This document shows positions 1 through 64,000 of a stretch of 64,000 nt of DNA, in pieces. The notes beneath the pieces are model-generated. The model ran no database searches. It saw only the letters and a list, made by a program, of their open reading frames with translations, and was not told the DNA's origin. Source of the stretch: Panacagrimonas sp. (GTDB lineage Bacteria > Pseudomonadota > Gammaproteobacteria > Nevskiales > Nevskiaceae). The translations under genes were made by a program, and so were the position numbers. The stretch lies in assembly GCA_041603235.1 (NCBI GenBank), contig JBFIES010000012.1, positions 33,951 through 97,950 on the forward strand, given 5' to 3'. How positions within the stretch are numbered: the stretch's first letter is position 1; the number at the start of each line of letters is the position of its first letter.

Positions 1-1280
1 TCCTTGCTGATTTCCGCAACTTCCACCCCGCGTCCCACTTTGCCACTGCCCTCCTGATAGACGCTGATGGTCTCCTTGAGCCAAGCGGCCAGCGGGATCA
101 CATCGGGTGCGGCGGTCTCCCGACGCGACAGCGCCATGACGTCATTGATGATCTTGTCGATGCGGTCGCTGTGCCGCTGGATCATGGCGAGCAAACGCCG
201 GTTTTCGTTGCTCAGATCAGGCGTTTCGTACATCAACTGACCCGCGTGGCTGATCGCCGACAGCGGGTTTCTGATTTCGTGCGCGATGCTTGCTGACAAT
301 CGCCCCAACGCCGCCAGCTTGATCTGCTGCGCCTGTTCGCGCAGCCGTGAGGCATCCTCGAGCTCAACCATGATGGGTGACTGGGCAGTGGAGCCAAGCC
401 GGGTGATTCGTACATTGACCTCACCCATGTTGTTGCCAAGCGACAAGGGCCCTTCATCGGATTCCCGTGACGCCTGCCAGTAGCGCAGGCGTTCTGCCAG
501 TGGCGGGCACTCCAATTCCAGACTGCGCCCTTCGGCTCGGCTGGTCGTACGCAACAGGTCGCGCGCGGCTGCATTGAGGTTGGCGATATCCAGATTCTCG
601 TTGAGCACCAGCAGGCCGGTATCCATTGACTCGAGCACGACGTCATTGAGCCGCGACAAGCTATCGAACTCGCTGCCCACGCGACGCGCCAGCGCCTCAC
701 TCTTTCGCGCACGCTGGGCAACGGTGTTTGCTGTGATGCAAGTGCCGAACAGAATCAGTCCAAGCACGCCTGTAGAGGTGAAACCATTGCTGTCGATGGC
801 GGTGCCGGCGGTGCGAAGAAACTCCTCTCCAAACATCACCAGAGTTGCAATGGCCGCCAACGCCAGCGCCATACGAGGCGATACCACCAAAGCACAGGTC
901 ACAGTGGGGATCAGCAGCAAGGTCCCCAGGCCAGCATCAATGCCGCCGCTGGAGAAAACCAGCGTCGCGATTGCGCCCAGATCGACCAGGAAGTTGAGTA
1001 GCGCCTGCACCAGAATCTGTGGGCGCTGGTTTTGCACCAGCCAGGTGAGCAACAAGCCTGCGGCGGCGTAGATCTGGCAGGTCCACCGATACCAGTCCGG
1101 TTTGACCGCAGCCAGGATTTGCGGCGTGTAGCTGCTCGCCATCAAGGCAAGCAGCAAGCCGACCAATGCCAGTCGGTAGAACGACAGCAATCGCAGGACG
1201 CGCCAGTCTTCGGGCGTAGCGACATCCCCTGCTAAACGCGCATCACCTGCACTTAAGTTCAGTCCTGCGATTACCGACAC
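1..1280 (-). CDS. pilS: Type IV pili two-component sensor histidine kinase, truncated by the window edge
   Basis: Not in the ORF track because it runs off the edge. Manual translation of the minus strand gives DWRVLRLLSFYRL near the N-terminus and the H-box QIKLAALGRLSASIAHEIRNPLSAISHA near 320-240. Putative GTG start at 1280 is in frame; the exact start is uncertain. Confidence 0.88.
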   Translation of the reverse strand, partial: MSVIAGLNLSAGDARLAGDVATPEDWRVLRLLSFYRLALVGLLLALMASSYTPQILAAVKPDWYRWTCQIYAAAGLLLTWLVQNQRPQILVQALLNFLVDLGAIATLVFSSGGIDAGLGTLLLIPTVTCALVVSPRMALALAAIATLVMFGEEFLRTAGTAIDSNGFTSTGVLGLILFGTCITANTVAQRARKSEALARRVGSEFDSLSRLNDVVLESMDTGLLVLNENLDIANLNAAARDLLRTTSRAEGRSLELECPPLAERLRYWQASRESDEGPLSLGNNMGEVNVRITRLGSTAQSPIMVELEDASRLREQAQQIKLAALGRLSASIAHEIRNPLSAISHAGQLMYETPDLSNENRRLLAMIQRHSDRIDKIINDVMALSRRETAAPDVIPLAAWLKETISVYQEGSGKVGRGVEVAEISK

Positions 1281-1483
1281 TTCTTGCACCGTCCGGAAGA
1301 GTTCAGGGCGCTGACCGGCACATGCACCTCGCATTTGCTGCAGGGTTTCATCGGCTCAAATTCATTGGGTCTGCTGTCGTGCATCTTCGATTCGCTCGGC
1401 CGGGACATCCAGGTGCGATACAGCCTGAAGCCCAGCCAGACAATGGCAGCAACAGCCAGGGCGCGGGCAAACAGGTAAGACAT
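1271..1483 (-). CDS. Small PP0621-like protein with N-terminal TM helix and CxxC...CxxC
   Basis: 70 aa with a hydrophobic N-terminus and PMKPCSKCEVHVP...CKKC; this type of gene commonly sits directly upstream of pilS. Confidence 0.7.
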   Translation of the reverse strand: MSYLFARALAVAAIVWLGFRLYRTWMSRPSESKMHDSRPNEFEPMKPCSKCEVHVPVSALNSSGRCKKCR

Positions 1484-1699
1484 TCAAGGGTATGCACTAT
1501 TTGTCTGAACCGTGATGATAGCGGCCATTGTCCATGATCTGACACTGGCATCGACCCCGATGTCCACAAATGGTGCAACAACTTCGCGCGAAAGATTGCA
1601 CGCAGTGCTTTGCACCCACCCTGCGAGTAGGGGAGAATCTCGGCCCCGCTGAATCTTGCGCGGGCTCAATTTACTCATCTGTACGCCCAAGGGGGCCGC

Positions 1700-2863
1700 A
1701 TGAATCTCCACGAATACCAGGCCAAGGCGCTGTTCGCGCGCTACGGCATTCCCGTTCCAGAGGGCGTTCTTGCCGAAAGTCCCGAAGCTGCCCGTGCTGC
1801 TGCCAAACAGCTTGGAACCGAGAAAGTTGTCGTCAAAGCACAGGTCCACGCTGGTGGCCGCGGCAAAGTAGGCGGCGTCAAGCTGGTCAACGGCCCGGAA
1901 GAAGCAGAAGAAGCAGCCAAGGGCATGCTCGGCCAGCGACTGGTGACCAAGCAGACCGACGCCGCTGGATTGCCGATCAACTCGGTCTGGGTTGAAAAGC
2001 CCTCCAACATTGCTCGTGAGCTGTATGTATCCGGCCTGGTGGACCGCACACGCGAGTGCGTAGTGTTCATGGCTTCGGCCGAAGGCGGCATGGACATCGA
2101 AGAAGTTGCCGAGAAGACGCCAGAGAAGATCAAGCACGTCTACGTCAATCCAGCAGCCGGCATGCAGCCCTATCAGGCACGCGAGCTGGCTTTTTTCATG
2201 GGCCTCAACAAAGAGCAGACCGAGCAGTTCACCAAGGTGATGATGGGCCTGTACCGAATCTTCACTGAGCGTGATGCCTCGCTGGTCGAGATCAATCCGC
2301 TCATCGTGACCGCTGAAGGCAATGTCTTCGCGCTGGACGCCAAGCTCAACTTTGACGAAAACGCGCTGTATCGCCAGAAAGCGATCGCCGAACAGCGCGA
2401 CCCCAGCCAGGAAGATGCCGTTGAGCGTGCTGCTGCAAAGTTCGACCTCAACTACGTAACTCTGGATGGCAGCATCGGCTGCATGGTTAACGGCGCCGGC
2501 CTGGCCATGGCGACCATGGATATCGTCAAGCTGCACGGCGGCCAGCCCGCCAACTTCCTGGATGTTGGCGGCGGCACAACTGCCGAGAAAGTGACTGAGG
2601 CGTTCAAGCTGATTACGTCCAGCCCCGACGTGAAAGCCATCTTCATCAATATTTTTGGCGGCATCGTTCGCTGCGACCTGATTGCCGAAGGCATCATCGC
2701 CGCCTGCAAGCAGACCGGCCTCAAGCTGCCGGTTGTCGCGCGTCTGCAGGGCACGAACATGGAGCAGGGTCAGAAGCTGCTCAGCGAGTCGGGCCTGGCC
2801 ATTACCCCCGTCTCCGATCTCACAGAAGCGGCCCAGACGGTCGTCAAACTGGCAAAAGGCTAA
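1700..2863 (+). CDS. sucC: Succinyl-CoA synthetase beta subunit
   Basis: MNLHEYQAK start, [34 protein letters not shown]. Confidence 0.99.
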
Positions 2864-2869
2864 GTATTC

Positions 2870-3745
2870 ATGAGCATTCTTATCGACAAGAACACCAAGG
2901 TCATCTGCCAGGGCTTCACCGGCAAGCAGGGTACGTTTCACTCTGACCAGGCCATCACTTACGGCACCAAGATGGTTGGCGGCGTTTCCCCCGGCAAGGG
3001 CGGAACAACCCACCTCAAGCTGCCTGTGTTCAATACCGCCCATGACGCGGTGGCTGCAACCGGCGCCGAAGCCTCCATGATCTACGTGCCCGCCCCGGGC
3101 GCTGCCGACGCCATTCTTGAAGCCGCCGATGCGGGCATCAAGGTGGTGGTCTGCATTACCGAAGGCATTCCGGTCAGCGACATGATCCGGGTCAAGGCTG
3201 CACTGGCGTCCACTTATCCGGACACCGTCCTGATTGGGCCGAACTGCCCCGGCGTGATCACCCCGGGCGAATGCAAGATCGGCATCATGCCGGGCCACAT
3301 CCACAAGCCGGGCAGGATTGGCATTGTGTCGCGTTCCGGCACCCTGACCTATGAAACCGTGCACCAGACCACGCAGAACGGCCTGGGCCAGAGCACCTGC
3401 GTCGGCATCGGCGGCGACCCCGTTCGCGGCTGGGGCTTCATCGAAGTCATCAAGATGTTCGAAGCCGATCCGGCCACCGACGGCATCATCATGGTGGGCG
3501 AGATTGGTGGCAGCTCAGAAGAAGAAGCGGCCGAGTACATCAAGGCCAACGTGAAGAAGCCGGTTGTGGCCTACATCGCTGGCGTCACTGCCCCGGCGGG
3601 CAAGCGCATGGGCCATGCAGGCGCGATCATCGCTGGCGGCAAGGGCACAGCTGACGAGAAGTTTGCTGCGCTGGAAGCCGCGGGCGTCAAGACTGTGCGC
3701 TCACCGGCAGACCTGGGCGCAGCAATGAAGGCGCTGCTGGCCTGA
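2870..3745 (+). CDS. sucD: Succinyl-CoA synthetase alpha subunit
   Basis: [31 protein letters not shown] phosphohistidine motif; follows sucC. Confidence 0.99.
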
Positions 3746-3797
3746 ACCCGTTGCAGATGACTACACAGTCATCAGCCCGAACGCGTCGAGCCACAAT

Positions 3798-5411
3798 ATG
3801 AGCGAGCCTCTGCGTATTGTCGCCGCCCAGATCAATCTCTGGGTGGGCGACATTGAGGGTAATGCCGAGAAGATCATCAAGGCATCCATCCGTGCGCGTG
3901 ACGAGTTGCGCGCAGACCTCATCGTCTTCCCGGAACTGGCCCTGCTGGGCTATCCGCCGGATGATCTTCTCCTGCGTTCGGGGCTACCCGCTGCAGTGGA
4001 AAGTGGTCTGAATCGTATTCAGAGAAGCGTTCAGGGCATTCACATGGTAGTGGGCCATCCGGAGTACGCAGGCGATGCCTGCTACAACGCGGCCACTGTT
4101 TTTCGCGATGGCGAAGTGGTTCGTCGTCACCGCAAACGCCTGTTGCCCAACTACGGCGTATTCGACGAGATGCGGCATTTTCAGGCCGGCAGCAGCGCCT
4201 GCGTATTCGACCTCAAGGGCGTACCGTTGGGTCTTTGCATTTGCGAAGACATCTGGAGCCCCGGCCCGATCGACGAGAGTCGCGATCAGGGTGCCCGGAT
4301 GATTCTGAACATCAATGCTTCACCGTTTGCGCGGCGAAAGTCGCCTCGACGCGAAGCGGTGCTCAAGGCCAGGGTCGAGGAGTCCGGTCTGCCCATCCTG
4401 TACGTCAACATGGTGGGTGGCCAGGATGACCTCCTTTTCGACGGCGATTCCGCAGCGATCAACGCACAGGGCGAAATTGTTTTCCGCGCGCCGGCTTTCG
4501 AAGAAGACCTGTTTGTCGTCGAGTTTGAAGATGGCCGGCTGACCGGCAACGTTCATCCGCCGATGTCGCGCGAGGCCACCGTCTATAAGGGACTGGTACA
4601 GGCCGTGCGCGATTACACCAATCGCAACGGATTTCCGGGCGCTCTGATCGGCTTGTCCGGCGGCATTGATTCAGCGCTGGTCGCGGCCATTGCCGCTGAC
4701 GCGCTGGGCGCGGATCGTGTCTGGGGGGTCTCCATGCCCTCGCGCTACACCATGGACATGTCCAATGACGATGCGCGCATCGAGGCCGAAGCGCTGGGCA
4801 TCAAGTACAGCGTGCTGCCCATCGAGCAATGCTTTGGCGCCTTTACGGATACCTTGGCCGAGGCCTTCAGCGGCAAGGATGTTAATATCACCGAAGAGAA
4901 CATCCAGTCCCGCACCCGCGGCATGTTGCTGATGGCGTTGTCCAACAAGTTTGGTCACGTGGTCCTCACTACCGGCAACAAGTCGGAAATGGCAGTGGGC
5001 TATGCCACCTTGTACGGCGACATGTGCGGCGGATTTGCGCCGATCAAGGACGCCTACAAGACGCTGGTCTACGACCTGGCGCGCTATCGCAATACGATTT
5101 CACCGGTCATCCCGGAGCGCGTGATCGAGCGGCCACCCTCTGCCGAACTGCGGCCGGATCAGAAAGATTCGGATTCACTGCCGCCCTATGACGTGCTGGA
5201 CCCGATCCTCGAAGCCTACGTGGAGGATAGCCGGTCCATCTCGGACATTATTGCCATGGGCTTCGATGAGGCCACCGTCAAGCGCATCGCTGCGCTGGTA
5301 CGTCGCTCCGAGTACAAGCGACGCCAGGCGCCTCCAGGGCCCAAGGTCACGCGCCACGCTTTTGGCCGCGAACGTCGCTACCCGCTGACCGCGGTCTATG
5401 GCGACGTCTGA
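3798..5411 (+). CDS. nadE: Glutamine-dependent NAD+ synthetase
   Basis: N-terminal nitrilase domain (FPEL, ICEDIW) plus GLSGGIDS, TGNKSE, PPSAELRPDQKD, SEYKRRQAPPG. Confidence 0.97.
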   Translation: MSEPLRIVAAQINLWVGDIEGNAEKIIKASIRARDELRADLIVFPELALLGYPPDDLLLRSGLPAAVESGLNRIQRSVQGIHMVVGHPEYAGDACYNAATVFRDGEVVRRHRKRLLPNYGVFDEMRHFQAGSSACVFDLKGVPLGLCICEDIWSPGPIDESRDQGARMILNINASPFARRKSPRREAVLKARVEESGLPILYVNMVGGQDDLLFDGDSAAINAQGEIVFRAPAFEEDLFVVEFEDGRLTGNVHPPMSREATVYKGLVQAVRDYTNRNGFPGALIGLSGGIDSALVAAIAADALGADRVWGVSMPSRYTMDMSNDDARIEAEALGIKYSVLPIEQCFGAFTDTLAEAFSGKDVNITEENIQSRTRGMLLMALSNKFGHVVLTTGNKSEMAVGYATLYGDMCGGFAPIKDAYKTLVYDLARYRNTISPVIPERVIERPPSAELRPDQKDSDSLPPYDVLDPILEAYVEDSRSISDIIAMGFDEATVKRIAALVRRSEYKRRQAPPGPKVTRHAFGRERRYPLTAVYGDV

Positions 5412-5412
5412 G

Positions 5413-5964
5413 ATGAGCAGCGCGACATTTGATCGCGCACTCGCGGACGGTCAGTGCAGCACTGATGAAGCGCTGACGTTGTTTGATTCCCTGCCCGTAG
5501 CGCCGCTTGAAGCCATGATTGGGCATTGGAAAGGTGCGGGCTTTCCCACTGCGCATCCGCTTGATGGCGTACTGGAGGCTTTCCACTGGCACGGCAAGCG
5601 ATTTGTCGACTCGGAGCATGTGCATCCCCTGATTTTCTCTAGCCGATCGGGCAAGCATTGGAGCGTCAACCCGGTCTGGGCATTGCCCCTGGTCGGCATC
5701 CTCGCGAGTGAGCGCGTGCCGAAATGGCATTGGCTCGGCACCCTCTTTCAATGGCTGCTGCCCGTTTTTTCGACACGCCGCAGTCGCGCGCGGTTGCGTG
5801 CGACGGAATACCGTGGGCAGACCAGCGCCACAATGAGTTACGACAACCTGCCAATCAACGACGTCTTTCGCTGGGTTGACGCAGACACTCTGCTCGGCGC
5901 GATGGACCTCAAGGGCATGTCGCGACCTTTCTTTTTTGTTCTGCGACGTGAAGGCAGCAGCTGA
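5413..5964 (+). CDS. GXWXG/DUF4334 domain protein
   Basis: IGHWKG and HPLDGVLEAFHWHGKRF, then MSYDNLPINDVFR...LLGAMD...FFFVLRR. ATG at 5413 lies 1 nt after the nadE stop. Confidence 0.75.
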   Translation: MSSATFDRALADGQCSTDEALTLFDSLPVAPLEAMIGHWKGAGFPTAHPLDGVLEAFHWHGKRFVDSEHVHPLIFSSRSGKHWSVNPVWALPLVGILASERVPKWHWLGTLFQWLLPVFSTRRSRARLRATEYRGQTSATMSYDNLPINDVFRWVDADTLLGAMDLKGMSRPFFFVLRREGSS

Positions 5965-6159
5965 TCAGCGCAACAACCCGCAATGCTCTGCACCGCTTTC
6001 GTGCGCCGCCCTTCCGGAGAGCAGATTCGCTCAACTTTGATTACAGGCTCCGCAGAAGGCCGGACATCACGCCAGTCACATGCTCGCCCTTTGTCCGGAA
6101 TTCCCAATGATTCAGCTCGATTCCCCTACTGATTTGTCGCACAGGGCTCGCCTCCAAGC

Positions 6160-6639
6160 ATGAAATGCAGGCTAACGATTCTGGTCTCGGCAGCCATTCT
6201 TACCGCCTGCTTCGGAAGCAATCGCAGGCCCATCGAAATCACGGACTCCTTTGACACCAGGATCACCGTCAGCGGCCTGAAGATATTTGACTACGTCGCC
6301 CTCAGCGGCCAAGACCGGTTTCCACCAGTGAAGTTTGGCCATGAGCAGCCGGTGGACCAGAACGGCGGGGAAGACGACGATGCGCACGCGCGAGAGCAGG
6401 CCGGCGGGGGCAAGAGCTCCCGGATCAGCCTGAAAAAATTCAGGGCCCTGAGCCGCGAATTACTGGAGAAGAGACTCACAGAAACTGGCTTCTGCCGGGA
6501 CGGCTATCTGATTCTCAACAGTGATGTCAGTCGCATGGCAGCAAGAATTCGCGGTGAGTGTGTTGAAGCCGCGAGTGACGAGGATCGCGTCAATTTTGCC
6601 GGCGATATGGCCTCGCCCGCGTCCACCGCGTTGCCATAA
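6160..6639 (+). CDS. Hypothetical lipoprotein
   Basis: Signal peptide with lipobox ILTAC; C-terminal GFCRDGY...RGECVE segment. Confidence 0.65.
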   Translation: MKCRLTILVSAAILTACFGSNRRPIEITDSFDTRITVSGLKIFDYVALSGQDRFPPVKFGHEQPVDQNGGEDDDAHAREQAGGGKSSRISLKKFRALSRELLEKRLTETGFCRDGYLILNSDVSRMAARIRGECVEAASDEDRVNFAGDMASPASTALP

Positions 6640-6745
6640 AGAAGTGCCTGGCCACCGGACAAGGGGCAATTCTGAGGTCACATGGCTTCTGAAATACCGC
6701 TAATCCGCCTGTAACGATTATACTTGGGCCATATCAATCAACTGA

Positions 6746-7237
6746 ATGCGTTCAAGGGAGTTGGGCTTGGAACACGAAGACCATGACAGTGTTTTCTTTG
6801 TCAATTTTGGAGCGGTTCTAGCTGCGCTGGGTGGCATCTTTGTCATCTGCATCGTCGCGGCACGGATTCTCGTTCCCGATCAATCACCAGATCCGGATGC
6901 GCTGGCGCAGCTGGAACAGCGAATCCAGCCTGTCGGCAAGGTCGTGACTGACCCCGCCATGCTGGTCAAGGTTTCGGCCAAGGCCGAAGCGCGCGAAGCC
7001 TATACGGGTGAAGAAGTAATGGCCAAGGCCTGCAATGCCTGCCATCAGACCGGTGTGCTGGACGCACCGAAGAACGGTGACAGTGCTGCCTGGACTGCAC
7101 GCGCCGGCGCTGCAGGCGGTCTCGACGGACTGGTCGCTTCCGCTATCGAGGGCAAGAACGCAATGCCTCCGAGAGGCGGCATGGCTGATCTGTCGGATGA
7201 AGAGATCAAGGCTGCCATCGAATTGATGATGCAGTAA
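6746..7237 (+). CDS. Cytochrome c5 family protein
   Basis: N-terminal TM helix, RIQPVGKV, heme motif CNACH, AMPPRGG axial Met. Start may be the TTG at 6767. Confidence 0.92.
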   Translation: MRSRELGLEHEDHDSVFFVNFGAVLAALGGIFVICIVAARILVPDQSPDPDALAQLEQRIQPVGKVVTDPAMLVKVSAKAEAREAYTGEEVMAKACNACHQTGVLDAPKNGDSAAWTARAGAAGGLDGLVASAIEGKNAMPPRGGMADLSDEEIKAAIELMMQ

Positions 7238-7240
7238 CAA

Positions 7241-7275
7241 GCCTTAGTACAAGCGCTAAGGCTTTAAGGTTTTAC
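7241..7275 (+). terminator. Probable terminator of the cytochrome c5 gene
   Basis: gccttag-N8-ctaaggc hairpin followed by a T-rich tract. Confidence 0.5.
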
Positions 7276-7375
7276 AGAGCGGCGCAGAGGGATGATGAGC
7301 CGACATTAACGACTGCCATCGAAGCAGTTGTCACGCAGGAAAGTGGGGCCCGTCTCGTGGGGACGATCGGGTTGA

Positions 7376-7506
7376 CCTGAGGTTACTACGAGGCAACCGG
7401 CCATGGCCTGGCCGGGGGCAACGCGTGCAAGTCACGCGGTTGGGTAGCTTGGCCGTAGTGAAATCTGATCGCGGAAAGCGACAGACAGGGAAAATCACCT
7501 CAGGAG
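7376..7506 (+). ncRNA. Candidate structured 5' leader RNA that sequesters the porin RBS (class unknown)
   Basis: Nested helices 7376-7383/7497-7504, 7384-7390/7454-7460, 7397-7403/7409-7415, 7422-7427/7433-7438 and 7469-7472/7478-7481, read by eye. Confidence 0.5.
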
Positions 7507-7513
7507 TTACAAA

Positions 7514-8650
7514 ATGAAAATATCTAAAGCGTTGTTGGGCTCGACCGCCCTGCTGGCGGCCTTTGCTTCGGCCGGCGTGCAGGCGGCAGACAAGCGGAAA
7601 GTTTCCGGTGCTGTGACCGCATTGTCAGCAGCTGATCTGGACATCGGTGCCAGCTTCGACATGTCCTATGACTGGGCGGCAAACGACACAACCGTCGGCC
7701 GCACGTTCCGGACAGAAAATGATGGCTTCGTCATGCACCAGGTCAATGTGCGCGGCGGTGCGCAGTGGTCCAATGGCATTGGTGCTCACGTCAATGTGGT
7801 GCTCGGCAACGACGCCAATGTCATCAGCGGCAATGGCGAAGACGATGACTTCGACCTGACTCAGGCCTATCTGTCCAAGACACACGGCAACCTGAGCGTC
7901 ATGGGCGGCCGTTTCGTCACGCTGGCTGGCATGGAAGTCATCAACCCGACCGACAACCTCAACGCTACGCGCTCTTTCCTGTTCGGCTTCCAGCCTTTCG
8001 TGCATACCGGCGTGCGCGCCACGTATGCGCTAGGCGATACGTGGACCTTCACGGCCGGCGTCAACAATGCGCAGTTTGCCAACACCGGCAGCTCCATGGC
8101 TGGCGACAACAACACCGACACTACATTCGAAGCACAAGTCGGCTATACCCCCTTTGAAGGCCTTTCGATGTTCCTGACCGGCTATACCGGCAACGAGGAC
8201 GCAGGTGATCGCGCCCAGACTCCCGGCATGGTCAACGACGCCGATTTGCGCTTTGACACGATGGATCTGGTCGTCAACTATCAGGTCCTTCCACAGCTGT
8301 ACGTAGGCTTGAACGCGGACTACTTCAACTCGGAGGACCCGACAGGCGGCAGCAGCGAGGCTGTTGGCGTGGCGAGCTATCTCAACTACCAGTTCAACTC
8401 GAAGCTGCGTGCGGCTTACCGAAACGAGTACCTGGAATTCAAGGATGCCGGCGCTGGCAGTGGTAGCGATATCCTGCGCTCCAACACACTGACTCTCGGC
8501 TACAGCTGCATCGAGAATTTCGAAATTGCACTGGAAGCCCGTCATGACAAGGCCACCGGCGACGCAAATTCAGCCCCGTTTGCACCGATCGACATGTTCG
8601 CAGAGGACGATCAGGTCACCGGCACGCTGCGCACGACCTTCAAGTTCTGA
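7514..8650 (+). CDS. Outer-membrane beta-barrel protein, putative porin (BBP2/DUF1597-like)
   Basis: Signal peptide, FDLTQAY...GRFVTLAGMEVI...N ATRSFLFGFQPFVHTGVR, terminal aromatic residue (FKF). Confidence 0.8.
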   Translation: MKISKALLGSTALLAAFASAGVQAADKRKVSGAVTALSAADLDIGASFDMSYDWAANDTTVGRTFRTENDGFVMHQVNVRGGAQWSNGIGAHVNVVLGNDANVISGNGEDDDFDLTQAYLSKTHGNLSVMGGRFVTLAGMEVINPTDNLNATRSFLFGFQPFVHTGVRATYALGDTWTFTAGVNNAQFANTGSSMAGDNNTDTTFEAQVGYTPFEGLSMFLTGYTGNEDAGDRAQTPGMVNDADLRFDTMDLVVNYQVLPQLYVGLNADYFNSEDPTGGSSEAVGVASYLNYQFNSKLRAAYRNEYLEFKDAGAGSGSDILRSNTLTLGYSCIENFEIALEARHDKATGDANSAPFAPIDMFAEDDQVTGTLRTTFKF

Positions 8651-8672
8651 ACCTACCAGAGCTGAATGACAG

Positions 8673-8705
8673 AGGGGCCGCGCATCGCGCGGCCCCTTTT
8701 TATTT
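8673..8705 (+). terminator. Rho-independent terminator
   Basis: aggggccgcgc-atc-gcgcggcccct followed by a T-run. Confidence 0.9.
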
Positions 8706-8712
8706 GTTCGCA

Positions 8713-8729
8713 TGCCTTGTTTTGGTGCA
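8713..8729. promoter_or_regulatory. NtrC-like enhancer site
   Basis: TGCCTTGTTTTGGTGCA against consensus TGCACY-N5-GGTGCA: right half exact, left half partial; about 100 bp upstream of the predicted sigma54 start site. Confidence 0.55.
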
Positions 8730-8800
8730 AGCCGAGCCGAAGCTGCGCAGCGCGCTCAAGAAAGATACATAACCTGTTGTTTATTATGATTTTGTTACAG

Positions 8801-8817
8801 TAGGCACGGGCTTTGCT
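8801..8817 (+). promoter_or_regulatory. Sigma54 (-24/-12) promoter
   Basis: taGGCACGGGCTTTGCT, with GG and GC separated by exactly 10 nt; preceded by an AT-rich tract at 8760-8800. Confidence 0.8.
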
Positions 8818-8902
8818 GAGAGTCCTGCGGGGGCGCACACCAATGTCGGTGTCCGTTCTGGGATGGTTCCCAATAAAACTTCCTCAGGAGAGGTTCTCAG
8901 CA

Positions 8903-9616
8903 ATGAATTTCAAGAAAGCAGTGGTAGGTTCTCTGATTGGCGCCGGCATGCTGGCCAGCCCCGCCGCGTTTGCAGGCTTCACCGGCAATATCGGGGTCAC
9001 CAGCAAATATTTGTTCCGAGGTATTGAGCAGGGTGGTGGCGCGGCCGTGCAGGGCGGCATTGACTACGGCCACGATGAAACCGGTCTGTACGCAGGCACC
9101 TGGGTATCGAACATCGGCTTCGCCGGCGGTAGCGGCGACGACGAAGGCGCTGAGGTGGATCTGTACGGCGGCTGGTCCAAGGAATTTGGCGGCGTCAGCG
9201 TAGATCTGGGCCTGCTCTATTACTGGTACCCGGAAGAAGATGAAGCCGGCGCCGACTACAGCACGCTCGAATATTACGGCGGCCTCGGTTATGGCCCGTT
9301 CAGCGTTACCTACTACTACTCCAGCGAACTGAACTACTTCATGGGCACGGGCAACGCCGAATCCGCAGGTTATGTTTCTGTTGGCATGGAGCTGCCGATC
9401 ACGGATTCACTGGCCTTCGTTGCCTCCTACGGTAATTTCCACGGCGACGAGATTGAGGCTGTTCTTGGCACCGATGACAACTACAGCGATTACACGATTG
9501 GCTTGGCCAAATCCGTGGAAGGCTTCGGTGACTTCGGTTTCACCATTGTTGACACCGATCTGGACGACGACGATCTGGAAGTTGTCCTGAGCTGGAACAA
9601 GGGCTTCGATCTCTAA
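8903..9616 (+). CDS. TorF-family putative porin
   Basis: TSKYLFRGIEQ...AVQGGIDY...GLYAGTWVSNI...EVDLYGG. ATG at 8903 follows an AGGAG RBS; the longer start in the ORF track is unlikely. Confidence 0.85.
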   Translation: MNFKKAVVGSLIGAGMLASPAAFAGFTGNIGVTSKYLFRGIEQGGGAAVQGGIDYGHDETGLYAGTWVSNIGFAGGSGDDEGAEVDLYGGWSKEFGGVSVDLGLLYYWYPEEDEAGADYSTLEYYGGLGYGPFSVTYYYSSELNYFMGTGNAESAGYVSVGMELPITDSLAFVASYGNFHGDEIEAVLGTDDNYSDYTIGLAKSVEGFGDFGFTIVDTDLDDDDLEVVLSWNKGFDL

Positions 9617-9636
9617 GTCGAACTCAAGCGTTAAAG

Positions 9637-9660
9637 AAGGGGCCGAAAGGCCCCTTTTTT
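9637..9660 (+). terminator. Rho-independent terminator, between convergent genes
   Basis: aaggggcc-gaaa-ggcccctt followed by a T-run. Confidence 0.9.
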
Positions 9661-9685
9661 GTGCGCCGCTCCAGCGGTCTGCTGC

Positions 9686-11194
9686 TCAGGTACGCCCGCG
9701 ATCCAGTTCTCGCATGCGAAGTGCTTCCGCCAGATGCACGTTGCCTATGCCACTAGCGCCAGCCAGATCTGCGATGGTTCGGGCTACCTTGAGGACCCGG
9801 TGATAAGCGCGCGCCGACAAACCCAGACGAGACATGGCGGCCTCCAGGAGTTTTCGCCCCTGAGCATCCAGCGCGCAGTGTGCTTCGATCTGCTTCGGGC
9901 TCATCAAGGCATTGACGATGCCACTGCGCTCCATCTGCCTGTCCCGCGCACTTTGCACGCGCATTCGAACATCGGCACTGGATTCGGCTTCGGTGTCAGT
10001 TGCACTCAGCAAAGCCTCGCGTTCGACACGTGGGACAAATAACTGCAGATCAATTCGATCCAGCAGCGGGCCCGAAATCTTGCCTCGATATCGGCTGACC
10101 TGATCCGGGGTACAACGACATTTTCCTGCGTCATCGCCAAGAAAGCCGCAGGGGCAAGGGTTCATGGCGGCCACCAGCTGGAAACCTGCGGGAAAATCCG
10201 ACTGACGCGCTGCCCGCGACACGGTGATCTGGCCAGATTCCAGGGGCTCACGCAGAACCTCCAGCACGGACCGGGAGAATTCCGGCAGTTCATCCAGAAA
10301 CAGGATGCCCAGGTGCGCGAGCGTGATCTCACCCGGGCGCGGAACCGCTCCGCCACCGACCAGCGCCACGCCGGAAGCCGTGTGGTGAGGCGCGCGATAA
10401 GGCCTCTGCCCCCAGCGGCTCACATCAAACCCGCCCTGCCCAACCGAGGCAATGGCGGCGACTTCGATGGCTTCGGCCTCAGTCAGGGCTGGCAGCAAGC
10501 TTGGAAGCCTTGCCGCCAGCATGCTCTTGCCCGAGCCCGGCGGGCCAATCATCAGCATCGAGTGAGATCCGGCTGCGGCAATTTCCAGTGCGCGCTTGGC
10601 CTGCTGCTGGCCGCGCACATCTCCCAGATCCGCTACCGCCGCTGCTGTCACACCGCTCGCGCTCGACGCTACCTGGACCAGCGAATTGGCGTGCAACTGC
10701 GCGCAGAGTTCCCCGAGGTGCCGTACTGGATAAATCTTCGCATCTCGCGCCAGCGCTGCCTCTTCGGCGTTCTGTGCCGGGACCAGCATGCGCCGTCCCG
10801 CCTGCGCAGCCTTTAACGCGGCTGGGAGTGCGCCGCGCACTGGGCGAATCTCCCCCGACAGCGACAGCTCGCCGAGCACCTCGATATCTGCAATAGCCGC
10901 CTCGGGAATCTGGCCAGAGGCCGCGAGCAGGCCCAGTGCAATCGCCAGATCAAAGCGCGCGCCTTCCTTGGGCAGATCGGCGGGCGCCAGATTGCAGGTC
11001 ATGCGCCGATTAGGAAACTGATATCCGCAGGTCTGCAGTGCCGCCTTGACCCGGTCCTTGGCTTCGCGAACCGCCGCTTCGGGCAGTCCCACGATATTCA
11101 GTCCGGGCAGGCCGGGCGCCAAATGGACCTCCACCGTGACCAGGTCTGCGGCCAGCCCGTTCTGTGCGCGCGATAGGACGGTGGCCAGCGACAT
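9686..11194 (-). CDS. comM: YifB/ComM Mg-chelatase-like AAA+ ATPase
   Basis: NLAPADLPKEG, GPPGSGKSMLA, RPYRAPHH, LFLDELPEF, AAMNPCPCG. Confidence 0.95.
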   Translation of the reverse strand: MSLATVLSRAQNGLAADLVTVEVHLAPGLPGLNIVGLPEAAVREAKDRVKAALQTCGYQFPNRRMTCNLAPADLPKEGARFDLAIALGLLAASGQIPEAAIADIEVLGELSLSGEIRPVRGALPAALKAAQAGRRMLVPAQNAEEAALARDAKIYPVRHLGELCAQLHANSLVQVASSASGVTAAAVADLGDVRGQQQAKRALEIAAAGSHSMLMIGPPGSGKSMLAARLPSLLPALTEAEAIEVAAIASVGQGGFDVSRWGQRPYRAPHHTASGVALVGGGAVPRPGEITLAHLGILFLDELPEFSRSVLEVLREPLESGQITVSRAARQSDFPAGFQLVAAMNPCPCGFLGDDAGKCRCTPDQVSRYRGKISGPLLDRIDLQLFVPRVEREALLSATDTEAESSADVRMRVQSARDRQMERSGIVNALMSPKQIEAHCALDAQGRKLLEAAMSRLGLSARAYHRVLKVARTIADLAGASGIGNVHLAEALRMRELDRGRT

Positions 11195-11247
11195 GGCGAG
11201 CGGCGATCAGCTACGCGCTGTCGCCGCAATAAACAGGACGACAGATG

Positions 11248-11526
11248 CTATTTCGCAGCACTGCCATCGCTGCCGGAAGCACCCTGCTCCAGCTTTTCAA
11301 GGCGCGCCTCAAGTTCACGCAGGCGCTTCTGTGTTCGCGCGAGCACTTCCGCCTGCACGTCAAAACGCTCACGCGAGACCAAATCCCAGCGTTCGAGGTT
11401 GCTGCGCAGCACCGCCCTGAAATTGTCCTCCAGCTCAGCCCGCAAACTTCGAACGCCCGGCGGCAAGATGGCCGCTAGACGCTCTGCCAGTTCCTCTACG
11501 CCTCGAGTTGGATTCATCCGCTCCAT
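11248..11526 (-). CDS. ubiK: Ubiquinone biosynthesis accessory factor (BMFP family)
   Basis: DLVSRERFDVQAEVLARTQKRLRELEARLEKLE coiled coil; conserved position next to comM. Confidence 0.88.
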   Translation of the reverse strand: MERMNPTRGVEELAERLAAILPPGVRSLRAELEDNFRAVLRSNLERWDLVSRERFDVQAEVLARTQKRLRELEARLEKLEQGASGSDGSAAK

Positions 11527-11535
11527 ATCAGCTGA

Positions 11536-12831
11536 TCAGAGGAAGCGCAGGGCCACGATCGCCACCAGAGTTGGCGGAATCGCTGCAAACAAAAGACCCA
11601 AGGGGCTGATGGCCTCATCCTCGAAGCGAACCTTGAGGATAGAGAAACCAGCAGGGTTGGGCGCATTGGCAATGACGGTCAAGCCGCCACCGGTGACAGC
11701 ACCCGCCACCAGCATGTACTTGAACTGATCGCTCAAGCCTTCCACCAATGAACCGAGATAGGTCAGCGCCGCATTGTCGGTAATGGCGGTCAGCGCGGTC
11801 GCGCCGAAGTAAACCGCATCCGGGCTCATGTTGAGCAGCAAGGGTTGCAACCACCACTGCTGCTGGCCGCCCAGTACGACCAGGCCTGCCAGGAAGAAGG
11901 CCACCAACAGGCCCTCACGCACGATCAGGCGGCCCTGGTAATGCTGATAAGCCGTGGCAAAGCCCATGAAGAAGAGCAGCAGGCCCAGGAACAAGGCCGG
12001 ATGGTGGGCAAAGAACACCACGCCAAACAGGATGGCCACGTTCACCGCCATGATCTGTACCGGCACAGCCTCGCGCTTCGAAACCGGCGGTGCTGGCATG
12101 GCGCGCAATTCCTTGGCAAAGACCAGGCAAATCAGGGTGGCATTGGTCACCACTGCAATCGCCGCTTTCCAGCCGAAATGGGTGAGCATGAACATGATGT
12201 CCCAGTTCCATTTGCTCGCCACCATCAGTACGGGCGGAGCGGCAAACGGAGTGAGTACGCCGCCGATGGAAATATTGACGAAGAGCACGCCGACGGTGGC
12301 GTACTTGAAGCGCTTGGACAGATTCTCGTGGTGCAGGAAGCGATCGCGCAACATCAGCGCGCCGAGGGTCATTGCGGCAGGTTCGGTAATGAAGGAGCCC
12401 AGCAAAGGCACAAAGAACAGGATGCTGAAGAAGGTGGCCGGCCCGGACGGCAGGGGCACGATTTTGGATACGCCCGAAACCATCATCGAGGCCAGATCCA
12501 GAATGGGGCGGCTACCGGCCACGATCATGATCGCAAACACGAACATGGGCTCAGTGAAATTGCGCCCATCGATGTATTCCACTGCGGCGTCTTTTCCGAC
12601 CAGCGCGAACATGGTCATGATCAACACCATTGCCCAGAAGCCGAAGACCACCTCGACCTCACCCAGCAAATGGAAAATGCCCTCATGCGCTGGATGCTTG
12701 TGCGCAAGATGCTCGAAATATTTGGTCGAAAACGTGTGGATCAGCGCAATACCAAAGATTACGGCTGCCACGACATCAATAGTTGTTGGGTTCACGGCGG
12801 ATCTTGGGAATGTGGATGGCGTCTTGGTCAC
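11536..12831 (-). CDS. Putative Na+/H+ antiporter (Na_H_antiport_3/DUF1504-like)
   Basis: Polytopic membrane protein with HLLGEVEVVFGFW, GSFITEPAAMT, TAITDNAALTYL, GGGLTVIANAPNPAG. Start may be the GTG at 12795. Confidence 0.8.
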   Translation of the reverse strand: MTKTPSTFPRSAVNPTTIDVVAAVIFGIALIHTFSTKYFEHLAHKHPAHEGIFHLLGEVEVVFGFWAMVLIMTMFALVGKDAAVEYIDGRNFTEPMFVFAIMIVAGSRPILDLASMMVSGVSKIVPLPSGPATFFSILFFVPLLGSFITEPAAMTLGALMLRDRFLHHENLSKRFKYATVGVLFVNISIGGVLTPFAAPPVLMVASKWNWDIMFMLTHFGWKAAIAVVTNATLICLVFAKELRAMPAPPVSKREAVPVQIMAVNVAILFGVVFFAHHPALFLGLLLFFMGFATAYQHYQGRLIVREGLLVAFFLAGLVVLGGQQQWWLQPLLLNMSPDAVYFGATALTAITDNAALTYLGSLVEGLSDQFKYMLVAGAVTGGGLTVIANAPNPAGFSILKVRFEDEAISPLGLLFAAIPPTLVAIVALRFL

Positions 12832-12909
12832 TGTGACAACGGACCGGGGCTAAGTGTGCAACATTTGCATCGGCGATGCCCTTGTGAGCAAAGCAACGAT
12901 CCGTAAAAT

Positions 12910-12959
12910 TGGCGGCCCGGCGGAACCAGTGACCCGTCAGAGGGTCCATCAACCGCCCA
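12910..12959 (-). ncRNA. Probable nhaA-I (Li+/Na+-associated) riboswitch
   Basis: Minus strand reads GGGCGG-UUGAUG-GACCC(UCUGAC)GGGUC-A-CUGGU-UCCGCC-GGGCCGCCA. This matches my recollection of the nhaA-I conserved blocks, and it lies upstream of a cation antiporter. Not verified with a covariance model. Confidence 0.6.
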
Positions 12960-12980
12960 CAATTTCAAGAACGAAGGCAG

Positions 12981-13934
12981 ATGGTGAACTCGGACATTCT
13001 CATAGAGGCACGCGGCCTCACACGGCGCTTTGGCCCCAATGTGGCAGTCGACAATGTCAGCCTGCAATTGGCCCAGGGGGAAATCCTTGGTCTGCTCGGT
13101 CCCAACGGGGCTGGCAAATCGACCACTATGAAGATGCTGACCGGCAATCTCGCACCCAGCGAGGGTGAGGTCCTGATTCACGGCCAATCCCTGCGCGACC
13201 ATGAGATTCAAGCCAAGCAGCAACTCGACTACCTGCCGGAACAGCCGCCGGTGTATCCGGAACTGACCGTCGACGAGTACCTGCGCTACTGCGCCGGCTT
13301 GCACGGAATTTCCCGAAAGGACTGCGCCGAGGCCATGGCCTCGGCCAAGCGGGACTGCGGCCTGAGTGAGGTGGGCCGCCGCGTGATCGGCAATCTATCC
13401 AAGGGTTTCCAGCAGCGCGTGGGGCTGGCACAGGCCATTATTCATCGCCCGCCGGTGGTGGTGCTGGATGAGCCCACTGTTGGGCTGGATCCGATTCAGA
13501 TTCGCGAGATTCGGTCCCTGATCCGCAATCTGGGAGCCAACCACAGTGTGATTCTGTCCAGCCACATCCTTCCCGAGATACAGGCGGTTTGCTCTCGCGT
13601 GGTCATCATCAGCCGCGGCAAACTGGTCTACGACGCTCCGACGGACCGGCAGGCGGAAGACAGTGCCGTAATCATCCAGCTGGCACGTGCACCAGAACTG
13701 TCGGAGCTGGCGAGCGTCAGCGGCGTAGCCCGCGTGACCGCGCAGGAAAACGGACAGTTCACCCTGAACTTGAACCCTGGCGCTGATCCGCGCGAATCGC
13801 TGGTCAAGCTGGCGGTCAAGCACGACTGGGGGCTGCAGGAGCTGCGCCTGCAATCCAAGACCCTGGAAGAAATTTTTGTGGAACTGACGTCTGGCGAAGT
13901 CGCCAGCGAGGCCGCTTACGAGGAAGCCGCATGA
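12981..13934 (+). CDS. ABC transporter ATP-binding protein, GldA-like
   Basis: GPNGAGKST, LSKGFQQR, LDEPTVGLDP, SSHIL. Confidence 0.95.
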   Translation: MVNSDILIEARGLTRRFGPNVAVDNVSLQLAQGEILGLLGPNGAGKSTTMKMLTGNLAPSEGEVLIHGQSLRDHEIQAKQQLDYLPEQPPVYPELTVDEYLRYCAGLHGISRKDCAEAMASAKRDCGLSEVGRRVIGNLSKGFQQRVGLAQAIIHRPPVVVLDEPTVGLDPIQIREIRSLIRNLGANHSVILSSHILPEIQAVCSRVVIISRGKLVYDAPTDRQAEDSAVIIQLARAPELSELASVSGVARVTAQENGQFTLNLNPGADPRESLVKLAVKHDWGLQELRLQSKTLEEIFVELTSGEVASEAAYEEAA

Positions 13935-14674
13935 AGAATGTGATGTCGATTGCCGCTCACGAAACGCGGCGCATTTTTGTCTCGCCTCTGGCCTGGGCGG
14001 TTCTGGGCGTTGCCCAAGCCATTTTCGGCTACATCTTTGCCGGTTCGGTGATTCAGTATCTGAGAAATTCTGATGTTGCAGACCAGTCTGTAGGCGTCTC
14101 CGATTACGTGGGAAGCGGGCTCTATGGTTCGGCCACCATCATCCTGTTGCTGATCCTGCCCTTGATGACGATGCGCCTGTTTTCGGAGGAGCGGAAGTCC
14201 GGCACGCTGACCTTGCTGTTTTCCGCGCCCGTGAGCCTGATTGAAATCGTGCTCGGCAAGTTCTTTGGCGTCATGGTTTTCATTGCCGCCATGCTGGGCC
14301 TGCTGGCCCTGATGCCCGCCTCGCTGTTGCTGGCAGTTGATCTGGACATCGGTCGCCTGGCCGCAGGCCTGCTGGGCATTTTCCTGCTCACCATGTCTTT
14401 TGCAGCTTGCGGCTTGTTCATCTCCTCGCTCACGCGCGAGCCCACGATTGCGGCGGTCGGAACCTTTGCTGCCCTGCTGCTGATCTGGCTGCTGAAGATG
14501 CCGGCAAGTTTTGACACGCCCTTTGCTGCAGCATTCGATTACCTGTCGTTGATCAGTCATTACCAGAACCTGATCACGGGCCTGTTTGATTCCTCGGACG
14601 TGGCGTATTACCTGCTGTTTACCACGCTCTTTCTGTGGCTGACGGTGGTTCGCCTGGACATGGAACGCAATTGA
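13931..14674 (+). CDS. ABC-2 permease, GldF-like
   Basis: TMRLFSEERKSGTLTLLFSAPVS; about 6 TM helices; ATGA overlap with the ATPase. Confidence 0.9.
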   Translation: MKNVMSIAAHETRRIFVSPLAWAVLGVAQAIFGYIFAGSVIQYLRNSDVADQSVGVSDYVGSGLYGSATIILLLILPLMTMRLFSEERKSGTLTLLFSAPVSLIEIVLGKFFGVMVFIAAMLGLLALMPASLLLAVDLDIGRLAAGLLGIFLLTMSFAACGLFISSLTREPTIAAVGTFAALLLIWLLKMPASFDTPFAAAFDYLSLISHYQNLITGLFDSSDVAYYLLFTTLFLWLTVVRLDMERN

Positions 14675-14720
14675 AATTTCAGGTCGCCTCTCCGCGTCGC
14701 TATCGCAAATTTTTCGATCA

Positions 14721-16112
14721 ATGAAAAGCAAAGCACAAAATCTTGTCCAGCAGATCATCAGCGGACTGTTGATCATTGCCGTCATCATCGCGCTGGGCTG
14801 GTTGTCGGTTCGCTACAACTTCAAGCAGGACTGGACCTTCAACAATCGCAACACGATTTCCGAAGCGAGCCAGAAGCAACTGGCGTCGATGAAGGACCCG
14901 GTACGGATGATCGCCTTCGCCTATCCCGGTGCGCCGGAGCGTGCTTCGATCCAGTATTTCGTCGACCAGTATTCGCGCTTCAAGAAAGACTTCGAGATCG
15001 AGTTCGTTGACCCCAGCACGCAGCCGCAGAAGGTCAAGGAGTACGAGATATCCCTGGCGGGCGAAGTGGTGATCGAGTATCAGGGACGTCGTGAAACCTT
15101 GCGGACGATGTCCGAGCAGATCATCACCGAGACGCTGCAGCGGCTGAGCTATTCAGGCGAGAAATTCATCGTGTTTCTGGAAGGTCACGGTGAGCGCGCG
15201 GTGCTGGACTCAGACGCGCAGGGCGCGTTCACACATTTCGCGGAAGTGCTCCAGAGCAAGGGGCTCAAGGTCCAGCCGCTGAGTCTGGTCAGCAACCCCG
15301 CCGTGCCGGACAACGCTTCGGCGCTGGTCATCGCAAGCCCGCGCGGCCAGCTGCTTGAGGGCGAGATCAAGCTCATCAACGACTACATCGAGAAGGGCGG
15401 CAACCTGCTGTGGCTGGCCGACCCTGACAACCCTCCGGGTTTGCAGATGGTTGCCGATACGCTGGGCATTGAATGGCAAGATGGCTATGCCGTGTTTCCC
15501 GAGTACGAGTTGCTCGGCACCGGCCACCCCGGCATTTTCGCCGCGCTGGACTACCCGCCTAGTCCGGTCACCCAGGGCCTCGATCAGATCACCCTGTTCC
15601 CGCTAGTGCGGTCATTAACGGCACGCGAGGACAGCGGCTGGGTGGCCCAGCCGATGCTGACCAGCAGCCCCGCTGCCTGGCTGGAAACCCAGCCGCTGGA
15701 TGAGTCCGGTGTCGCGCTGGATGTAGACAAGGGCGACATTGCCGGCCCCCTGACCATCGGCATGAGTCTGACCCGCAACATCGATGACCCGGATGCGTCA
15801 GCGGCGTCTGAACAGGATCAGGATTCGGCCAAAGCGCAGAAGCAGCAGCGCGTGGTTTTGATTGGCGACGCCGATTTCATGTCCAACAGCAACCTCGGTC
15901 AGCTGGGCAATCAGCAGCTGGGCCTGAACATCATCCAGTGGTTGGCGAGTCGCGACGAGCAGCTCAACATCGACGTACCCAAGGCGCCGGACACCAACCT
16001 GTTCCTGCCGAGCTGGGCGGTGATTGTCCTCAGCGCCGGTTTTGTCATTGTGTTGCCCCTGCTGCTGATCGGCATCGGTGTCACGCGCTGGGTTCTGAGA
16101 CGGCGCCGATGA
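14721..16112 (+). CDS. GldG-family ABC auxiliary/periplasmic component
   Basis: N- and C-terminal TM helices, DWTFNNRNTIS, FLEGHGER, RVVLIGDADF. Confidence 0.88.
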   Translation: MKSKAQNLVQQIISGLLIIAVIIALGWLSVRYNFKQDWTFNNRNTISEASQKQLASMKDPVRMIAFAYPGAPERASIQYFVDQYSRFKKDFEIEFVDPSTQPQKVKEYEISLAGEVVIEYQGRRETLRTMSEQIITETLQRLSYSGEKFIVFLEGHGERAVLDSDAQGAFTHFAEVLQSKGLKVQPLSLVSNPAVPDNASALVIASPRGQLLEGEIKLINDYIEKGGNLLWLADPDNPPGLQMVADTLGIEWQDGYAVFPEYELLGTGHPGIFAALDYPPSPVTQGLDQITLFPLVRSLTAREDSGWVAQPMLTSSPAAWLETQPLDESGVALDVDKGDIAGPLTIGMSLTRNIDDPDASAASEQDQDSAKAQKQQRVVLIGDADFMSNSNLGQLGNQQLGLNIIQWLASRDEQLNIDVPKAPDTNLFLPSWAVIVLSAGFVIVLPLLLIGIGVTRWVLRRRR

Positions 16113-16143
16113 GCAGGATTGCCCCGCCCACAAAGCAATTCAC

Positions 16144-17034
16144 ATGAAAAGGCTCTACCTCAATCTCGTTCTGCTCGCCGTTCTGGCCGGGCTCGGTGTT
16201 GCGATCTGGCTGGCTCAGGAAGAAGAGGAAAAAGGTCCGCCCCTGACAGCCTTGAGCCAGGATCAGGTTACGCACATCAGCATCGCTCACCCCGATCAGT
16301 CCGCAATCGAACTGGAGAAAATCGAAGGTCAATGGCGGCTGGTGTCACCGGTCAAGGCGATTGCAGACAAGTACGAGGTCAACGGCATTCTGGCCCTGGC
16401 CACGCTGGAAATCGGCAAACAGCTGGACGGCGCAACGAACCTGTCTGAGCTTGGACTCGAACCACCGAAGTACAGCGTCACGCTCGATGATGTTCGTATC
16501 GATCTGGGCGGCACGGAGCCCATCAAGTTCCGCCGCTATGTCTCGACGGGCGGCAAAGTGGGCCTGGTCCCTGATCCGCCCAGCGCTGCGCTGGACGCCG
16601 ATTACTCAGATCTGGTGGCCAAGCAAATTGTCCCTGAAGGTCGCGAGATCACGCGGATCAGCCTGCCCGCACTCACACTGGAAAAGGCAGATGGCGGTGG
16701 GTGGAAGGCAGCGGAGGCGCCCGATGCCAAAGCCTCCGACCTGAGCGCTTTGGCAGAGTCCTGGCGTACTGCTAAGGCGATGTGGAATGCAGCGGAGCCC
16801 GCCGAAGGCTCCAGTGGGGATGCCATTACGCTCGTGCTCGATGATGGCGAGCAGATTGATCTGGTAGTGGCGGCCCGCAATCCGCAGCTGATTCTGTCGC
16901 GGCCGGCGCTGGGCATGCGTTACACGCTGTCCAAAGCCCTGACCGAGACCTTGCTGCAATTGCCAGCCCAAGCGCCGGAAGCTGACGGCGAGTCACTGGC
17001 AGAAGAAGCGCCGGAAGCTGAGGCTCAGCAATAG
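16144..17034 (+). CDS. DUF4340 domain protein
   Basis: N-terminal anchor, WRLVSPVKAIAD, LSELGLEPP; usual last gene of Gld-like ABC modules. Confidence 0.8.
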   Translation: MKRLYLNLVLLAVLAGLGVAIWLAQEEEEKGPPLTALSQDQVTHISIAHPDQSAIELEKIEGQWRLVSPVKAIADKYEVNGILALATLEIGKQLDGATNLSELGLEPPKYSVTLDDVRIDLGGTEPIKFRRYVSTGGKVGLVPDPPSAALDADYSDLVAKQIVPEGREITRISLPALTLEKADGGGWKAAEAPDAKASDLSALAESWRTAKAMWNAAEPAEGSSGDAITLVLDDGEQIDLVVAARNPQLILSRPALGMRYTLSKALTETLLQLPAQAPEADGESLAEEAPEAEAQQ

Positions 17035-17044
17035 ACTGGAAAAT

Positions 17045-18094
17045 TCAGCGTTTGAATTTTTCTTCTGCGAGCTGATCGGCAATATCGCTGGTCGGAAGCT
17101 TCAGCTCCTCTGACTTTGCGAATATCTGCGTGAGTGTCGGGCCGATTTGCCGGACATGTGATTCGACATCGGCCCAGCGCCGCGTATCGCCCTCGTAGTA
17201 GAGATTGATGATGCCGCCGGCATTGATCGCGTAATCAGGCGCATACAACACACCGCGATCCAGCAGAGCCTGACCGTGACGCGGTTCGGCCAGTTGATTA
17301 TTGGCGGCACCGGCCACGATGCCCGCACGCAATAAGGGAATGCTTTGATCATTTAGGACAGCGCCCAGAGCACAAGGCGCAAGAACATCCACATCCTGAT
17401 GCAGGACGTCATTCATGGAGACAGCTTGCGCCGCAAACTGCTGCACACAGGCCTCAACAGCCGGCGCATAGCTGTCACAGACCCACAGTTTTGCGCCGGC
17501 TTCGTGCAGATGCCGAGCCAGAACCTGCCCCACCTTGCCCACGCCCTGGATCGCAACGCGCAGGCCTTGAAGCTCATCGCGGCCCAGCTTGAATCGCACG
17601 GCCGCCTGGATGCCGACAAAAACACCCAGGGCCGTCGCCGCCGAGGTGTCCCGATCACCAGGGTCATTGGCGTTGGGCGCGGCGCCATGCCCGCCAATGT
17701 GGCTGGTTTCGCGAAGCATCTCGCGCATGTCAGCCTCATCTGTGCCTGAATCTTCGGCCACCCGATAGCGACCGCCGAGTGAGTGCACCAGACGGCCCAT
17801 GGCCTGCATCATCTGTGGCGTCTTGTTCCGGCGTGGGTCCGCGATCACCACGCTCTTGCCGCCACCCTGCCGCAAGCCCGCCAGTGCCGCCTTGTAGGTC
17901 ATGCCGCGCGAAAGGCGCAGGACATCGGTCAGCGCGTCCGCATCATTGGCGTAGTCATAGACCCGGCAGCCGCCCAGCGAGGGTCCAAGTGCGGTACTGT
18001 GGACCGCAATGATCGCCCGCAGACCCGATTCAGCGTCGAATCCGTAGACAATCTCTTCGTGTTCGTCGAACTCGGGGTGGTCAAAAACGCTCAT
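17045..18094 (-). CDS. Leu/Val/Phe dehydrogenase (ELFV family)
   Basis: MSVFDHPEFDEHEE, DVLRLSRGMTYK, GGGKSV, AEDSGT, GVGKVG, YAPDYAINAGG. Confidence 0.93.
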   Translation of the reverse strand: MSVFDHPEFDEHEEIVYGFDAESGLRAIIAVHSTALGPSLGGCRVYDYANDADALTDVLRLSRGMTYKAALAGLRQGGGKSVVIADPRRNKTPQMMQAMGRLVHSLGGRYRVAEDSGTDEADMREMLRETSHIGGHGAAPNANDPGDRDTSAATALGVFVGIQAAVRFKLGRDELQGLRVAIQGVGKVGQVLARHLHEAGAKLWVCDSYAPAVEACVQQFAAQAVSMNDVLHQDVDVLAPCALGAVLNDQSIPLLRAGIVAGAANNQLAEPRHGQALLDRGVLYAPDYAINAGGIINLYYEGDTRRWADVESHVRQIGPTLTQIFAKSEELKLPTSDIADQLAEEKFKR

Positions 18095-18269
18095 GGCGGG
18101 CCCTGAAAGATGGTTCACCATCATAGTCAAGCACAGTCGACCTGTGTTCCAGGCTGAACTTGGAGCGATATTTGCCAATCAAAGCTGTCCTGGCATTGCA
18201 CCGCCTTCAGTCTCATGCGCCGACCCACTTAGTGCGTATGATCATCAGACCTTTTCAAGGTAATCAAAC

Positions 18270-21200
18270 ATGCCGCTGCACGCTGCTCTGAGCCACAAGA
18301 CCGACTACAAGTACGACCGGAGGGTGACGCTGTCACCGCAGATCATTCGCCTGCGACCCGCGCCGCATTCTCGTACACGCGTGCTGAGTTATGCCCTGCG
18401 CGTTGAGCCCACACCCAATTTCATCAACTGGCAGCAGGATGCCTTTGCCAACTGGCAGGCGCGCGCGGTTTTTCCTGAACCGGTGGATCACTTCTCGGTG
18501 CATGTCGATCTGATTGCCGACATGGCGGTGTACAACCCCTTCGATTTTTTCATCGAACCCAGCGCAGAGCATTTTCCGTTCAAGTACGACAGCCTGCTGA
18601 GTCGGGACCTGGAACCTTACCTGCGCTGCGACCCATTGACGCCGGTGTTCAAGAAGACCCTCGATGAGATCTCTCTGGCACCGCAACGCACCGTCGATTT
18701 CCTGATGGGCCTCAATCAATCCTTGCAGCAGAAGATCAGTTACCTGATTCGCATGGAGCCGGGTGTGCAGACGCCGGAAGAAACCCTGAGCAAGGCTTCG
18801 GGTTCATGCCGCGACTCCGCCTGGCTCATGGTCCAATTGCTGCGCAATCTGGGGATGGCTGCGCGCTTTGTTTCCGGCTATCTGATTCAGCTCACGCCGG
18901 ATGTGAAATCACTCGACGGCCCCAGCGGAACGGAATACGACTTCACTGATCTTCACGCATGGTGCGAGGTATTCCTGCCCGGCGCCGGCTGGATCGGCTT
19001 TGATCCCACGTCCGGACTGATGACAGGCGAAGGACACATTCCCCTGTGCGCGACACCGGAGCCCTCCAGTGCTGCGCCGATCACCGGTGCGATGAGTTCG
19101 GCCAAGGGCGGCAAGATTGAAACCGAGTTTTCGCACGATATGAAGGTGACACGCGTGGAAGAAAGCGCGCGCGTGACCAAACCCTACAGCGAGGCGCAGT
19201 GGGAGCAGATTGACGCCCTGGGTTATCGGGTGGATGAGCAGATCAAGGCGAGTGATATGCGCCTGACCATGGGTGGCGAGCCCACCTTCGTCTCCATTGA
19301 CGACATGCAAGGAGATGAATGGAACACCGCGGCGCTGGGCCCCATGAAGGAGGAACTTGCTGACCAGCTGATTCAGCGACTGCGCGATCGCTTTGCTCCT
19401 GGCGGACTGATCACTTACGGTCAGGGCAAGTGGTATCCCGGCGAGCCTCTGCCGCGCTGGGCTGACGCGCTTTACTGGCGCGAAGATGGCGAGCCCGTGG
19501 TGAGTCGCGATTTCAATCAAGGCACACGAAAAGCGGATACCGCGTCTGCACAGGCATTCATCCGCGCACTCGCAGAACAACTTGGGATCAATCCCGGCTT
19601 CGCCATTCCCGGATTCGAAGATGCGTTCTACTCGGTGCACCGCGAGCAGCGTCTGCCGGACAACCTGACGCCGGAAGCAGGCAAGCTGAATAGCGCCGAA
19701 GCACGTGCGCGCATTGCCGCAGCACTATCAGAGGGTCTTGATGAGCCTGTCGGCTATGTTCTGCCTGCGCAGAAGATGGCCGGAAAGGCGCGTTGGCAAT
19801 CGGCAGCCTGGACGTTCCGGACCGGGCGCATGTTCCTGATCCCCGGTGACTCGCCCATGGGTTTGCGTCTTCCCCTGGATGCCTTGCCCTGGATTCCCAA
19901 GGAAGCCTACCCACAAATCATTCCGCTGGATTCCTTCGCCCCGCGCGCCGCGTTGCCTGCGAAATCGCAATTGCCCGCCGCACCTGCACCGACGGCGACT
20001 CAAGGCAGCGCCGACGAAGGCAATCCACGTTCCGCCATTGCGGTTCAGGCTCGCGAGGGCAGGCTTTGTGTTTTCCTGCCTCCAGTAGAAGACGCGGCAG
20101 ATTTCCTGGAACTGATCTCCTGCATCGAGCAGGCCGCGAATACGCTGGATGTGCCGGTTCGGGTGGAAGGTTATGCGCCGCCGGTCGACTCCCGGATCAA
20201 CGTGCTTCGGGTAACGCCAGACCCCGGCGTTATCGAGGTCAATATTCATCCTGCGCATTCCTGGGAGCAACTCCGCGACATCACCATAGGCTTGTATGAG
20301 GAAGCGCGGGAGAACCGGCTCGCAACCGAAAAATTCCTGATCGATGGTCGGGCAACCGGCACCGGTGGCGGCAATCACATCGTCGTCGGCGCCGCCAAAC
20401 CCGAAGATTCTCCGTTTCTGCGCCGCCCGGACATGTTGGCGAGCATGCTCCGTTTCTGGCAGAACCATCCTTCACTGAGCTATCTGTTCTCCGGATTGTT
20501 TGTGGGAACCACCTCGCAGCATCCACGCCCCGATGAGGGCCGTGACACCGCGCTGTACGAGCTGGAAATAGCGCTCGCACAGCTGCCGCAGGCCGGGAGC
20601 ATTCTGGATCAGAATCAGTTTCCGCTTTGGTGGGTGGATCGGCTGTTCCGCAATCTGCTGATTGATGTGAGCGGCAATACCCATCGCACAGAAATCTCGA
20701 TCGACAAGCTCTACTCACCCGATGGCCCCACAGGCCGTCTGGGCCTGACCGAGATTCGCAGCTTTGAAATGCCGCCACACGCACGCATGTCCCTGGTGCA
20801 GCAGTTGCTTGTCCGGGCGCTACTGGCCTCGTTCTGGAAGCAGCCTTATGAGGCGCCATTGATCCGTTGGGGCACGCGTCTTCACGACGAATTCATGCTG
20901 CCGCATTTTGTCTGGAAAGATTTTCTTGATGTGCTGGGCCAACTGCGGGGCTGGGGCTTTGGTTTTGAGGCGGCATGGTTTGATCCGCATTTCGAGTTTC
21001 GCTTTCCCAAGCATGGCGCGATCAATCACGAGGGCATCGAAATTGAGTTGCGCCATGCACTGGAGCCCTGGCCGGTTCTCGGTGAGGAGTCTGCAGGAGG
21101 GGGTACCACGCGCTTTGTAGACTCAAGTCTGGAACGCATGCAGATCAAGACGCGGGGGCTGATTCCAGGCCGTCACTTTGTCACCGTCGCAGGGCGCCGC

Positions 21201-21551
21201 CTGCCATTGCGGGCGACCGGGGTGCGGGACGAATTTGTCTGCGGCTTGAGATACCGCGCCTGGAAACCGGTGTCTGCATTGCATCCGACGATTGATGTGC
21301 ATAGCCCGCTGGGTTTTGATTTATACGATGCCCAGTACCAGCGCGCCGTCGCTGGTTGCGTGTATCACGTGATGCATCCGGCGGGTCGTAACTATGAGAC
21401 TTATCCGGTCAACAGTTACGAAGCCGAGGCGCGCCGCCTTTCGCGGTTCGAGGCCAATGGCCACTCCACGGACACTTACGTGCCGAAGCAGGAAGTACCG
21501 AATCCGGACTTCCCCTGCACGCTCGATCTACGCAGACCCAGCGGCATGTAA
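18270..21551 (+). CDS. Transglutaminase-domain protein fused to DUF2126 putative amidoligase
   Basis: N-terminal transglutaminase triad motifs GSCRDSAW, DLHAWCEVFLPGAGWIGFDPT; C-terminal TPDPGVIEVN, GTGGGNH, HRTEISIDKL, ELRHALEPW. Confidence 0.92.
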   Translation: MPLHAALSHKTDYKYDRRVTLSPQIIRLRPAPHSRTRVLSYALRVEPTPNFINWQQDAFANWQARAVFPEPVDHFSVHVDLIADMAVYNPFDFFIEPSAEHFPFKYDSLLSRDLEPYLRCDPLTPVFKKTLDEISLAPQRTVDFLMGLNQSLQQKISYLIRMEPGVQTPEETLSKASGSCRDSAWLMVQLLRNLGMAARFVSGYLIQLTPDVKSLDGPSGTEYDFTDLHAWCEVFLPGAGWIGFDPTSGLMTGEGHIPLCATPEPSSAAPITGAMSSAKGGKIETEFSHDMKVTRVEESARVTKPYSEAQWEQIDALGYRVDEQIKASDMRLTMGGEPTFVSIDDMQGDEWNTAALGPMKEELADQLIQRLRDRFAPGGLITYGQGKWYPGEPLPRWADALYWREDGEPVVSRDFNQGTRKADTASAQAFIRALAEQLGINPGFAIPGFEDAFYSVHREQRLPDNLTPEAGKLNSAEARARIAAALSEGLDEPVGYVLPAQKMAGKARWQSAAWTFRTGRMFLIPGDSPMGLRLPLDALPWIPKEAYPQIIPLDSFAPRAALPAKSQLPAAPAPTATQGSADEGNPRSAIAVQAREGRLCVFLPPVEDAADFLELISCIEQAANTLDVPVRVEGYAPPVDSRINVLRVTPDPGVIEVNIHPAHSWEQLRDITIGLYEEARENRLATEKFLIDGRATGTGGGNHIVVGAAKPEDSPFLRRPDMLASMLRFWQNHPSLSYLFSGLFVGTTSQHPRPDEGRDTALYELEIALAQLPQAGSILDQNQFPLWWVDRLFRNLLIDVSGNTHRTEISIDKLYSPDGPTGRLGLTEIRSFEMPPHARMSLVQQLLVRALLASFWKQPYEAPLIRWGTRLHDEFMLPHFVWKDFLDVLGQLRGWGFGFEAAWFDPHFEFRFPKHGAINHEGIEIELRHALEPWPVLGEESAGGGTTRFVDSSLERMQIKTRGLIPGRHFVTVAGRRLPLRATGVRDEFVCGLRYRAWKPVSALHPTIDVHSPLGFDLYDAQYQRAVAGCVYHVMHPAGRNYETYPVNSYEAEARRLSRFEANGHSTDTYVPKQEVPNPDFPCTLDLRRPSGM

Positions 21552-21565
21552 GCTTGCTGTGATTC

Positions 21566-21593
21566 AAGGGCGCGGTCCTGACCGCGCCCTTTG
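21566..21593. terminator. Bidirectional terminator hairpin
   Basis: aagggcgcggt-cctg-accgcgccctt between convergent genes. Confidence 0.8.
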
Positions 21594-21608
21594 CAAGCCA
21601 GTCGCTTT

Positions 21609-23099
21609 TTAGTTAGCGGTCAGTGGTGCGAGCGCAATGATGTCCAGGAAGGGCTGCGGATATAGACCGAGCACAAAGCTGGCGAGCGTGACTGCCAACA
21701 CGACGGCACCGCCAGTCTGCAAGCCCCAGTTTCTGGGCGCTTCAAAGCGTTCCTGACTGTCGCGGTCCATGAACATGATGATCATGAGCCTGAGGTAGTA
21801 GAACAGACCAATCGCGCTACCGAGCACCACACCGCCCAGCAACCACCATTGCTGCGCATCGACACCGGCCATGATGACGTAGAACTTGCCGATGAATCCT
21901 GCGGTGGCCGGAATGCCTGCCAGCGACAGCAGCATCGCGGTAAGAATGGAGCTGATGTAGGGGCGACGCCAGAACAGGCCACGGTAATCCTCAAGCTGGT
22001 CAGCATCACCTTCGTTGTTGAAGGGGCTGGACAGCAGGGTCACAACGCCGAGAACACCGAGTGTTGTCACCACGTAGGTCAGGATGTAGACGCCCACGGC
22101 CTCAACGGCGAACTCGCCGGAGGAAATAAGCGCCACCAAGCAGTAGCCAAAGTGTGCGATGGAGGAATACGCCAGCATTCGCTTGACGTTGTCCTGCAGC
22201 AGAGCCAGCACATTGCCCACGATCATGGACAGGATGGCCAGGACGGTCAGCACATTGAGCAGGTTCGCACTCTCATAGACCTGGGCCTCGATGAAGTATC
22301 GAAGCAGTACGGCAAACACGGCTGTCTTGCTCGCAGTGGCCAGGAACGAGGTGACCGGCGCGGGCGCTGCTTCATATACGTCCGGTGTCCACAGGTGGAA
22401 AGGAACCACGGACAGCTTGAAGCCGATGGCGACCAGGATCATCGCGCTCCCCAGACCAACGATGCCGTCGAGTGATTCAGCCTGTACGAAATACTGACCG
22501 ATCTTGTCGAAGCTCATGTCTCCGACCTGAGCGTAGACCAATGCCATGCCGAACAGCAGGAACGCGGATGCAGCGGCGGACAGGATCAGGTACTTGAGGC
22601 CGCCTTCGAGTGCGCCACGCGATTGCGTCGGGTAGGCAATCATCGCGTAAAGCGGGATGGACAGCAGTTCCAGGCCGATGAAGAAGGAGGCGAAGTGGCA
22701 GCTCGACACCAGCACCATGCCGCCCAGGGCCGCGAGCGCCAGAAGAAGATACATCTCTTCCTTGTTGCCCTTGTAGCCTTCCAGATAGCCATGCGACAAG
22801 GTGGCGCAAGCTAAGGTACAGACACTGATAATGCCGCAGTAGAACAGTGCGTAGTTGTCGATGCGCAACAGGGGTGTGACCTGGATCGGCAAGATTTTGG
22901 GCACGACTTCCGGGGCCAGCGCGGGGCCGAAGAACAAGATCGCCACGGAAACCCAGGCCAGGTTTCCAAAGAAGATCCCGACGGTCGGATTCCAGAAATG
23001 GTGACGCTTGATGGCGATCGCCAGCATCACCGCAATGACCGCAATGCTGGTGAAAAGGATGGGCGACAGGGCGGCCCAGTGGTGCCAGGTCATGCTCAT
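21609..23099 (-). CDS. nuoN: NADH:quinone oxidoreductase subunit N
   Basis: FIGLELLSIPLY, GFKLSVVPFHLWTPDVYE, KRMLAYSSIAH. Confidence 0.97.
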   Translation of the reverse strand: MSMTWHHWAALSPILFTSIAVIAVMLAIAIKRHHFWNPTVGIFFGNLAWVSVAILFFGPALAPEVVPKILPIQVTPLLRIDNYALFYCGIISVCTLACATLSHGYLEGYKGNKEEMYLLLALAALGGMVLVSSCHFASFFIGLELLSIPLYAMIAYPTQSRGALEGGLKYLILSAAASAFLLFGMALVYAQVGDMSFDKIGQYFVQAESLDGIVGLGSAMILVAIGFKLSVVPFHLWTPDVYEAAPAPVTSFLATASKTAVFAVLLRYFIEAQVYESANLLNVLTVLAILSMIVGNVLALLQDNVKRMLAYSSIAHFGYCLVALISSGEFAVEAVGVYILTYVVTTLGVLGVVTLLSSPFNNEGDADQLEDYRGLFWRRPYISSILTAMLLSLAGIPATAGFIGKFYVIMAGVDAQQWWLLGGVVLGSAIGLFYYLRLMIIMFMDRDSQERFEAPRNWGLQTGGAVVLAVTLASFVLGLYPQPFLDIIALAPLTAN

Positions 23100-24661
23100 G
23101 GCGTCACTCCATTGCTGGCAGCTGCAGTGAGCGCTTCAACAGGTTGCGCGGTGGCATAGATTGCGGCGACATGCTGCATGGAGGCGGCCGAGGTATCGAG
23201 GAATGACTGTGGATACAAACCGATCCACAACATGATGATCATCAGCGTGCCCAGCATGACGAGTTCGCGTTTTGAGAGATCTTCCAGATGTTCCGGGAGT
23301 TCGTCTGTCTGGCTGGGGCCATGGAATGCCCGCTGAATCAGCATCAGGGAGTACACAGCTGCAATGATCAGGCCCGTAGACGCGAAGATGGTGACGATGG
23401 GATCAATATTCCAGGAGCCGACCAGGATCAGGAACTCGCCGACGAAATTGCCCAGGCCCGGAAGACCAAGAGAGGCCGCCACAAAGAACAGCATGATCGG
23501 TGGCAGATAGGGGAAGCGCGACCACAAGCCGCCCATCTTTCTCAGGTCTCGGGTGTGCATGCGCTCATAGATCTCACCGCAGAGGATGAACAGGGCGCCA
23601 GCGGAAATTCCGTGCGCCAGCATCTGGATGACAACGCCCTGCAAGGCGATCTCGGTTCCTGCATAAATCCCGATGAGCACGAATCCCATGTGCGAGATCG
23701 AGGAGTAGGCAACCAGCCGTTTCACATCGGTTTGTGCAAATACCAGGATGCCTGCGTAAATAATGCCGGCAACACCCAGCCACATGGCGATCGGCGCGAA
23801 CTCCGCCGAAGCATTGGGGAAAATCGGAATGGCAAAGCGCAGCATGCCGTAAGCCGCAGTCTTGAGCAGAATTCCGGCGAGGTCGACCGAGCCTGCTGTC
23901 GGCGCCTGTGAGTGGGCGTCTGGCAACCAGCTATGCAGCGGTACTGCAGGTGTCTTTACCGCGAAGGCAAAGAAGAATCCGAGCATGAGAATGTATTCAA
24001 CATTCGCACTCATCTCCGTCTTGAGCAGGTCTTCGTAATTGAAGGTGATGACGCCGGTGCCCTGATAATTGACGAATACCAATCCCAGGATGGCGAGCAA
24101 CATCACCAGACCCGAAGCCTGCGTGAAGAGGAAGAACTTGGTAGCCGCGTACACCTTGCCCTTTCCGCCTGGGGTGTCATGCCCCCACAGTGCGATCAGG
24201 AAGTACATCGGAACCAGCATCATCTCCCAGAGGAAGAAGAACAGGAACAGATCGAGCGTGAGGAACACGCCCACCACGCCACCCAGATTCCACAGCAGAT
24301 TGAGGTGGAAGAATCCGACGTTGCGATCAATTTCCCGCCAGGAGCAGATGATGGCCATCACGCCCAGCAGGTTGGTAAGCAGAATCAGCAGGATGGAAAG
24401 ACCATCCAGTGCGAAGTGGAACGAGATACCCAATCTCGGAATCCACGGCGCCTGATACTCGATCACCCACGTCGGGGCTTCGCCAACCAGCGACGGCAGG
24501 CTGTAGTCGTAGCTCAGCCAGAGATAGATGGAGATGCCGCTGGCGATCAGCATGCCGGCCAGCGCAATCCATCGCGGGTACTTGGTGCCGAAGCGAAGTT
24601 CAGCCTGCCAGCTCAGCAGGCCGGCAATGAAGGGGATGAGGATGAGCCAGACAAGGACCAT
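23096..24661 (-). CDS. nuoM: NADH:quinone oxidoreductase subunit M
   Basis: FWEMMLVPMYFLI-like motif, PLHSWLPDAHSQAPTAGS, KRLVAYSSISHMG. Confidence 0.97.
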   Translation of the reverse strand: MVLVWLILIPFIAGLLSWQAELRFGTKYPRWIALAGMLIASGISIYLWLSYDYSLPSLVGEAPTWVIEYQAPWIPRLGISFHFALDGLSILLILLTNLLGVMAIICSWREIDRNVGFFHLNLLWNLGGVVGVFLTLDLFLFFFLWEMMLVPMYFLIALWGHDTPGGKGKVYAATKFFLFTQASGLVMLLAILGLVFVNYQGTGVITFNYEDLLKTEMSANVEYILMLGFFFAFAVKTPAVPLHSWLPDAHSQAPTAGSVDLAGILLKTAAYGMLRFAIPIFPNASAEFAPIAMWLGVAGIIYAGILVFAQTDVKRLVAYSSISHMGFVLIGIYAGTEIALQGVVIQMLAHGISAGALFILCGEIYERMHTRDLRKMGGLWSRFPYLPPIMLFFVAASLGLPGLGNFVGEFLILVGSWNIDPIVTIFASTGLIIAAVYSLMLIQRAFHGPSQTDELPEHLEDLSKRELVMLGTLMIIMLWIGLYPQSFLDTSAASMQHVAAIYATAQPVEALTAAASNGVTP

Positions 24662-24668
24662 GGCGGCG

Positions 24669-26516
24669 TCAGATTAGAACTACGGCGGCAACGACAAAGA
24701 CAGCCCCGGCACCCAATGCAGCGGCATACCAGCGCACCATGCCGTTCTGGCTTTGTGCAAACCAGCCATTGAGAATGCGGAACGTCTCGGGAATCAGGCC
24801 AATGGCCTGATCAAAGATATCTTTGGCGTTGATGCGAACGAACGCCAGATAGGGTTTGACGAAGAGCTTGTCGTAGAGCCAGTCAAATCCGAAGGCCTCA
24901 CGCCACCAGACCAGAATGGGGTTGCCCGATTGCTGGAGCGCAATGGCGCGCTGGTGCGAGCGTCCGAATATGAGCCAGGCGAGCAAGACGCCAGCCAGTG
25001 ACACACCGACAGAGAGATATCCCACCATGGAATGCTTCTGCATCAGTTCGGCACTGAATTCCTGGGCGGGCAGTACCTGATCCAGTGGCAGATGGATATA
25101 GCCGCCTAGCAGTGCGGCAACAGCCAGTACAGCCAGCGGCAAATGGTGCGAGAACAATCCCTTTGGCTTTTCGACGCCGTGGTGATTCGCCGGCCCGAAG
25201 AAGGTGATGAAGATCATTCGGAAGGTGTACAGCCCGGTCATGAAAGCGCCGAACAAACCCAGATAGAAGAGATGATGGTTTCCGCTGGCATATGCCTCGA
25301 ACAGGATCTCGTCCTTGGAGAAATATCCCGAGGTAAATGGTGCGGCGATCAGGGCCAGGGAGCCGATCAGGAAGACAGCGAAGGTAAACGGAATCTCTTT
25401 CCACAACCTGCCCATCTTGAACATGTTCTGCTCATGATGGACGGCGAGAATTACCGAGCCTGCTGCGAGGAACAGCAGCGCCTTGAAGAAGGCGTGGGTC
25501 ATCAGGTGGAAAACCGCCATCTGATAGGCGCCGGCACCGAGCGCCATGAACATGTAACCGATCTGCGACATGGTGGAATAAGCCAGCACCCGCTTGATGT
25601 CGCTCTGCATCAGCGCAATGAAACCAGCCATGACGGCGGTCAGACCACCGACCCAGCCCACGGCTTCCAAGCCGATGGGGGACAGCTCAAAGAGCGGATG
25701 GGTACGCGCGATCAGATACACGCCCGCCGTAACCATCGTCGCGGCATGAATCAGTGCCGAAACCGGTGTTGGACCGACCATCGCGTCGGGCAGCCATGTT
25801 TGCAGCGGCAACTGCGCTGATTTACCCACCGCACCGCCCAACAACATCATCACGGCGAAAGTGCAGATCAGCGGGCCGTCTTTCCACTCAACCGATGCTT
25901 GGCTCAGCATGTCCTGGATGTTCAAGGTGCCGAACTGATGGAACAGGATGAACAGGCCGATGGCCATGAAAGTGTCGCCAACGCGCGTGATGACGAAAGC
26001 CTTGCGAGCGCAGTATCCGTTCTGCGCGTCCTTGTACCAGAAGCCAATGAGCAGGTACGAGGCCAGGCCAACACCCTCCCAACCAAAGTAGAGGAAGAGC
26101 AGGTTGTCGCCGAGGACCAGGAACAACATGGAGGCGACAAACAGATTCATGTACGACAGGAAGCGATCGTAGCTGTCATCACCTCGCATGTACCAGGAGG
26201 CGAACAGGTGAATAAAGAAGCCAACACCGGTAATGACGTTGAGCATCACCAAAGATAAACCGTCCAGTCGCAGGGCGAAGTCGACGCTCAGGTTTCCGGT
26301 CTGCAACCACTGCCAGAGGTGCTGGGTATACGCGCCGCCTTCAGACTGCGATTGCAGGAAGGTGACGGAGCACGCGATCGCCACCAGAAAGGCTGCACCA
26401 ACAGAGCCAACGCCGATGATGGCGGCCGGCGTATCCGCCAGTTTCCCGCGGGCGAAAGCCAGGGTTGTGAAACCCAGCAGGGGGAATACAAACGTGAGGT
26501 AGAGGTAATCCAGCAT
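24669..26516 (-). CDS. nuoL: NADH:quinone oxidoreductase subunit L
   Basis: GWEGVGLASYLLIGFW, GKSAQLPLQTWLPDAM, ALIHAATMVTAG. Confidence 0.98.
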   Translation of the reverse strand: MLDYLYLTFVFPLLGFTTLAFARGKLADTPAAIIGVGSVGAAFLVAIACSVTFLQSQSEGGAYTQHLWQWLQTGNLSVDFALRLDGLSLVMLNVITGVGFFIHLFASWYMRGDDSYDRFLSYMNLFVASMLFLVLGDNLLFLYFGWEGVGLASYLLIGFWYKDAQNGYCARKAFVITRVGDTFMAIGLFILFHQFGTLNIQDMLSQASVEWKDGPLICTFAVMMLLGGAVGKSAQLPLQTWLPDAMVGPTPVSALIHAATMVTAGVYLIARTHPLFELSPIGLEAVGWVGGLTAVMAGFIALMQSDIKRVLAYSTMSQIGYMFMALGAGAYQMAVFHLMTHAFFKALLFLAAGSVILAVHHEQNMFKMGRLWKEIPFTFAVFLIGSLALIAAPFTSGYFSKDEILFEAYASGNHHLFYLGLFGAFMTGLYTFRMIFITFFGPANHHGVEKPKGLFSHHLPLAVLAVAALLGGYIHLPLDQVLPAQEFSAELMQKHSMVGYLSVGVSLAGVLLAWLIFGRSHQRAIALQQSGNPILVWWREAFGFDWLYDKLFVKPYLAFVRINAKDIFDQAIGLIPETFRILNGWFAQSQNGMVRWYAAALGAGAVFVVAAVVLI

Positions 26517-26839
26517 CAGCCTTTCATCTCCGATGCGGCATCAACATCAAGCGAGCCGAATCTGCGGTAGAGCTGCAACAGAAGGGCAAGCCCGACACAG
26601 GCTTCACACGCCGCCAACGTCAGGATCATCAAGAACATGATCTGGCCGTCGGCCTGCTGCCATCGGCTGCCCGCGACCACAAATGCAACTGCTGCGGAGT
26701 TCATCATCACTTCCAGCGACATCAGCATGAACAGCACATTTCGACGCACAAGCAAACCCAGCAGCCCCAGCGTGAACAACACGCCGGCCAGTGCGAGGCC
26801 ATGCTCCATCGGTATGCCGCTTAGGTCTGTCATCCCCAA
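26516..26839 (-). CDS. nuoK: NADH:quinone oxidoreductase subunit K
   Basis: [27 protein letters not shown]; start uncertain by a few codons. Confidence 0.96.
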
Positions 26840-26889
26840 TTTCTCACATCAGATTCTGTCGTGTCGTGACTTGATAACTGCGTACGCAT

Positions 26890-27390
26890 CTAGTCTTGTG
26901 TGACTTCGTGTTTGCCCAGGTGATAGGCGGCAACCAGGCCTGCGGTGAGCATCATGGATGCCAGTTCCACCGCGAGCAGATATGGGCCGTAAAGCTGTAT
27001 GCCCACTTCCTTGGCGCCCACTTCCTCCAGTGCTGCCGGTGTCTGCTCTCCGCTCAGCATCAGGTGCAGAATCGGAAACAGAAGCAGCGAACACAGAATG
27101 CCGGGGCCAATCCATACCGAGGGCTTGAGCCATTCCTGTTCTTTCCGTGTGACTGCCTCTCCCAGATTGAGCATCATCACAACGAAGACGAACAGAACCA
27201 GAATTGCCCCCGCGTAGACAATAATTTCCAGCATGGCTGCAAACGGCGCGCCCAAGGTGAAAAACACCGTGGCTATTGCGAGCAAGGACGTCACCAGAAA
27301 CATCAGTGCGTGAACCGGGTTGGGGTTCACGATCACCAGAATGGTGGCGATGATGGCGACGAAGCCTGCGAGGTAGAAAGTAAATTCCAT
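26890..27390 (-). CDS. nuoJ: NADH:quinone oxidoreductase subunit J
   Basis: NPVHAL, EIIVYAGAILVLFVFVVMMLN. Confidence 0.96.
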   Translation of the reverse strand: MEFTFYLAGFVAIIATILVIVNPNPVHALMFLVTSLLAIATVFFTLGAPFAAMLEIIVYAGAILVLFVFVVMMLNLGEAVTRKEQEWLKPSVWIGPGILCSLLLFPILHLMLSGEQTPAALEEVGAKEVGIQLYGPYLLAVELASMMLTAGLVAAYHLGKHEVTQD

Positions 27391-27394
27391 GGCG

Positions 27395-27937
27395 TCAGGG
27401 CATCAGGCTCTTCACGTCGATGGGCTTGGCCTCGTTCAGGGCCTCACCCTTGCCCTTGTCCTTGATGGCAAGGCCGGCGACGCGGTAGAAGTTGTAGTCA
27501 GGATATTTGCCCGGCCCGCTGATGGTCAGGTGCTCCTTCTCATAAACGAGATTCTGGCGATCGTACTCACACATTTCAAAGTCAGGTGTGAGCTGAATGG
27601 CCGTCGTCGGGCAGGCTTCTTCGCACAGACCACAGAAGATGCAGCGGGAAAAGTTGATGCGGAAAAACTCGGGATACCAGCGCCCGTCTTCCTTCTCTGC
27701 CTTCTGCAGTGAGATACATCCGACCGGGCAGGCAACCGCGCACAGATTGCAGGCCACGCAGCGTTCTTCGCCATCTGGATCGCGCGTGAGCACGATGCGG
27801 CCACGGTAGCGTGGTGGCAGATAAGGCTGGACTTCCGGATAGGAGATGGTGTCGCGCTTGCGGAAGCTGTGCATGAAGATCATGCCAATGCTCCGGAACT
27901 GCGTTCCGATTCCTTTCATGACGCTTGAAAAGCTCAC
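27395..27937 (-). CDS. nuoI: NADH:quinone oxidoreductase subunit I
   Basis: Two ferredoxin motifs [12 protein letters not shown] and [12 protein letters not shown]; GTG start at 27937 after GGAG. Confidence 0.98.
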
Positions 27938-27938
27938 G

Positions 27939-28958
27939 TCACGCTCCTCCAGATTGAGTGGCAACAATGACCAGGCCGGTCACCATCACATTGATAAGAG
28001 TCAACGGCAGACATACCTTCCAGCCCGCAGACATCATGTGGTCATAGCGGGGACGCGGAAGCGCCGCGCGCAGAAGAATGAAGCTGCTCATGAACATGAA
28101 GGTCTTGGCCGCGAATGCGAAGAAGGACAGGATTGGGCCTTCATTATCCACGAAGGGCACATCCCAGCCGCCGAAGAACAGCACCACGATGATGGCAGAC
28201 ACCAGCACGATTCCAACGTACTCGCCAACGAAGAACATGCCGAACTTCATCGAGGAGTACTCGGTGTGGAATCCGGCCGCCAGCTCCTGCTCTGCTTCTG
28301 GCAAATCGAAGGGTGTGCGATGCGTGGTGGCCACGCCGGCAAGTGCGAAGGTGACGAAACCGAAGAACTGCGGAATGACATTCCAAACGCCCAGTTCCTG
28401 CTGCGAGGTCACCACATCCACCAAGGAGAAACTGCCTGCCATCATCACGACGCCCATGATGGAAAGGCCCATGAAGACCTCGTAAGTGATCATCTGCGCA
28501 GACGATCGCAGGCCGCCCAGCAACGCATACTTGCTGTTGGACGCCCAGCCGCCGAGCATCACGGCATAGACACCGAGACCGCAGATGGCCAGGAACAGAA
28601 GAATGCCCAGGTTCAGATCTGCCACGCCGAGCCAGGGCGTCAAGGGAATGACCATGAATCCCAGCATCATGGTGCTCATGGCGATCATCGGCGCAATCCA
28701 GAACATGACCTTGTCCGCGAAGGGCGGCGTCCAGTCTTCCTTCATGAAGATCTTGATCATGTCGGCAATAACGATGCCCAGCCCCAATGGGCCGACGCGG
28801 TTCGGGCCGTAACGATCCTGCCAGAGTCCCAGCAAGCGGCGCTCGAGCCAGATCATCCATGCGGCAGTCAGGACCAAGCCGACCAGAATGACGGCAGCCT
28901 CCACCATGCTGAGCACGATGCTGATCAACTCGGGCGTAATCCAGGCAGGCAAACTCAT
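27939..28958 (-). CDS. nuoH: NADH:quinone oxidoreductase subunit H
   Basis: [32 protein letters not shown]; ATG at 28958. Confidence 0.98.
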
Positions 28959-28959
28959 C

Positions 28960-31653
28960 TCAGGCGGCTCCGAGCTTGATGCTGGTACCGGGAACAGCAA
29001 ACGGCACACCGGCAAAACCCTGCGGCAGTCCGACACTACCAGCAGGCAGGCTCTCGCTGATGCGGACCGGGAGGTTTACCGTGACCTGCCCCAGCGTCAC
29101 CTGCGCCTGATCCTTCAGGCCCAGGCTATCGGCATCTTTCTGGCTGACAAACACACAGCTTTGCGGGATGCGCTTCTGGATCACAGCGGCGCGGGCACTT
29201 TGTTCTTCGCTACCGAAGATATGGTGGATCGCGACAAGCTTGAGGCCGTCCGAGCCAGCGGCCTGATCAGCACCGAAGTAGGTAATGCCTGCGTCCGGAT
29301 CCGTCACCAAGACCGGTTCACCGGAATCCCCGCCCTTCATTTCGCCGCCCACTTCCGCCTGGAACTTGTTCCAGGCCTGCGGAGAATTCCAGCCCGGCGC
29401 CCAGGCAAACGGCAGCAGCTCCGAAGGTCGATCCAGTTTCATGGAGCCGTTGGCGCCTTCCATGGAGAAGGCCAGCGCTGAATCTGCATCCTGCGTTGCG
29501 CGCGGCTCGTGGACAGACAGGTTGGCGCGCATTGCGGTTCGACCGGAATAGCGATGCGGTGCACGGGCGACTTTCATGCCCTTCAATCGGAACTGTGCGT
29601 TCGGTGCGGTTTCAGTGATGACCGAGAACTGGCTCATCTCTTTGGCGCATTGCGCTGTGACGTCGTCGAGGGACTGCCAGACCTGTTCAGACATGCCAGC
29701 ACACCAGCGCCAGGCATCCTGCACTGCAACGCTGCGGTCGTAATAGGTGGGATCGAAGACCTGGAAGAAGCGCTGCGCGCGCCCTTCGCAATTGACAAAG
29801 GTGCCGTCGGTTTCAAACACAGTGCCCGCCGGCAGCAAGAGGTCGGCGTGTTCGCTGGTGGCGGTCATCTGATGATCAATCACGATCACCCGAGCCTTGC
29901 TTTGCAGTGCGGCGTCGACCAGAGATTTTTCGGCGCGGCGGTACAGGTCGTTCTCCAGCACCACCAGAACATCGACCTCGCCATTCGCGGCAGCCTGCAA
30001 GCCCGCTTCCACGTCCGGCGCTCCGAACAGCGACACGCCGAGACTGTTGGCCTCAGGCACGGAAAGACTCAGACCGACGTCCTTGTCTTTCTTCTTGAGG
30101 CTCCAGGCAACATTGGCGGCCGCCTGAATAATGGAGGCAGAGCCTGCCGCAGTTCCAGAAACAATCAGCGGTTTGTTTGCTGCCAGCAGCGCATCGGCAA
30201 TTTCGTCAGCCAGTTTGGTCGCTTCCTCACCAAGTCCGGCTGGAGCTGGCGAACTGGCGTCAATGCGATGCGCGATGGCATGGCCAATCTGCGCAAGACG
30301 TTCCGGATTGGCACGCAGCAGCGCACTGGCAATGTCATCCAGACGAGAGGCTTCTGGTGTTGCGACGAACACTGGATTGCGCTGTTGCTGCACCAGATCC
30401 GCCAGTGAGATGACCTGCCATTCGGGGATATTTTTCTTTGCGCCCTCGGTCACCATCTTGCCGCGAGCGGCCTGGCGTACGGCAAGCGCGACGCGCGGTG
30501 CGGTTTGCGTGCTGTCTTCACCGAGCACCAGAACACAGTCCGCTTCTTCGATATCGCGAATATTCGCCGCGCCGACCGGACCGCGAAGAATCTTTGCAGT
30601 CAGCTCGATAAGTTCGTGTTCGTGCCGGGCAATGCCGCTGTTGAAACGGTCCGCACCCACCAGCTTGCGCAGTGCGAAGTTGGACTCCAGGGATGCGCGG
30701 GGCGACCCAATACCGAGAATCTTGCTCGCGCCTGCAACGATGGCGCGTGCTTGTTCGGCGCCGACTTCGGCTGACACCGTTTTGCGACGTGTCTCGACCT
30801 TCAGAACTGGCTGTTTGGGCCGATCCTTGTTATTGGTAAATCCATAGCCGAAACGGCCGCGGTCACAGAGAAAATATCCGTTGAGCGCACCGTGGTAGCG
30901 GTTCTCGATTCGACGCACTTCACCGTATCGCTCACCCGGTGACACATTGCAGCCCATCGCGCAGCCAGAGCAGATGCTCGGCGCGTATTGCATGTCCCAC
31001 TTGCGCGTATATTTTTCGGAATGAGTCTGATCCGTGAAGACACCGGTGGGGCAGACTTCGGTGAGGTTGCCACTGAACTCACTTTCGAGCACGCCATCTT
31101 CGGCACGACCGAAGTACACGTTTGAGGCTGCGCCGTACACGCCAAGATCAGTTCCGCCAGCGTAGTCGCGGTAATAACGCACGCAGCGGTAGCAGCTGAT
31201 GCAGCGATTCATCTCATGCCCAATGAAGGGTCCGAGGTCCTGATTCAGGTGCGTTCGCTTGTCGAACCGGTAACTACGCGAATGATGCTTTGTCATCACC
31301 GTCATGTCCTGCAAATGACAGTGACCACCTTCTTCGCAGACCGGGCAGTCGTGCGGGTGGTTGGTCATCAGGAACTCGATGATGGCTTCGCGAAACTCGA
31401 CCGCCTCTTCGTCGGCAATCGAGATGTACATGTCGTCCTGCGCCTGGGTCATGCAGGACATGACAATACGACCGTTCTTGTCGTCGGCATCGCGATACTG
31501 CTTGACCGCGCATTGGCGGCAGGCACCTACGCTGCCCAGCGCCGGATGCCAGCAGAAATACGGGATATCCAGACCCAGCGACAGACAGGCCTGCAGCAGG
31601 TTGTCGCTGCCACTGACCTCAAAGTCTTTACCGTCGACGTGAATCTTTGCCAT
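28960..31653 (-). CDS. nuoG: NADH:quinone oxidoreductase subunit G
   Basis: [47 protein letters not shown] (N7-type). Confidence 0.98.
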
Positions 31654-31670
31654 GCGCCTGTGCCGTCTGA

Positions 31671-32975
31671 TTAAGCGGTGACCGCGGCTGATGCCGCTGG
31701 TTCGGAACGAATACCTGCCTCGAATTCTTCACGGAAGAACTTGATGGCAGACTGCAGCGGCTCCATTGCACCGGGCGCATGCGCACAGAACGTGCGACCC
31801 GGGCCCAGTTGCCGCGTCAGTTTCATTAATTGATCAATATCTCCGGGCTTGCCCTGCCCTTTTTCAATTGCGCGAAGAATACGCACGGACCAGGGCAGCC
31901 CGTCGCGGCATGGCGTGCACCAGCCGCAGGATTCACGCGCAAAGAATTCTTCCAGATTACGAACGGCGGAGACCATGCTCTGGCCTTCTGCCATCACGGT
32001 GATCTGGCCCGTACCCATGCGCGATCCGGCTTTGGAAATCGTGTCGAAATCCATCGGCAGGTCAAGGTGCTCGGGCAACAGAAAATCAGTCGATGCGCCT
32101 CCAGGCAGCCAGGCCTTGAGTTTCTTGCCGTCGCGCATACCGCCGGCATGCTCTTCCAGCAGTTCGCGCGCCGTGGTACCGAAAGGCAATTCCCATGTTC
32201 CCGGCTTGTTGGCACGACCCGAACATCCATAGAGCTTGGTGCCACCGTCCTTGGTCTTGCCCTGACTCAGGCCCTTGAACCAGTCGCCACCATTGATGAC
32301 GATGCCCGGAATATTGCACAGCGTCTCGACGTTGTTGACCACCGTCGGCCGGCCCCACAAACCACTGATGGCTGGAAACGGCGGCTTTGCACGCGGATTG
32401 GCGCGACGGCCTTCCAGCGAATTGATCAACGCGGTTTCTTCGCCGCAAATGTAGCGACCCGCTCCGGTGTGGACGAAGCAGTCATAGCCCCAGCCGGTGC
32501 CTAGAATGTTCTTGCCAAGCAGCCCTGCGGCGCGCGCCTCGGCCAGCGCCTTGTTGAGATTCTGCGCAGCCTTGATGTACTCGCCACGGAGGAAGATATA
32601 ACCGGTGCAGGCACCGATGGCGTAAGCCGCCACGATCATCGCCTCCACCATGAGGTGCGGCGCATCTTCCATCAACAGGCGGTCCTTGAACGTGCCAGGC
32701 TCCATCTCGTCGGCATTGCAGACCAGATACTTGGCCCCTGAATCCGGCCCCATGGGGACCAGACTCCACTTGATGCCTGTGGGGAAGCCCGCACCGCCGC
32801 GGCCACGGAGGTTGGCGTCCTTGACGGCCTTTTGCACGGCAAGCGGATCGCCATCCTTGATGGCTTTTCTCAGGCCCGCATAACCACCGACCTTTTCGTA
32901 AGCCTTGAGGTCCAGCGGGCCGCGTGCCTTGTCGATGCTGTACGTCAGCGGATGGGTTTCTGCACTGATCTTCAT
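31671..32975 (-). CDS. nuoF: NADH:quinone oxidoreductase subunit F
   Basis: [37 protein letters not shown]. Confidence 0.99.
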
Positions 32976-33484
32976 TCGTATCCGCCCAGAATCTTGTCGA
33001 TGCCCGAGACACTCACATCGCTGTGCAGGTCTTCGTCAATCATCAGCGTCGGGCCGCGGTCACAGTTGCCCAGACAGCAGATCGGCAACAGGGTGAACTT
33101 CTGATCCGGCGTGGTCTGTCCCATCTTGATGCCTAGCCTGGATTCCAGACCGTCCCGCAGTTCGTCATAACCTGTGAGGTGACAAGAAATGCTGTCACAA
33201 ACAGTGATGACATGGCGCCCGACCGGCTGCCGAAAAATCAGGCTGTAGAACGTGGCAACGCCTTCCAGGTCAGCTGCATCGGTACCGATCATGCTGGCAA
33301 TGGGGCCGATCGCCGCGTCTGGCACCCAGCCGCGATATTTCTGCACGATCTTCAGCGCGCCGATGCTCGCCGCACGGGTATCAGGATAGTGATGCATCTC
33401 CTCGGCAATCTCGGCGCGCTCGGCATCACTGAGCACAAACGGCTCCGCCTTGTTGAGGTCTGCAAGTTTGACGACGTTTTCCAT
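32972..33484 (-). CDS. nuoE: NADH:quinone oxidoreductase subunit E
   Basis: [22 protein letters not shown]; ATG at 33484. Confidence 0.97.
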
Positions 33485-33485
33485 A

Positions 33486-35258
33486 TCAGCGATCGACATC
33501 CGCCATGACGAAATCAATGGAAGCAATATAAGCAATCAGATCGGGAATCATGTGGCCATTGATGGCCGCTGGAATCTGCTGCAGATGCGCAAAACTAGGG
33601 GTTCGGATGCGCGTGCGATAACTCATGGTGCTGCCATCCGACACACTGTAATAGCTGTTCAAGCCCTTGGTGGCCTCGATCATGGTCATCGACTCGCCGG
33701 GCGGGATCACCGGGCCCCAGCTCACACCCAGGAAGTGCGTGATCAGGGTTTCGATGTCGTGCAGCGCACGCTCTTTGGGCGGCGGACAGGTCAGCGGATG
33801 ATCTGCCTTGAAGGCCCCTGAAGGCATGTTGTTGAGACATTGCTCGATGATGCGCATCGACTGGCGAATCTCTTCAGCACGCAGGATGGCGCGCGTGTAG
33901 ACATCGCTGGTGTCGGCAAGCGGCACTTCAAAATCGAAATTCTCGTAGCCGGAATAGGGCCGCGCCTTGCGCAGATCAAAGTTGCAGCCGGCTGCGCGCA
34001 ACCCGGGGCCGGTCACACCCCATTCCTGAGCTTCGGCAGCGTCATAGGCGGCAACACCCTTGGAACGCGAAATCAGAACCGCATTCTTCAGCGCGGCCTT
34101 CTCGTACTCGTCCATGCGTGGGCGCAGCCAGTCGAGGAACTCGCGAACCTTTACTTCCCAGCCCTTGGGCAGGTCGTGGGCCACACCGCCGATACGGAAC
34201 CAGGCCGGGTGCATGCGGAACCCGGTAACAGCCTCGATGACGTCATATGCCTTCTGGCGATCGACGAACATGAAGAACACCGGGCTCATGGCACCGACAT
34301 CCTGACAATAGGTGCCGTAGAACAGAAGGTGCGAGGTGATGCGGAAAAATTCCGACATCATCACGCGGATGGTCTGCACGCGATCAGGAACCTTGATGCC
34401 CGCCAGCTTCTCCACGTTGAGCACGTAGGGCAGGTTGTTCATCACACCGCCGAGGTAATCGATACGGTCGGTGTAGGGAATATAAGAGTGCCAGGACTGA
34501 CGCTCGGCCATCTTCTCGGCGCCACGATGGTGATAGCCGATGTCGGGCACGCAGTCGACGATTTCTTCGCCATCCAGCTGAAGCACAATACGGAACGCAC
34601 CATGCGCGCTCGGGTGGTTGGGGCCCAGATTCAGGAACATGAAATCCGAATCGGCGTTGCCCCGCTTCATGCCCCAATCTTCAGGCTTGAACAGCAGCGC
34701 TTCCTGATCCAGATCCTGACGCATCTGATCGAGCAGGAAGGGGTCGAATTCGGTCGCGCGCGCAGCATAGTCCTTGCGGCCGGGATGCCCTTCCCAACGC
34801 GGCGGCAGAAGAATACGACGCAGGTTGGGGTGGCCGTCGAAGGTCACACCAAACAGATCCCAGGCCTCGCGTTCATACCAATTGGCATTGGCATAGACCG
34901 ACACGCAACTCGGCAGCGAGGGCGCATCACCCTTGAGCGCCACTTTGAGGCGAATATCCGCGTTGCGGTCAATCGACAGCAACTGATAAACCACGGTGAA
35001 ATCGCTGTCCGGCTGGCCGTCACGATGCTTGCGGACGCGCTCGTCGATGGCAGTGAGATCAAACAGCATGCGGTAGGGGCGCTCGACCTCGTTCTTCAGG
35101 TACTTGAGCACCGCGATGATCTGGCCCGGCTCAACCCACAGGGTCGGCACATCATCCACAGTCACCTGAAAACGGAAGCTGCCCTCGCCGAAACGGCGAT
35201 GAAGCTCACGCACGATGTCGTGCTGCAAGCCGGTTGCGGGAGGCGCGTCGTCTGCCAT
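33486..35258 (-). CDS. nuoC: NADH:quinone oxidoreductase fused subunit C/D
   Basis: NuoC motifs ([16 protein letters not shown]) continue in one 590-aa frame into NuoD motifs ([30 protein letters not shown]). Confidence 0.98.
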
Positions 35259-35267
35259 CTGGGCCTC

Positions 35268-35936
35268 TTAGACTGAATCCGGGGAGCGCAGGTGCGTGGC
35301 CTTCACGCGCTCTGCATGCTTGACGTCACGCTGGGCCGGCAGGTTTGCCCGGTAAATGCCCTGCTCGCCAACCACCCAGGACAGCGGCCGGCGCTCCTTG
35401 CCAATGGAGTCCTGCAGCAGGTTCAAGGCCTGCAGAAACGCCTCCGGCCGTGGCGGGCAGCCTGGAATATAGACATCAACCGGCAGGAATTTGTCCACAC
35501 CCTGCACCACGGAATAGATGTCATACATGCCACCGGAATTGGCGCAGGCGCCCATGCTGATGACCCACTTCGGCTCCAGCATCTGCTCGTACAGGCGCTG
35601 CACCACCGGCGCCATCTTGATGAAGCAGGTGCCGGCAATGACGATCAGATCCGCCTGCCGCGGGGTGGCGCGAATGACTTCGGCACCAAAACGAGCAAGG
35701 TCATGCGTGGGCGTGAAGGCGGTGGCCATCTCCACGTAGCAGCAGGACAGGCCGAAGTTGTACGGCCAGATCGAATTCTTGCGCCCCCAGTTCACACCGT
35801 TATGGAGCATTGTTTCCAGCTTGCCCATGAAGATGTTCTTGTGCACCTGCGTTTCCATCGGGTCGGGGCCCGTGGTGCGCGTGTGCATCGGGTAGGTCTG
35901 CTTGTCTTTGTCGACGCGTGTGAGGGTGTATTCCAT
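35268..35936 (-). CDS. nuoB: NADH:quinone oxidoreductase subunit B
   Basis: [37 protein letters not shown]. Confidence 0.99.
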
Positions 35937-35946
35937 GGTTTAGAGC

Positions 35947-36396
35947 TCAGGCTCCCTCGGAGTTGGTCAGGCGCGCGCGATCGGCGGCCTTCTTGCGCTC
36001 TGCCAGTTTGCGGCGACCATCAGGTGCCCATTCGAGCCCCCCAATTTTCCACAGGTAGAACAGACTGGCGAGCAGAATGGAGATAAAGACGAAGGCCTCG
36101 ATCAGGCCCGGCCAGCCGGATTCGCGCACGCTGATCGCCCAGGCGAACAGAAACACGGCTTCCACGTCAAAGATCACGAAGAACATGGCGACCAGATAAA
36201 ACTTGGCCGACAGGCGCATGTTGGTCGAACCCACGCCGACCACACCGGACTCGAAAGGCTCGTTCTTGGCGCGCCCCCAGGCACTACCACCCAAGAGCCA
36301 TGAAAGGCCCAGCATGATGGCGATAATCACCACCACGAGCCCGACGTAAGCCGCGATTGCCCACGCTTCGGTTGGAACCGATGCTGCTCCCGTCAT
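35947..36396 (-). CDS. nuoA: NADH:quinone oxidoreductase subunit A
   Basis: [27 protein letters not shown]. Confidence 0.97.
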
Positions 36397-36567
36397 ACCT
36401 TGTCGTCCATCATTGGATCGTTTCGAGTGCGTCCGGAGATGCCCATCAAATGGATCATCCGAACGGTGATGATTCGGAATTGTAACGAAGATGCCCGCGA
36501 CTGGGGGAACGAACAGTCCGCCTGTTAGCCCAGACGGAATTTTCTGCGCCCGGCGCAGCTCATGCGA

Positions 36568-37623
36568 TCACACGATCGGGGGCTCCTCACCGTCCAGTGT
36601 CCGCACATCGGTTTCCATCTGATCCACAGCCAATGCTGTCTCTGCAGGCGCATCAAATGTGGCGATGTGGAATAGGGCATCGCCCTCATGAATCAATGGC
36701 AGATTGAGCCGACCGATGACCACACCTTCCGATGGCGCCACCACCGCTGTTTCCTCCATCCCGAACGGGTCACCAATGATTCCCAGCACCTGCCCTTCCT
36801 CCACGTGCACACCCAGATCAAGGTGGACCCGCAAAATGCCGCTCTGGGGGGCGCGCACCCAATAGCTCGAATGAGCCAGCACCGGCTCCGACCCCATTGA
36901 GGGCTCAACCGGCGCCGGCAACATCCCCATCTCGACCATGACATTGATGACGCCCTGCGTACCAATGCGTATGGCGGTTTCGTCGAAACGCAGGGCCTCC
37001 CCCGCCTCATAAAGAATGACGGGAATGCTCTTTTTGGTGGTGTACTCGCGCAGCGTTCCGGAAACTGGCCGCGAATCCAGGAACAGCGCCGTACCAAATG
37101 CCTTGGCGAGACGCTGGTTGGTCTCATTGCGCAGATCGGTGCGAATTTGCGGCAGATTGGGCCGGTGGATCGCGCCCGTGTGCAGGTCCACACCAAAATC
37201 GCAGCGCCCCACTACTTCGTTCACGAACAAATAGGCCAGGCGCGCCGCCAGTGAGCCGGTCTCGCTGCCGGGAAAACTGCGATTCAGATCCCGCCGATCC
37301 GGCAGATAACGGGATTGATGGATAAAAGCCATTGTGTTGACCACGGGCACCGCGACCACAGTGCCGCTCAGGTCTTCCAGTTCTGGAAGATTGAGTACGC
37401 GGCGCACGATCTCCACACCATTGATTTCGTCGCCATGCAGCGCGGCACTGACAAACATGGTCGGCCCGGCCTTCTGGCCTCGCACCACGACCACCGGCAG
37501 TTCCACCGGCGTGTTCGTGTAAAGGCTGGCCACCGGAATCTGCAGGCTCACGCGCGAGCCTGGCGCCACCTCACGACCTGCAATCACGAACGGCGCCGCC
37601 CAAGGGTCTTGGCCCATATTCAT
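36568..37623 (-). CDS. Succinylglutamate desuccinylase/aspartoacylase family (M14-like) hydrolase
   Basis: AALHGDEING, DLNRSFPG, VDLHTG, YEAGE. Confidence 0.92.
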   Translation of the reverse strand: MNMGQDPWAAPFVIAGREVAPGSRVSLQIPVASLYTNTPVELPVVVVRGQKAGPTMFVSAALHGDEINGVEIVRRVLNLPELEDLSGTVVAVPVVNTMAFIHQSRYLPDRRDLNRSFPGSETGSLAARLAYLFVNEVVGRCDFGVDLHTGAIHRPNLPQIRTDLRNETNQRLAKAFGTALFLDSRPVSGTLREYTTKKSIPVILYEAGEALRFDETAIRIGTQGVINVMVEMGMLPAPVEPSMGSEPVLAHSSYWVRAPQSGILRVHLDLGVHVEEGQVLGIIGDPFGMEETAVVAPSEGVVIGRLNLPLIHEGDALFHIATFDAPAETALAVDQMETDVRTLDGEEPPIV

Positions 37624-37626
37624 CTC

Positions 37627-38532
37627 TCAGCCTTTGCCACGGGTGCGCGTCTTGCCCGGGCGCGCATTGTCTTCAATGAAAGCAATGATGCGCGCCGCGA
37701 CATCCACACCCGTAACCTTCTCAATGCCTTCCAGGCCGGGTGAGGAATTCACCTCCATCACCACCGGGCCATCCTTGGCTCTCAGAATATCGACGCCGGC
37801 CACATTCAAGCCGAGAACACGCGCGGCGCGCACCGCGGTTTCGCGCTCCTTCGGCGTGATCTTCACCTTTGTAGCCGAGCCGCCACGATGCAGGTTGGAG
37901 CGAAACTCGCCCTCTTTGGCCTGACGCATCATCGAAGCGACCACACGCTCGCCCACTACAAAGCAACGGATATCCGCTCCATTGGCTTCCTTGACGAAAT
38001 GCTGCACCAGAAAATGCGCGTCCAGATCGCGGAACGCGTCGATAACGGAACTCGCAGCCTTGTTGGTTTCACACAGCACAATGCCGCGACCCTGCGTACC
38101 TTGGGTCAGCTTGACCACGCAGGGCGCACCACCGACCAGATCAATCAGATCTGCGGTGTCATCCGGGGCATGTGCAAATCCGGTGACCGGCATGCCAATT
38201 CCCTTGCGCGCCAGCAACTGATGCGCGCGCAGCTTGTCCCGCGAGCGCGTGATGGCCACCGACTCGTTCAAAGAAAAGACGCCCTGCATCTCAAACTGCC
38301 GGACCACCGCGGTGCCATAAAACGTGACGCTGGAGCCGATACGCGGTATGACCGCGTCAAAGCCGGTCAACTGCTGTCCCTGATAGTGAATCTCAGGATG
38401 ATTGGGCTCGATGTTCATGTAGCAGCGCAGCACGTTGACGATCTGTGTCTCGTGTCCGCGCGCAGCAGCAGCCTCGACCAGGCGACGCGTCGAGTAGAGA
38501 TTTGCGTTACGGGAAAGTATTCCGATTTTCAT
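37627..38532 (-). CDS. rimK: RimK ATP-grasp alpha-L-glutamate ligase
   Basis: [42 protein letters not shown]. Confidence 0.97.
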
Positions 38533-38566
38533 CTATTGGGTCCAATTCTGATGCATGGGTTTCAGG

Positions 38567-38983
38567 TCAAGGGCCGGCCACGAAACTGCGTCCAGGATCA
38601 ACCACAAATCGCTCGGCAAGGGCGGTTCGCCCAAGCAACATTCGGAACATCATGCTGTGTCGCGCACTCAAGGTGATTTCGATATTCCAGCGCTGTCCGG
38701 CAAGCACGACTTCACTTGAAATAACCGGACGAAACTCGCGGTGCCCGCCCGAATCGGTCACCCATCGTTCATCCACAATGTCTCGCTCCACCCAGATTTC
38801 GCGATTGCCGCGCTGGTCAGGGTTGATCGCAAAACGCACGCGCGAGGCAGAAATACGGTCAATCGAAAAGGCATGGATGGCGGAGGTTCGGGCGCCGGTA
38901 TCAATCTTTGCCTTGATGCGGTCCACGCCCAGTTCCGGCAGCGCCACCCACTCGCGCCAACCAATGATGGTGGTTTCGCTCAT
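38567..38983 (-). CDS. RimK-associated retropepsin-like protease ('ATP-dependent zinc protease' family)
   Basis: IGWREWV, KAKIDTGARTS, FRMLLGRTAL. Confidence 0.9.
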   Translation of the reverse strand: MSETTIIGWREWVALPELGVDRIKAKIDTGARTSAIHAFSIDRISASRVRFAINPDQRGNREIWVERDIVDERWVTDSGGHREFRPVISSEVVLAGQRWNIEITLSARHSMMFRMLLGRTALAERFVVDPGRSFVAGP

Positions 38984-39086
38984 GAGGTTCCGGGCGGGAA
39001 ACGGTCTGGGAAGTGACGCATGTGATCATGCTATCGCAAGGCCAACTCGCACGCCTTGAATATCCTCAGACGGCAGGATCGAAGGT

Positions 39087-40466
39087 TCAGCGATCCCGGC
39101 GCTGGTGCTTGGCCAGGTCGTGTATCTGCGCAACTTTGTCTTCTCTGCGCTGCTCTATACGCAAGGCCTCACGAACGGACTCACGGTCAACCGAACGGCC
39201 AACCAGGTAATACGTCTGGATCGGTGCGCGACCCTTGATACGAATCGGCTCACGCTCGGCAAAACTGAAAGTCGACCCCAGTGCCTTGCGAGTAGCGGAG
39301 CTCACATGGATTCCGCCCAATGCCGAGGACGCCTGCAACAGGCAGGCGGTGTTGACCGTCTCGCCCCACAAGTCGTAGCAGAAGCGTTTCCGCCCGATGA
39401 CGCCGGCGATCACCGGACCGCTGGCAATGCCAATCCTGAAATGCACTGGCTGGCCACGGTCGGATCGAAATCGCTGCGCAATACTGCGAATACGCAGTGC
39501 CAGTGCCGCGATGCGCTCGGGGTGATCACCGCGCGCCTCGGGAACCCCGCAGGCTGCCATGTAGGAATCGCCCAGCGTCTTGATCTTCTCGACACCGAAG
39601 CGGGCTGCGGCCTCGTCAAACTCCTGAAATAAAGCCTCCAGCAGACCGATGGTCTCCCCGGGCGACATCGTTTCCGCGAGCTTGCTGAACCCTGCAAAAT
39701 CGGCGAAGAGCACACTTGCCGAAGGGTGCAATTCCACAAGGGACTCATCATTGCTCTGCAGCCTCTGGATGATGGAGGGCGGCAGGATATTGCTCAGCAT
39801 CGCATCTGAGCGAAGCCTGGCCAGCCTGATTTGCTCTTTCTGGGCAAATGCCGCGGCACAGCTGCGCATGACCGCCGCATCAATCACCAGGGCAGCAATG
39901 CAGACACAGGCAGCGTTGATCGAGGTGTGCAGGGCCCCCGCCGAATCCATTGGCGAAAGGTTCAATCCCAGCAACAGGGGCGCCAATGCTGCCGGATAGA
40001 TGAGCAGCTTGGCGGGATTGGGCAAGGGCAGCATGACCGCCGTGCCGAGCATGAAGATTGCAAAGATCGACACATCATTTGCCAGGCCCTGAAACGCGAT
40101 GCAGAACCACACGCCCAGCAGGGGAACCGCGACTGCTGCCGCCCAGGAGAAGGTTCGGTCTCGAGCCGCCTTGCTCGGTCCGATGTGACGCAGCGCAAAC
40201 AGGAGCAGCAGAATCGTGAACACACCGAGACGCCAGGCGAATATCTCGTAGTGCGACGGCTCGAGTTCCCAATGCCCCGCAGACCAGGTCCCGTAGTCGA
40301 CAACGGCACACAGAACCAGATTGACAATCAGGGCGACAAGCATTGCCAGGCGCGCTCGTTCATCGCTGACGCGATAACAATGTTCGGCAAACGCGGCTCG
40401 CCCGGCAGGCTGGATCTCATCCAGCCCGAGCAATCGGTTCAGCCTGCCGCCGATGGTCTGACTCAC
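39087..40466 (-). CDS. Membrane-bound class III adenylate/guanylate cyclase
   Basis: About 6 N-terminal TM helices, SVLFADFAGF, EKIKTLGDSYM, YDLWGETVN. Confidence 0.9.
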   Translation of the reverse strand: MSQTIGGRLNRLLGLDEIQPAGRAAFAEHCYRVSDERARLAMLVALIVNLVLCAVVDYGTWSAGHWELEPSHYEIFAWRLGVFTILLLLFALRHIGPSKAARDRTFSWAAAVAVPLLGVWFCIAFQGLANDVSIFAIFMLGTAVMLPLPNPAKLLIYPAALAPLLLGLNLSPMDSAGALHTSINAACVCIAALVIDAAVMRSCAAAFAQKEQIRLARLRSDAMLSNILPPSIIQRLQSNDESLVELHPSASVLFADFAGFSKLAETMSPGETIGLLEALFQEFDEAAARFGVEKIKTLGDSYMAACGVPEARGDHPERIAALALRIRSIAQRFRSDRGQPVHFRIGIASGPVIAGVIGRKRFCYDLWGETVNTACLLQASSALGGIHVSSATRKALGSTFSFAEREPIRIKGRAPIQTYYLVGRSVDRESVREALRIEQRREDKVAQIHDLAKHQRRDR

Positions 40467-40508
40467 CCCTGTATCCCTCGCCTCGTCTGAAGACCTCGCA
40501 CCGCGCGC

Positions 40509-40529
40509 CAGCCCATCAGGGATGGGCTG
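40509..40529. terminator. Hairpin downstream of aceF, possible terminator
   Basis: cagcccatc-agg-gatgggctg perfect 9-bp stem; no clear T-run. Confidence 0.5.
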
Positions 40530-40552
40530 ATATCCGAGCGGTCGATCCGGGG

Positions 40553-42226
40553 CTACAAGCTAAGTCGCCTGATATCCCCCAGAAGTTGGCTCAGGTATAC
40601 AACAAAGCGAGCGGCGGCGGCACCGTCTATCACGCGATGATCGTAGGAAAGCGACAAGGGCACCATCAGTCTCGGAACAAATTCCTTCCCGTTCCAGACC
40701 GCCTTGGTAACCGCTCGGGACACTCCGAGAATGGCCACTTCCGGAGCATTGACGATGGGGGTGAAGTGCCCGCCGCCAATGCCACCGAGACTGGAAATGG
40801 AAAAGCATCCGCCTTTCATTTCATCAGGCTTGAGCTTGCCGTCACGCGCCTTTCCGGCCAGCTCTGACGACTCCTGCGCGAGCTCGGAAATGCCTTTATT
40901 CCAGACGTCCCGCAGCACTGGCACCACCAGGCCATTGGGGGTGTCTGCCGCAAAACCGATATGGCAATAATGCTTCATGATCAGGCTGTCGCCGCCCGGT
41001 GAAAGCGAGCTTCCAAATTCGGGGTACTTGCGCAGGGCGGCAGCCACTGCTTTCACGATAAAAGGCAGCAGCGTGAGCTTGGCACTGCCCTCCTGATTGG
41101 TTTGCTTTCGAAAGGCCTCCAACTCGGTGATATCGGCTTCGTCACTTTGTGTGACGTGCGGCACATTCAGCCACGAGCGATGCAAGTGCGCAGCCGAAAT
41201 TTTGCGAATTCGCGCAAGCGGTTTCTCTTCAATCTCCCCGTAGCGTGAGAAATCCTGCGCCGGAATTGGTGGAATCCCCATGCCGTCAGCAGGGGCTGCT
41301 TGCGTCTTGTTGTTGATTCGCGCCTTCACGTGACGCTGCACATCCTCGATGAGGATGCGGTCTTTCGGGCCCGAGCCCGAAACCTCGCTCAGATCCACGC
41401 CGAGCTCGCGGGCGAACTTGCGGGTTGCCGGTCCAGCGTGAGCCAGGCCGCCCCCTTCTTTACTCTTTGGAGGAGGTGCCTTCTCTGAAGAAGAACGCTT
41501 TTCGGACGAGGTGTCGGAAGCCTTTCGTTCGGACTTCTCATCCGCTTTCGGCTCGGACGCTGGCTTGGCAGTGCCCTCGTCAGGCGCAGATCCCGATTCG
41601 CCGCTCCCGGCGGTCTGCACCTCAACCAGAGCATCGCCCTCGGATACCTTGTCACCGACCTTGACCTTGAGGCTGGCAATCTTGCCCGCGTGAGGGCTAG
41701 GCACCTCCAAGGTTGATTTATCAGACTCAAGAACCAACAGGGTCTGGTCAGCTTCAACCTCATCGCCTTCGGCCACCAGCAGCTCGATGATCGGGACCGA
41801 TTCGAAGTCACCTATATCCGGCACCGTCACGGTCTGCATCACCGGAGCGGAGCCACTGTCGGGCTCGGACTTCTCCGGCTTCTCGTCGGACGCAGGCGTT
41901 CGGGCCTTCTCATCATCCTCTTCTGACTCCGTCTGAGCAGAGGACTCAGGCTTTTCCTCAGCCTCGGCATTGCCGCTGACTGCATCTTCAGCCTCGAGCT
42001 GGCAGATGCGGTCACCCTTGGAAACCTTGTCATCCACCTTGACCGATAGATTGCGCACCACCCCGGCACTGGAGGCAGGCACTTCCATGGTCGACTTGTC
42101 TGATTCGAGCACGATCAGCGCCTGGTCGATCTCCACCACATCGCCTTCCTTGACCAGCACCTCGATGACGGGCACTTCGTCAAAATCGCCGATGTCCGGC
42201 ACATCGATATCAATGTTCTTGGCCAT
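40553..42226 (-). CDS. aceF: Pyruvate dehydrogenase E2 with two lipoyl domains
   Basis: Two VPDIG...ESDKST lipoyl domains, E3-binding AGPATRKFARELGVDL, SLSYDHRVIDGA. Confidence 0.98.
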   Translation of the reverse strand: MAKNIDIDVPDIGDFDEVPVIEVLVKEGDVVEIDQALIVLESDKSTMEVPASSAGVVRNLSVKVDDKVSKGDRICQLEAEDAVSGNAEAEEKPESSAQTESEEDDEKARTPASDEKPEKSEPDSGSAPVMQTVTVPDIGDFESVPIIELLVAEGDEVEADQTLLVLESDKSTLEVPSPHAGKIASLKVKVGDKVSEGDALVEVQTAGSGESGSAPDEGTAKPASEPKADEKSERKASDTSSEKRSSSEKAPPPKSKEGGGLAHAGPATRKFARELGVDLSEVSGSGPKDRILIEDVQRHVKARINNKTQAAPADGMGIPPIPAQDFSRYGEIEEKPLARIRKISAAHLHRSWLNVPHVTQSDEADITELEAFRKQTNQEGSAKLTLLPFIVKAVAAALRKYPEFGSSLSPGGDSLIMKHYCHIGFAADTPNGLVVPVLRDVWNKGISELAQESSELAGKARDGKLKPDEMKGGCFSISSLGGIGGGHFTPIVNAPEVAILGVSRAVTKAVWNGKEFVPRLMVPLSLSYDHRVIDGAAAARFVVYLSQLLGDIRRLSL

Positions 42227-42229
42227 TTC

Positions 42230-44890
42230 TTATACCGTCCAGGGCGCCGGGCGTTCCGGCACAATGCCATAACGCTGGATCGCTTCCGAGACGCGTGCCA
42301 TCGGCAGCGAGCCCTGCTCGGCCAGCGCCTTCAGCGCCTTGATCGCAATCCAGCGTCGATCCACCTCAAAAAAGTCACGCAGCGCGGGCCGGTTGTCCGA
42401 ACGTCCGAAACCGTCTGTTCCGAGCGTGTGATACGGCGCCGATATGTAGGGCCGCAGCTGTTCGCTGTAGGCGCGGACATAATCTGTGCTGGCGATCACC
42501 GGGCCGGTCATTCCGCCGAGGCATTCGTCAATATAACTACGGCGCGGTTCGCTCTCCGGGTGCAGCAGGTTCCACCGCTCACAGGCCTGACCATCTCGGG
42601 TCAACTCGTTGACCGACGGCACGCTCCAGATGTCACTGCTCACGCCCCAGTCTGACTTGAGAATCTCGGCGGCGGCCAGCACCTCGCGGAAAATGGAGCC
42701 CGAGCCCAGCAGCTGCACATGGGTCTTGGCGGGCTCCTCTTCCGACTTGAACAAGTACATGCCGCGCACGATGCCGCTCTCGCAGCCCGCTGGCATTTCC
42801 GGGTGCGCGTGATTCTCGTTGTAGATGGTGAGGTAGTAGTAGTTGTCCTTGTTTTCTTCAACCATCTCTTTCATGCCGTGCTGGACGATAACCACCAACT
42901 CGTAGGCAAAGGCGGGGTCATAGGCCTTGCAGTTGGGTACCAGCGACGCCATGACGTGGCTGTGCCCGTCTTCGTGCTGCAGGCCCTCTCCATTGATGGT
43001 GGTGCGCCCGGCGGTAGCCCCCATCAGGAAGCCGCGCGAGCGCATGTCGCCAGCAGCCCAGCACAGATCCATCACGCGCTGGAAACCGAACATGGAATAG
43101 AAGGCGTAGAAGGGAATCAGGGTGGTGCCGTGATTGGCATAGGAGGTCGCGGCCGCAATCCATGAAGACATTGCGCCGGATTCGGTGATGCCCTCTTCCA
43201 GAATCTGACCCTTGATGTCTTCCTTGTAGAAGGCCAGTTGATCCGCGTCTTCAGGCTTGTACTTCTGCCCGACCACAGAATAAATACCCAGGCTTCTAAA
43301 CATCGCCTCCATGCCGAAGGTGCGGCCCTCATCAGGGATGATCGGAACTACGCGCGGCCCGAGCTTCTTGTCGCGCACCAGCACTTGCAGGAACTGCACG
43401 AAGGCCATGGTGGTACTGATTTCACGGTCGCCACTGCCGTCGAGCAAACGCTGGAAAGTCTTGAGCTCCGGCACTTCCAGCGTTTCGTTCTTCGGCAGGC
43501 GCGCGGGGAGATGCCCGCCCAGTTCTTCGCGACGTTTCTTCAGGTAGGCAATTTCCGGAGAATCATCTGCCGGCTTGTAGAACGGCAGTTCCTCGATCTG
43601 ATCGTCGCCCACCGGAATCTTGAAACGGTCGCGGAATTTCTTCAGCGCCTCCAGACCCATCTTCTTGGCCTGATGGGTAATGTTCTGACCTTCACCGGCT
43701 TCGCCCATGCCGTAACCCTTCACGGTCTTGGCCAGAATTACCGTGGGGCCGCCCTTGTGTTTTACCGCCGCGGCATACGCTGCATAAACCTTGTGCGGGT
43801 CATGGCCACCGCGATTGAGTTCGGCAATATCCTCGTCGCTCATGGTGGAGACGAGCTTGGCCGCCTCGGGATCCTTGGAGAAGAAATTCTCGCGGGTGAA
43901 GCGACCGCCCTTGGCCTTGTAGCTCTGGTATTCGCCATCGACAGTGTCATTCATGATGCGCTGCAGGTGGCCGTCCTTGTCACGCGCCAACAGGCCATCC
44001 CAGGCGCCGCCCCAGATCAGCTTGATCACATTCCAGCCCGCGCCCCTGAAGATACCTTCCAGCTCCTGGATGATCTTGCCGTTGCCGCGCACCGGTCCGT
44101 CCAGCCGCTGCAGATTGCAGTTGACGACGAAGATCAGGTTGTCGAGTTCCTCGCGATGCGCGATGTCGATGGCCCCCAGGGATTCGGGCTCATCCATCTC
44201 GCCGTCGCCGCAGAAACACCAGACCTTGCGGCCGGTCATGTCCTGAATACCTCGGTGATGCAGATACTTCATCAGGCGTGCCTGATAGATCGCCATGATC
44301 GGCCCCAGGCCCATCGACACCGTGGCGAACTGCCAGAAATCTGGCATCAGCCAAGGGTGCGGATAGCTGGACAGACCCGGTTCAAGTGCCTCCATGCGGA
44401 ATCGATCCAGCTGCTGCTCCGTCAGGCGGCCTTCCAGAAAAGCGCGTGCATAGATGCCGGGCGTGACATGGCCCTGGATGTAAACCAGATCCTGACCCTG
44501 AGGATGCTCGGGCCCCTTCCAAAAATGGTTGAACCCCACGTCATACAGGGTGGCAGACGATGCAAAACTGGCGATATGCCCACCAATGCCTGCGTGCTCC
44601 TTGTTGGCATTGACGATCAGCGCCATGGCGTTCCACCGGATATAGGAACGCAGTCGCCATTCCAGCTCATGGTCACCCGGCGATCGCTCTTCCAGATGTG
44701 GCGGAATGGTATTGACGTAGGCCGTGTTCGGAGAAAACGGAATATAGGCGCCGGAGAGACGCGCTTTCTCGATCAAACTCTCCAGCAGGTAATGCGCCCG
44801 CTCAGGTCCTTCCTTGTCGAGCACACTTTGCAGTGCGTCTATCCATTCCCCGGTTTCCTGAGGGTCGTGATCTTTGTCCGGCAAACTCAT
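42230..44890 (-). CDS. aceE: Pyruvate dehydrogenase E1, homodimeric type
   Basis: GGHIASF, TVSMGLGP, GDGEMDEPES...NCNLQRLDGP, GEGLQHEDG; ATG at 44890. Confidence 0.99.
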   Translation of the reverse strand: MSLPDKDHDPQETGEWIDALQSVLDKEGPERAHYLLESLIEKARLSGAYIPFSPNTAYVNTIPPHLEERSPGDHELEWRLRSYIRWNAMALIVNANKEHAGIGGHIASFASSATLYDVGFNHFWKGPEHPQGQDLVYIQGHVTPGIYARAFLEGRLTEQQLDRFRMEALEPGLSSYPHPWLMPDFWQFATVSMGLGPIMAIYQARLMKYLHHRGIQDMTGRKVWCFCGDGEMDEPESLGAIDIAHREELDNLIFVVNCNLQRLDGPVRGNGKIIQELEGIFRGAGWNVIKLIWGGAWDGLLARDKDGHLQRIMNDTVDGEYQSYKAKGGRFTRENFFSKDPEAAKLVSTMSDEDIAELNRGGHDPHKVYAAYAAAVKHKGGPTVILAKTVKGYGMGEAGEGQNITHQAKKMGLEALKKFRDRFKIPVGDDQIEELPFYKPADDSPEIAYLKKRREELGGHLPARLPKNETLEVPELKTFQRLLDGSGDREISTTMAFVQFLQVLVRDKKLGPRVVPIIPDEGRTFGMEAMFRSLGIYSVVGQKYKPEDADQLAFYKEDIKGQILEEGITESGAMSSWIAAATSYANHGTTLIPFYAFYSMFGFQRVMDLCWAAGDMRSRGFLMGATAGRTTINGEGLQHEDGHSHVMASLVPNCKAYDPAFAYELVVIVQHGMKEMVEENKDNYYYLTIYNENHAHPEMPAGCESGIVRGMYLFKSEEEPAKTHVQLLGSGSIFREVLAAAEILKSDWGVSSDIWSVPSVNELTRDGQACERWNLLHPESEPRRSYIDECLGGMTGPVIASTDYVRAYSEQLRPYISAPYHTLGTDGFGRSDNRPALRDFFEVDRRWIAIKALKALAEQGSLPMARVSEAIQRYGIVPERPAPWTV

Positions 44891-44997
44891 GTGCTCTCCT
44901 TGCTCGCGCTGAATGAGTCCTCGCCTACCCGGCAAGACTCGGATTCACCATAGAGAGTTCCAAGGCTTCATGTCCAATATATATATTCGGCGTTATT

Positions 44998-45014
44998 GAT
45001 ATATATTTTGTATC
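44998..45014. promoter_or_regulatory. LysR recognition box (T-N11-A)
   Basis: GATA-N9-TATC dyad with T45000 and A45012, in an AT-rich divergent intergenic region. Confidence 0.6.
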
Positions 45015-45016
45015 CA

Positions 45017-45904
45017 ATGGAACTCAGACATCTTCGCTATTTCGTGGCCGTGGCCGAAGCACTGCATTTTCGACGTGCCGCCGAGAAACTGGGCATTCAG
45101 CAGCCTCCGCTGAGCATGCAGATTCGGCAATTGGAACTGGAAATCGGGACGCCCCTTTTTCTTCGCAGCAAGCGCCGCATCAGCTTGACCGATGCTGGCC
45201 GCTCGTTCTTGGAAGATGCACGCAACATTCTGTCCGCAGCCCAGGATGCGACGGGCAGGGCACGCACCGCAGCGTTGGGCGAACGCGGTCGACTCAGGGT
45301 GGGGATGATCAATTCAGCGCCGTTCCACCCGCTGATCCTGCAGATCCTTCGTGAATACCGAAACCGCTTCCCCGGTGTCTGGATGACACTGGAAGAAGCC
45401 AGCACCCCGGAACTGGCAGAGAGCGTGGTCTCGCGCAAACTGGATCTCGCATTTGTCAGGCCACTGCTGGACACCCCGCCCGCCCTCCAATCAGAGCATC
45501 TGTTCAACGAACCGGTGCTGGTTGCCCTGCCTTCCGGCCACCCGCTGTCGCGGCGCAGAAACATCAAGCTGGAAGCTTTGTCCGAAGAACCCTTTGTCCT
45601 GTTCTCCCGGCACATCGGCTCAGGACTGTACGACCAGATTATCTCCGCCTGTCATCGCGCAGGTTTCAGCCCGCGCGTAACGCAAGAGGCACTGCAGGTC
45701 ACCTCGATCGTCAATCTGGTTGCGGCCGGACTGGGCGTTTCCCTGGTTCCGGCATCCATGCGAAAGATTCACTCTGAAGGCATCGCGTATCGCCCTTTGG
45801 TGCGCGATGCACCGATTGCCCAGATGAGTGTCATTCATCGTCGCGAAGAGTCCATGCAGGCCGTCAGGAATCTGCTGGAACTCGCGTTACACCTCGCTCA
45901 ATAA
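45017..45904 (+). CDS. LysR-family transcriptional regulator
   Basis: MELRHLRYFVAVAEALHFRRAAEKLGIQQPPLSMQIRQLE; LVAAGLGVSLVP. Confidence 0.97.
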   Translation: MELRHLRYFVAVAEALHFRRAAEKLGIQQPPLSMQIRQLELEIGTPLFLRSKRRISLTDAGRSFLEDARNILSAAQDATGRARTAALGERGRLRVGMINSAPFHPLILQILREYRNRFPGVWMTLEEASTPELAESVVSRKLDLAFVRPLLDTPPALQSEHLFNEPVLVALPSGHPLSRRRNIKLEALSEEPFVLFSRHIGSGLYDQIISACHRAGFSPRVTQEALQVTSIVNLVAAGLGVSLVPASMRKIHSEGIAYRPLVRDAPIAQMSVIHRREESMQAVRNLLELALHLAQ

Positions 45905-46372
45905 AAATCCAGATTTCCGGAGAATGAAGCCGGTGACATGCGCAAGACCGGTATCCCGCGAATTTTGCGCTGACCCCTCATCGGGCAGGTGATGACGTCC
46001 GACAGTTTCATAAGCTGCTGACTCACTTCCGCCCTCAGTCTGTAATGCGTCAGCATCAGATCCATTCTGATGAATTACGGCGCCGCACATTCATTTTCAC
46101 CCAGCAATGCACTTCGCACCATGAAGCCCCGTTCAGCCGACACTTCAGCAGGTTCACTGGCAGGCCACTCACCTTTTTCGTTGCACAAAATTCTGAAATG
46201 GCAAGTCGTTCATGGCGGCAGCAAAAGATCCAGAAACTTCCTTGAACGATGCGCGCAACAACACGCGCGCCGCTTGCACTGAGCAAAGTCAGCTACTAGC
46301 TTGTTTCCGTATCGCAACTGAACAATCAGTCGCGATACATCTTATTCAAAGGAAAACAGGAAACAGGGATTA

Positions 46373-47218
46373 ATGAATCGAATCAGCACGTCTTTTGCCG
46401 CACTTTTTCTGGCCGGCATCTCGACACATTCAGTCGCCGACGAACCTTTCGCACTCTTCGCGCAAGCTGCCGACGACACACGTTCAATGATGATGTTGGA
46501 CGTTGACCCGACCAGACCGGGCAAGGAAGTACTCGGCCTGCGCTTCGACTGCATCGAATCGCCGCGCAATGGACAGGATCATATTCGCGTCACCCAGCGC
46601 TTTCGCATATCGGCCAAAGCTCTGGACAACACCACGGTATTCAACCCGACCACTTTGCCTTCCGTGACGTCCGGCTTTTTCCCTGACCCGAGTCTCGCTC
46701 GCTTCCAGCAAGGCGGATCGGACGAAACTCGATACGAAGCGTCGTACGAGCATCTGGGCTACGACTACGAGTCCTATTTTCGAAACGAAGCACCTACCCC
46801 GGGAAGCGACTTCGACTATTGCAGCGACTATCCGACAGGCGATCTTTTCAGCGTCGGCGCTGCCAATTCAAACGGAACCCGCGTCATCGTGATTGGCTTG
46901 GGCCTTGAAGGCCTGTTCTTCAATGATGATGTGGGTTATGACGACAGTCCGGACACCAACATTTCCCGGTACAGCGTTACCGTTTACAACAATGTGCTTA
47001 ACAGTCAGCGATGGAGCCGGAATCTTCCTGCCTATGTCGGCACCTTCAAGCTGTTTCCGGACTTCGCGATGGTCGGCGATTTCCTCGGCGATGATGGCAA
47101 TGACGAGATTCGCATCGCCTACCTGCGAGGAAATGCCAACGACAGTCTGACCTGGCAGTACCGCTATTACGATGTGCTCAATGGCAACTTGATCACAACC
47201 GCAACGATCACCGAGTAA
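46373..47218 (+). CDS. Hypothetical secreted protein
   Basis: Signal peptide ending SVA-D; long ORF with plausible composition; no family recognised. Confidence 0.7.
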   Translation: MNRISTSFAALFLAGISTHSVADEPFALFAQAADDTRSMMMLDVDPTRPGKEVLGLRFDCIESPRNGQDHIRVTQRFRISAKALDNTTVFNPTTLPSVTSGFFPDPSLARFQQGGSDETRYEASYEHLGYDYESYFRNEAPTPGSDFDYCSDYPTGDLFSVGAANSNGTRVIVIGLGLEGLFFNDDVGYDDSPDTNISRYSVTVYNNVLNSQRWSRNLPAYVGTFKLFPDFAMVGDFLGDDGNDEIRIAYLRGNANDSLTWQYRYYDVLNGNLITTATITE

Positions 47219-47373
47219 AGCCTGCGACTGGCCGCTGGAGTGAGATCGGAACATCGCTCACTTCGGCGGCTTCTCCGCTACTTATTTCAAGTTTTGACGG
47301 TGCGTCCGAAAGAGGACACGAGAGAAGAACCGATTAGAAGCGTCCAAATGAAAGTAGAGGTCTGGCGACGCAT

Positions 47374-48705
47374 TCAGACCTGCTCGCCAAGCGCTTCACA
47401 GCACGCGGCATAACGCTCTGAAACGGTGGCGCGATCATGCGACTCTGGCAGCGCGTCTTTGGCCCCGTTGGCAACCATCTCAGCCTGCTTTTTCAGGGCG
47501 CGAAGATCGTCAGCTCGAGTCGCAGCCTCCGCGATCACCGTGATCATCTCCAGCAGCCGAATACTGACCGCCGCGTTCGCCCGAGCGTTCTGACGAATCT
47601 GGTCAAAGCTCGCATCCACCAGGTCCGCGAATCTGGTTTGAGGTGTCAGCACGCGAAGCTTCTTGTGCTGATCCAGACGCAACATTGAAGGCATCTCGCG
47701 GCGGGCCAAACGGCTCAGACCGGAGCCGAGCCGATCGATGCAGCGAATCGCAGTAAATGGATCGTTCACACCGGGTGACAAGGCACGCACCGCAACTTCC
47801 ACCAGCTGGTGAATCGAGTATTCAAAATCCTGCGCAGGCGTTCGCTCACTGCCCAGAACAAATGCACTGCGCACTTCATCCTCCAATGAGGAGGTAATGC
47901 CCTGCTCGCACCAGACCCGGACCAGACAACTGCCTTCAACCACGTACTGGCCGGGCCTGTTCATGATCTGTATCTGCAAATCCTCTTTCCCTGCAATCTC
48001 CATCAACTGGTCCGCATTGACGATCTGCAGATACCCATCGCCAATGGCCTTCACAGGTGTCGGCGTTCCACGCAAGAGGGATTCGGGATCATCATCGGAC
48101 GCCCTGTCGTCAGGATCTGCCGCCTGCCCGATCTCAGAAGGGAACAGCCGGCCGATGCCTCGATCCATTTCTTTGACGATCCTCGCAACGATATCGTCAG
48201 CCAGAATGGACACTGAGACGTGATGAATGAAGAAGATCAGAACCCACAGACTCGCCAATGCAAACGCAACGCCCAGCGTCACGGACAGATGCGGCACAAA
48301 CGCATCGTCTGCGCCGTGACGAATGGCCCTGAGCACAAGCAGGCAGTAGAGAAACGTAGCGACAAAGGTGCCAAGCACCATCTGATTGGTGTTGTCACGC
48401 ATGAAGTTTCGCAGCAGCCGCGGCCCGAATTGCGAAGACGCCAGTGAAAGCGCAACCAGAGTGAGCGAGAACACCACGCCGGCAATGGTGATCATGGAAC
48501 CCGCGATGGTCTGCAGCACTGCGCTTGCACCCTGTGCGCTGCCTGCGTAAGCCCACTGCGGCATTTTCATCGCCCCTTCTGCTACCGATTCATCTGCTGC
48601 CACCATGACAAACGCCAGGCAGACAGCTGCTGCGGCCATCAACGATGGCAGGAACCAGAAGCTTGATGAAATGCGATCCACATACTTGAGCAACTGCGCT
48701 TTCAT
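47374..48705 (-). CDS. DUF2254 family membrane protein
   Basis: SSQFGPRLLRNF, QLVEVAVRALSPGVNDPFTA, FDQIRQ. Confidence 0.9.
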   Translation of the reverse strand: MKAQLLKYVDRISSSFWFLPSLMAAAAVCLAFVMVAADESVAEGAMKMPQWAYAGSAQGASAVLQTIAGSMITIAGVVFSLTLVALSLASSQFGPRLLRNFMRDNTNQMVLGTFVATFLYCLLVLRAIRHGADDAFVPHLSVTLGVAFALASLWVLIFFIHHVSVSILADDIVARIVKEMDRGIGRLFPSEIGQAADPDDRASDDDPESLLRGTPTPVKAIGDGYLQIVNADQLMEIAGKEDLQIQIMNRPGQYVVEGSCLVRVWCEQGITSSLEDEVRSAFVLGSERTPAQDFEYSIHQLVEVAVRALSPGVNDPFTAIRCIDRLGSGLSRLARREMPSMLRLDQHKKLRVLTPQTRFADLVDASFDQIRQNARANAAVSIRLLEMITVIAEAATRADDLRALKKQAEMVANGAKDALPESHDRATVSERYAACCEALGEQV

Positions 48706-48887
48706 TAGACGACCTCAGTTAATACATGTCGCAAGTAGACGTTCGCAGTATGCGGCAGTCCCGAGAGCGAAACGTCATCAGATCGCCAAGAAGACTTCAG
48801 GCTGCGCTAAGCGCTGCTCCGTAAGCTGTACTTCCGCTTCATTGATTTAGACGCAAGACGACATTCACATGTCATAAGGAGTAACGC

Positions 48888-49184
48888 ATGAACGCTGATC
48901 AAGCTAAAGACAAAGTCGAAAAGAAATTGGACGACGCTTCCAACAGCGCCGCAGCCGACAAAGCGCGTGGCCACAGTGACGAACTCGTTGGTTCAGTCAA
49001 GGAGAAAGTTGGCAGTGTCATCGGTGACGACAAGCTCGAAGCTGAAGGGCAAGTACAGAATGCCGAAGGCAAGGCCGAAAGGATGAAGGGCGAGTTCAAG
49101 GAGAAAATCGACGATGCCACCGACAAGGTCAAAGCCGGCGTTGGCGCCGTCAAGGACAAGGTGAACGAATTACTCGACAAGTAG
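48888..49184 (+). CDS. CsbD-like stress protein
   Basis: GSVKEKVGSVIGDDKLEAEGQ...GKA; AGGAG RBS. Confidence 0.85.
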   Translation: MNADQAKDKVEKKLDDASNSAAADKARGHSDELVGSVKEKVGSVIGDDKLEAEGQVQNAEGKAERMKGEFKEKIDDATDKVKAGVGAVKDKVNELLDK

Positions 49185-49220
49185 GTCGACGCAAACGGGC
49201 TGCATCAAAACCCAGCCATC

Positions 49221-49253
49221 AGCCCTGCGCGCGAGCAGCCCGCAGGGCTTTTT
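49221..49253 (+). terminator. Rho-independent terminator after csbD
   Basis: agccctgcg-N11-cgcagggct followed by a T-run. Confidence 0.75.
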
Positions 49254-49319
49254 AATTTGCATTACGGCATTGCAATCGCTCGGCTAAGCTACGGCCTTGT
49301 CATCCAAACCTTGATTCCA

Positions 49320-49877
49320 ATGTCTATTGTCCTGACAGATTTTGCGCGTGCGCGTTTGTTTCCCAAAGCATCACGAAAAAATACCATCAAGGACGCTAGC
49401 CCAGGCTCATTCGAACAGCACCTGAACCAGACGCCGCCGATCAAGGTTCTCGACGGCTATGCCCCGTTCTGCAAGCTGCATGTTTACGAGAACTGGACAT
49501 CGACACGGTGCCTGACCGTGCCGATCACCAAGGACAACGCCCACCTTCTACGCTCTGCCTACGAAGCGCGATCACGCGGTGAATTGCCCGTCCTCACCCG
49601 CTGGTTTGAAGGAGTGGAGGCGCCGGTCGCCCGTTATTTGGTGGTGATCCTTTACTCGCGAGAACAGATGCACAAAGAAGGCGACAACATCGATGCTGAT
49701 TGGGGTGTCGTCGGCTGCCTTGCAACCGCCGAACCTGAAGAGATTCCCATGGCACCGATCACCATGATGCGCAATGCACTGGGCGTTGAGGAAGGCGGAT
49801 CAGGCGTCGCACTGGATCGCGACGCCTATGCCCGCAGCGTGCATTTCTGGGAGAACAACGCAAACTGGCGAGCTTAG
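49320..49877 (+). CDS. DUF3228 family protein
   Basis: MSIVLTDFAR, LDGYAPFCK, LRSAYEAR...ELPVLTRWF, PMAPITMMRNALG.EEGGSG. Confidence 0.85.
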   Translation: MSIVLTDFARARLFPKASRKNTIKDASPGSFEQHLNQTPPIKVLDGYAPFCKLHVYENWTSTRCLTVPITKDNAHLLRSAYEARSRGELPVLTRWFEGVEAPVARYLVVILYSREQMHKEGDNIDADWGVVGCLATAEPEEIPMAPITMMRNALGVEEGGSGVALDRDAYARSVHFWENNANWRA

Positions 49878-50278
49878 GAAGTTGATTTGTTTTTCAGCTT
49901 CTCCAGCATCGCACCCATGTGCTGATGAATCAGGTTCACCGCCTTGAGTGGTCGCAGCATGACCTTAAAGCTCGTGATCTTGTTGTCATCGTTCCAACTC
50001 ATCATGTCGACGCCATTGACCTGGATGCCGTCAATTTCCAGCTCGAATTCGAGAACGGCATCTCGCTCGCCGTGGAGTTCGCGCACATAGCGGAATGAAT
50101 CATTGAAGAACACGGAGAAGGCGGAAACCAGGTACAGATTGGTTATGTCCTTTCCCTGCTGAGGCGTATGAACCACAGGAGAGTAGAAGGTCACATCCTC
50201 TGCCAGCAAATCAGCAATGCCTGCTGCATTACGGGCTTTGACCAGTTCGTGCCAAACGGCAACTGCGTTTTTGCTCAT
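49874..50278 (-). CDS. SnoaL-like/NTF2-fold protein
   Basis: LLAEDVTFYSPVVH, INGVDMM-like motif, FKVMLRPLKA. Confidence 0.85.
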   Translation of the reverse strand: MSKNAVAVWHELVKARNAAGIADLLAEDVTFYSPVVHTPQQGKDITNLYLVSAFSVFFNDSFRYVRELHGERDAVLEFELEIDGIQVNGVDMMSWNDDNKITSFKVMLRPLKAVNLIHQHMGAMLEKLKNKSTS

Positions 50279-50341
50279 GTGTTACTCCTGATTGAATTTG
50301 AGTTCGCGTGAAGTGAATGCTTTGATCTTGATGCAGCCCGC

Positions 50342-52288
50342 TCAGCCCAGATAGGTGTAACCACTCAATCCGGCCTGCAATTCGGACATCAACGCCTCGC
50401 TCTCGTCGTCGGGAAGACCCGCTTTGGCGATCTTTTCCTGATAGCTGCGAGCAAGTGCCTCCGGCTCTAGGTGCACGTAGCGCAGCAACTCATCGGTGCG
50501 ATCGCCATATTCCGGGCCTTCCAGTTTCCAGCCTCCCGGCGCGTCGGCATCCAGAATGACATTGACCGCATTGGTGTCACCAAACAGATTATGAATGTCG
50601 CCGAGAATTTCCTGGTAGGCACCCACCATGAAGAATCCGAGCACATAAGACTCATCCTTCTTCAAGCCATGCAATGCCAGGGTTGGGGTAATACCTTCAC
50701 GGTCGACATAGGCGTCGAGGCGACCGTCTGAGTCGCAGGTGAGATCACACAGACGTGCACGTTGCCCGGGATGTTCGTTAAGCCGCTGGATCGGCACGAT
50801 CGGAAACACCTGGTCGATGGCCCAAGCGTCCGGCACTGACTGAAAAACCGAGAAATTACAGAAGTACTTGGCCGACAGTTTTTCCCGCAGATATTCCAGC
50901 GTTTCCCGATGCGCGCGGATGTCCTTGTCCAGCAGCGGAATGACATCTCTTGCAACTGCATAGTGGGCCTGCTCCGCCCATCCGCGTTGTTCAAGACTCA
51001 GACTGCCTTCGGTGTAGTGCGCGTGTGCTTCTGACAGAAGGGTTCGTGATTCAAACAAACTTTCCAGCGGCCCTCTCTCCGCAATCTCAGCCATGAGATC
51101 ACGCATTTCCTGCAAAACCGGAGGTGCGTCCTCAGCCAAGGCTGAAACCTGCCCCTCCCCGATAATCTCGCTATCTACCACGTTGGCCAGCAGCACCGCG
51201 TGGTGCGCGGTCAAGGCGCGCCCGGACTCGCTGATGATGTTCGGCTCCGGCTCACCGGCTTGCGCACAGACCTCCTGCACGGTTCGCACGATGCTTCGCG
51301 CGTACTCGCGAACGGAGTAGTTCATGGAACAGTAACTGCGTGATCGCGTGCCTTCGTAATCCACGCCAAGGCCGCCACCTACATCAATGACATCAAGCGG
51401 CGCGCCGAGCCTGCGCAACTCAACATAAAAGCGTGTGGCCTCGCGCATGCCACGGGCAATGTCCTGCACGTTGGCAACCTGGCTACCCAGGTGAAAGTGC
51501 ACCATGCGAACCGCATCCAGATGCCCGGCCTGCTTCATCATTTCCAGAGCTTCCAGAATCTGCACCGTCGCCAGGCCGAATTTGGATTTCTCACCACCGG
51601 TATTTTGCTGTGAGGAGTCCGTCTGGCTGGCAAGCCGCACCCGCAGACCAATGAGCGGCGCCACGCTCAGCCGCTTCGATTCTTCGATGACCAGCGGCAA
51701 CTCGGAGAGCTTTTCAACAACGATATAGACCTTGTGGCCAAGTTTCTGACCAATCAAGGCCCGACGAATGTAGGCGCGATCCTTGTAACCATTGCAGACG
51801 ATGATGCTGCCCGGAAGGGCGAGCCCTAGCACGGCGGCAAGTTCGGGCTTGGAACCGGCTTCAATGCCGACTCGCGTGCCGCCCTGACTCAGGATCGTCT
51901 CCACCACCGCTCGTTGCTGGTTGACCTTGATCGGGTAGACACCGGTGTAACGGCCGCCGTATCCGTACTCCTCAATGACCGTGGCGAAGGCGCCTGCAAG
52001 CGCTTCAACCCTGTCCCGCAGGATATCGGTGAAGCGCAGCAGTACCGGCAGTTGCAGATTCTGCGCCGGGAGCTGTGCCGCCAGCTCATGCAGGTCAATG
52101 CTGAGCTCGGACGCGCCGGGGCGAGGCCGGACCACCAGATGACCGGCATCGGAAACATCGAAATAGGATTCGCCCCAGTTGGGGATGTTGTACAAGGCGC
52201 GAGACTGCGCCGGGGTCCAGGAAGTCACGTCGGCATTACCAGAGGGGGAAGACAACATCGGGCTGTCATCCCGAGGCCATATAATCAT
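50342..52288 (-). CDS. speA: Biosynthetic arginine decarboxylase
   Basis: YPIKVNQQ (PLP Lys), EAGSKPEL, HFHLGSQ, DVGGGLGVDYEG, TCDSDG, GAYQEILG. Start may be the ATG at 52258. Confidence 0.97.
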   Translation of the reverse strand: MIIWPRDDSPMLSSPSGNADVTSWTPAQSRALYNIPNWGESYFDVSDAGHLVVRPRPGASELSIDLHELAAQLPAQNLQLPVLLRFTDILRDRVEALAGAFATVIEEYGYGGRYTGVYPIKVNQQRAVVETILSQGGTRVGIEAGSKPELAAVLGLALPGSIIVCNGYKDRAYIRRALIGQKLGHKVYIVVEKLSELPLVIEESKRLSVAPLIGLRVRLASQTDSSQQNTGGEKSKFGLATVQILEALEMMKQAGHLDAVRMVHFHLGSQVANVQDIARGMREATRFYVELRRLGAPLDVIDVGGGLGVDYEGTRSRSYCSMNYSVREYARSIVRTVQEVCAQAGEPEPNIISESGRALTAHHAVLLANVVDSEIIGEGQVSALAEDAPPVLQEMRDLMAEIAERGPLESLFESRTLLSEAHAHYTEGSLSLEQRGWAEQAHYAVARDVIPLLDKDIRAHRETLEYLREKLSAKYFCNFSVFQSVPDAWAIDQVFPIVPIQRLNEHPGQRARLCDLTCDSDGRLDAYVDREGITPTLALHGLKKDESYVLGFFMVGAYQEILGDIHNLFGDTNAVNVILDADAPGGWKLEGPEYGDRTDELLRYVHLEPEALARSYQEKIAKAGLPDDESEALMSELQAGLSGYTYLG

Positions 52289-52314
52289 CGTCGCTCAATT
52301 CTAAGGGTTTGCAT

Positions 52315-53166
52315 ATGTCACTGGATGATTCCTGGTTTTCCGAGGCCGTTGAAGCAACCGGCACCGCGTTTTCGCTGAAAGGGCGCAAGTTGCATGAAGA
52401 ACAGACACCTTTTCAGCAGATCGCCATCTGGGAGACGGATACCTTTGGCAAGTTGATGACCATTGATGGCTGCACCATGGTCTCCACGCGCGATAATTTT
52501 CTCTATCACGAGATGATGTCGCACCCAGCGCTGAACTCGCATCCGTCGCCCAGGAACGTGGTCGTGGTCGGGGGCGGCGATTGCGGCACGCTCAGCGAAG
52601 TGCTGAAGCACCCTGAGGTGGAATCGGCAACGCAGGTCGAGATTGACGAACGCGTCACGCGCCTGTCGGAGATCCACTTCCCCGAACTGTGCAGCCGCAA
52701 CAACGATCCGCGCGCGACCCTGTTCTTTGGCGACGGCATTCAGTGGATGAAGGACGCCAAGCCCGGTTCCATTGACCTGATCATCATTGATTCCACCGAT
52801 CCGGTCGGCCCTGCGGAGGGCCTGTTCGGCAAACGCTTCTACGCGGATTGCATCAAGGCGCTGGCGGACGATGGCATGCTGGTTCAGCAGACTGAATCAC
52901 CGCTGCTTCACCTGGACCTGATCAAGGATGTTCACGCCGCCATGCGCGAGTCGGGCTTCGCCAATACCTACCTGCTGAATTTTCCGCAACCGATCTACCC
53001 TTCAGGCTGGTGGTCAGGCTCCATTGCCAGCAAGTCGGCAGCTCCGCTGGCAGCGCGACTGGACGCTGAGGCCATTCGTGCTCTGGATGCCCGGTATTAC
53101 AACGCTCAGACTCATCAGGCAGCCTTTGCGCTGCCAACTTACGTGGCGCAAGCACTGGCCAAATAG
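52315..53166 (+). CDS. speE: Polyamine aminopropyltransferase (spermidine synthase)
   Basis: YHEMMSHP, VVGGGDCG, VEIDERV, IIIDSTDP. Confidence 0.95.
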   Translation: MSLDDSWFSEAVEATGTAFSLKGRKLHEEQTPFQQIAIWETDTFGKLMTIDGCTMVSTRDNFLYHEMMSHPALNSHPSPRNVVVVGGGDCGTLSEVLKHPEVESATQVEIDERVTRLSEIHFPELCSRNNDPRATLFFGDGIQWMKDAKPGSIDLIIIDSTDPVGPAEGLFGKRFYADCIKALADDGMLVQQTESPLLHLDLIKDVHAAMRESGFANTYLLNFPQPIYPSGWWSGSIASKSAAPLAARLDAEAIRALDARYYNAQTHQAAFALPTYVAQALAK

Positions 53167-53180
53167 AAAACGCTGAGAAC

Positions 53181-53209
53181 CGGCAGCTCCGTCGATAGAC
53201 GGGCTGCCG
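53181..53209. terminator. Bidirectional terminator hairpin
   Basis: cggcagctccgtc-gata-gacgggctgccg between convergent speE and the BVMO. Confidence 0.7.
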
Positions 53210-53223
53210 GATCGCGCAGACAG

Positions 53224-54843
53224 CTAGCGAATCTCGAAGCCTTCGTAGCCTTTCTTGACCACGTCATCGCATAGCTGGCGATAGTTGCCGACGTGGATAT
53301 ATGACAGCACGCGCTTCTGTTTGCCCGGAATATTGGCGCCGGTCCACCATGAGTCCGTCTTCGGAATCAGGGTGGCTTGGGTCACCTCGTCATGATGCTT
53401 GACCCAGTTGGTTTCAAATTCCTGCGTAGGCTCAATGATTTTTTCCGTGCCGGCTTTCTCGACATGCTCGATGCAGTCCGAGATCCATTCCACTTGCTGC
53501 TGAATGCAGGTCGGCACATTACAGAAGGCGGCCACCGGGGCCAGCGGAGCACCGCAGGTAAACAGGTTCGGGAAGCCGAATTTCTGCAGCCCCATCGCGG
53601 TAGTGATATCCCGGTCCCACATCTGCTTGAGCGGCACACCCTTGTTGCCGCGGATGTCGATGCGCAGGATGGCGCCGGTTGCTGCATCAAAGCCGGTCGC
53701 AAATATGATGGCATCCAGCGGGTACTCCTCGCCGTTTTCCGTCTTGATTCCGGCGGCAGTGAATTCCTGGATGGGTGATTCCTTGATATCTACCAGATGT
53801 ACGTTGTCCCGGTTGTAGGCTTCAAGATAACCGGTATCCAGAGGCGGGCGCCGCGTACCAAAACCGTACTTTGGAACCAGCTTGTCGACGACTTCCGGCT
53901 TGGTGATTCTGGCCCGCATCTTGGCGCGCACGAATTCGGACAGTTCCAGATTTGCCGCTTCGTCTGACAGCACTTCACCAAAATTTGCCCCCCAGAACAT
54001 CAGCGAACCGTCGGCCCAGAGCTGTTCAAAAATCGCGTGGCGCTCTTCCTTGGTCGTTTCCGCCCAAGGATGGGTCTGCAGGTCAAAGGCAAAACCCGTC
54101 AGGGTCTGACGGACTTGCTCCTTGAGTTCCGGATAACGCTTGCGCAGGGCCGCGCGGTCCTCATCGCTGTACTTGGGATTCCGCATGGGAATGGCGTAGG
54201 TCGGCGTGCGCTGAAAGACAAACAGCTCGCCCACTTCCTTGGCCAAAGTCTGAATCACCTGCACACCGGTTGCGCCGGTACCAATCACGCCGACGCGCTT
54301 ACCCTTCAGATCAAGCCCGCCCTGCGGCCAGCGCGAGGTATGCAGCAACTCTCCTTTGAAATTCTCGTGCCCTTTGATATCCGGCATCTTGGGCTCGGAC
54401 AGGAGCCCCAGACAAGACACGAGGTAGCGGCACCGCACGGTCTGACCCTGTTCGGTGCTCACGGTCCAGAGCTTGTCCGCCTCATCCCAGTGAGCGGCGC
54501 TGACGCGTTGCCCGAACTCGATCAGAGGTCGGAGCTCCAGGCGGTCCGCCACGAAATTCAGATAGCGCTCGGTTTCTTCCTGCGCAGGGAAGCGCTCGCT
54601 CCAGTTCCAATCATTGAGAATTTCGTCAGAGAACCAGAATTGGTACACCTCTGCCGCAGAATCGGTACGGGCGCCAGGGTAGCGATTCCAGTACCAGGTG
54701 CCTGCGACCCCGGTGCCGGCTTCGAAGCCGATCACGTTCAACCCAAGATTGCGCAGCTTGTGCAGAGAGTAAAGACCCGCAAAGCCGGCGCCCATGACAA
54801 CGGCATCAACCGTCCTGGCAGACATTTTCTTGGAACTGCTCAT
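53224..54843 (-). CDS. Type I Baeyer-Villiger monooxygenase
   Basis: GAGFAG, GTWYWNRYPGARTD, fingerprint FKGELLHTSRWP, GTGATG, ATGFD. Confidence 0.95.
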   Translation of the reverse strand: MSSSKKMSARTVDAVVMGAGFAGLYSLHKLRNLGLNVIGFEAGTGVAGTWYWNRYPGARTDSAAEVYQFWFSDEILNDWNWSERFPAQEETERYLNFVADRLELRPLIEFGQRVSAAHWDEADKLWTVSTEQGQTVRCRYLVSCLGLLSEPKMPDIKGHENFKGELLHTSRWPQGGLDLKGKRVGVIGTGATGVQVIQTLAKEVGELFVFQRTPTYAIPMRNPKYSDEDRAALRKRYPELKEQVRQTLTGFAFDLQTHPWAETTKEERHAIFEQLWADGSLMFWGANFGEVLSDEAANLELSEFVRAKMRARITKPEVVDKLVPKYGFGTRRPPLDTGYLEAYNRDNVHLVDIKESPIQEFTAAGIKTENGEEYPLDAIIFATGFDAATGAILRIDIRGNKGVPLKQMWDRDITTAMGLQKFGFPNLFTCGAPLAPVAAFCNVPTCIQQQVEWISDCIEHVEKAGTEKIIEPTQEFETNWVKHHDEVTQATLIPKTDSWWTGANIPGKQKRVLSYIHVGNYRQLCDDVVKKGYEGFEIR

Positions 54844-55047
54844 CGCAAAATTCTCCTCTTCCGTTTATTTGTTGACCGGCTTCGACGCTCGCTGGTTCTA
54901 GCCCTTGATTGTGCATACAAAAGGCGGCGAGCACCCTACCCACCCGGATAGTCCGGACATCGTATTGCCTCGAAAGCGCGCCGCTAGCGCTGCAGAGCGC
55001 TTCGAACGTCACCTTTCATTCAATCTCTTGAGGGTTCTGACCGACGG

Positions 55048-57012
55048 CTATCGGGCAAATGCAGCCAGGGCTTTGACGTAGTTGCTCTGATAGACGATCG
55101 AAGGCTCGGTCACGGCGTAGGAAGCATCCGGCCAGGGCGTGTTCCAGTCTCGATAGGCTTTCTGCGGCGGCTGGTTCACGGGCGGCTGAATGTCCTGGGG
55201 TACGCCATCGGATTGTGCATTGGCGTTGGGCCCGCCCACGAAGTAGCCCGGCGCTGGCCCGCATTCTGAAAGACGCGCGTTAGAGAATCGCGTGCCATGC
55301 GCATACCACTGATGAAAGATTTCGTTGGCGGAGTAGGTCGCGCCCTGTTCATACATGTTGCTCAAATAAACGATGCCGAAAGGATTGACGCCGTGAAAGT
55401 AATGGAGGGTGTCGAGGGCGCGGCCCTTGTATTGAGCAGCTTTGGCTTCATCGATGTCGTAGACCAGCATGTCGATATTGGTATTGGCGTAGCTCGCGCG
55501 CACGGAGTTGCTACCCCAGTGGTATTGCTCGCCGCGCAATGGATTGCGATACAGATCGTCTGCGCCATCACCGTAGATGTCGGAGTTCGACCGGGCGTCT
55601 TCAAGCTTGTCCGCGAGAATCGTTTCTCGCAGTGCTTTGTCTGCGTTCGGCAACTGGGCGTAGTACAGCAATGCCTCGCCCATCTGCGGGTTATACGTTG
55701 ACCAACCCTGCAGCTTGTACGGCCAGAGATCCCGATAGTGCTTTTTGAGATAGTCGTGATAGCGGCCCTCTCCGGAAACGGCGAAAAGATAAATTGCGGC
55801 CATGGCGGCGAATCCATCTTGCGTGTCAGCGTCGCGGTCCGCGTCGCCGGAGAGCACCTCTCCACTGTCGCAGTCTTCCTGTTTTTCTGGCGCTGCCAGA
55901 TAGGCGGCAAATGCCTTGGCAGCTCGTTGGGACAAGTCTGCCGCGTCACCTTTCAATGCCGGAAAACCGCTGAAAACATGCGCGGCATGTGCGTACATTG
56001 CGGCGGCCGCGATGGTCGAAGAAGTGCAGGCGCCGACGTAATAGCGGGGAAGTTTGTCAGAACTGGGAGGTGAAGCGGTCTTGTGCTCCAGCACCCCCAC
56101 CTTGAGCAGTACCGACCCATCATGGTTCTGCATTTTTCGCAGCCAGTTCATTTCCCATCGCACTTCATCGAGCAGGTCCGGAATGCCGTTGCCGGACTCG
56201 GGAATGTTGAAGTCGTCGGTGAACACATTCGGATGGTTCTGATAGGCCATCAACAGCTGATGAACCGCCTGACTGGCAAAAGTGACGTACTTATTGGTAT
56301 CGCCAGCATCGAACCAGCCGCCGCTGAGATCGCGTTCGCTGGCCGGATCATCCTTGAAACGGACATCTCGGGCCTGCATGTCCTGACCCTTGCGCAGATA
56401 AGCCGCTTCATCGGTCCAGCAGGCCTGGGCATGCGGCGCCTGCTTGGCAAACCCGCACCGCTGATAGAAATACATGCGCACCGCGGCTTTCAGGGCCTCG
56501 CTATAAACATCAGCACCAATGCGAAAAACGGCAGAGCGGCGGTTGTTGTCACGGTCGTGAACGTAGTACTCGCCGGGCGTGGGGACCTCGGAAAAATCGA
56601 ACCACCAGCCCACATCGCCGGAAGAGGCCTGTACTGCGCCGCCATTCCAGGCTGCGGGCGGGGCCGACAGGATCACCGCATCGTCACTCACGCGGCGCAG
56701 TTCAATGAGTTGCCCGGAATCAAACGCCTGGCCGACATCAAAACCGACCCGCGCACTGCGAATCACCGCAAGCTTGGGATCCTGGGGCCGGTAACCAAAC
56801 TGATCAACCAGAATCCGCAGGTCCAGCCGGGGCTCTGCCGGGCCACGCTGGATGGGGCCCGCCTCGCCCGCCGGACCGGCCGCAAGTGAGCTGGAAGGCA
56901 GGACAATCTTTCTAAGCGCGGTGTCCGCACCCAGAAGCCACACCAGCGCTGCAAGGCCAGCGACAAAAAAAACGGAAACAAGCAGCGCAAGCGGACGGCT
57001 CAAGGCAGGCAC
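55048..57012 (-). CDS. Glycoside hydrolase family 9 with N-terminal Ig-like domain and membrane anchor
   Basis: VDQFGYRP, FYQRCG, DLSGGWFDAGDTNKY, LLDEVRWEMNWLRKMQ, C-terminal TEPSIVYQS. Confidence 0.88.
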   Translation of the reverse strand: MPALSRPLALLVSVFFVAGLAALVWLLGADTALRKIVLPSSSLAAGPAGEAGPIQRGPAEPRLDLRILVDQFGYRPQDPKLAVIRSARVGFDVGQAFDSGQLIELRRVSDDAVILSAPPAAWNGGAVQASSGDVGWWFDFSEVPTPGEYYVHDRDNNRRSAVFRIGADVYSEALKAAVRMYFYQRCGFAKQAPHAQACWTDEAAYLRKGQDMQARDVRFKDDPASERDLSGGWFDAGDTNKYVTFASQAVHQLLMAYQNHPNVFTDDFNIPESGNGIPDLLDEVRWEMNWLRKMQNHDGSVLLKVGVLEHKTASPPSSDKLPRYYVGACTSSTIAAAAMYAHAAHVFSGFPALKGDAADLSQRAAKAFAAYLAAPEKQEDCDSGEVLSGDADRDADTQDGFAAMAAIYLFAVSGEGRYHDYLKKHYRDLWPYKLQGWSTYNPQMGEALLYYAQLPNADKALRETILADKLEDARSNSDIYGDGADDLYRNPLRGEQYHWGSNSVRASYANTNIDMLVYDIDEAKAAQYKGRALDTLHYFHGVNPFGIVYLSNMYEQGATYSANEIFHQWYAHGTRFSNARLSECGPAPGYFVGGPNANAQSDGVPQDIQPPVNQPPQKAYRDWNTPWPDASYAVTEPSIVYQSNYVKALAAFAR

Positions 57013-57203
57013 TCCAATGAGGCTTGAAATGGACGGGCAGCATAGCCCAGCAGCGGCGCAGAGCCGCCGCTTCGGGAGCGAGGACCCAGAAGCGGCTAAA
57101 ATGCCCGCCCCGATCGCCCCGCGATCCTGGTATCAGCCTCTGATATCGCCCTGACTGACCCCAAAATTCAGTTTCTATCACGTCACCCTGGAGCCTTTTA
57201 AGT

Positions 57204-58187
57204 ATGAAAAAGCCCGTCAAGGTCGCCATTACCGGCGGCGCCGGCCAGATCGCCTATTCGCTCATTTTCCGCGTTGCCAGCGGTTCCATGCTGGGCCCCG
57301 ACCAGCCGGTCATCCTGCAACTTCTCGAAGTGCCGGTGCCGGAAGTCATGGAGAAGCTCAAGGGCACAGCCATGGAAATCGACGACTGCGCGTTCCCGCT
57401 GGTCGCTGGCGTTGAGCTGCACTCGGACCCGATGGAAGGGTTTGATGGCACCGATTACGCTTTGCTCGTCGGCGCTCGTCCGCGTGGCCCCGGCATGGAG
57501 CGCAAGGACCTGCTGACCGCCAACGGCGGCATCTTTGGCCCTCAGGGTCAGGCGCTGTCGGAAAAAGCCTCACGCGATGTGCGCGTCCTGGTGGTGGGCA
57601 ATCCTGCCAACACCAATGCGCTGATCGCCGCCACCGCGGCCAAGAAGCTTGATCCGCGCCAGATTCACGCCATGCTGCGCCTTGACCACAACCGCGCTGT
57701 CAGCCAGCTCGCCACCAAGACCGGCCAGAGCGGCAACGACATCGAGAAGATGGTCGTGTGGGGCAACCACAGCTCTACTCAGTATCCCGACATCAGTCAC
57801 TGCACCGTTGGCGGCAAGCCGGCCAAGTCACTGGTTGACCAGAACTGGATCGAAAGCGACTTCATTCCCACCGTGCAGCAGCGCGGCGCAGCCATCATCA
57901 AGGCACGCGGTCTGTCCTCAGCCGCATCTGCAGCCAGCGCTGCGGTTGATCACATGCGCAACTGGGCACTGGGCTCAGACGGCAAGTGGGTCAGCATGGG
58001 CGTCCCGTCTGACGGCAGCTACGGCATCGAGCCAGGCATCGTTTACGGCTACCCCTGCGTGTGCAAGAACGGCGACTATGAAATCGTCAAAGACCTGCCG
58101 GTCGACGACTTCTCACGCAGCCGCATGGACGCCACCGAGAAAGAACTGCGTGAAGAACGCGCAGCGGTGGAAGACTTGCTGAAGTAA
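57204..58187 (+). CDS. mdh: Malate dehydrogenase
   Basis: [50 protein letters not shown]. Confidence 0.98.
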
Positions 58188-58209
58188 GTTGCACCACCCG
58201 CTACACATG

Positions 58210-58240
58210 AGCCCCCGCCGAAACTCGGCGGGGGCTTTTT
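58210..58240 (+). terminator. Rho-independent terminator
   Basis: agcccccgccga-aac-tcggcgggggct followed by a T-run. Confidence 0.92.
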
Positions 58241-58331
58241 CTTGGACTTAAAATTCAGTTTGCCGCGACCCAACTACTTTCACGGGAGCGGACGAAGCAC
58301 TGGCGCGCAGAACGACAAGGGGTTCAATAGA

Positions 58332-59426
58332 ATGCGCCCCTTGTTCAGGTGGCAACATGAGTACGCGGCCCCTCTGATCCAGCTTGGCCAATCAGGAACA
58401 GTATTGAAAGCTTCAGTTACCAAGGGCACGGAGGCACGTCGCGATGAGCTCGCGCGACCGTACCGGGTGCGCTATGCGAACGAGCCGCCGACGCCGAGCG
58501 ATCGTCTGTTGGCCTGTGTCGCTCACGGCCCCTGTGTCGATATTGCTGAGGCTTTGAAGGGTGATCCGCGCATGATCCGCGTCGATCTGCCTCTGCTCGC
58601 CGGTCCAAAATTTGAAATCTGGGAGAGCACTTCTCCGGTTCAGACAGGCTTCCAACAGGACATTGCATTCGCACATAACGAGCGTGTTCTGCTGGGACAG
58701 GTTCGGCTATCCGCCGCCGCTCTGCGGGATACCGAGAACAGCGTTTTCAACACTTACGCGCTGATTGACGAACTTCTGAACAAAACCCAGTTTCCCCACT
58801 GGCTGCGTGTGTGGAATTACCTGGGAGACCTGCACAAAGGCAGCGGAGATCAGGAGCGTTATCGTCAGTTCGTGGCCGGTCGCTACAAGGCTTTGTCGCT
58901 CCAGAACAACTTCGAGCATCACTTGCCTGCCGCTACAGCCATCGGCACCGCTGGCGATGAGCTACTGATCTATTTCTTGGCTGGCAGATCTGCCGGCTGG
59001 CAGATAGAGAATCCGCGCCAGGTCAGTGCGTTCAGGTATCCGCGGCAATACGGCCCGCGCAGCCCGAGTTTCTCGCGTGCCATGCTGATACCTTGGCAAG
59101 ATGGCGCCGAGTTAATGGTATCCGGCACCGCGAGTGTCGTCGGTCACGAGACCCTGCACCCGGGCAACCCGGCAGCGCAATTGAGCGAATCGATGACCAA
59201 CATGCAGGTGATCCTGCGAGGCGCTGCTGAGAGAATCAATCTGCGCGAACAAGACTGGGTGCCACAGATCGGAAAGCTCTACGTGCGTAGCAGTGCCGAC
59301 GCGGATGCCGCAATCGGCGAACTGTCTCAGCTCGTCTCTCCTTCAAAGCTTGTCGTCATGCAGGGCGATATCTGCCGTAGTGACTTGAGCCTGGAATTTG
59401 AGGCCACACTGACCGCTTCATGTTGA
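58332..59426 (+). CDS. Chorismatase of the FkbO/Hyg5/XanB2 family
   Basis: LRVWNYL, ERYRQFVAGR, IENPRQVSAFRYPRQYGPRSPSFSRA, SGTASVVGHETLHPG, DICRSDLSLEFEA. Start uncertain. Confidence 0.85.
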   Translation: MRPLFRWQHEYAAPLIQLGQSGTVLKASVTKGTEARRDELARPYRVRYANEPPTPSDRLLACVAHGPCVDIAEALKGDPRMIRVDLPLLAGPKFEIWESTSPVQTGFQQDIAFAHNERVLLGQVRLSAAALRDTENSVFNTYALIDELLNKTQFPHWLRVWNYLGDLHKGSGDQERYRQFVAGRYKALSLQNNFEHHLPAATAIGTAGDELLIYFLAGRSAGWQIENPRQVSAFRYPRQYGPRSPSFSRAMLIPWQDGAELMVSGTASVVGHETLHPGNPAAQLSESMTNMQVILRGAAERINLREQDWVPQIGKLYVRSSADADAAIGELSQLVSPSKLVVMQGDICRSDLSLEFEATLTASC

Positions 59427-59543
59427 TTCGCGCTGATTAGCGACTGAATCAGAGCCCCTCATTGACTCTGATTCTGGCGAAGTAAATTACGCACGGCCGT
59501 TCCTGATCGCGGCTGTTCTCCTGCGCTTTGGCCGTCATTAGAT

Positions 59544-60608
59544 TTGAGGCGACCAAGCTTGCTGCTCAACGACACTGGCTTGGCATTGGTGCAGAATCGC
59601 CCCATTCCTGAACGAGCTGCGATGCAGGTACGTGAATCAATCCGCATGTCATTAGCAATCAACTGGAGTACGCGCCTGCAAGCCGTAAGCGTCCCGCTAC
59701 CAGGCTTGTCTCCATATACCAGCGCGCGTCGGCTCAGCGTGGAAGGACGGTTCGATCAAGCACTGATGTGCGACTTCCTCACTGCTCGCCATCCGCATAT
59801 ATCGATTGATACCTGGGAGCGTGCAGCGACAGAAGGACGCCTGACGGTAGATGGCCAGCCGGTTCGCGATCTGAAGCGAAACGTGCGGGCCGGGAATGTC
59901 ATTTCTCACGTGGTCAAGAATGTCGTGGAACCTGTCGTTTCAACTGACATGCGTCTTCTGTATGAGGATGATCGATACATCGCCATCGACAAACCCGCGC
60001 CACTGCCCGTTCATCCCAGCGGACGCTACAACAGACATACAGTGGTTTCATTTCTGAAGGCGATGTATCCGGATCTTGCGTTCAAGCCCGTGCATCGGCT
60101 GGACGCGGACACCACGGGCGTATTGCTACTGGCCCGGACCAAAGAATCGGCTAACACCGCCGGACAATATTTTCGGAACAAACAGTTCAGCAAGATTTAC
60201 CTTGCGCGTGTGCACGGTCGCTGGGCTGGCGGTTCCAGATTGATCGAGCAGGCCATCGGCAAGTCGCCTGTCGATAAGGGGGCCAGAGCACTCGAATCAT
60301 CCAATGGCCTGCCTTCCGAGACTGCCGTGGAGTTACTCCAGTACTTCGAGGAGGACAACAGCAGTTTGCTCAAAGTCATGCCAACGACCGGCCGCACCAA
60401 TCAGATTCGCCTGCACCTCGCGTCCTGCGGTCACGCCATCATGGGTGATCATGCCTACGGGCAGCCTTCAGATGCCTCCGATTCCGACCGTCCGTTCACA
60501 TCGGGTTTCTTGTGCCTGCACGCGCACAAACTGATCTTGTCTGCACGTAATGATGATCCAGGCCTGGACCTCGAATCACCGTTGCCAGACTGGGCCCGTA
60601 TTGCCTGA
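59544..60608 (+). CDS. RluA-family pseudouridine synthase
   Basis: IDKPAPLPVHPSGRY, catalytic HRLDADTTG, PTTGRTNQIRLH, LHAHKL. Start uncertain (59544, 59622 or 59646). Confidence 0.9.
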   Translation: MRRPSLLLNDTGLALVQNRPIPERAAMQVRESIRMSLAINWSTRLQAVSVPLPGLSPYTSARRLSVEGRFDQALMCDFLTARHPHISIDTWERAATEGRLTVDGQPVRDLKRNVRAGNVISHVVKNVVEPVVSTDMRLLYEDDRYIAIDKPAPLPVHPSGRYNRHTVVSFLKAMYPDLAFKPVHRLDADTTGVLLLARTKESANTAGQYFRNKQFSKIYLARVHGRWAGGSRLIEQAIGKSPVDKGARALESSNGLPSETAVELLQYFEEDNSSLLKVMPTTGRTNQIRLHLASCGHAIMGDHAYGQPSDASDSDRPFTSGFLCLHAHKLILSARNDDPGLDLESPLPDWARIA

Positions 60609-60630
60609 GTCAGCAAGAATCGTACGCGGT

Positions 60631-61284
60631 TCAAGCGCGACCATAAACACTGGCGAATGAGACTCTTGGGTCACCCGGCTGCCACGCTTTGACTTTGGGC
60701 ATGACGGCCTTGAATGCATCGGACTGCAGCAGAGGAGATAACCAGGTCTCAATCAGAGGCTCCGCCCCAGCGAAGTTTTCTGGATTCACGTTCCTGAATT
60801 GCCGCACAAAAGGGAACACCGCGATGTCGGCGGCTGAAATGGCTTTTCCACACAAATAGGCGTGCTTTTCGAGACGGCTTCGCAACGGCGTCAGTGCCTG
60901 CCTGGCAAGTTCCCATTGCTCGTCTGCGTCCACGTCATCGTAACGCCCGGAATATTTGTAACGATCAAGGTGATGCTTGAAAGGGCCGTCGTTATTCTCG
61001 ATGAGCTCATCAAGCTCTGCAGGATCACAATTGGACAGCCAGCCCAGACCATCATCCTGGCCTAGGGCCCATTTCAGAATGTCCGCGCTTTCTTCCAGAA
61101 CCTTGCCGTCTTCCAGTTGCAGGACAGGAACCGTTCCCTTGGGTGAAAGTGAGAGCATGGCCGCTGGCTTGTCTCCAAGCGACACCTCCCGCAATTCGCA
61201 GTCAATACCCGCAGCCCAAAGCGCCATGCGCGCCCTCATCGCATAAGGACAGCGCCGAAAGCTGTAGAGAAGCTTCGCGCGCAT
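60631..61284 (-). CDS. Glutathione S-transferase family protein
   Basis: YSFRRCPYAMRAR, SPKGTVPVL, FKHHLDRYKY, ADIAVFPFVRQF. Confidence 0.92.
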   Translation of the reverse strand: MRAKLLYSFRRCPYAMRARMALWAAGIDCELREVSLGDKPAAMLSLSPKGTVPVLQLEDGKVLEESADILKWALGQDDGLGWLSNCDPAELDELIENNDGPFKHHLDRYKYSGRYDDVDADEQWELARQALTPLRSRLEKHAYLCGKAISAADIAVFPFVRQFRNVNPENFAGAEPLIETWLSPLLQSDAFKAVMPKVKAWQPGDPRVSFASVYGRA

Positions 61285-61287
61285 GGC

Positions 61288-62223
61288 TCAGGATTTCTTG
61301 CGAAGGCGGCTCTCGGCGTTCTTGCCCATGTGCTCTACGCCACGTTCCTGCGCAAGTTGTAGTTGTTTGATCCGCTCACGCAAGCCGTCACGGCGATGCT
61401 CGCTGAGCTGATCAAGGCAATACTCGCAAGACACGCCCTCTTCGTAAGCCGGATGTTGGCGCTGCTCGATCGTCAGCGGACTCTTGCAGCCGAAACACAG
61501 CCGCGCATCGCCTTCCTCCAACCCATGCCCCACGCTGACGCGTCCATCAAATACAAAGCATTCACCTTTCCACAGACTTTCTTCGACAGGCACGGCCTCC
61601 AGATAACGCAAGATGCCTCCCTTGAGCTGCGATACGTTCTGGTATCCCTTGTCCAGCAGATAAGCAGACGCTTTCTCGCACCTGATACCGCCCGTGCAAT
61701 ACATCGCGATGGGCGTATCCGGATTGGCTTCCAGTTTGTCTTCAACGTACTGCGGGAACTCGCCAAAGCTGACCGTTTGAGGGTCAATCGCATTCTCGAA
61801 ATGACCAATGCGGTACTCGTAGTCATTTCGGGCATCGATCAAGATCACATCATCTCTGGCAATCAGCTCATTCCAGGCCTCGGCGTCAACATAGTGACCC
61901 GTTCGCTTTGCGGGATTGATGGACGGCACGCCCATCGTGACGATCTCTTTCTTCAAGCGAACGCGCATGTGACGAAAGGGACGCTGTTCCGCCGTTGATT
62001 CCTTGTACTCGAGATCCCTGAACTCTGGTTGGTCTCTCAGGAACTGAATCAAATCGAGGATCGAAGATCGACTCCCCGCGATCGTGCCGTTGATGCCTTC
62101 GCTCGCCAATAAAAGCGTGCCGCAGAGATCGAGCGCCTCGCACTGCGCTTCTAGCAGCGGCTGAAACGCCCGATAGCGCTCGAACGAAGCAAAGTGGTAA
62201 AGCGCAGCGACGGTGAAGCTCAT
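61288..62223 (-). CDS. trhO: Oxygen-dependent tRNA uridine(34) hydroxylase, rhodanese-domain
   Basis: LLASEGINGTI, VRLKKEIVTMG, IDARNDYE, YCTGGIRCEKAS, GECFVFDGR. Confidence 0.92.
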   Translation of the reverse strand: MSFTVAALYHFASFERYRAFQPLLEAQCEALDLCGTLLLASEGINGTIAGSRSSILDLIQFLRDQPEFRDLEYKESTAEQRPFRHMRVRLKKEIVTMGVPSINPAKRTGHYVDAEAWNELIARDDVILIDARNDYEYRIGHFENAIDPQTVSFGEFPQYVEDKLEANPDTPIAMYCTGGIRCEKASAYLLDKGYQNVSQLKGGILRYLEAVPVEESLWKGECFVFDGRVSVGHGLEEGDARLCFGCKSPLTIEQRQHPAYEEGVSCEYCLDQLSEHRRDGLRERIKQLQLAQERGVEHMGKNAESRLRKKS

Positions 62224-62467
62224 GGTCGCGTCACTTTGCGTCACTAACAGGAGCAACGAGCCTTACGCTGCTGCGACTTAGAAGCTGCGATAAGAACATT
62301 GTTGTCACGATGCATTATGAGGGTGGGCTAGAAATGGTCTCATGCCCGACAAGCTTATCGGCATGTATCACTAGTTGGTTCAGCCTGCGACGCTGACTAA
62401 GGTCTTGAGAAACTTGACCTAGTGCCAACCCAACCGAACAACTCCGGCTGGGTCTGACACGCAAATT

Positions 62468-62512
62468 TGGCGCGCTTGAGACGATTCGAACGTCCGACCC
62501 CTGCCTTCGGAG
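62468..62512 (-). mobile_element. att site: displaced 3' half of tRNA-Arg(CCG) marking the border of an integrative element
   Basis: Minus strand CTCCGAA-GGCAG-GGGTC-GGACG-TTCGAAT-CGTCT-CAAGCGC-G-CCA gives anticodon loop, 3' anticodon stem, T arm, acceptor strand and CCA. The 5' half is absent. Confidence 0.88.
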
Positions 62513-62553
62513 CCCACTTTCAGGGGCCGATTCAGGCCTACTTTACGCTACAT

Positions 62554-62590
62554 CAACTGCTTCTAATCGACTTCTAAGCAGTTGTTTTTT
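62554..62590 (+). repeat. Inverted repeat with T-run (terminator-like or att-arm)
   Basis: caactgctt-N13-aagcagttg followed by TTTTTT; contains direct repeat cttctaa twice. Confidence 0.6.
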
Positions 62591-62633
62591 GCCACAACTA
62601 ATTGATTTTAATAGTCAATTAAGGTCAATTAAC

Positions 62634-62684
62634 GCTGTGACAGATCTGCCTTTGAAATTGACCGTTTTCCATAACTGTCACAGC
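62634..62684. repeat. Perfect 10-bp inverted repeat with 31-nt spacer
   Basis: gctgtgacag at 62634-62643 and ctgtcacagc at 62675-62684. Confidence 0.75.
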
Positions 62685-63162
62685 ACTTGGGCACGGCTTT
62701 TCAAACTCAGAATGACGCTTGCCCACACTATACCAATGCCTGCTCAGTCAGGTACTCCGCGGTCAGAAGACGGACAGGCTAACTGAGCTGTATTCACCCA
62801 GAGGACGAGGCTTCACCACACCTAGCGCACATGGAGCATGGCGACCTGACACTTGCCAGGGAACCTGCCGACCCACTCGCGGTACGAATTTCGCCGACAA
62901 GCATTAGGCCATCCCTCCGGCGCTCAGAGGAGGTTGGCTGGTGGGAAGTGGGGGGACAAGTCGCGCGCTAAAAGGCGGCGAGCCTGGACGCATACAGCAA
63001 TCGCTCCACTGAAACGCAGTCGCCGACCCTAGAAACCGCACTTAAACCTGTTCAAATTCCGTTACTTGGCTAACCGTGACCTTTTGGTCAGGCATAGGCG
63101 TTTCGCGTACCCCAAGACGGTGGCTACCGTGTCTGCCACACCCATGGCGTCGCAGAGAACCC

Positions 63163-64000
63163 GTGCTCGACAACTCAGGACACAGCACTTCGCTTCATTC
63201 CGCGACGAACGACGTCTCTTTAGTTCGCGCCATCAGTGAGCCGACAAGCAGGGACCTGCTGAAGATTCTCTACAACGCTGACGAACTGCCAGTCCAATTC
63301 AAGCTCGGCATCTACGTTGCCAACCGGCTCGACAAAGTAGCTGCCCTGATCCCGAGCTGGCATGCCCTACACGCCGCGACATGCGCGGCGGCAAGGCACG
63401 TTCGCGCTGCGTCCAATCCCATAGAGTCCGAGGTCTCGCTCAGTCGAGCGGATCACGGTCATGTTGAACTGCGCTCGCTCTGGGCCCTGATGATCCTCAA
63501 TCACGGCCGCACCGAGGGGACGCCCGCCGATCCTCTCCGAGCTCTCGTCCTGCTCCATGCGTGGGAAGGACAAACGGACGATCTTCGAGCACTCGCACAG
63601 CAGATCAATGCGTTCGTGAAGAAGCTCGACGCGGAGCCGGACCTTAACAGCACATTCCACCTGAAGGCTTATCTCGCCCAGCCGGGATTGGGTTTGGAAG
63701 CGGCGCGCAGCGACCTTGAATCGGCCATGAGCCAATGCTCGGCTTCGAAAGCTGCGCGAACAGCGTTGCGCAGGCTGCTGGAGGAAGCCGATAAGTTCCT
63801 GATTCACCGCCAAGATGTGGCGCGCGCGAATCCCATTGAAGGCGGGTCTCGCATTCAGCGAAGCTGGATGGAAGGGGCGCCCGACAAGATCCGCACGCGC
63901 GGCGGAGAAGAGGCACTTCTTTCAAAACCCGACAGGAATCCTGTCCCGGCCAATATGGCCCAGCGCACAACGATGCGTTCTGCCTACCTGATGCAGAAGT
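63163..64000 (+). CDS. Hypothetical island protein, truncated by the window edge
   Basis: Manual translation finds no stop from about 63080 to 64000; GTG at 63163 gives MLDNSGHST...LLKILYNADELPVQFKLGIYVANRLDKVAALIPSW...AYLMQK (279+ aa). Not in the ORF track. Confidence 0.7.
   Translation, partial: MLDNSGHSTSLHSATNDVSLVRAISEPTSRDLLKILYNADELPVQFKLGIYVANRLDKVAALIPSWHALHAATCAAARHVRAASNPIESEVSLSRADHGHVELRSLWALMILNHGRTEGTPADPLRALVLLHAWEGQTDDLRALAQQINAFVKKLDAEPDLNSTFHLKAYLAQPGLGLEAARSDLESAMSQCSASKAARTALRRLLEEADKFLIHRQDVARANPIEGGSRIQRSWMEGAPDKIRTRGGEEALLSKPDRNPVPANMAQRTTMRSAYLMQK

Follow-up and report, generated by a model that had tools for sequence, protein, structure and literature searches.

A structured RNA leader and candidate cis-regulatory element upstream of a BBP2 porin gene in Panacagrimonas-like Nevskiales

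Introduction

What is carried by the 276 nt that separate the stop codon of a cytochrome c gene from the ATG (7514) of a BBP2 porin gene, and does this stretch control the synthesis of the porin? The locus lies in a 64-kb stretch of Panacagrimonas sp. DNA, which in its whole length is called the window. The original prediction, made from the nucleotide sequence of the window, described the gap as a large, highly structured leader that locks the Shine-Dalgarno (SD) sequence of the porin gene, and proposed that a ligand or CsrA gates porin translation. The control of porins at the mRNA level has been worked out chiefly for enterobacterial small RNAs and 5' UTRs, and to our knowledge almost nothing is known of such control in Nevskiales or for BBP2-type porins.

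Results and Discussion

Boundaries and conservation of the leader

The structured leader was delimited to positions 7299-7513 of the window, about 215 nt, sandwiched between the cytochrome c and BBP2 porin genes (Table 1). The cytochrome c ORF of other orthologues ends with CAGAGCGGC(A/G)UCUAA/UGA and abuts the block GCCGAC, and on this basis positions 7275-7298 were read as a relic of the cytochrome c 3' end; the conserved leader begins 0-2 nt from the cytochrome c stop in 11 of the 13 loci. The insert preceding the relic carries a terminator-like hairpin (AAGCCUUAG/CUAAGGCUU, 7239-7264), which is present in the minimum free energy (MFE) structure and is followed by UUUAAGGUUUU; it was not flagged by the terminator scan because its U tract is interrupted. 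Locus L001 has another, shorter insert at the same point. Judging from the orthologous sequences, insert and relic together (7238-7298, about 60 nt) are outside the conserved element. The spacer between the porin and Gcw_chp genes was checked for a second leader, and conservation there was limited to the terminator and one short block.

Twelve further distinct loci, all Panacagrimonas-like and with porins only 45-55% identical, were found to carry the same leader at the same position, and the synteny cytochrome c / about 230 nt / BBP2 was found in 13 distinct loci. This comparison set consists of 13 related sequences from a handful of lineages. The leader core was 71% identical, against 46% and 54% at the four-fold degenerate sites of the cytochrome c and porin genes, respectively, while the loops, H1b and the P2 apex were unalignable beside invariant blocks. 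The leader, 215 nt long and with a three-way junction, has been preserved although nearby synonymous sites are saturated, which implies that it has a specific molecular function; this could be that of a binding platform (for a protein, small RNA or ligand) or of an unusually elaborate stabiliser. The possibility of a conserved small ORF in the leader was rejected, because the lengths between conserved blocks differ by non-multiples of three.

Searches with a covariance model of the leader (R1) revealed exactly one copy per orthologous locus, always before the orthologous BBP2 gene, and no extra copies in the 64-kb window, in 16 distant BBP2-porin loci (L005-L020) or in L036 (filters off). By these searches the leader is restricted to one narrow clade, the Panacagrimonas-like Nevskiales. 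The invariant 16-mer described below has three exact matches in IMG/VR, which were attributed to chance because none of them fits the covariance model. A scan with the 4227 covariance models of Rfam 15 gave no match at E<=10 anywhere in the window leader (7270-7513) and none at E<=5 in the leaders of L004, L028, L029, L031 and L033; no Rfam family reached its gathering score in the whole window, and nothing on this leader motif was found in the literature. The original prediction could likewise assign no known family. The leader is a candidate for a new, previously uncatalogued, clade-restricted cis-regulatory RNA.

Consensus fold

The consensus fold comprises H1, H1b, a three-way junction (P1, the long imperfect P2 and H2), H3, H4, and a purine block with an A-rich mini-hairpin that exposes AGGAG. 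All hairpins previously proposed at 7309-7331, 7332-7344, 7397-7415, 7419-7442 (paired over 7422-7438) and 7465-7484 were recovered in the MFE structure and are conserved in the orthologues.

Table 1. Positions in the window of the leader elements and their neighbours.
Feature	Position	Strand	Remarks
Cytochrome c stop codon	7235-7237		Upstream neighbour of leader
Lineage-specific insert, 3' of cytochrome c stop	7238-7274	+	Missing from all orthologues
Relic of ancestral cytochrome c 3' end (ACAGAGCGGCG...TGA)	7275-7298	+	Old stop TGA 7296-7298
5' block GCCGAC, first conserved leader bases	7299-7304	+	13/13 leaders (ACCGCC/GCCGCC in two)
H1 (ACGACUGC / GCAGUUGU, loop 7317-7323)	7309-7331	+	In MFE
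H1b, small variable hairpin (CAC-GCAGGAAA-GUG)	7332-7345	+	In MFE
Invariant 16-mer GCCCGUCUCGUGGGGA	7348-7363	+	Identical in 12/13 leaders
P2 apex: A7363-U7383, C7364-G7382, P3 (UCGGG 7367-7371 / CCUGA 7376-7380, loop UUGA)	7363-7383	+	In MFE
5' strands of alternative conformer: CCUGAGGU (7376-7383), UACUACG (7384-7390)	7376-7390	+	Partners 7497-7504, 7454-7460
P2 3' strand CUACGAGGC	7386-7394	+	Partner of 7352-7360
H2 (CCGGCCA / UGGCCGG), loop UGGCC with invariant GGCC	7397-7415	+	
P1 3' strand GGGC, closes three-way junction P1/P2/H2	7416-7419	+	
H3 (CGCGUG / CACGCG, loop CAAGU)	7422-7438	+	96% of cells paired
Invariant single-stranded GGCC	7451-7454	+	12/13 leaders; GCCC in L028
H4 (CUG-A-UCGC / GCGACAG, loop GGAAA)	7465-7484	+	97% of cells paired
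SD-proximal mini-hairpin, AGG (7487-7489) / CCU (7498-7500), A-rich loop	7487-7500	+	92% of cells paired
SD AGGAG (7502-7506) and porin ATG (7514-7516)	7502-7516	+	CUCAGGAG invariant in 13/13 leaders
BBP2 (OmpL-like) outer-membrane porin ORF	7514-8650	+	Pfam PF07642, E = 6e-49
Intrinsic terminator 3' of porin gene	8671-8699		Terminator scan; kept in orthologues

The 5' block mostly continues as AGGGA(GUC) in the orthologues; its partial complementarity to the SD region gives a candidate helix, P0. Both sides of H1 were changed in four of its seven pairs, and the score of H1 together with the mini-hairpin exceeded those of all 500 shuffles. Where the window has H1b, most orthologues form a short hairpin whose sequence is unrelated.

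The invariant 16-mer supplies the 5' strands of two helices, GCCC (7348-7351) to P1 and GUCUCGUGG (7352-7360) to P2. P2 was present in the single-sequence MFE structure of all 13 leaders, and in nine of its ten pairs the variation is limited to the 3' side and consists of G-C/G-U and U-A/U-G exchanges; in L029 a change of GUG to CAC in the 16-mer is answered in the P2 partner by CAC to GUG. The apex of P2 is an extended hairpin of different sequence in every orthologue. A local hairpin proposed earlier at 7351-7365 would form in place of the conserved P2 helix.

The pair G7400-C7412 of H2 is replaced by A-U in L001, a compensatory change, and the three-way junction recurs in independent single-sequence MFE folds of most leaders. 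Two other pairings of P1, namely GCCCG/CGGGC as a local hairpin and GGCU/GGCC from an early RNAalifold run, were not preferred; the former is confined to higher-energy conformers. The GGCC of the H2 loop and the single-stranded GGCC (7451-7454) may form a pseudoknot, for which a loop-linker duplex of -3.4 to -10.2 kcal/mol was calculated and in which no covariation can be seen because both blocks are invariant.

Downstream of the junction, U7426-A7434 of H3 is C-G in other leaders, and two pairs of H4 differ on both sides from CGUCG.CGC/GCGGCGGCG of other leaders. The mini-hairpin is GAGG/CCUC in the orthologues and leaves AGGAG unpaired at its 3' foot. The GGCAA noted before each of two hairpins is not conserved, other leaders having GAGACAACC and GGGGCGUCG instead.

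Evidence for an RNA structure

Compared with dinucleotide shuffles, the folding energy gave z = -3.70 for positions 7238-7530 (0 of 200 shuffles as good) and z = -3.36 for 7299-7520 (1 of 200 as good), so that the leader passes the shuffling control named in the original prediction; together with its conservation in 13 loci, this bears out the claim of a highly structured leader before the BBP2 gene. The modelled structure has 92.1% of its cells paired, compared with 36-53% in slid controls. Six of the 35 modelled pairs carry double changes against a background of 1.5%, with a covariation score above all 500 shuffles, and such changes are about 14-fold commoner in modelled pairs than in all column pairs (p = 1e-5) or, when the window lineage is left out, 7-fold (p = 0.035); the covariation so counted comes largely from a single split, that between the window lineage and the rest, and the alignment was fitted to the model. 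RNAalifold independently predicts the same fold. The plus strand was assigned because the many G-U pairs, with A-C not tolerated, fit this strand only.

An all-against-all comparison of columns revealed no further helices among the 13 leaders; it is uninformative for new helices because the same split dominates. When RNAalifold was first applied, to sequences aligned with MAFFT, it put the invariant strand in a helix with the SD; with the P2 partner recognised, P2 is the ground state. We attribute that first result to inconsistent placement by MAFFT of the variable stretch that precedes the P2 3' strand.

A conserved fold with covariation, as a riboswitch in general would have, is present in a small sample of related sequences, and the check in orthologues suggested by the original prediction yielded conservation and some covariation. 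We hold with high confidence that a genuine structured RNA element exists.

A Logan metatranscriptome contig (one contig, of low depth and strandless) spans about 7313-7575 and reaches into the porin CDS. Since it covers these positions, the RNA starts upstream of 7384; a start downstream of 7384 had been named beforehand as evidence against a leader. The contig begins at about 7310-7313, at the foot of H1, contig ends not being transcription starts. No metatranscriptome contig was seen for the cytochrome c gene where porin RNA was detected. The promoter scan found no sigma-70 promoter on the plus strand near the leader; TTTACA-N16-GATGAG (7272-7299) was judged by eye too weak, and a sigma-E-like pattern in L001 is not conserved. 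The terminator scan found no intrinsic terminator within 7299-7513, and a transcription attenuator was discarded, there being no U run after any of H1-H4.

These data also bear on whether there is an RNA element at all, since the conservation could instead reflect signals at the DNA level, such as the porin promoter or operators. A promoter must be somewhere nearby, since none was located, and several invariant blocks are without covariation. Against this, paired columns tolerate G-U and not A-C, as expected of RNA of the plus strand only; compensatory changes occur in H1, H2, H3, H4 and P2; hairpin shapes are conserved despite unrelated sequence; and the metatranscriptome contig includes the region and runs on into the CDS. 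We therefore regard a purely DNA-level explanation as very improbable.

Accessibility of the SD and alternative conformers

Analysis of the ensembles predicted the SD of the orthologues to be largely accessible or only partly paired, its bases being mostly unpaired. An RNA thermometer of the ROSE or fourU type was discarded for this reason and because the conserved mini-hairpin pairs CCUC and not AGGAG.

The invariant strand GUCUCGUGGGG, normally locked in P2, is at the same time the best anti-SD 14-mer in 11 of the 13 leaders, and in 11 of 12 leaders tested only 0-10% of shuffles gave an equally good match. It is complementary to the SD in 96.9% of cells, with no two-sided changes, and this match is indistinguishable from the conservation of two separate blocks. 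In L029 P2 is kept while the SD complement is weakened (-10.5 kcal/mol; 26% of shuffles as good), which argues for P2, not the SD, as the constraint on this strand. In the eight leaders computed, a structure with the strand forced onto the SD lies 5.8 to 12.5 kcal/mol above the P2 state; being so costly, a switch between the two pairings would need a large input or kinetic control.

The window lineage differs in that mutually exclusive pairings are nearly balanced there, and there only, by way of a separate anti-SD. The strand CCUGAGGU is perfectly complementary over 8 bp to ACCUCAGG (7497-7504), and with both long-range helices formed, the SD-locked conformer exceeds the MFE by 3.6 kcal/mol in the window and by 2.8 kcal/mol in L001. 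Its helices are missing from the other 11 leaders and clash with the conserved P2/P3 pairing. The original prediction had taken 7376-7383/7497-7504 for a lock on the SD and 7384-7390/7454-7460 for the helix closing a junction; the complementarity of both exists, but neither is in the MFE structure and both are confined to the lineage of the window and L001.

Candidate helix P0, between the 5' block and the SD region, is paired in 82.7% of cells and shows no covariation. It is present in the MFE structures of L026, L028, L030, L031 and L032, degenerate in the window (duplex of -4.1 kcal/mol), and weak in L029, L033 and L035 (-4.5 to -6.2 kcal/mol) though stop codons abut the block in these three loci.

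Proposed function of the leader

Our preferred reading, to which we give a probability of about 0.4, is that the leader is a cis-acting switch of porin synthesis working after transcription. In the ground state GUCUCGUGGGG would be held in P2 with the SD open in an A-rich context, and the compact 5' domain would probably also protect the mRNA. A protein, small RNA or small ligand would serve as effector, acting at the junction or at P2 and tipping the leader towards the SD-open or the SD-closed state, and the window lineage would have gained a second anti-SD whose SD-locked conformer lies about 3-4 kcal/mol above the ground state. That the leader switches, that switching alters translation or stability, and that an effector brings it about are our inferences.

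The same ground state would also suit a leader that does not switch, that is, a passive 5' stabiliser and translation enhancer, whose structured domain would shield an abundant porin mRNA from 5'-end-dependent decay and whose A-rich spacer and open SD would give strong constitutive translation. The model for this is the E. coli ompA 5' UTR, a structured leader that stabilises the mRNA of a major outer-membrane protein. Both have a long structured 5' region before an outer-membrane protein gene, with hairpins near the 5' end and the SD in an A-rich, mostly open context. They are without sequence or structure homology, no Rfam match having been found here, and the porin leader, about 215 nt long, has a three-way junction and contains an invariant 16-mer as well as two invariant GGCC blocks. 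In favour of this reading, P2 clearly defines the ground state, the SD is predicted to be partly or largely unpaired, and the A-rich tract and mini-hairpin leave AGGAG free; RNA starting where the contig does, at the foot of H1, would make H1 the 5'-terminal hairpin; and porin RNA was detected while cytochrome c RNA was not. However, a stabiliser needs no invariant 16-mer, three-way junction or invariant GGCC in loop and linker; that P2 is invariant on one side only suggests that this strand is under a further constraint, and a perfect 8-bp anti-SD evolved in the window lineage. A passive stabiliser is accordingly a possible explanation that we think somewhat unlikely.

A narrower form of switching is that of a metabolite or ion riboswitch, in which the three-way junction and pseudoknot would form an aptamer and the ligand would control access to the SD. 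The leader would then be a new riboswitch class, its aptamer built from P1, P2, H2 and the GGCC pseudoknot, with GUCUCGUGGGG toggling between P2 and the SD, and would in Nevskiales adjust outer-membrane permeability, through porin synthesis, to a small molecule or ion. Translational riboswitches that sequester the SD include thiM TPP and SAM-II. The porin leader shares with them a multi-helix junction upstream of the SD and one conserved strand with two mutually exclusive partners, one of them the SD; two nearly isoenergetic conformers are shared in the window lineage only. The complex conserved fold, the possible loop-linker pseudoknot and the invariant blocks fit such a class, and the lack of a match to any known family is compatible with a new one. 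On the other side, the leader matches no Rfam riboswitch. It occurs as a single copy before one type of gene in one narrow clade, being missing from more distant BBP2 loci, which speaks against a metabolite riboswitch of the classical type. Stems, and not the junction loops that a binding pocket would predict, hold most of the invariant bases; in the orthologues the alternative pairing with the SD lies 6-12 kcal/mol uphill; and the gene context (cytochrome c, porin, Gcw_chp) suggests no candidate ligand. A riboswitch is therefore improbable in our judgement. Should a ligand be found, the leader would be a riboswitch controlling envelope permeability; if there is none, it would be one more orphan structured leader, of local interest.

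The purine-rich SD region recalls leaders controlled by CsrA/RsmA, such as glgC and hcnA, in which a dimer binding GGA motifs, one of them in the SD, blocks translation. GGA in the SD and a second GGA shortly upstream are shared features: AGGAG is present in all 13 leaders, AGGGA lies 12-20 nt upstream of it in 11 of 13, and a 5' GAC-AGGGA-GUC hairpin is found in about half of the orthologues. The loop GGA triplets proposed as sites did not prove conserved, those of H1b (GCAGGAAA) and H4 (GGAAA) occurring in the window lineage alone, and the window lacks the 5' AGGGA hairpin. Moreover, two orthologues (L004 and L022) lack the upstream AGGGA, which where conserved is in a predicted stem and not in a loop; a GGA within an SD is trivial, and the large conserved junction would have no role under CsrA. 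We consider gating by CsrA/RsmA quite unlikely.

The abutting of leader and stop codon raises a further possibility, that of an element between the cistrons, through which ribosomes terminating on the cytochrome c gene would melt P0 and so couple porin translation, or which would direct RNA processing. In this model the P0 strand is the first 11 nt past the cytochrome c stop (GCCGAC-AGGGA). Long-range translational coupling by RNA structure is known from the long-distance interaction of phage MS2 and from the IF3-L35-L20 operon, and a block abutting a stop and complementary to an SD about 210 nt downstream is common to them and to the porin leader; P0 differs in being imperfect, not universal and without covariation. 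The 0-2 nt spacing in 11 of the 13 loci, the degree of P0 pairing with its presence in five MFE structures, and the lack of any promoter between the genes in the promoter scan all favour coupling, as does the window itself, where the insert has shifted the stop by about 60 nt, P0 is degenerate, and another anti-SD has arisen. Coupling is opposed by the weakness of P0 in three leaders with abutting stops, by the cytochrome c RNA not having been seen where porin RNA was, and by the terminator-like hairpin between both genes in the window. Taken together, we find an intercistronic role improbable.

The window lineage resembles a natural experiment, in which an insertion parted the leader from the cytochrome c stop. 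There the SD lost its 5' complement by decay, and P2 acquired a new, perfect anti-SD; this suggests selection for masking of the SD.

Locus organization and transcription

The gap between the cytochrome c gene and the porin gene is 276 nt long and contains the leader (7299-7513). The nearest genome, with a porin of 96% identity, is a MAG of an uncultured Panacagrimonas (Nevskiales), and contigs near-identical to the window locus were found in the Tara Oceans data. In one marine metatranscriptome a 267-nt contig covered 7313-7575 and a second covered 7663-7938, both of low depth (4-7) and strandless so that DNA contamination is possible, and no contig of this metatranscriptome covered cytochrome c. 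These data suggest that the porin mRNA includes the leader, at a minimum from the base of hairpin H1 onwards, and that porin RNA is more abundant than cytochrome c RNA. A sigma-70-like promoter was not found on the + strand near the leader.

Features of the locus and of the leader RNA (positions in the window)
Feature	Position	Remarks
Membrane-anchored c-type cytochrome gene	6746-7237	PF13442
Terminator-like hairpin	7239-7264	within the 37-nt insert, after the cytochrome c stop codon
Relic of ancestral cytochrome c 3' end	7275-7298	ACAGAGCGGCG...TGA, non-coding; old TGA 7296-7298
H1	7309-7331	covarying hairpin; in minimum-free-energy fold
H1b	7332-7344	small hairpin; sequence unrelated between lineages; in minimum-free-energy fold
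Three-way junction		P1, P2 and H2
P1	G7348-C7351 with G7416-C7419	window
P2 base	7352-7360 with 7386-7394	GUCUCGUGG with CUACGAGGC (window); long imperfect hairpin
P2 apex	7367-71 with 7376-80	UCGGG with CCUGA (window, part of apex)
H2	7397-7415	GGCC always in loop
H3	7422-7438	
Linker	7451-7454	GGCC, invariant, single-stranded
H4	7465-7484	
SD-proximal mini-hairpin	7487-89 with 7498-7500	AGG with CCU in window, GAGG with CCUC in orthologues; A-rich loop
BBP2/OmpL-like porin gene	7514-8650	PF07642, E = 6e-49
Gcw_chp outer-membrane protein gene		3' of porin gene

Conservation of the leader

Another 12 distinct loci were obtained from a metagenome scan and from twelve look-ups of exact proteins. 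Their porins showed 45-55% identity to the window porin, and in all of them (12/12) cytochrome c is separated from BBP2 by about 230 nt; a Gcw_chp gene lay 3' of the porin wherever the contig was long enough, except in loci L026, L029, L030 and L035. Alignment of the orthologous spacers was possible end to end and revealed invariant blocks (GCCGAC, GCCCGUCUCGUGGGGA, CAACCGG, CGGGGGC, GGCC and CUCAGGAG) alternating with unalignable stretches. Identity of the leader core is 71%, against means of 46% and 54% at the four-fold degenerate sites of cytochrome c and porin, respectively, and the leader is therefore under purifying selection.

In the other orthologues the leader starts 0-2 nt past the cytochrome c stop codon, while the window carries a 37-nt insert (7238-7274) with a new stop codon context; in L001, a close relative, another and shorter insert occupies this site. 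Around this hypervariable site the genomes otherwise share about 98% identity.

Consensus fold and covariation

The architecture was derived by reading the 13 sequences and folding each individually. The window leader folded better than dinucleotide shuffles (z-scores of -3.70 for 7238-7530 and -3.36 for 7299-7520), in agreement with the original prediction of a highly structured leader, and five of the hairpins then proposed (7309-7331, 7332-7344, 7397-7415, 7419-7442 and 7465-7484) are present in the minimum-free-energy fold. The P2 apex differs in sequence in every lineage while its folding into a hairpin is constant, and the Shine-Dalgarno (SD) AGGAG (7502-7506) is left at the 3' foot of the mini-hairpin, 8 nt before the ATG.

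A covariance model, R1, was built from the consensus structure and the 13 sequences were realigned to it. In this alignment, itself fitted to R1, standard pairs occupied 92.1% of cells, compared with 36-53% when the 3' partners were slid; two-sided changes occurred in 6 of the 35 modelled pairs, and the covariation score exceeded those of all 500 shuffles. In H1, four of the seven pairs showed two-sided changes. RNAalifold on the realigned sequences returned the same fold plus the mini-hairpin. Double changes were 14 times commoner in modelled pairs than in all 12,141 column pairs (p = 1e-5), a ratio that fell to 7 (p = 0.035) without the window lineage (window and L001), in a sample of 13 sequences that are related and represent few lineages; a naive all-against-all column scan gave many apparent covariations that stem from the divergence of the window lineage from all other sequences. 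The clearest single event was found in L029, where GUG to CAC in the P2 5' strand is matched by CAC to GUG in its partner; the pairing register moves by one base, and column counts miss the event. A G-C to A-U exchange distinguishes H2 of the window from that of L001. The numerous G-U pairs are compatible with the + strand only. Some covariation among the orthologous leaders was observed, and we judge it about 0.9 probable that a structured RNA element exists; that DNA-level signals alone account for the leader is scarcely credible.

Ribosome-binding site

The SD had been proposed to be locked by CCUGAGGU (7376-7383) pairing with ACCUCAGG (7497-7504), together with a helix of UACUACG (7384-7390) and CGUAGUG (7454-7460). 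Both pairs are perfect complements but lie outside the ground state, and forcing the two helices costs +3.6 kcal/mol. The original observation as a whole was partly confirmed and its interpretation partly supported. CCUGAGGU sits in the variable P2 apex and is restricted to the window and L001, in which the SD-locked conformer lies +3.6 (window) and +2.8 kcal/mol (L001) above the ground state; the window lineage is modelled as having two nearly balanced folds. In the predicted ensemble the SD bases of the leaders are 0.3 to 0.9 unpaired.

For the remaining 11 leaders, no 14-nt stretch of the leader complements the SD region better than the invariant strand GUCUCGUGGGG, with duplex energies of -10.5 to -18.2 kcal/mol. 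Of the 12 leaders tested, 11 were equalled by 0-10% of their shuffled versions and L029 by 26%. In this pairing 96.9% of cells over the 13 leaders are standard pairs, and changes are one-sided and compatible only (G-C to G-U, U-G to U-A). Variation in P2 is likewise one-sided, the 5' strand being fixed and the 3' strand drifting via wobble pairs, as a second partner of the 5' strand would lead one to expect. Against SD pairing, a fold with the invariant strand forced onto the SD lies +5.8 to +12.5 kcal/mol above the P2 state (eight leaders computed), L029 retains P2 while its SD complement is partly lost, and covariation cannot appear between two invariant blocks. A cis-acting switch on the porin mRNA is our tentative reading, at somewhat less than even odds; a passive, ompA-like stabiliser and enhancer is unlikely, although less so than the other alternatives.

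Another candidate helix, P0, pairs the first 11 nt past the cytochrome c stop (GCCGAC-AGGGA) with UCUCAGGAGGC; 82.7% of its cells pair and it occurs in the minimum-free-energy fold of five leaders. It showed no covariation. Its pairing is weak in three orthologues (L029, L033 and L035) and also in the window lineage, where it decayed through loss of the GGC that follows the SD. Intercistronic coupling or processing via P0 is improbable. Loss of the 5' AGGGA, loss of this GGC and gain of the new perfect anti-SD occurred together in the window lineage, changes that are consistent with selection for SD masking, albeit in a single lineage.

Gating by CsrA, also proposed originally from GGA triplets in loops, is very improbable, since these triplets are not conserved among orthologues and the upstream AGGGA is missing in two of them.

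Novelty and distribution

Searches of Rfam 15 gave no match, whether in the window leader (threshold E<=10) or in five of the orthologous ones (threshold E<=5), and no family reached its gathering score across the 64-kb window, in line with the earlier failure to assign a known family; nothing was found on the leader motif in the literature. R1 matched exactly once per orthologous locus (125-160 bits). It had no other match in the window, and none in 16 loci whose BBP2 porins are more distant or in L036, which has a Porin_4 gene after cytochrome c. The motif thus occurs as a single copy, belongs with one gene and is confined to one clade. This narrow, single-gene distribution, the location of the invariant bases mostly in stems and the energy gap between conformers make a true metabolite riboswitch improbable. 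The invariant 16-mer GCCCGTCTCGTGGGGA was found exactly in three IMG/VR viral contigs (L037, L038 and L039), none of which matches the covariance model, and these hits were attributed to chance.

The leader is a candidate new clade-restricted cis-regulatory RNA motif of an already known kind, the structured mRNA leader. Its significance is moderate because candidates of this type are frequent, its phylogenetic spread is narrow and nothing points to an effector. Size, junction architecture and anti-SD turnover make it a good testable case.

Neighbouring regions

The more distant relative L036 (L036:1-3702, porin identity 41%) has the order cytochrome c, Porin_4, Gcw_chp, BBP2, and the leader motif is missing in both spacers; the cytochrome c-then-porin arrangement is older than the RNA motif. 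Orthologous loci carry fatty-acid desaturase and diacylglycerol kinase genes 5' of cytochrome c; the window differs and has been rearranged there. No tRNA genes were found across the whole 64-kb window. Genes for a comM/YifB-type Mg-chelatase, a BMFP (UbiK-like) protein and a PF07399 membrane protein lie downstream on the opposite strand (9686-11194) and are kept in most orthologous loci. The Gcw_chp start is probably the ATG near 8903 (MNFKK...) and not the TTG at 8813. Comparison of the porin/Gcw_chp spacer (8651-8905, ~250 nt) with those of L022, L023, L028, L032 and L033 revealed two conserved elements, an intrinsic terminator (8671-8699), which is strongly conserved, and one short GGCAUGGCCGUUGCC-like block, the remainder having diverged.

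Follow-up and report, generated by a model that had tools for sequence, protein, structure and literature searches.

At its right-hand end the window, by which we mean the whole 64-kb stretch analyzed here from contig C12 of a marine Panacagrimonas-like MAG, carries trhO (61288..62256, minus strand), a UPF0176/rhodanese gene recognized by Pfam UPF0176_N and Rhodanese. It is the conserved chromosomal gene that flanks a split tRNA gene on its 3' side, the stretch being 95.7% identical to, and collinear with, that of the Panacagrimonas MAG G011, the closest relative, up to the tRNA. On the same strand, at 62468..62512, lie 45 nt that correspond to nt 33-77 of tRNA-Arg(CCG). They read CTCCGAAGGCAGGGGTCGGACGTTCGAATCGTCTCAAGCGCGCCA and comprise the loop CTCCGAA, the 3' anticodon stem, the variable loop, the T arm, the 3' acceptor strand, the discriminator and an encoded CCA, and they align to the 3' half of the intact tRNA of G011 at the same chromosomal position. 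The first 11 nt, CTCCGAAGGCA (62502..62512, minus strand), consist of the 7-nt anticodon loop and 4 nt of stem. Upstream of the loop, where the 5' half should be, stands ..CCCCTGAAAGTGGG, which is unrelated to any tRNA 5' half; ARAGORN found no complete tRNA in the whole 64-kb window, and Rfam nothing real between 62000 and 64000. A first-pass annotation had described just such a 45-nt 3' half, starting at the anticodon loop and facing unrelated sequence, and had read it as the border of an integrative element that extends rightwards beyond the window. The description is accurate, and the evidence below supports the reading.

Beyond the border lies the element-side arm, 650 bp of non-coding DNA (62513..63162) in which a repeat search and motif census found two copies of GTCAATTAA, two inverted repeats and a single GTGCCCAAG (62687-62694). 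The last has the same orientation as a triple copy found beside a second tRNA gene described below. As the census gave a genome-wide background of 0.036 sites per kb, the probability of one such site in the arm is ~0.02. No DNA homologue of this arm was present in any of 129 genomes of the family. Divergently from the tRNA fragment, and ~650 bp inside the border, begins an open reading frame on the plus strand (63163..64000, continuing to C12:102158) whose first 279 codons lie in the window and which encodes 1,682 aa, or 1,711 aa from an alternative GTG start at 63076. The ORF listing and an alignment of its family make it the candidate integrase.

One tRNA gene in two halves

The only intact tRNA-Arg(CCG) gene of the genome, which also has a tRNA-Arg(UCG), lies on a different contig, C6 (c1057-1133). 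The window fragment is identical to it at 46 of 48 positions (BLAST E = 7e-18), from the first anticodon-loop base to 3 nt beyond the CCA, a match far beyond chance; this is the second copy of the 45 bp, within a full tRNA and in the same orientation on the minus strand, that the first-pass annotation had anticipated. Since identity begins at 62512, base 62513 already belongs to the insert.

Beside an MBL-hydrolase gene, C6 also carries nt 1-43 of a tRNA-Arg(CCG) (1216-1174). This 5' half, GCGCTTG..CTGCC-CTCCGAAGGCA, stops abruptly and is followed by 40 nt and then by the full tRNA. The 11-bp CTCCGAAGGCA is present as a direct repeat at both junctions, in the window and at C6 1184-1174, and is presumably the region of crossover. 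An 11-bp target-site duplication made by a transposase was considered as another source of such a repeat and was rejected, because the same junction positions occur in unrelated genomes and in different tRNAs.

The GGCAG and CAAGCGC of the window 3' half pair with this orphan 5' half and not with the intact gene, whose stems are GCGCCTG/CAGGCGC and CTTCC/GGAAG. Two compensatory stem pairs are common to both halves, and the orphan 5' half joined to the window 3' half gives a perfect 77-nt tRNA. Judged by their sequences, the two halves are one tRNA gene that was cut once. The relative G011 has the uninterrupted site: there trhO, an intact tRNA and the MBL hydrolase are contiguous, with positions 1-5510 of its contig L014 aligning to C12 90969-96462 and positions 5500-19000 to C6 1174-14674. 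The intact tRNA of G011 sits exactly where the two aligned stretches join, and L014 5500-5510 aligns to both contigs. The two junction contigs have equal depth, ~17-18x, in the source metagenome, and the 5'-half junction of C6 recurs without mismatch in a second metagenome (X3).

These observations bear on the geometry of the insertion. In the usual case attP carries the 3' part of the tRNA, the tRNA at the far end is made of the host 5' half and the 3' half of the element, and only a 3' fragment is displaced; 3,760 of the 3,919 islands in Islander are of the 3'-fragment kind (PMC4383910). The window by itself looks exactly like the border of such an island, and the first-pass annotation had taken it for one. 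The comparison with an island-free relative that it proposed bears out the insertion, but its geometry fails at the far end: the host 5' half persists separately, 40 bp from the intact tRNA on its upstream side, it differs from that gene in both stems, and it is to this orphan, not to the 5' half of the intact gene, that the window 3' half is complementary. A classical island is therefore very improbable here.

An intact tRNA inside the insert

The intact tRNA lies 40 bp inside the insert and, by these comparisons, is a whole replacement that the element supplied, the target itself not having been regenerated. It is surrounded by GTGCCCAAA repeats, among them a triplet at C6 915-937 that is the densest cluster of this motif in the genome; one further copy of the triplet motif is the site in the arm of the window. 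From their sequence and placing, the repeats look like arm-type binding sites.

The same module, a 5' half, ~41 nt, a whole tRNA and GTGCCCAAA repeats, is found in three other genomes of the genus (G009, G013 and G002), with two stacked 5' halves in G013. Conserved across the genomes with the module are the 41-nt spacer, the tRNA and ~205 nt that contain the GTGCCCAAA repeats; beyond them the sequence differs. No close homologue of the giant protein adjoins this attL-type module in G009, G013 or G002.

The arrangement on C6 could instead be the work of two successive elements, an island that left the 3' fragment and then a 5'-fragment element that entered the regenerated tRNA and decayed to a 40-nt remnant, in which case the intact tRNA would be chimeric. 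Tandem arrays are common at tRNA genes, and both geometries exist in the family of the giant protein, one relative (G062) having a displaced 5' half and a full tRNA 118 kb away. Against this, the 5' and 3' parts of the intact tRNA agree with one another in the two variable stem pairs, the unusual CTTCC/GGAAG among them, and the same tRNA variant occurs as a single unit in G001. The ~41-nt spacer, moreover, is equal in length and similar in sequence in four or five genomes, which would not be expected of the remnant of a random deletion. We consider two elements unlikely as an account of the present locus, and such a history may nevertheless lie at the origin of the module.

Extent and content of the insert

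The insert is at least 10 kb long, with its ends on different contigs, C12 and C6, and the assembly gap between them caused by an IS: the gap begins in a two-copy IS3-family element. The end of C12 overlaps with no contig, the resemblance between the start of C6 and the end of C11 is only 87%, no inverted-repeat relation was found between contig ends, and the Logan contigs were too short to provide a link between C12 and C6. Base composition leaves the island unmarked (GC 0.52-0.61, the genome averaging 0.59).

In the assembled 10 kb, one antitoxin-type ORF was the only one of those examined to match a known family, and Pfam, NCBIfam and PADLOC returned nothing for the giant protein or for the larger island ORFs scanned. 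A 231-aa ORF downstream of the giant gene has no detectable relation to the ORFs of like size that lie downstream of the homologous giant genes. The expectation of the first-pass annotation that such an island might carry defense genes is not borne out, none being recognizable in the assembled cargo; nor are conjugation genes, parA or an ordinary integrase seen in the part of the insert that is assembled. No empty-site or circular attP form appeared in contigs of four metagenomes, although contigs of this kind drop rare variants and the absence is thus not evidenced by them.

A giant protein with the motifs of a tyrosine recombinase

The first-pass annotation had also called for a tyrosine recombinase inside the border. 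One does appear to be encoded there; it is not the ordinary protein of ~400 aa but one of 1,682 aa that has no Pfam match, with PF00589 (Phage_integrase) undetected even at E values up to 10 for the domain alone. Pfam likewise found nothing in five close relatives, whereas seven more distant ones do match Phage_integrase, three above the cut-off and four below it, all in the aligned region. The family alignment places the catalytic set in order at R1282, K1314, H1385, R1388, H1389 and Y1432. Five of these residues (R, K, R, H and Y) do not vary across 15 members of the family, H1385 is replaced by Tyr in two members, and the His-III position, which follows an invariant G1421, is Gln in the giant protein. 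A family profile searched against PDB sequences matched 3nkh (E = 4e-6), aligned across all motifs, and the XerC-like 4a8e (0.011), whereas phmmer with the catalytic part found no match in the PDB. On this evidence from alignments, the C-terminal part (~aa 1270-1440) forms a complete catalytic domain of the tyrosine-recombinase type. A single-sequence AlphaFold model of it was too poor to use (pLDDT 37).

The model of a middle domain (~aa 520-730) was better (pLDDT 72), and most of its top PDB fold matches were tyrosine recombinases and type IB topoisomerases, the best being weak (E = 0.027). Going by this fold search, the middle domain appears to have a recombinase-like fold that lacks a conserved nucleophilic Tyr. 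With hhalign no significant similarity emerged between the middle domain and the C-terminal one, so that internal duplication is not shown by sequence.

The family is rare, with 40 representative clusters among 1.84 billion, and its members, where the source names them, are called 'hypothetical protein' or 'integrase'. A scan of the genome contigs yielded no relatives, and a word-based search returned only the protein itself. In the neighborhoods that we compared, a tRNA gene or half lies within ~650 bp of the 5' end of the giant gene in eight of 13 members including the present one (seven of the 12 relatives), and in five of those eight, across 26-36% identity and two target tRNAs, the divergent 3'-fragment geometry is kept. 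Two relatives that are 26-31% identical (G131 and P0005) have tRNA-Arg(CCG) 3' fragments that start at CTCCGAAGG and lie, divergently, 160-450 bp upstream of the start codon; two others (P0002 and G009) have tRNA-Pro(CGG) 3' halves in the same divergent arrangement. In G062 it is an Arg(CCG) 5' half that stands beside the giant gene, ending at the same position, and two more relatives adjoin whole or partial tRNAs. In the remaining five relatives examined there is no tRNA piece right beside the giant gene. The Arg(CCG) and Pro(CGG) loops are near reverse complements, which might account for the occurrence of both insertion orientations.

It might be asked whether the giant protein is simply cargo or has some other function, such as defense or resolution, while an ordinary integrase in the unassembled gap moves the island. 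The gap could conceal one, ordinary integrase genes are found 1-4 kb from giant homologues in three cases (G119, P0005 and P0007), and defense-like genes are abundant in the neighborhoods of the family. Against it stand the recurrent placing of giant genes beside tRNA genes or halves, with its retained geometry, the catalytic residues, which are conserved, and the position of the genome's eight PF00589 matches, none of which is near either junction. We would give this alternative only a small chance, and regard the giant protein as most likely the integrase.

Discussion

The account that we favor, and consider likely to be right as a whole, is that a site-specific island entered the anticodon loop of a chromosomal tRNA-Arg(CCG) gene, split it and brought a tRNA of its own, probably by means of the giant integrase. 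Recombination would have taken place within the 11-bp CTCCGAAGGCA, as the direct repeat at both junctions suggests, and the attP site can be reconstructed as ..CCCCTGAAAGTGGG-CTCCGAAGGCA-ATCGTCAGACC... Such an attP has no tRNA 3' part with which to regenerate the target, which would therefore be left as two dead halves. The loss would be compensated by the complete tRNA-Arg(CCG) of the element, 40 bp inside attL among the GTGCCCAAA repeats. The 1,682-aa protein encoded ~650 bp inside attR is most likely the enzyme responsible, its catalytic role being suggested by the conserved residues.

Three copies of the core are now present, in the 5' half, in the element tRNA and in the 3' half. If the element can still excise, an exchange between the cores of the two halves would give back the original tRNA with its T5:A68 allele, whereas one between the core of the element tRNA and that of the 3' half would leave behind the 5' half, ~41 nt and a whole, hybrid tRNA joined to the trhO flank. 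This predicted scar resembles the arrangement in the related genomes.

In several respects the locus resembles known islands. Like other anticodon-loop ('A' sublocation) tRNA islands (Williams 2002; Islander, PMC4383910), it has an identity block that starts from the anticodon loop. It shares with Islander-type islands (PMC4383910) a displaced fragment at one end, a recombinase gene inside the border and an uninterrupted site in a related genome, G011; fragment and intact cognate tDNA have the same orientation, both contigs being collinear with G011 on the plus strand, and the integrase-like gene between them is the giant ORF, not an ordinary integrase. It differs from these islands in that island sequence has not regenerated the target, whose 5' and 3' fragments both stay, in that the element bears a complete tRNA as cargo, 40 bp away from the core, and in that the recombinase is ~4x the usual size and escapes Pfam Phage_integrase. 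A split target for which a replacement is brought has a parallel in the ICEPmu1/ICEMh1-type ICEs of Pasteurellaceae (PMC6028734), in which the intact tRNA follows parA within a conjugative element. Those ICEs belong to another host group, have another integrase and target tRNA-Leu, in contrast to the tRNA-Arg used here, and neither the type IV secretion and conjugation functions nor the parA of ICEHin1056/ICEPmu1-type elements is found in the assembled 10 kb.

More than one recombinase-fold module, one of them lacking the catalytic motif (Tfp/GinC), is also a feature of RIT, GInt and strand-biased circularizing elements and of Tn554 (PMC10214605). There each module is a protein of its own, of ordinary size, and the genes form an operon, whereas here the modules are apparently fused in a chain of ~1,700 aa; in the assembled part a single giant ORF, with no ordinary recombinase gene adjacent, stands in place of the three or four recombinase-related genes that RIT, GInt and strand-biased elements have in an operon at one end. 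Targets and element ends differ as well, and the likeness drawn here is one of architecture.

A broader proposal, to which we would give somewhat less than an even chance, is that the ~1,700-aa proteins are a class of tyrosine integrases not described before, with two modules in a single chain, one a Tyr-less domain of recombinase fold and the other a complete catalytic domain, and with the tRNA-Arg(CCG) and tRNA-Pro(CGG) anticodon loops as their special targets. The Panacagrimonas islands would then have exchanged tRNA regeneration for a portable whole tRNA, each arrival splitting the tRNA left by the previous one, and stacked 5' halves would be the record of serial invasions.

Bacteria acquire defense, resistance and metabolic genes mainly through islands at tRNA genes, and the software used to find such islands presumes that the target tRNA is regenerated from a part borne by attP. 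The present locus breaks that rule, and islands of its kind would escape detection or be mapped wrongly, as would the 5' halves that remain after them. If the giant protein is active, its architecture would be new among systems of site-specific recombination, and recombinases that act on new targets might be drawn from it. For the host, the consequence is that it depends on the element for its sole tRNA-Arg(CCG) gene.

A split tRNA-Arg(CCG) gene

On the minus strand of the window, positions 62468-62512 hold the 3' half of a tRNA-Arg(CCG) gene, 45 nt that begin with the anticodon loop and end with the encoded CCA (CTCCGAA-GGCAG-GGGTC-GGACG-TTCGAAT-CGTCT-CAAGCGC-G-CCA); the loop is preceded by ..GGCCCCTGAAAGTGGG in place of a tRNA 5' half. 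A scan of the whole window with ARAGORN yields no complete tRNA, nor does Rfam report anything real between 62000 and 64000. The single intact tRNA-Arg(CCG) of the entire genome (3.82 Mb in 14 contigs; the window is C12:33951-97950) lies on contig C6 (c1057-1133) and is identical to the fragment at 46 of 48 positions (E = 7e-18). The half tRNA with unrelated sequence upstream, as described in the first-pass annotation, is thus borne out.

Read in the tRNA sense, C6 carries the end of the MBL gene, a 5' half (GCGCTTGTAGCTCAGCTGGATAGAGTACTGCC-CTCCGAAGGCA, tRNA nt 1-43), 40 nt of spacer unrelated to tRNA (ATCGTCAGACC...CACCCAAA) and the complete 77-nt gene. The orphan 5' half and the window 3' half overlap in an 11-bp direct repeat, the core CTCCGAAGGCA, which consists of the anticodon loop plus 4 nt. 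The window fragment differs from the intact gene at two positions (GGCAG for GGAAG, CAAGCGC for CAGGCGC), both of which pair perfectly with the orphan 5' half (CTGCC, GCGCTTG) and not with the 5' half of the intact gene (CTTCC, GCGCCTG). When the two halves are fused in silico, every stem of the resulting tRNA is paired. This complementarity, together with the fully paired rejoined tRNA, shows that the fragments were once one functional gene, parted by a single insertion; the intact gene on C6 is a different allele that arrived with the insert. The proposed island border is real and its reading largely right, but the textbook mechanism attached to it is not: the regenerated-target geometry is contradicted by the host 5' half surviving on C6 and by an intact tRNA that is a separate allele.

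The empty site and the extent of the insert

Within the genome set, the nearest relative is G011, an uncultured Panacagrimonas sp. MAG whose TrhO is 95% identical to that of the Panacagrimonas genome studied here, G000. It supplies the island-free comparison to which the first-pass annotation had pointed, as its trhO, intact tRNA-Arg(CCG) and MBL-fold hydrolase gene are contiguous and uninterrupted. By BLAST, positions 1-5510 of this region (L014) match C12 90969-96462 of G000 (95.7%) and positions 5500-19000 match C6 1174-14674 (93.7%), collinear with the C12 block, the 11 bases at L014 5500-5510 being common to both. Two collinear blocks sharing 11 bases make the stretch from C12:96462 (window 62512) to C6:1174 an insertion relative to G011. 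Its assembled part comprises 8,818 bp on C12 (96463-105280) and 1,173 bp on C6; C12 terminates in the last 141 bp of an IS3-family element, at ~2x the coverage of the flanks, and no bridge was found across the assembly gap between the end of C12 and the start of C6. The junction contigs are equal in depth (~17-18x) in the source metagenome, and the far junction on C6 (attL) recurs in a second sample without a mismatch, which argues against a binning or assembly artefact. The GC content of the insert is not deviant. No excision product was observed among the contigs of four metagenomes, which drop rare variants.

The recognisable content of the insert is a giant ORF, four larger ORFs unmatched by Pfam, NCBIfam and PADLOC, and one 86-aa antitoxin-type ORF (Xre/MbcA/ParS type with a toxin-binding domain; C6 464-724, which is L002 464-724, minus strand; PF09722, E = 1e-12), downstream of which there is no RES-type or other recognisable toxin partner. 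The sequence at C6 136-335, downstream of the antitoxin ORF, resembles short sequences on contigs C1, C2, C5 and C11.

Elsewhere in this genome, C11 carries two tRNA-Met genes, each with an ordinary Phage_integrase gene less than ~700 bp downstream (pairs at 106110-107248 and 123285-124534), and these are classical islands. In inverted orientation, the last 141 bp of C11 (148977-149117) match the first 150 bp of C6 at 87% identity, and the contig also encodes a paralogue, 54% identical, of the 171-aa ORF in the island; the islands thus share modules. On C14, copies of a 68-81-nt repeat (79-96% identical, irregularly spaced) occupy ~18300-23700, near the end of this 23.7-kb, lower-GC contig.

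A candidate giant integrase

Divergent from the tRNA fragment, the giant ORF (1,682 aa, GTG start) runs from window 63163 to C12:102158; an alternative GTG at window 63076 would give 1,711 aa. The protein has no Pfam match, and an exhaustive HMMER search with its C-terminal 611 residues retrieves only 40 representative clusters among 1.84 billion proteins, mostly of 1,300-1,880 aa and named in public sources, where at all, 'hypothetical protein' or 'integrase'. Alignment of the 15 closest members reveals the conserved motifs GLR(x)GE, G(L/R)xKT, LHxLRH, G(H/Q) and a YWH tyrosine, which map to the tyrosine-recombinase residues R1282, K1314, H1385/R1388, H1389 and Y1432. The family profile matches the PDB integrase 3nkh across all motifs (E = 4e-6), and Pfam Phage_integrase is present in the aligned region of more distant relatives. 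A second conserved block (R563, D586-K587, R596, R672, G694-H695) is recombinase-like by eye; its profile-profile comparison with the C-terminal domain is not significant. An AlphaFold model of aa 440-800, built from a seven-sequence alignment (pLDDT 72, pTM 0.69), finds its best PDB folds mostly among tyrosine recombinases and type IB topoisomerases (3nkh, integron integrase, Tn1549 Int, XerD, XerH, Cre and lambda Int), with weak scores (best E = 0.027, probability 1.0), and this block has no conserved tyrosine at the nucleophile position. On alignment and model, the giant protein appears to contain two recombinase-fold modules, one Tyr-less and one complete. The likely integrase of the island belongs to this giant family, not described before.

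Thirteen family members were examined for tRNA pieces by the 5' end of the giant gene. A tRNA-Arg(CCG) 3' half lies divergent from it at the G000 locus (~650 bp) and in P0005 (31% identical; ~450 bp), as does an Arg(CCG)-type 3' fragment starting at CTCCGAAGG and adjoining trpS in G131 (26% identical; 160 bp). Also divergent are a tRNA-Pro(CGG) 3' half starting at the loop in P0002, at the contig end, a Pro(CGG) 3' fragment with an internal deletion in G009 (contig C47; ~190 bp), and a whole tRNA in P0007 (L064 5491-5597, minus strand, ~400 bp upstream). Co-oriented with the gene are a tRNA 3' end at the contig edge in P0008 and, in G062, an Arg(CCG) 5' half ending ...CTCCGAAAGCA at 175 bp; a full tRNA 118 kb from the latter, on the same strand, has an identical 5' half, and the arrangement is that of a 5'-fragment-type island. 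The G001 homologue has only an 11-bp core copy ~2.5 kb upstream, and no tRNA piece lies right beside the giant gene in G119, G111, P0004 or P0006, some of them at short contig ends. Ordinary integrases close to some giant homologues, and the unassembled gap in the G000 insert, leave a low probability for the alternative that another protein is the integrase. The adjacency to tRNA pieces across the family cannot be chance, and it argues that the giant proteins are the predicted integrases of tRNA-anticodon-loop elements.

The family's targets are tRNA-Arg(CCG) or tRNA-Pro(CGG) (L066 1-45 and L030 ~6772-6800, compared with window 62502-62512), whose anticodon loops (CTCCGAAG, CTTCGGGAG) are near reverse complements, and both orientations of the core relative to the giant gene are seen (the G000 type versus the G062 and Pro types); a quasi-palindromic core may make both possible. 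The P0007 tRNA scores 62 bits with Rfam and has the anticodon loop CUUAUAA, so anticodon UAU; it receives no ARAGORN call and contains a 36-nt insertion between anticodon stem and T arm, interpretable as an integration scar or as an unusual variable arm. The G001 core copy (contig C40, L031 4174, minus strand) is preceded by CCCCTGAATGCCCA, resembling the arm CCCCTGAAAGTGGG of the window-side junction (attR), and followed by degenerate tRNA-like sequence, the homologue itself being cut off by the contig end. Just downstream of the giant gene on the P0004 metagenome contig (L065 5733-8514), genes for BubE, for ThiF/E1 with JAB and for multi-ubiquitin with an E2 form a bacterial ubiquitin-like conjugation cluster.

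A recurrent module in the genus

An attL-region search of the family's genomes finds the G000 arrangement in three other genomes of the same genus (G009, G013 and G002), as a 5' half ending ...CTCCGAAGGCA, ~41 nt starting ATCGTC and a whole tRNA-Arg(CCG). In G013, the whole gene comes after two tandem 5' halves that both end ...CTCCGAAGGCA (contig C143; L034/L045 ~2019-2340), and a lone 3' half with a 1-nt deletion (contig C179; L059 1653-1702) shares the ~120-nt flank that follows the whole gene. Stacked 5' halves are the expected residue of serial insertion into the previous element's tRNA, and these sequences, with the lone 3' half, look like a record of such events. A G001 contig beginning within the spacer has a tRNA with the CTTCC/GGAAG variant, as in the element-borne gene of G000, and Mrr, HNH, SbcCD-like and helicase genes come after it.

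G000, G001, G009 and G013 have in common the spacer, the tRNA and a conserved ~205 nt downstream of it (the G002 contig stops within the tRNA), and the sequence beyond varies between genomes. Within the conserved ~205 nt, GTGCCCAA(A)G occurs as three to six direct repeats. The triplet of this 8-mer at C6 915-937 is its densest cluster in G000, and a further, like-oriented copy is found at window 62687, 174 bp inside attR; we infer that the repeats are putative arm-type binding sites on both attP arms. Directly downstream of an element-type tRNA-Arg(CCG) on G001 contig C36 (L046 472-15202) is a defence-like gene run: an Mrr-type restriction endonuclease carrying a zinc ribbon, two HNH proteins, an SbcC-like AAA_27 ATPase together with a metallophosphoesterase, a UvrD-like helicase and an AbiEii-like ATPase.

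Relation to known systems

In the classical model, attP brings the 3' part of the tRNA and regenerates the target (PMC4383910). The G000 locus works like such anticodon-loop tRNA islands, but their defining feature, the regenerated target, fails there. A precedent for a split target accompanied by an intact gene is described in those Pasteurellaceae ICEs that interrupt tRNA-Leu while supplying an intact copy (PMC6028734); their integrases and gene content differ. RIT, GInt and SE elements encode several tyrosine-recombinase-fold proteins, one of them inactive (PMC10214605), but these are separate small proteins, in contrast to the giant protein here. In a limited library, full-text searching turned up no account of giant or tandem-domain bacterial tyrosine recombinases. 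The mechanism of the G000 island departs from the textbook one, and its likely integrase represents a giant family not described before.
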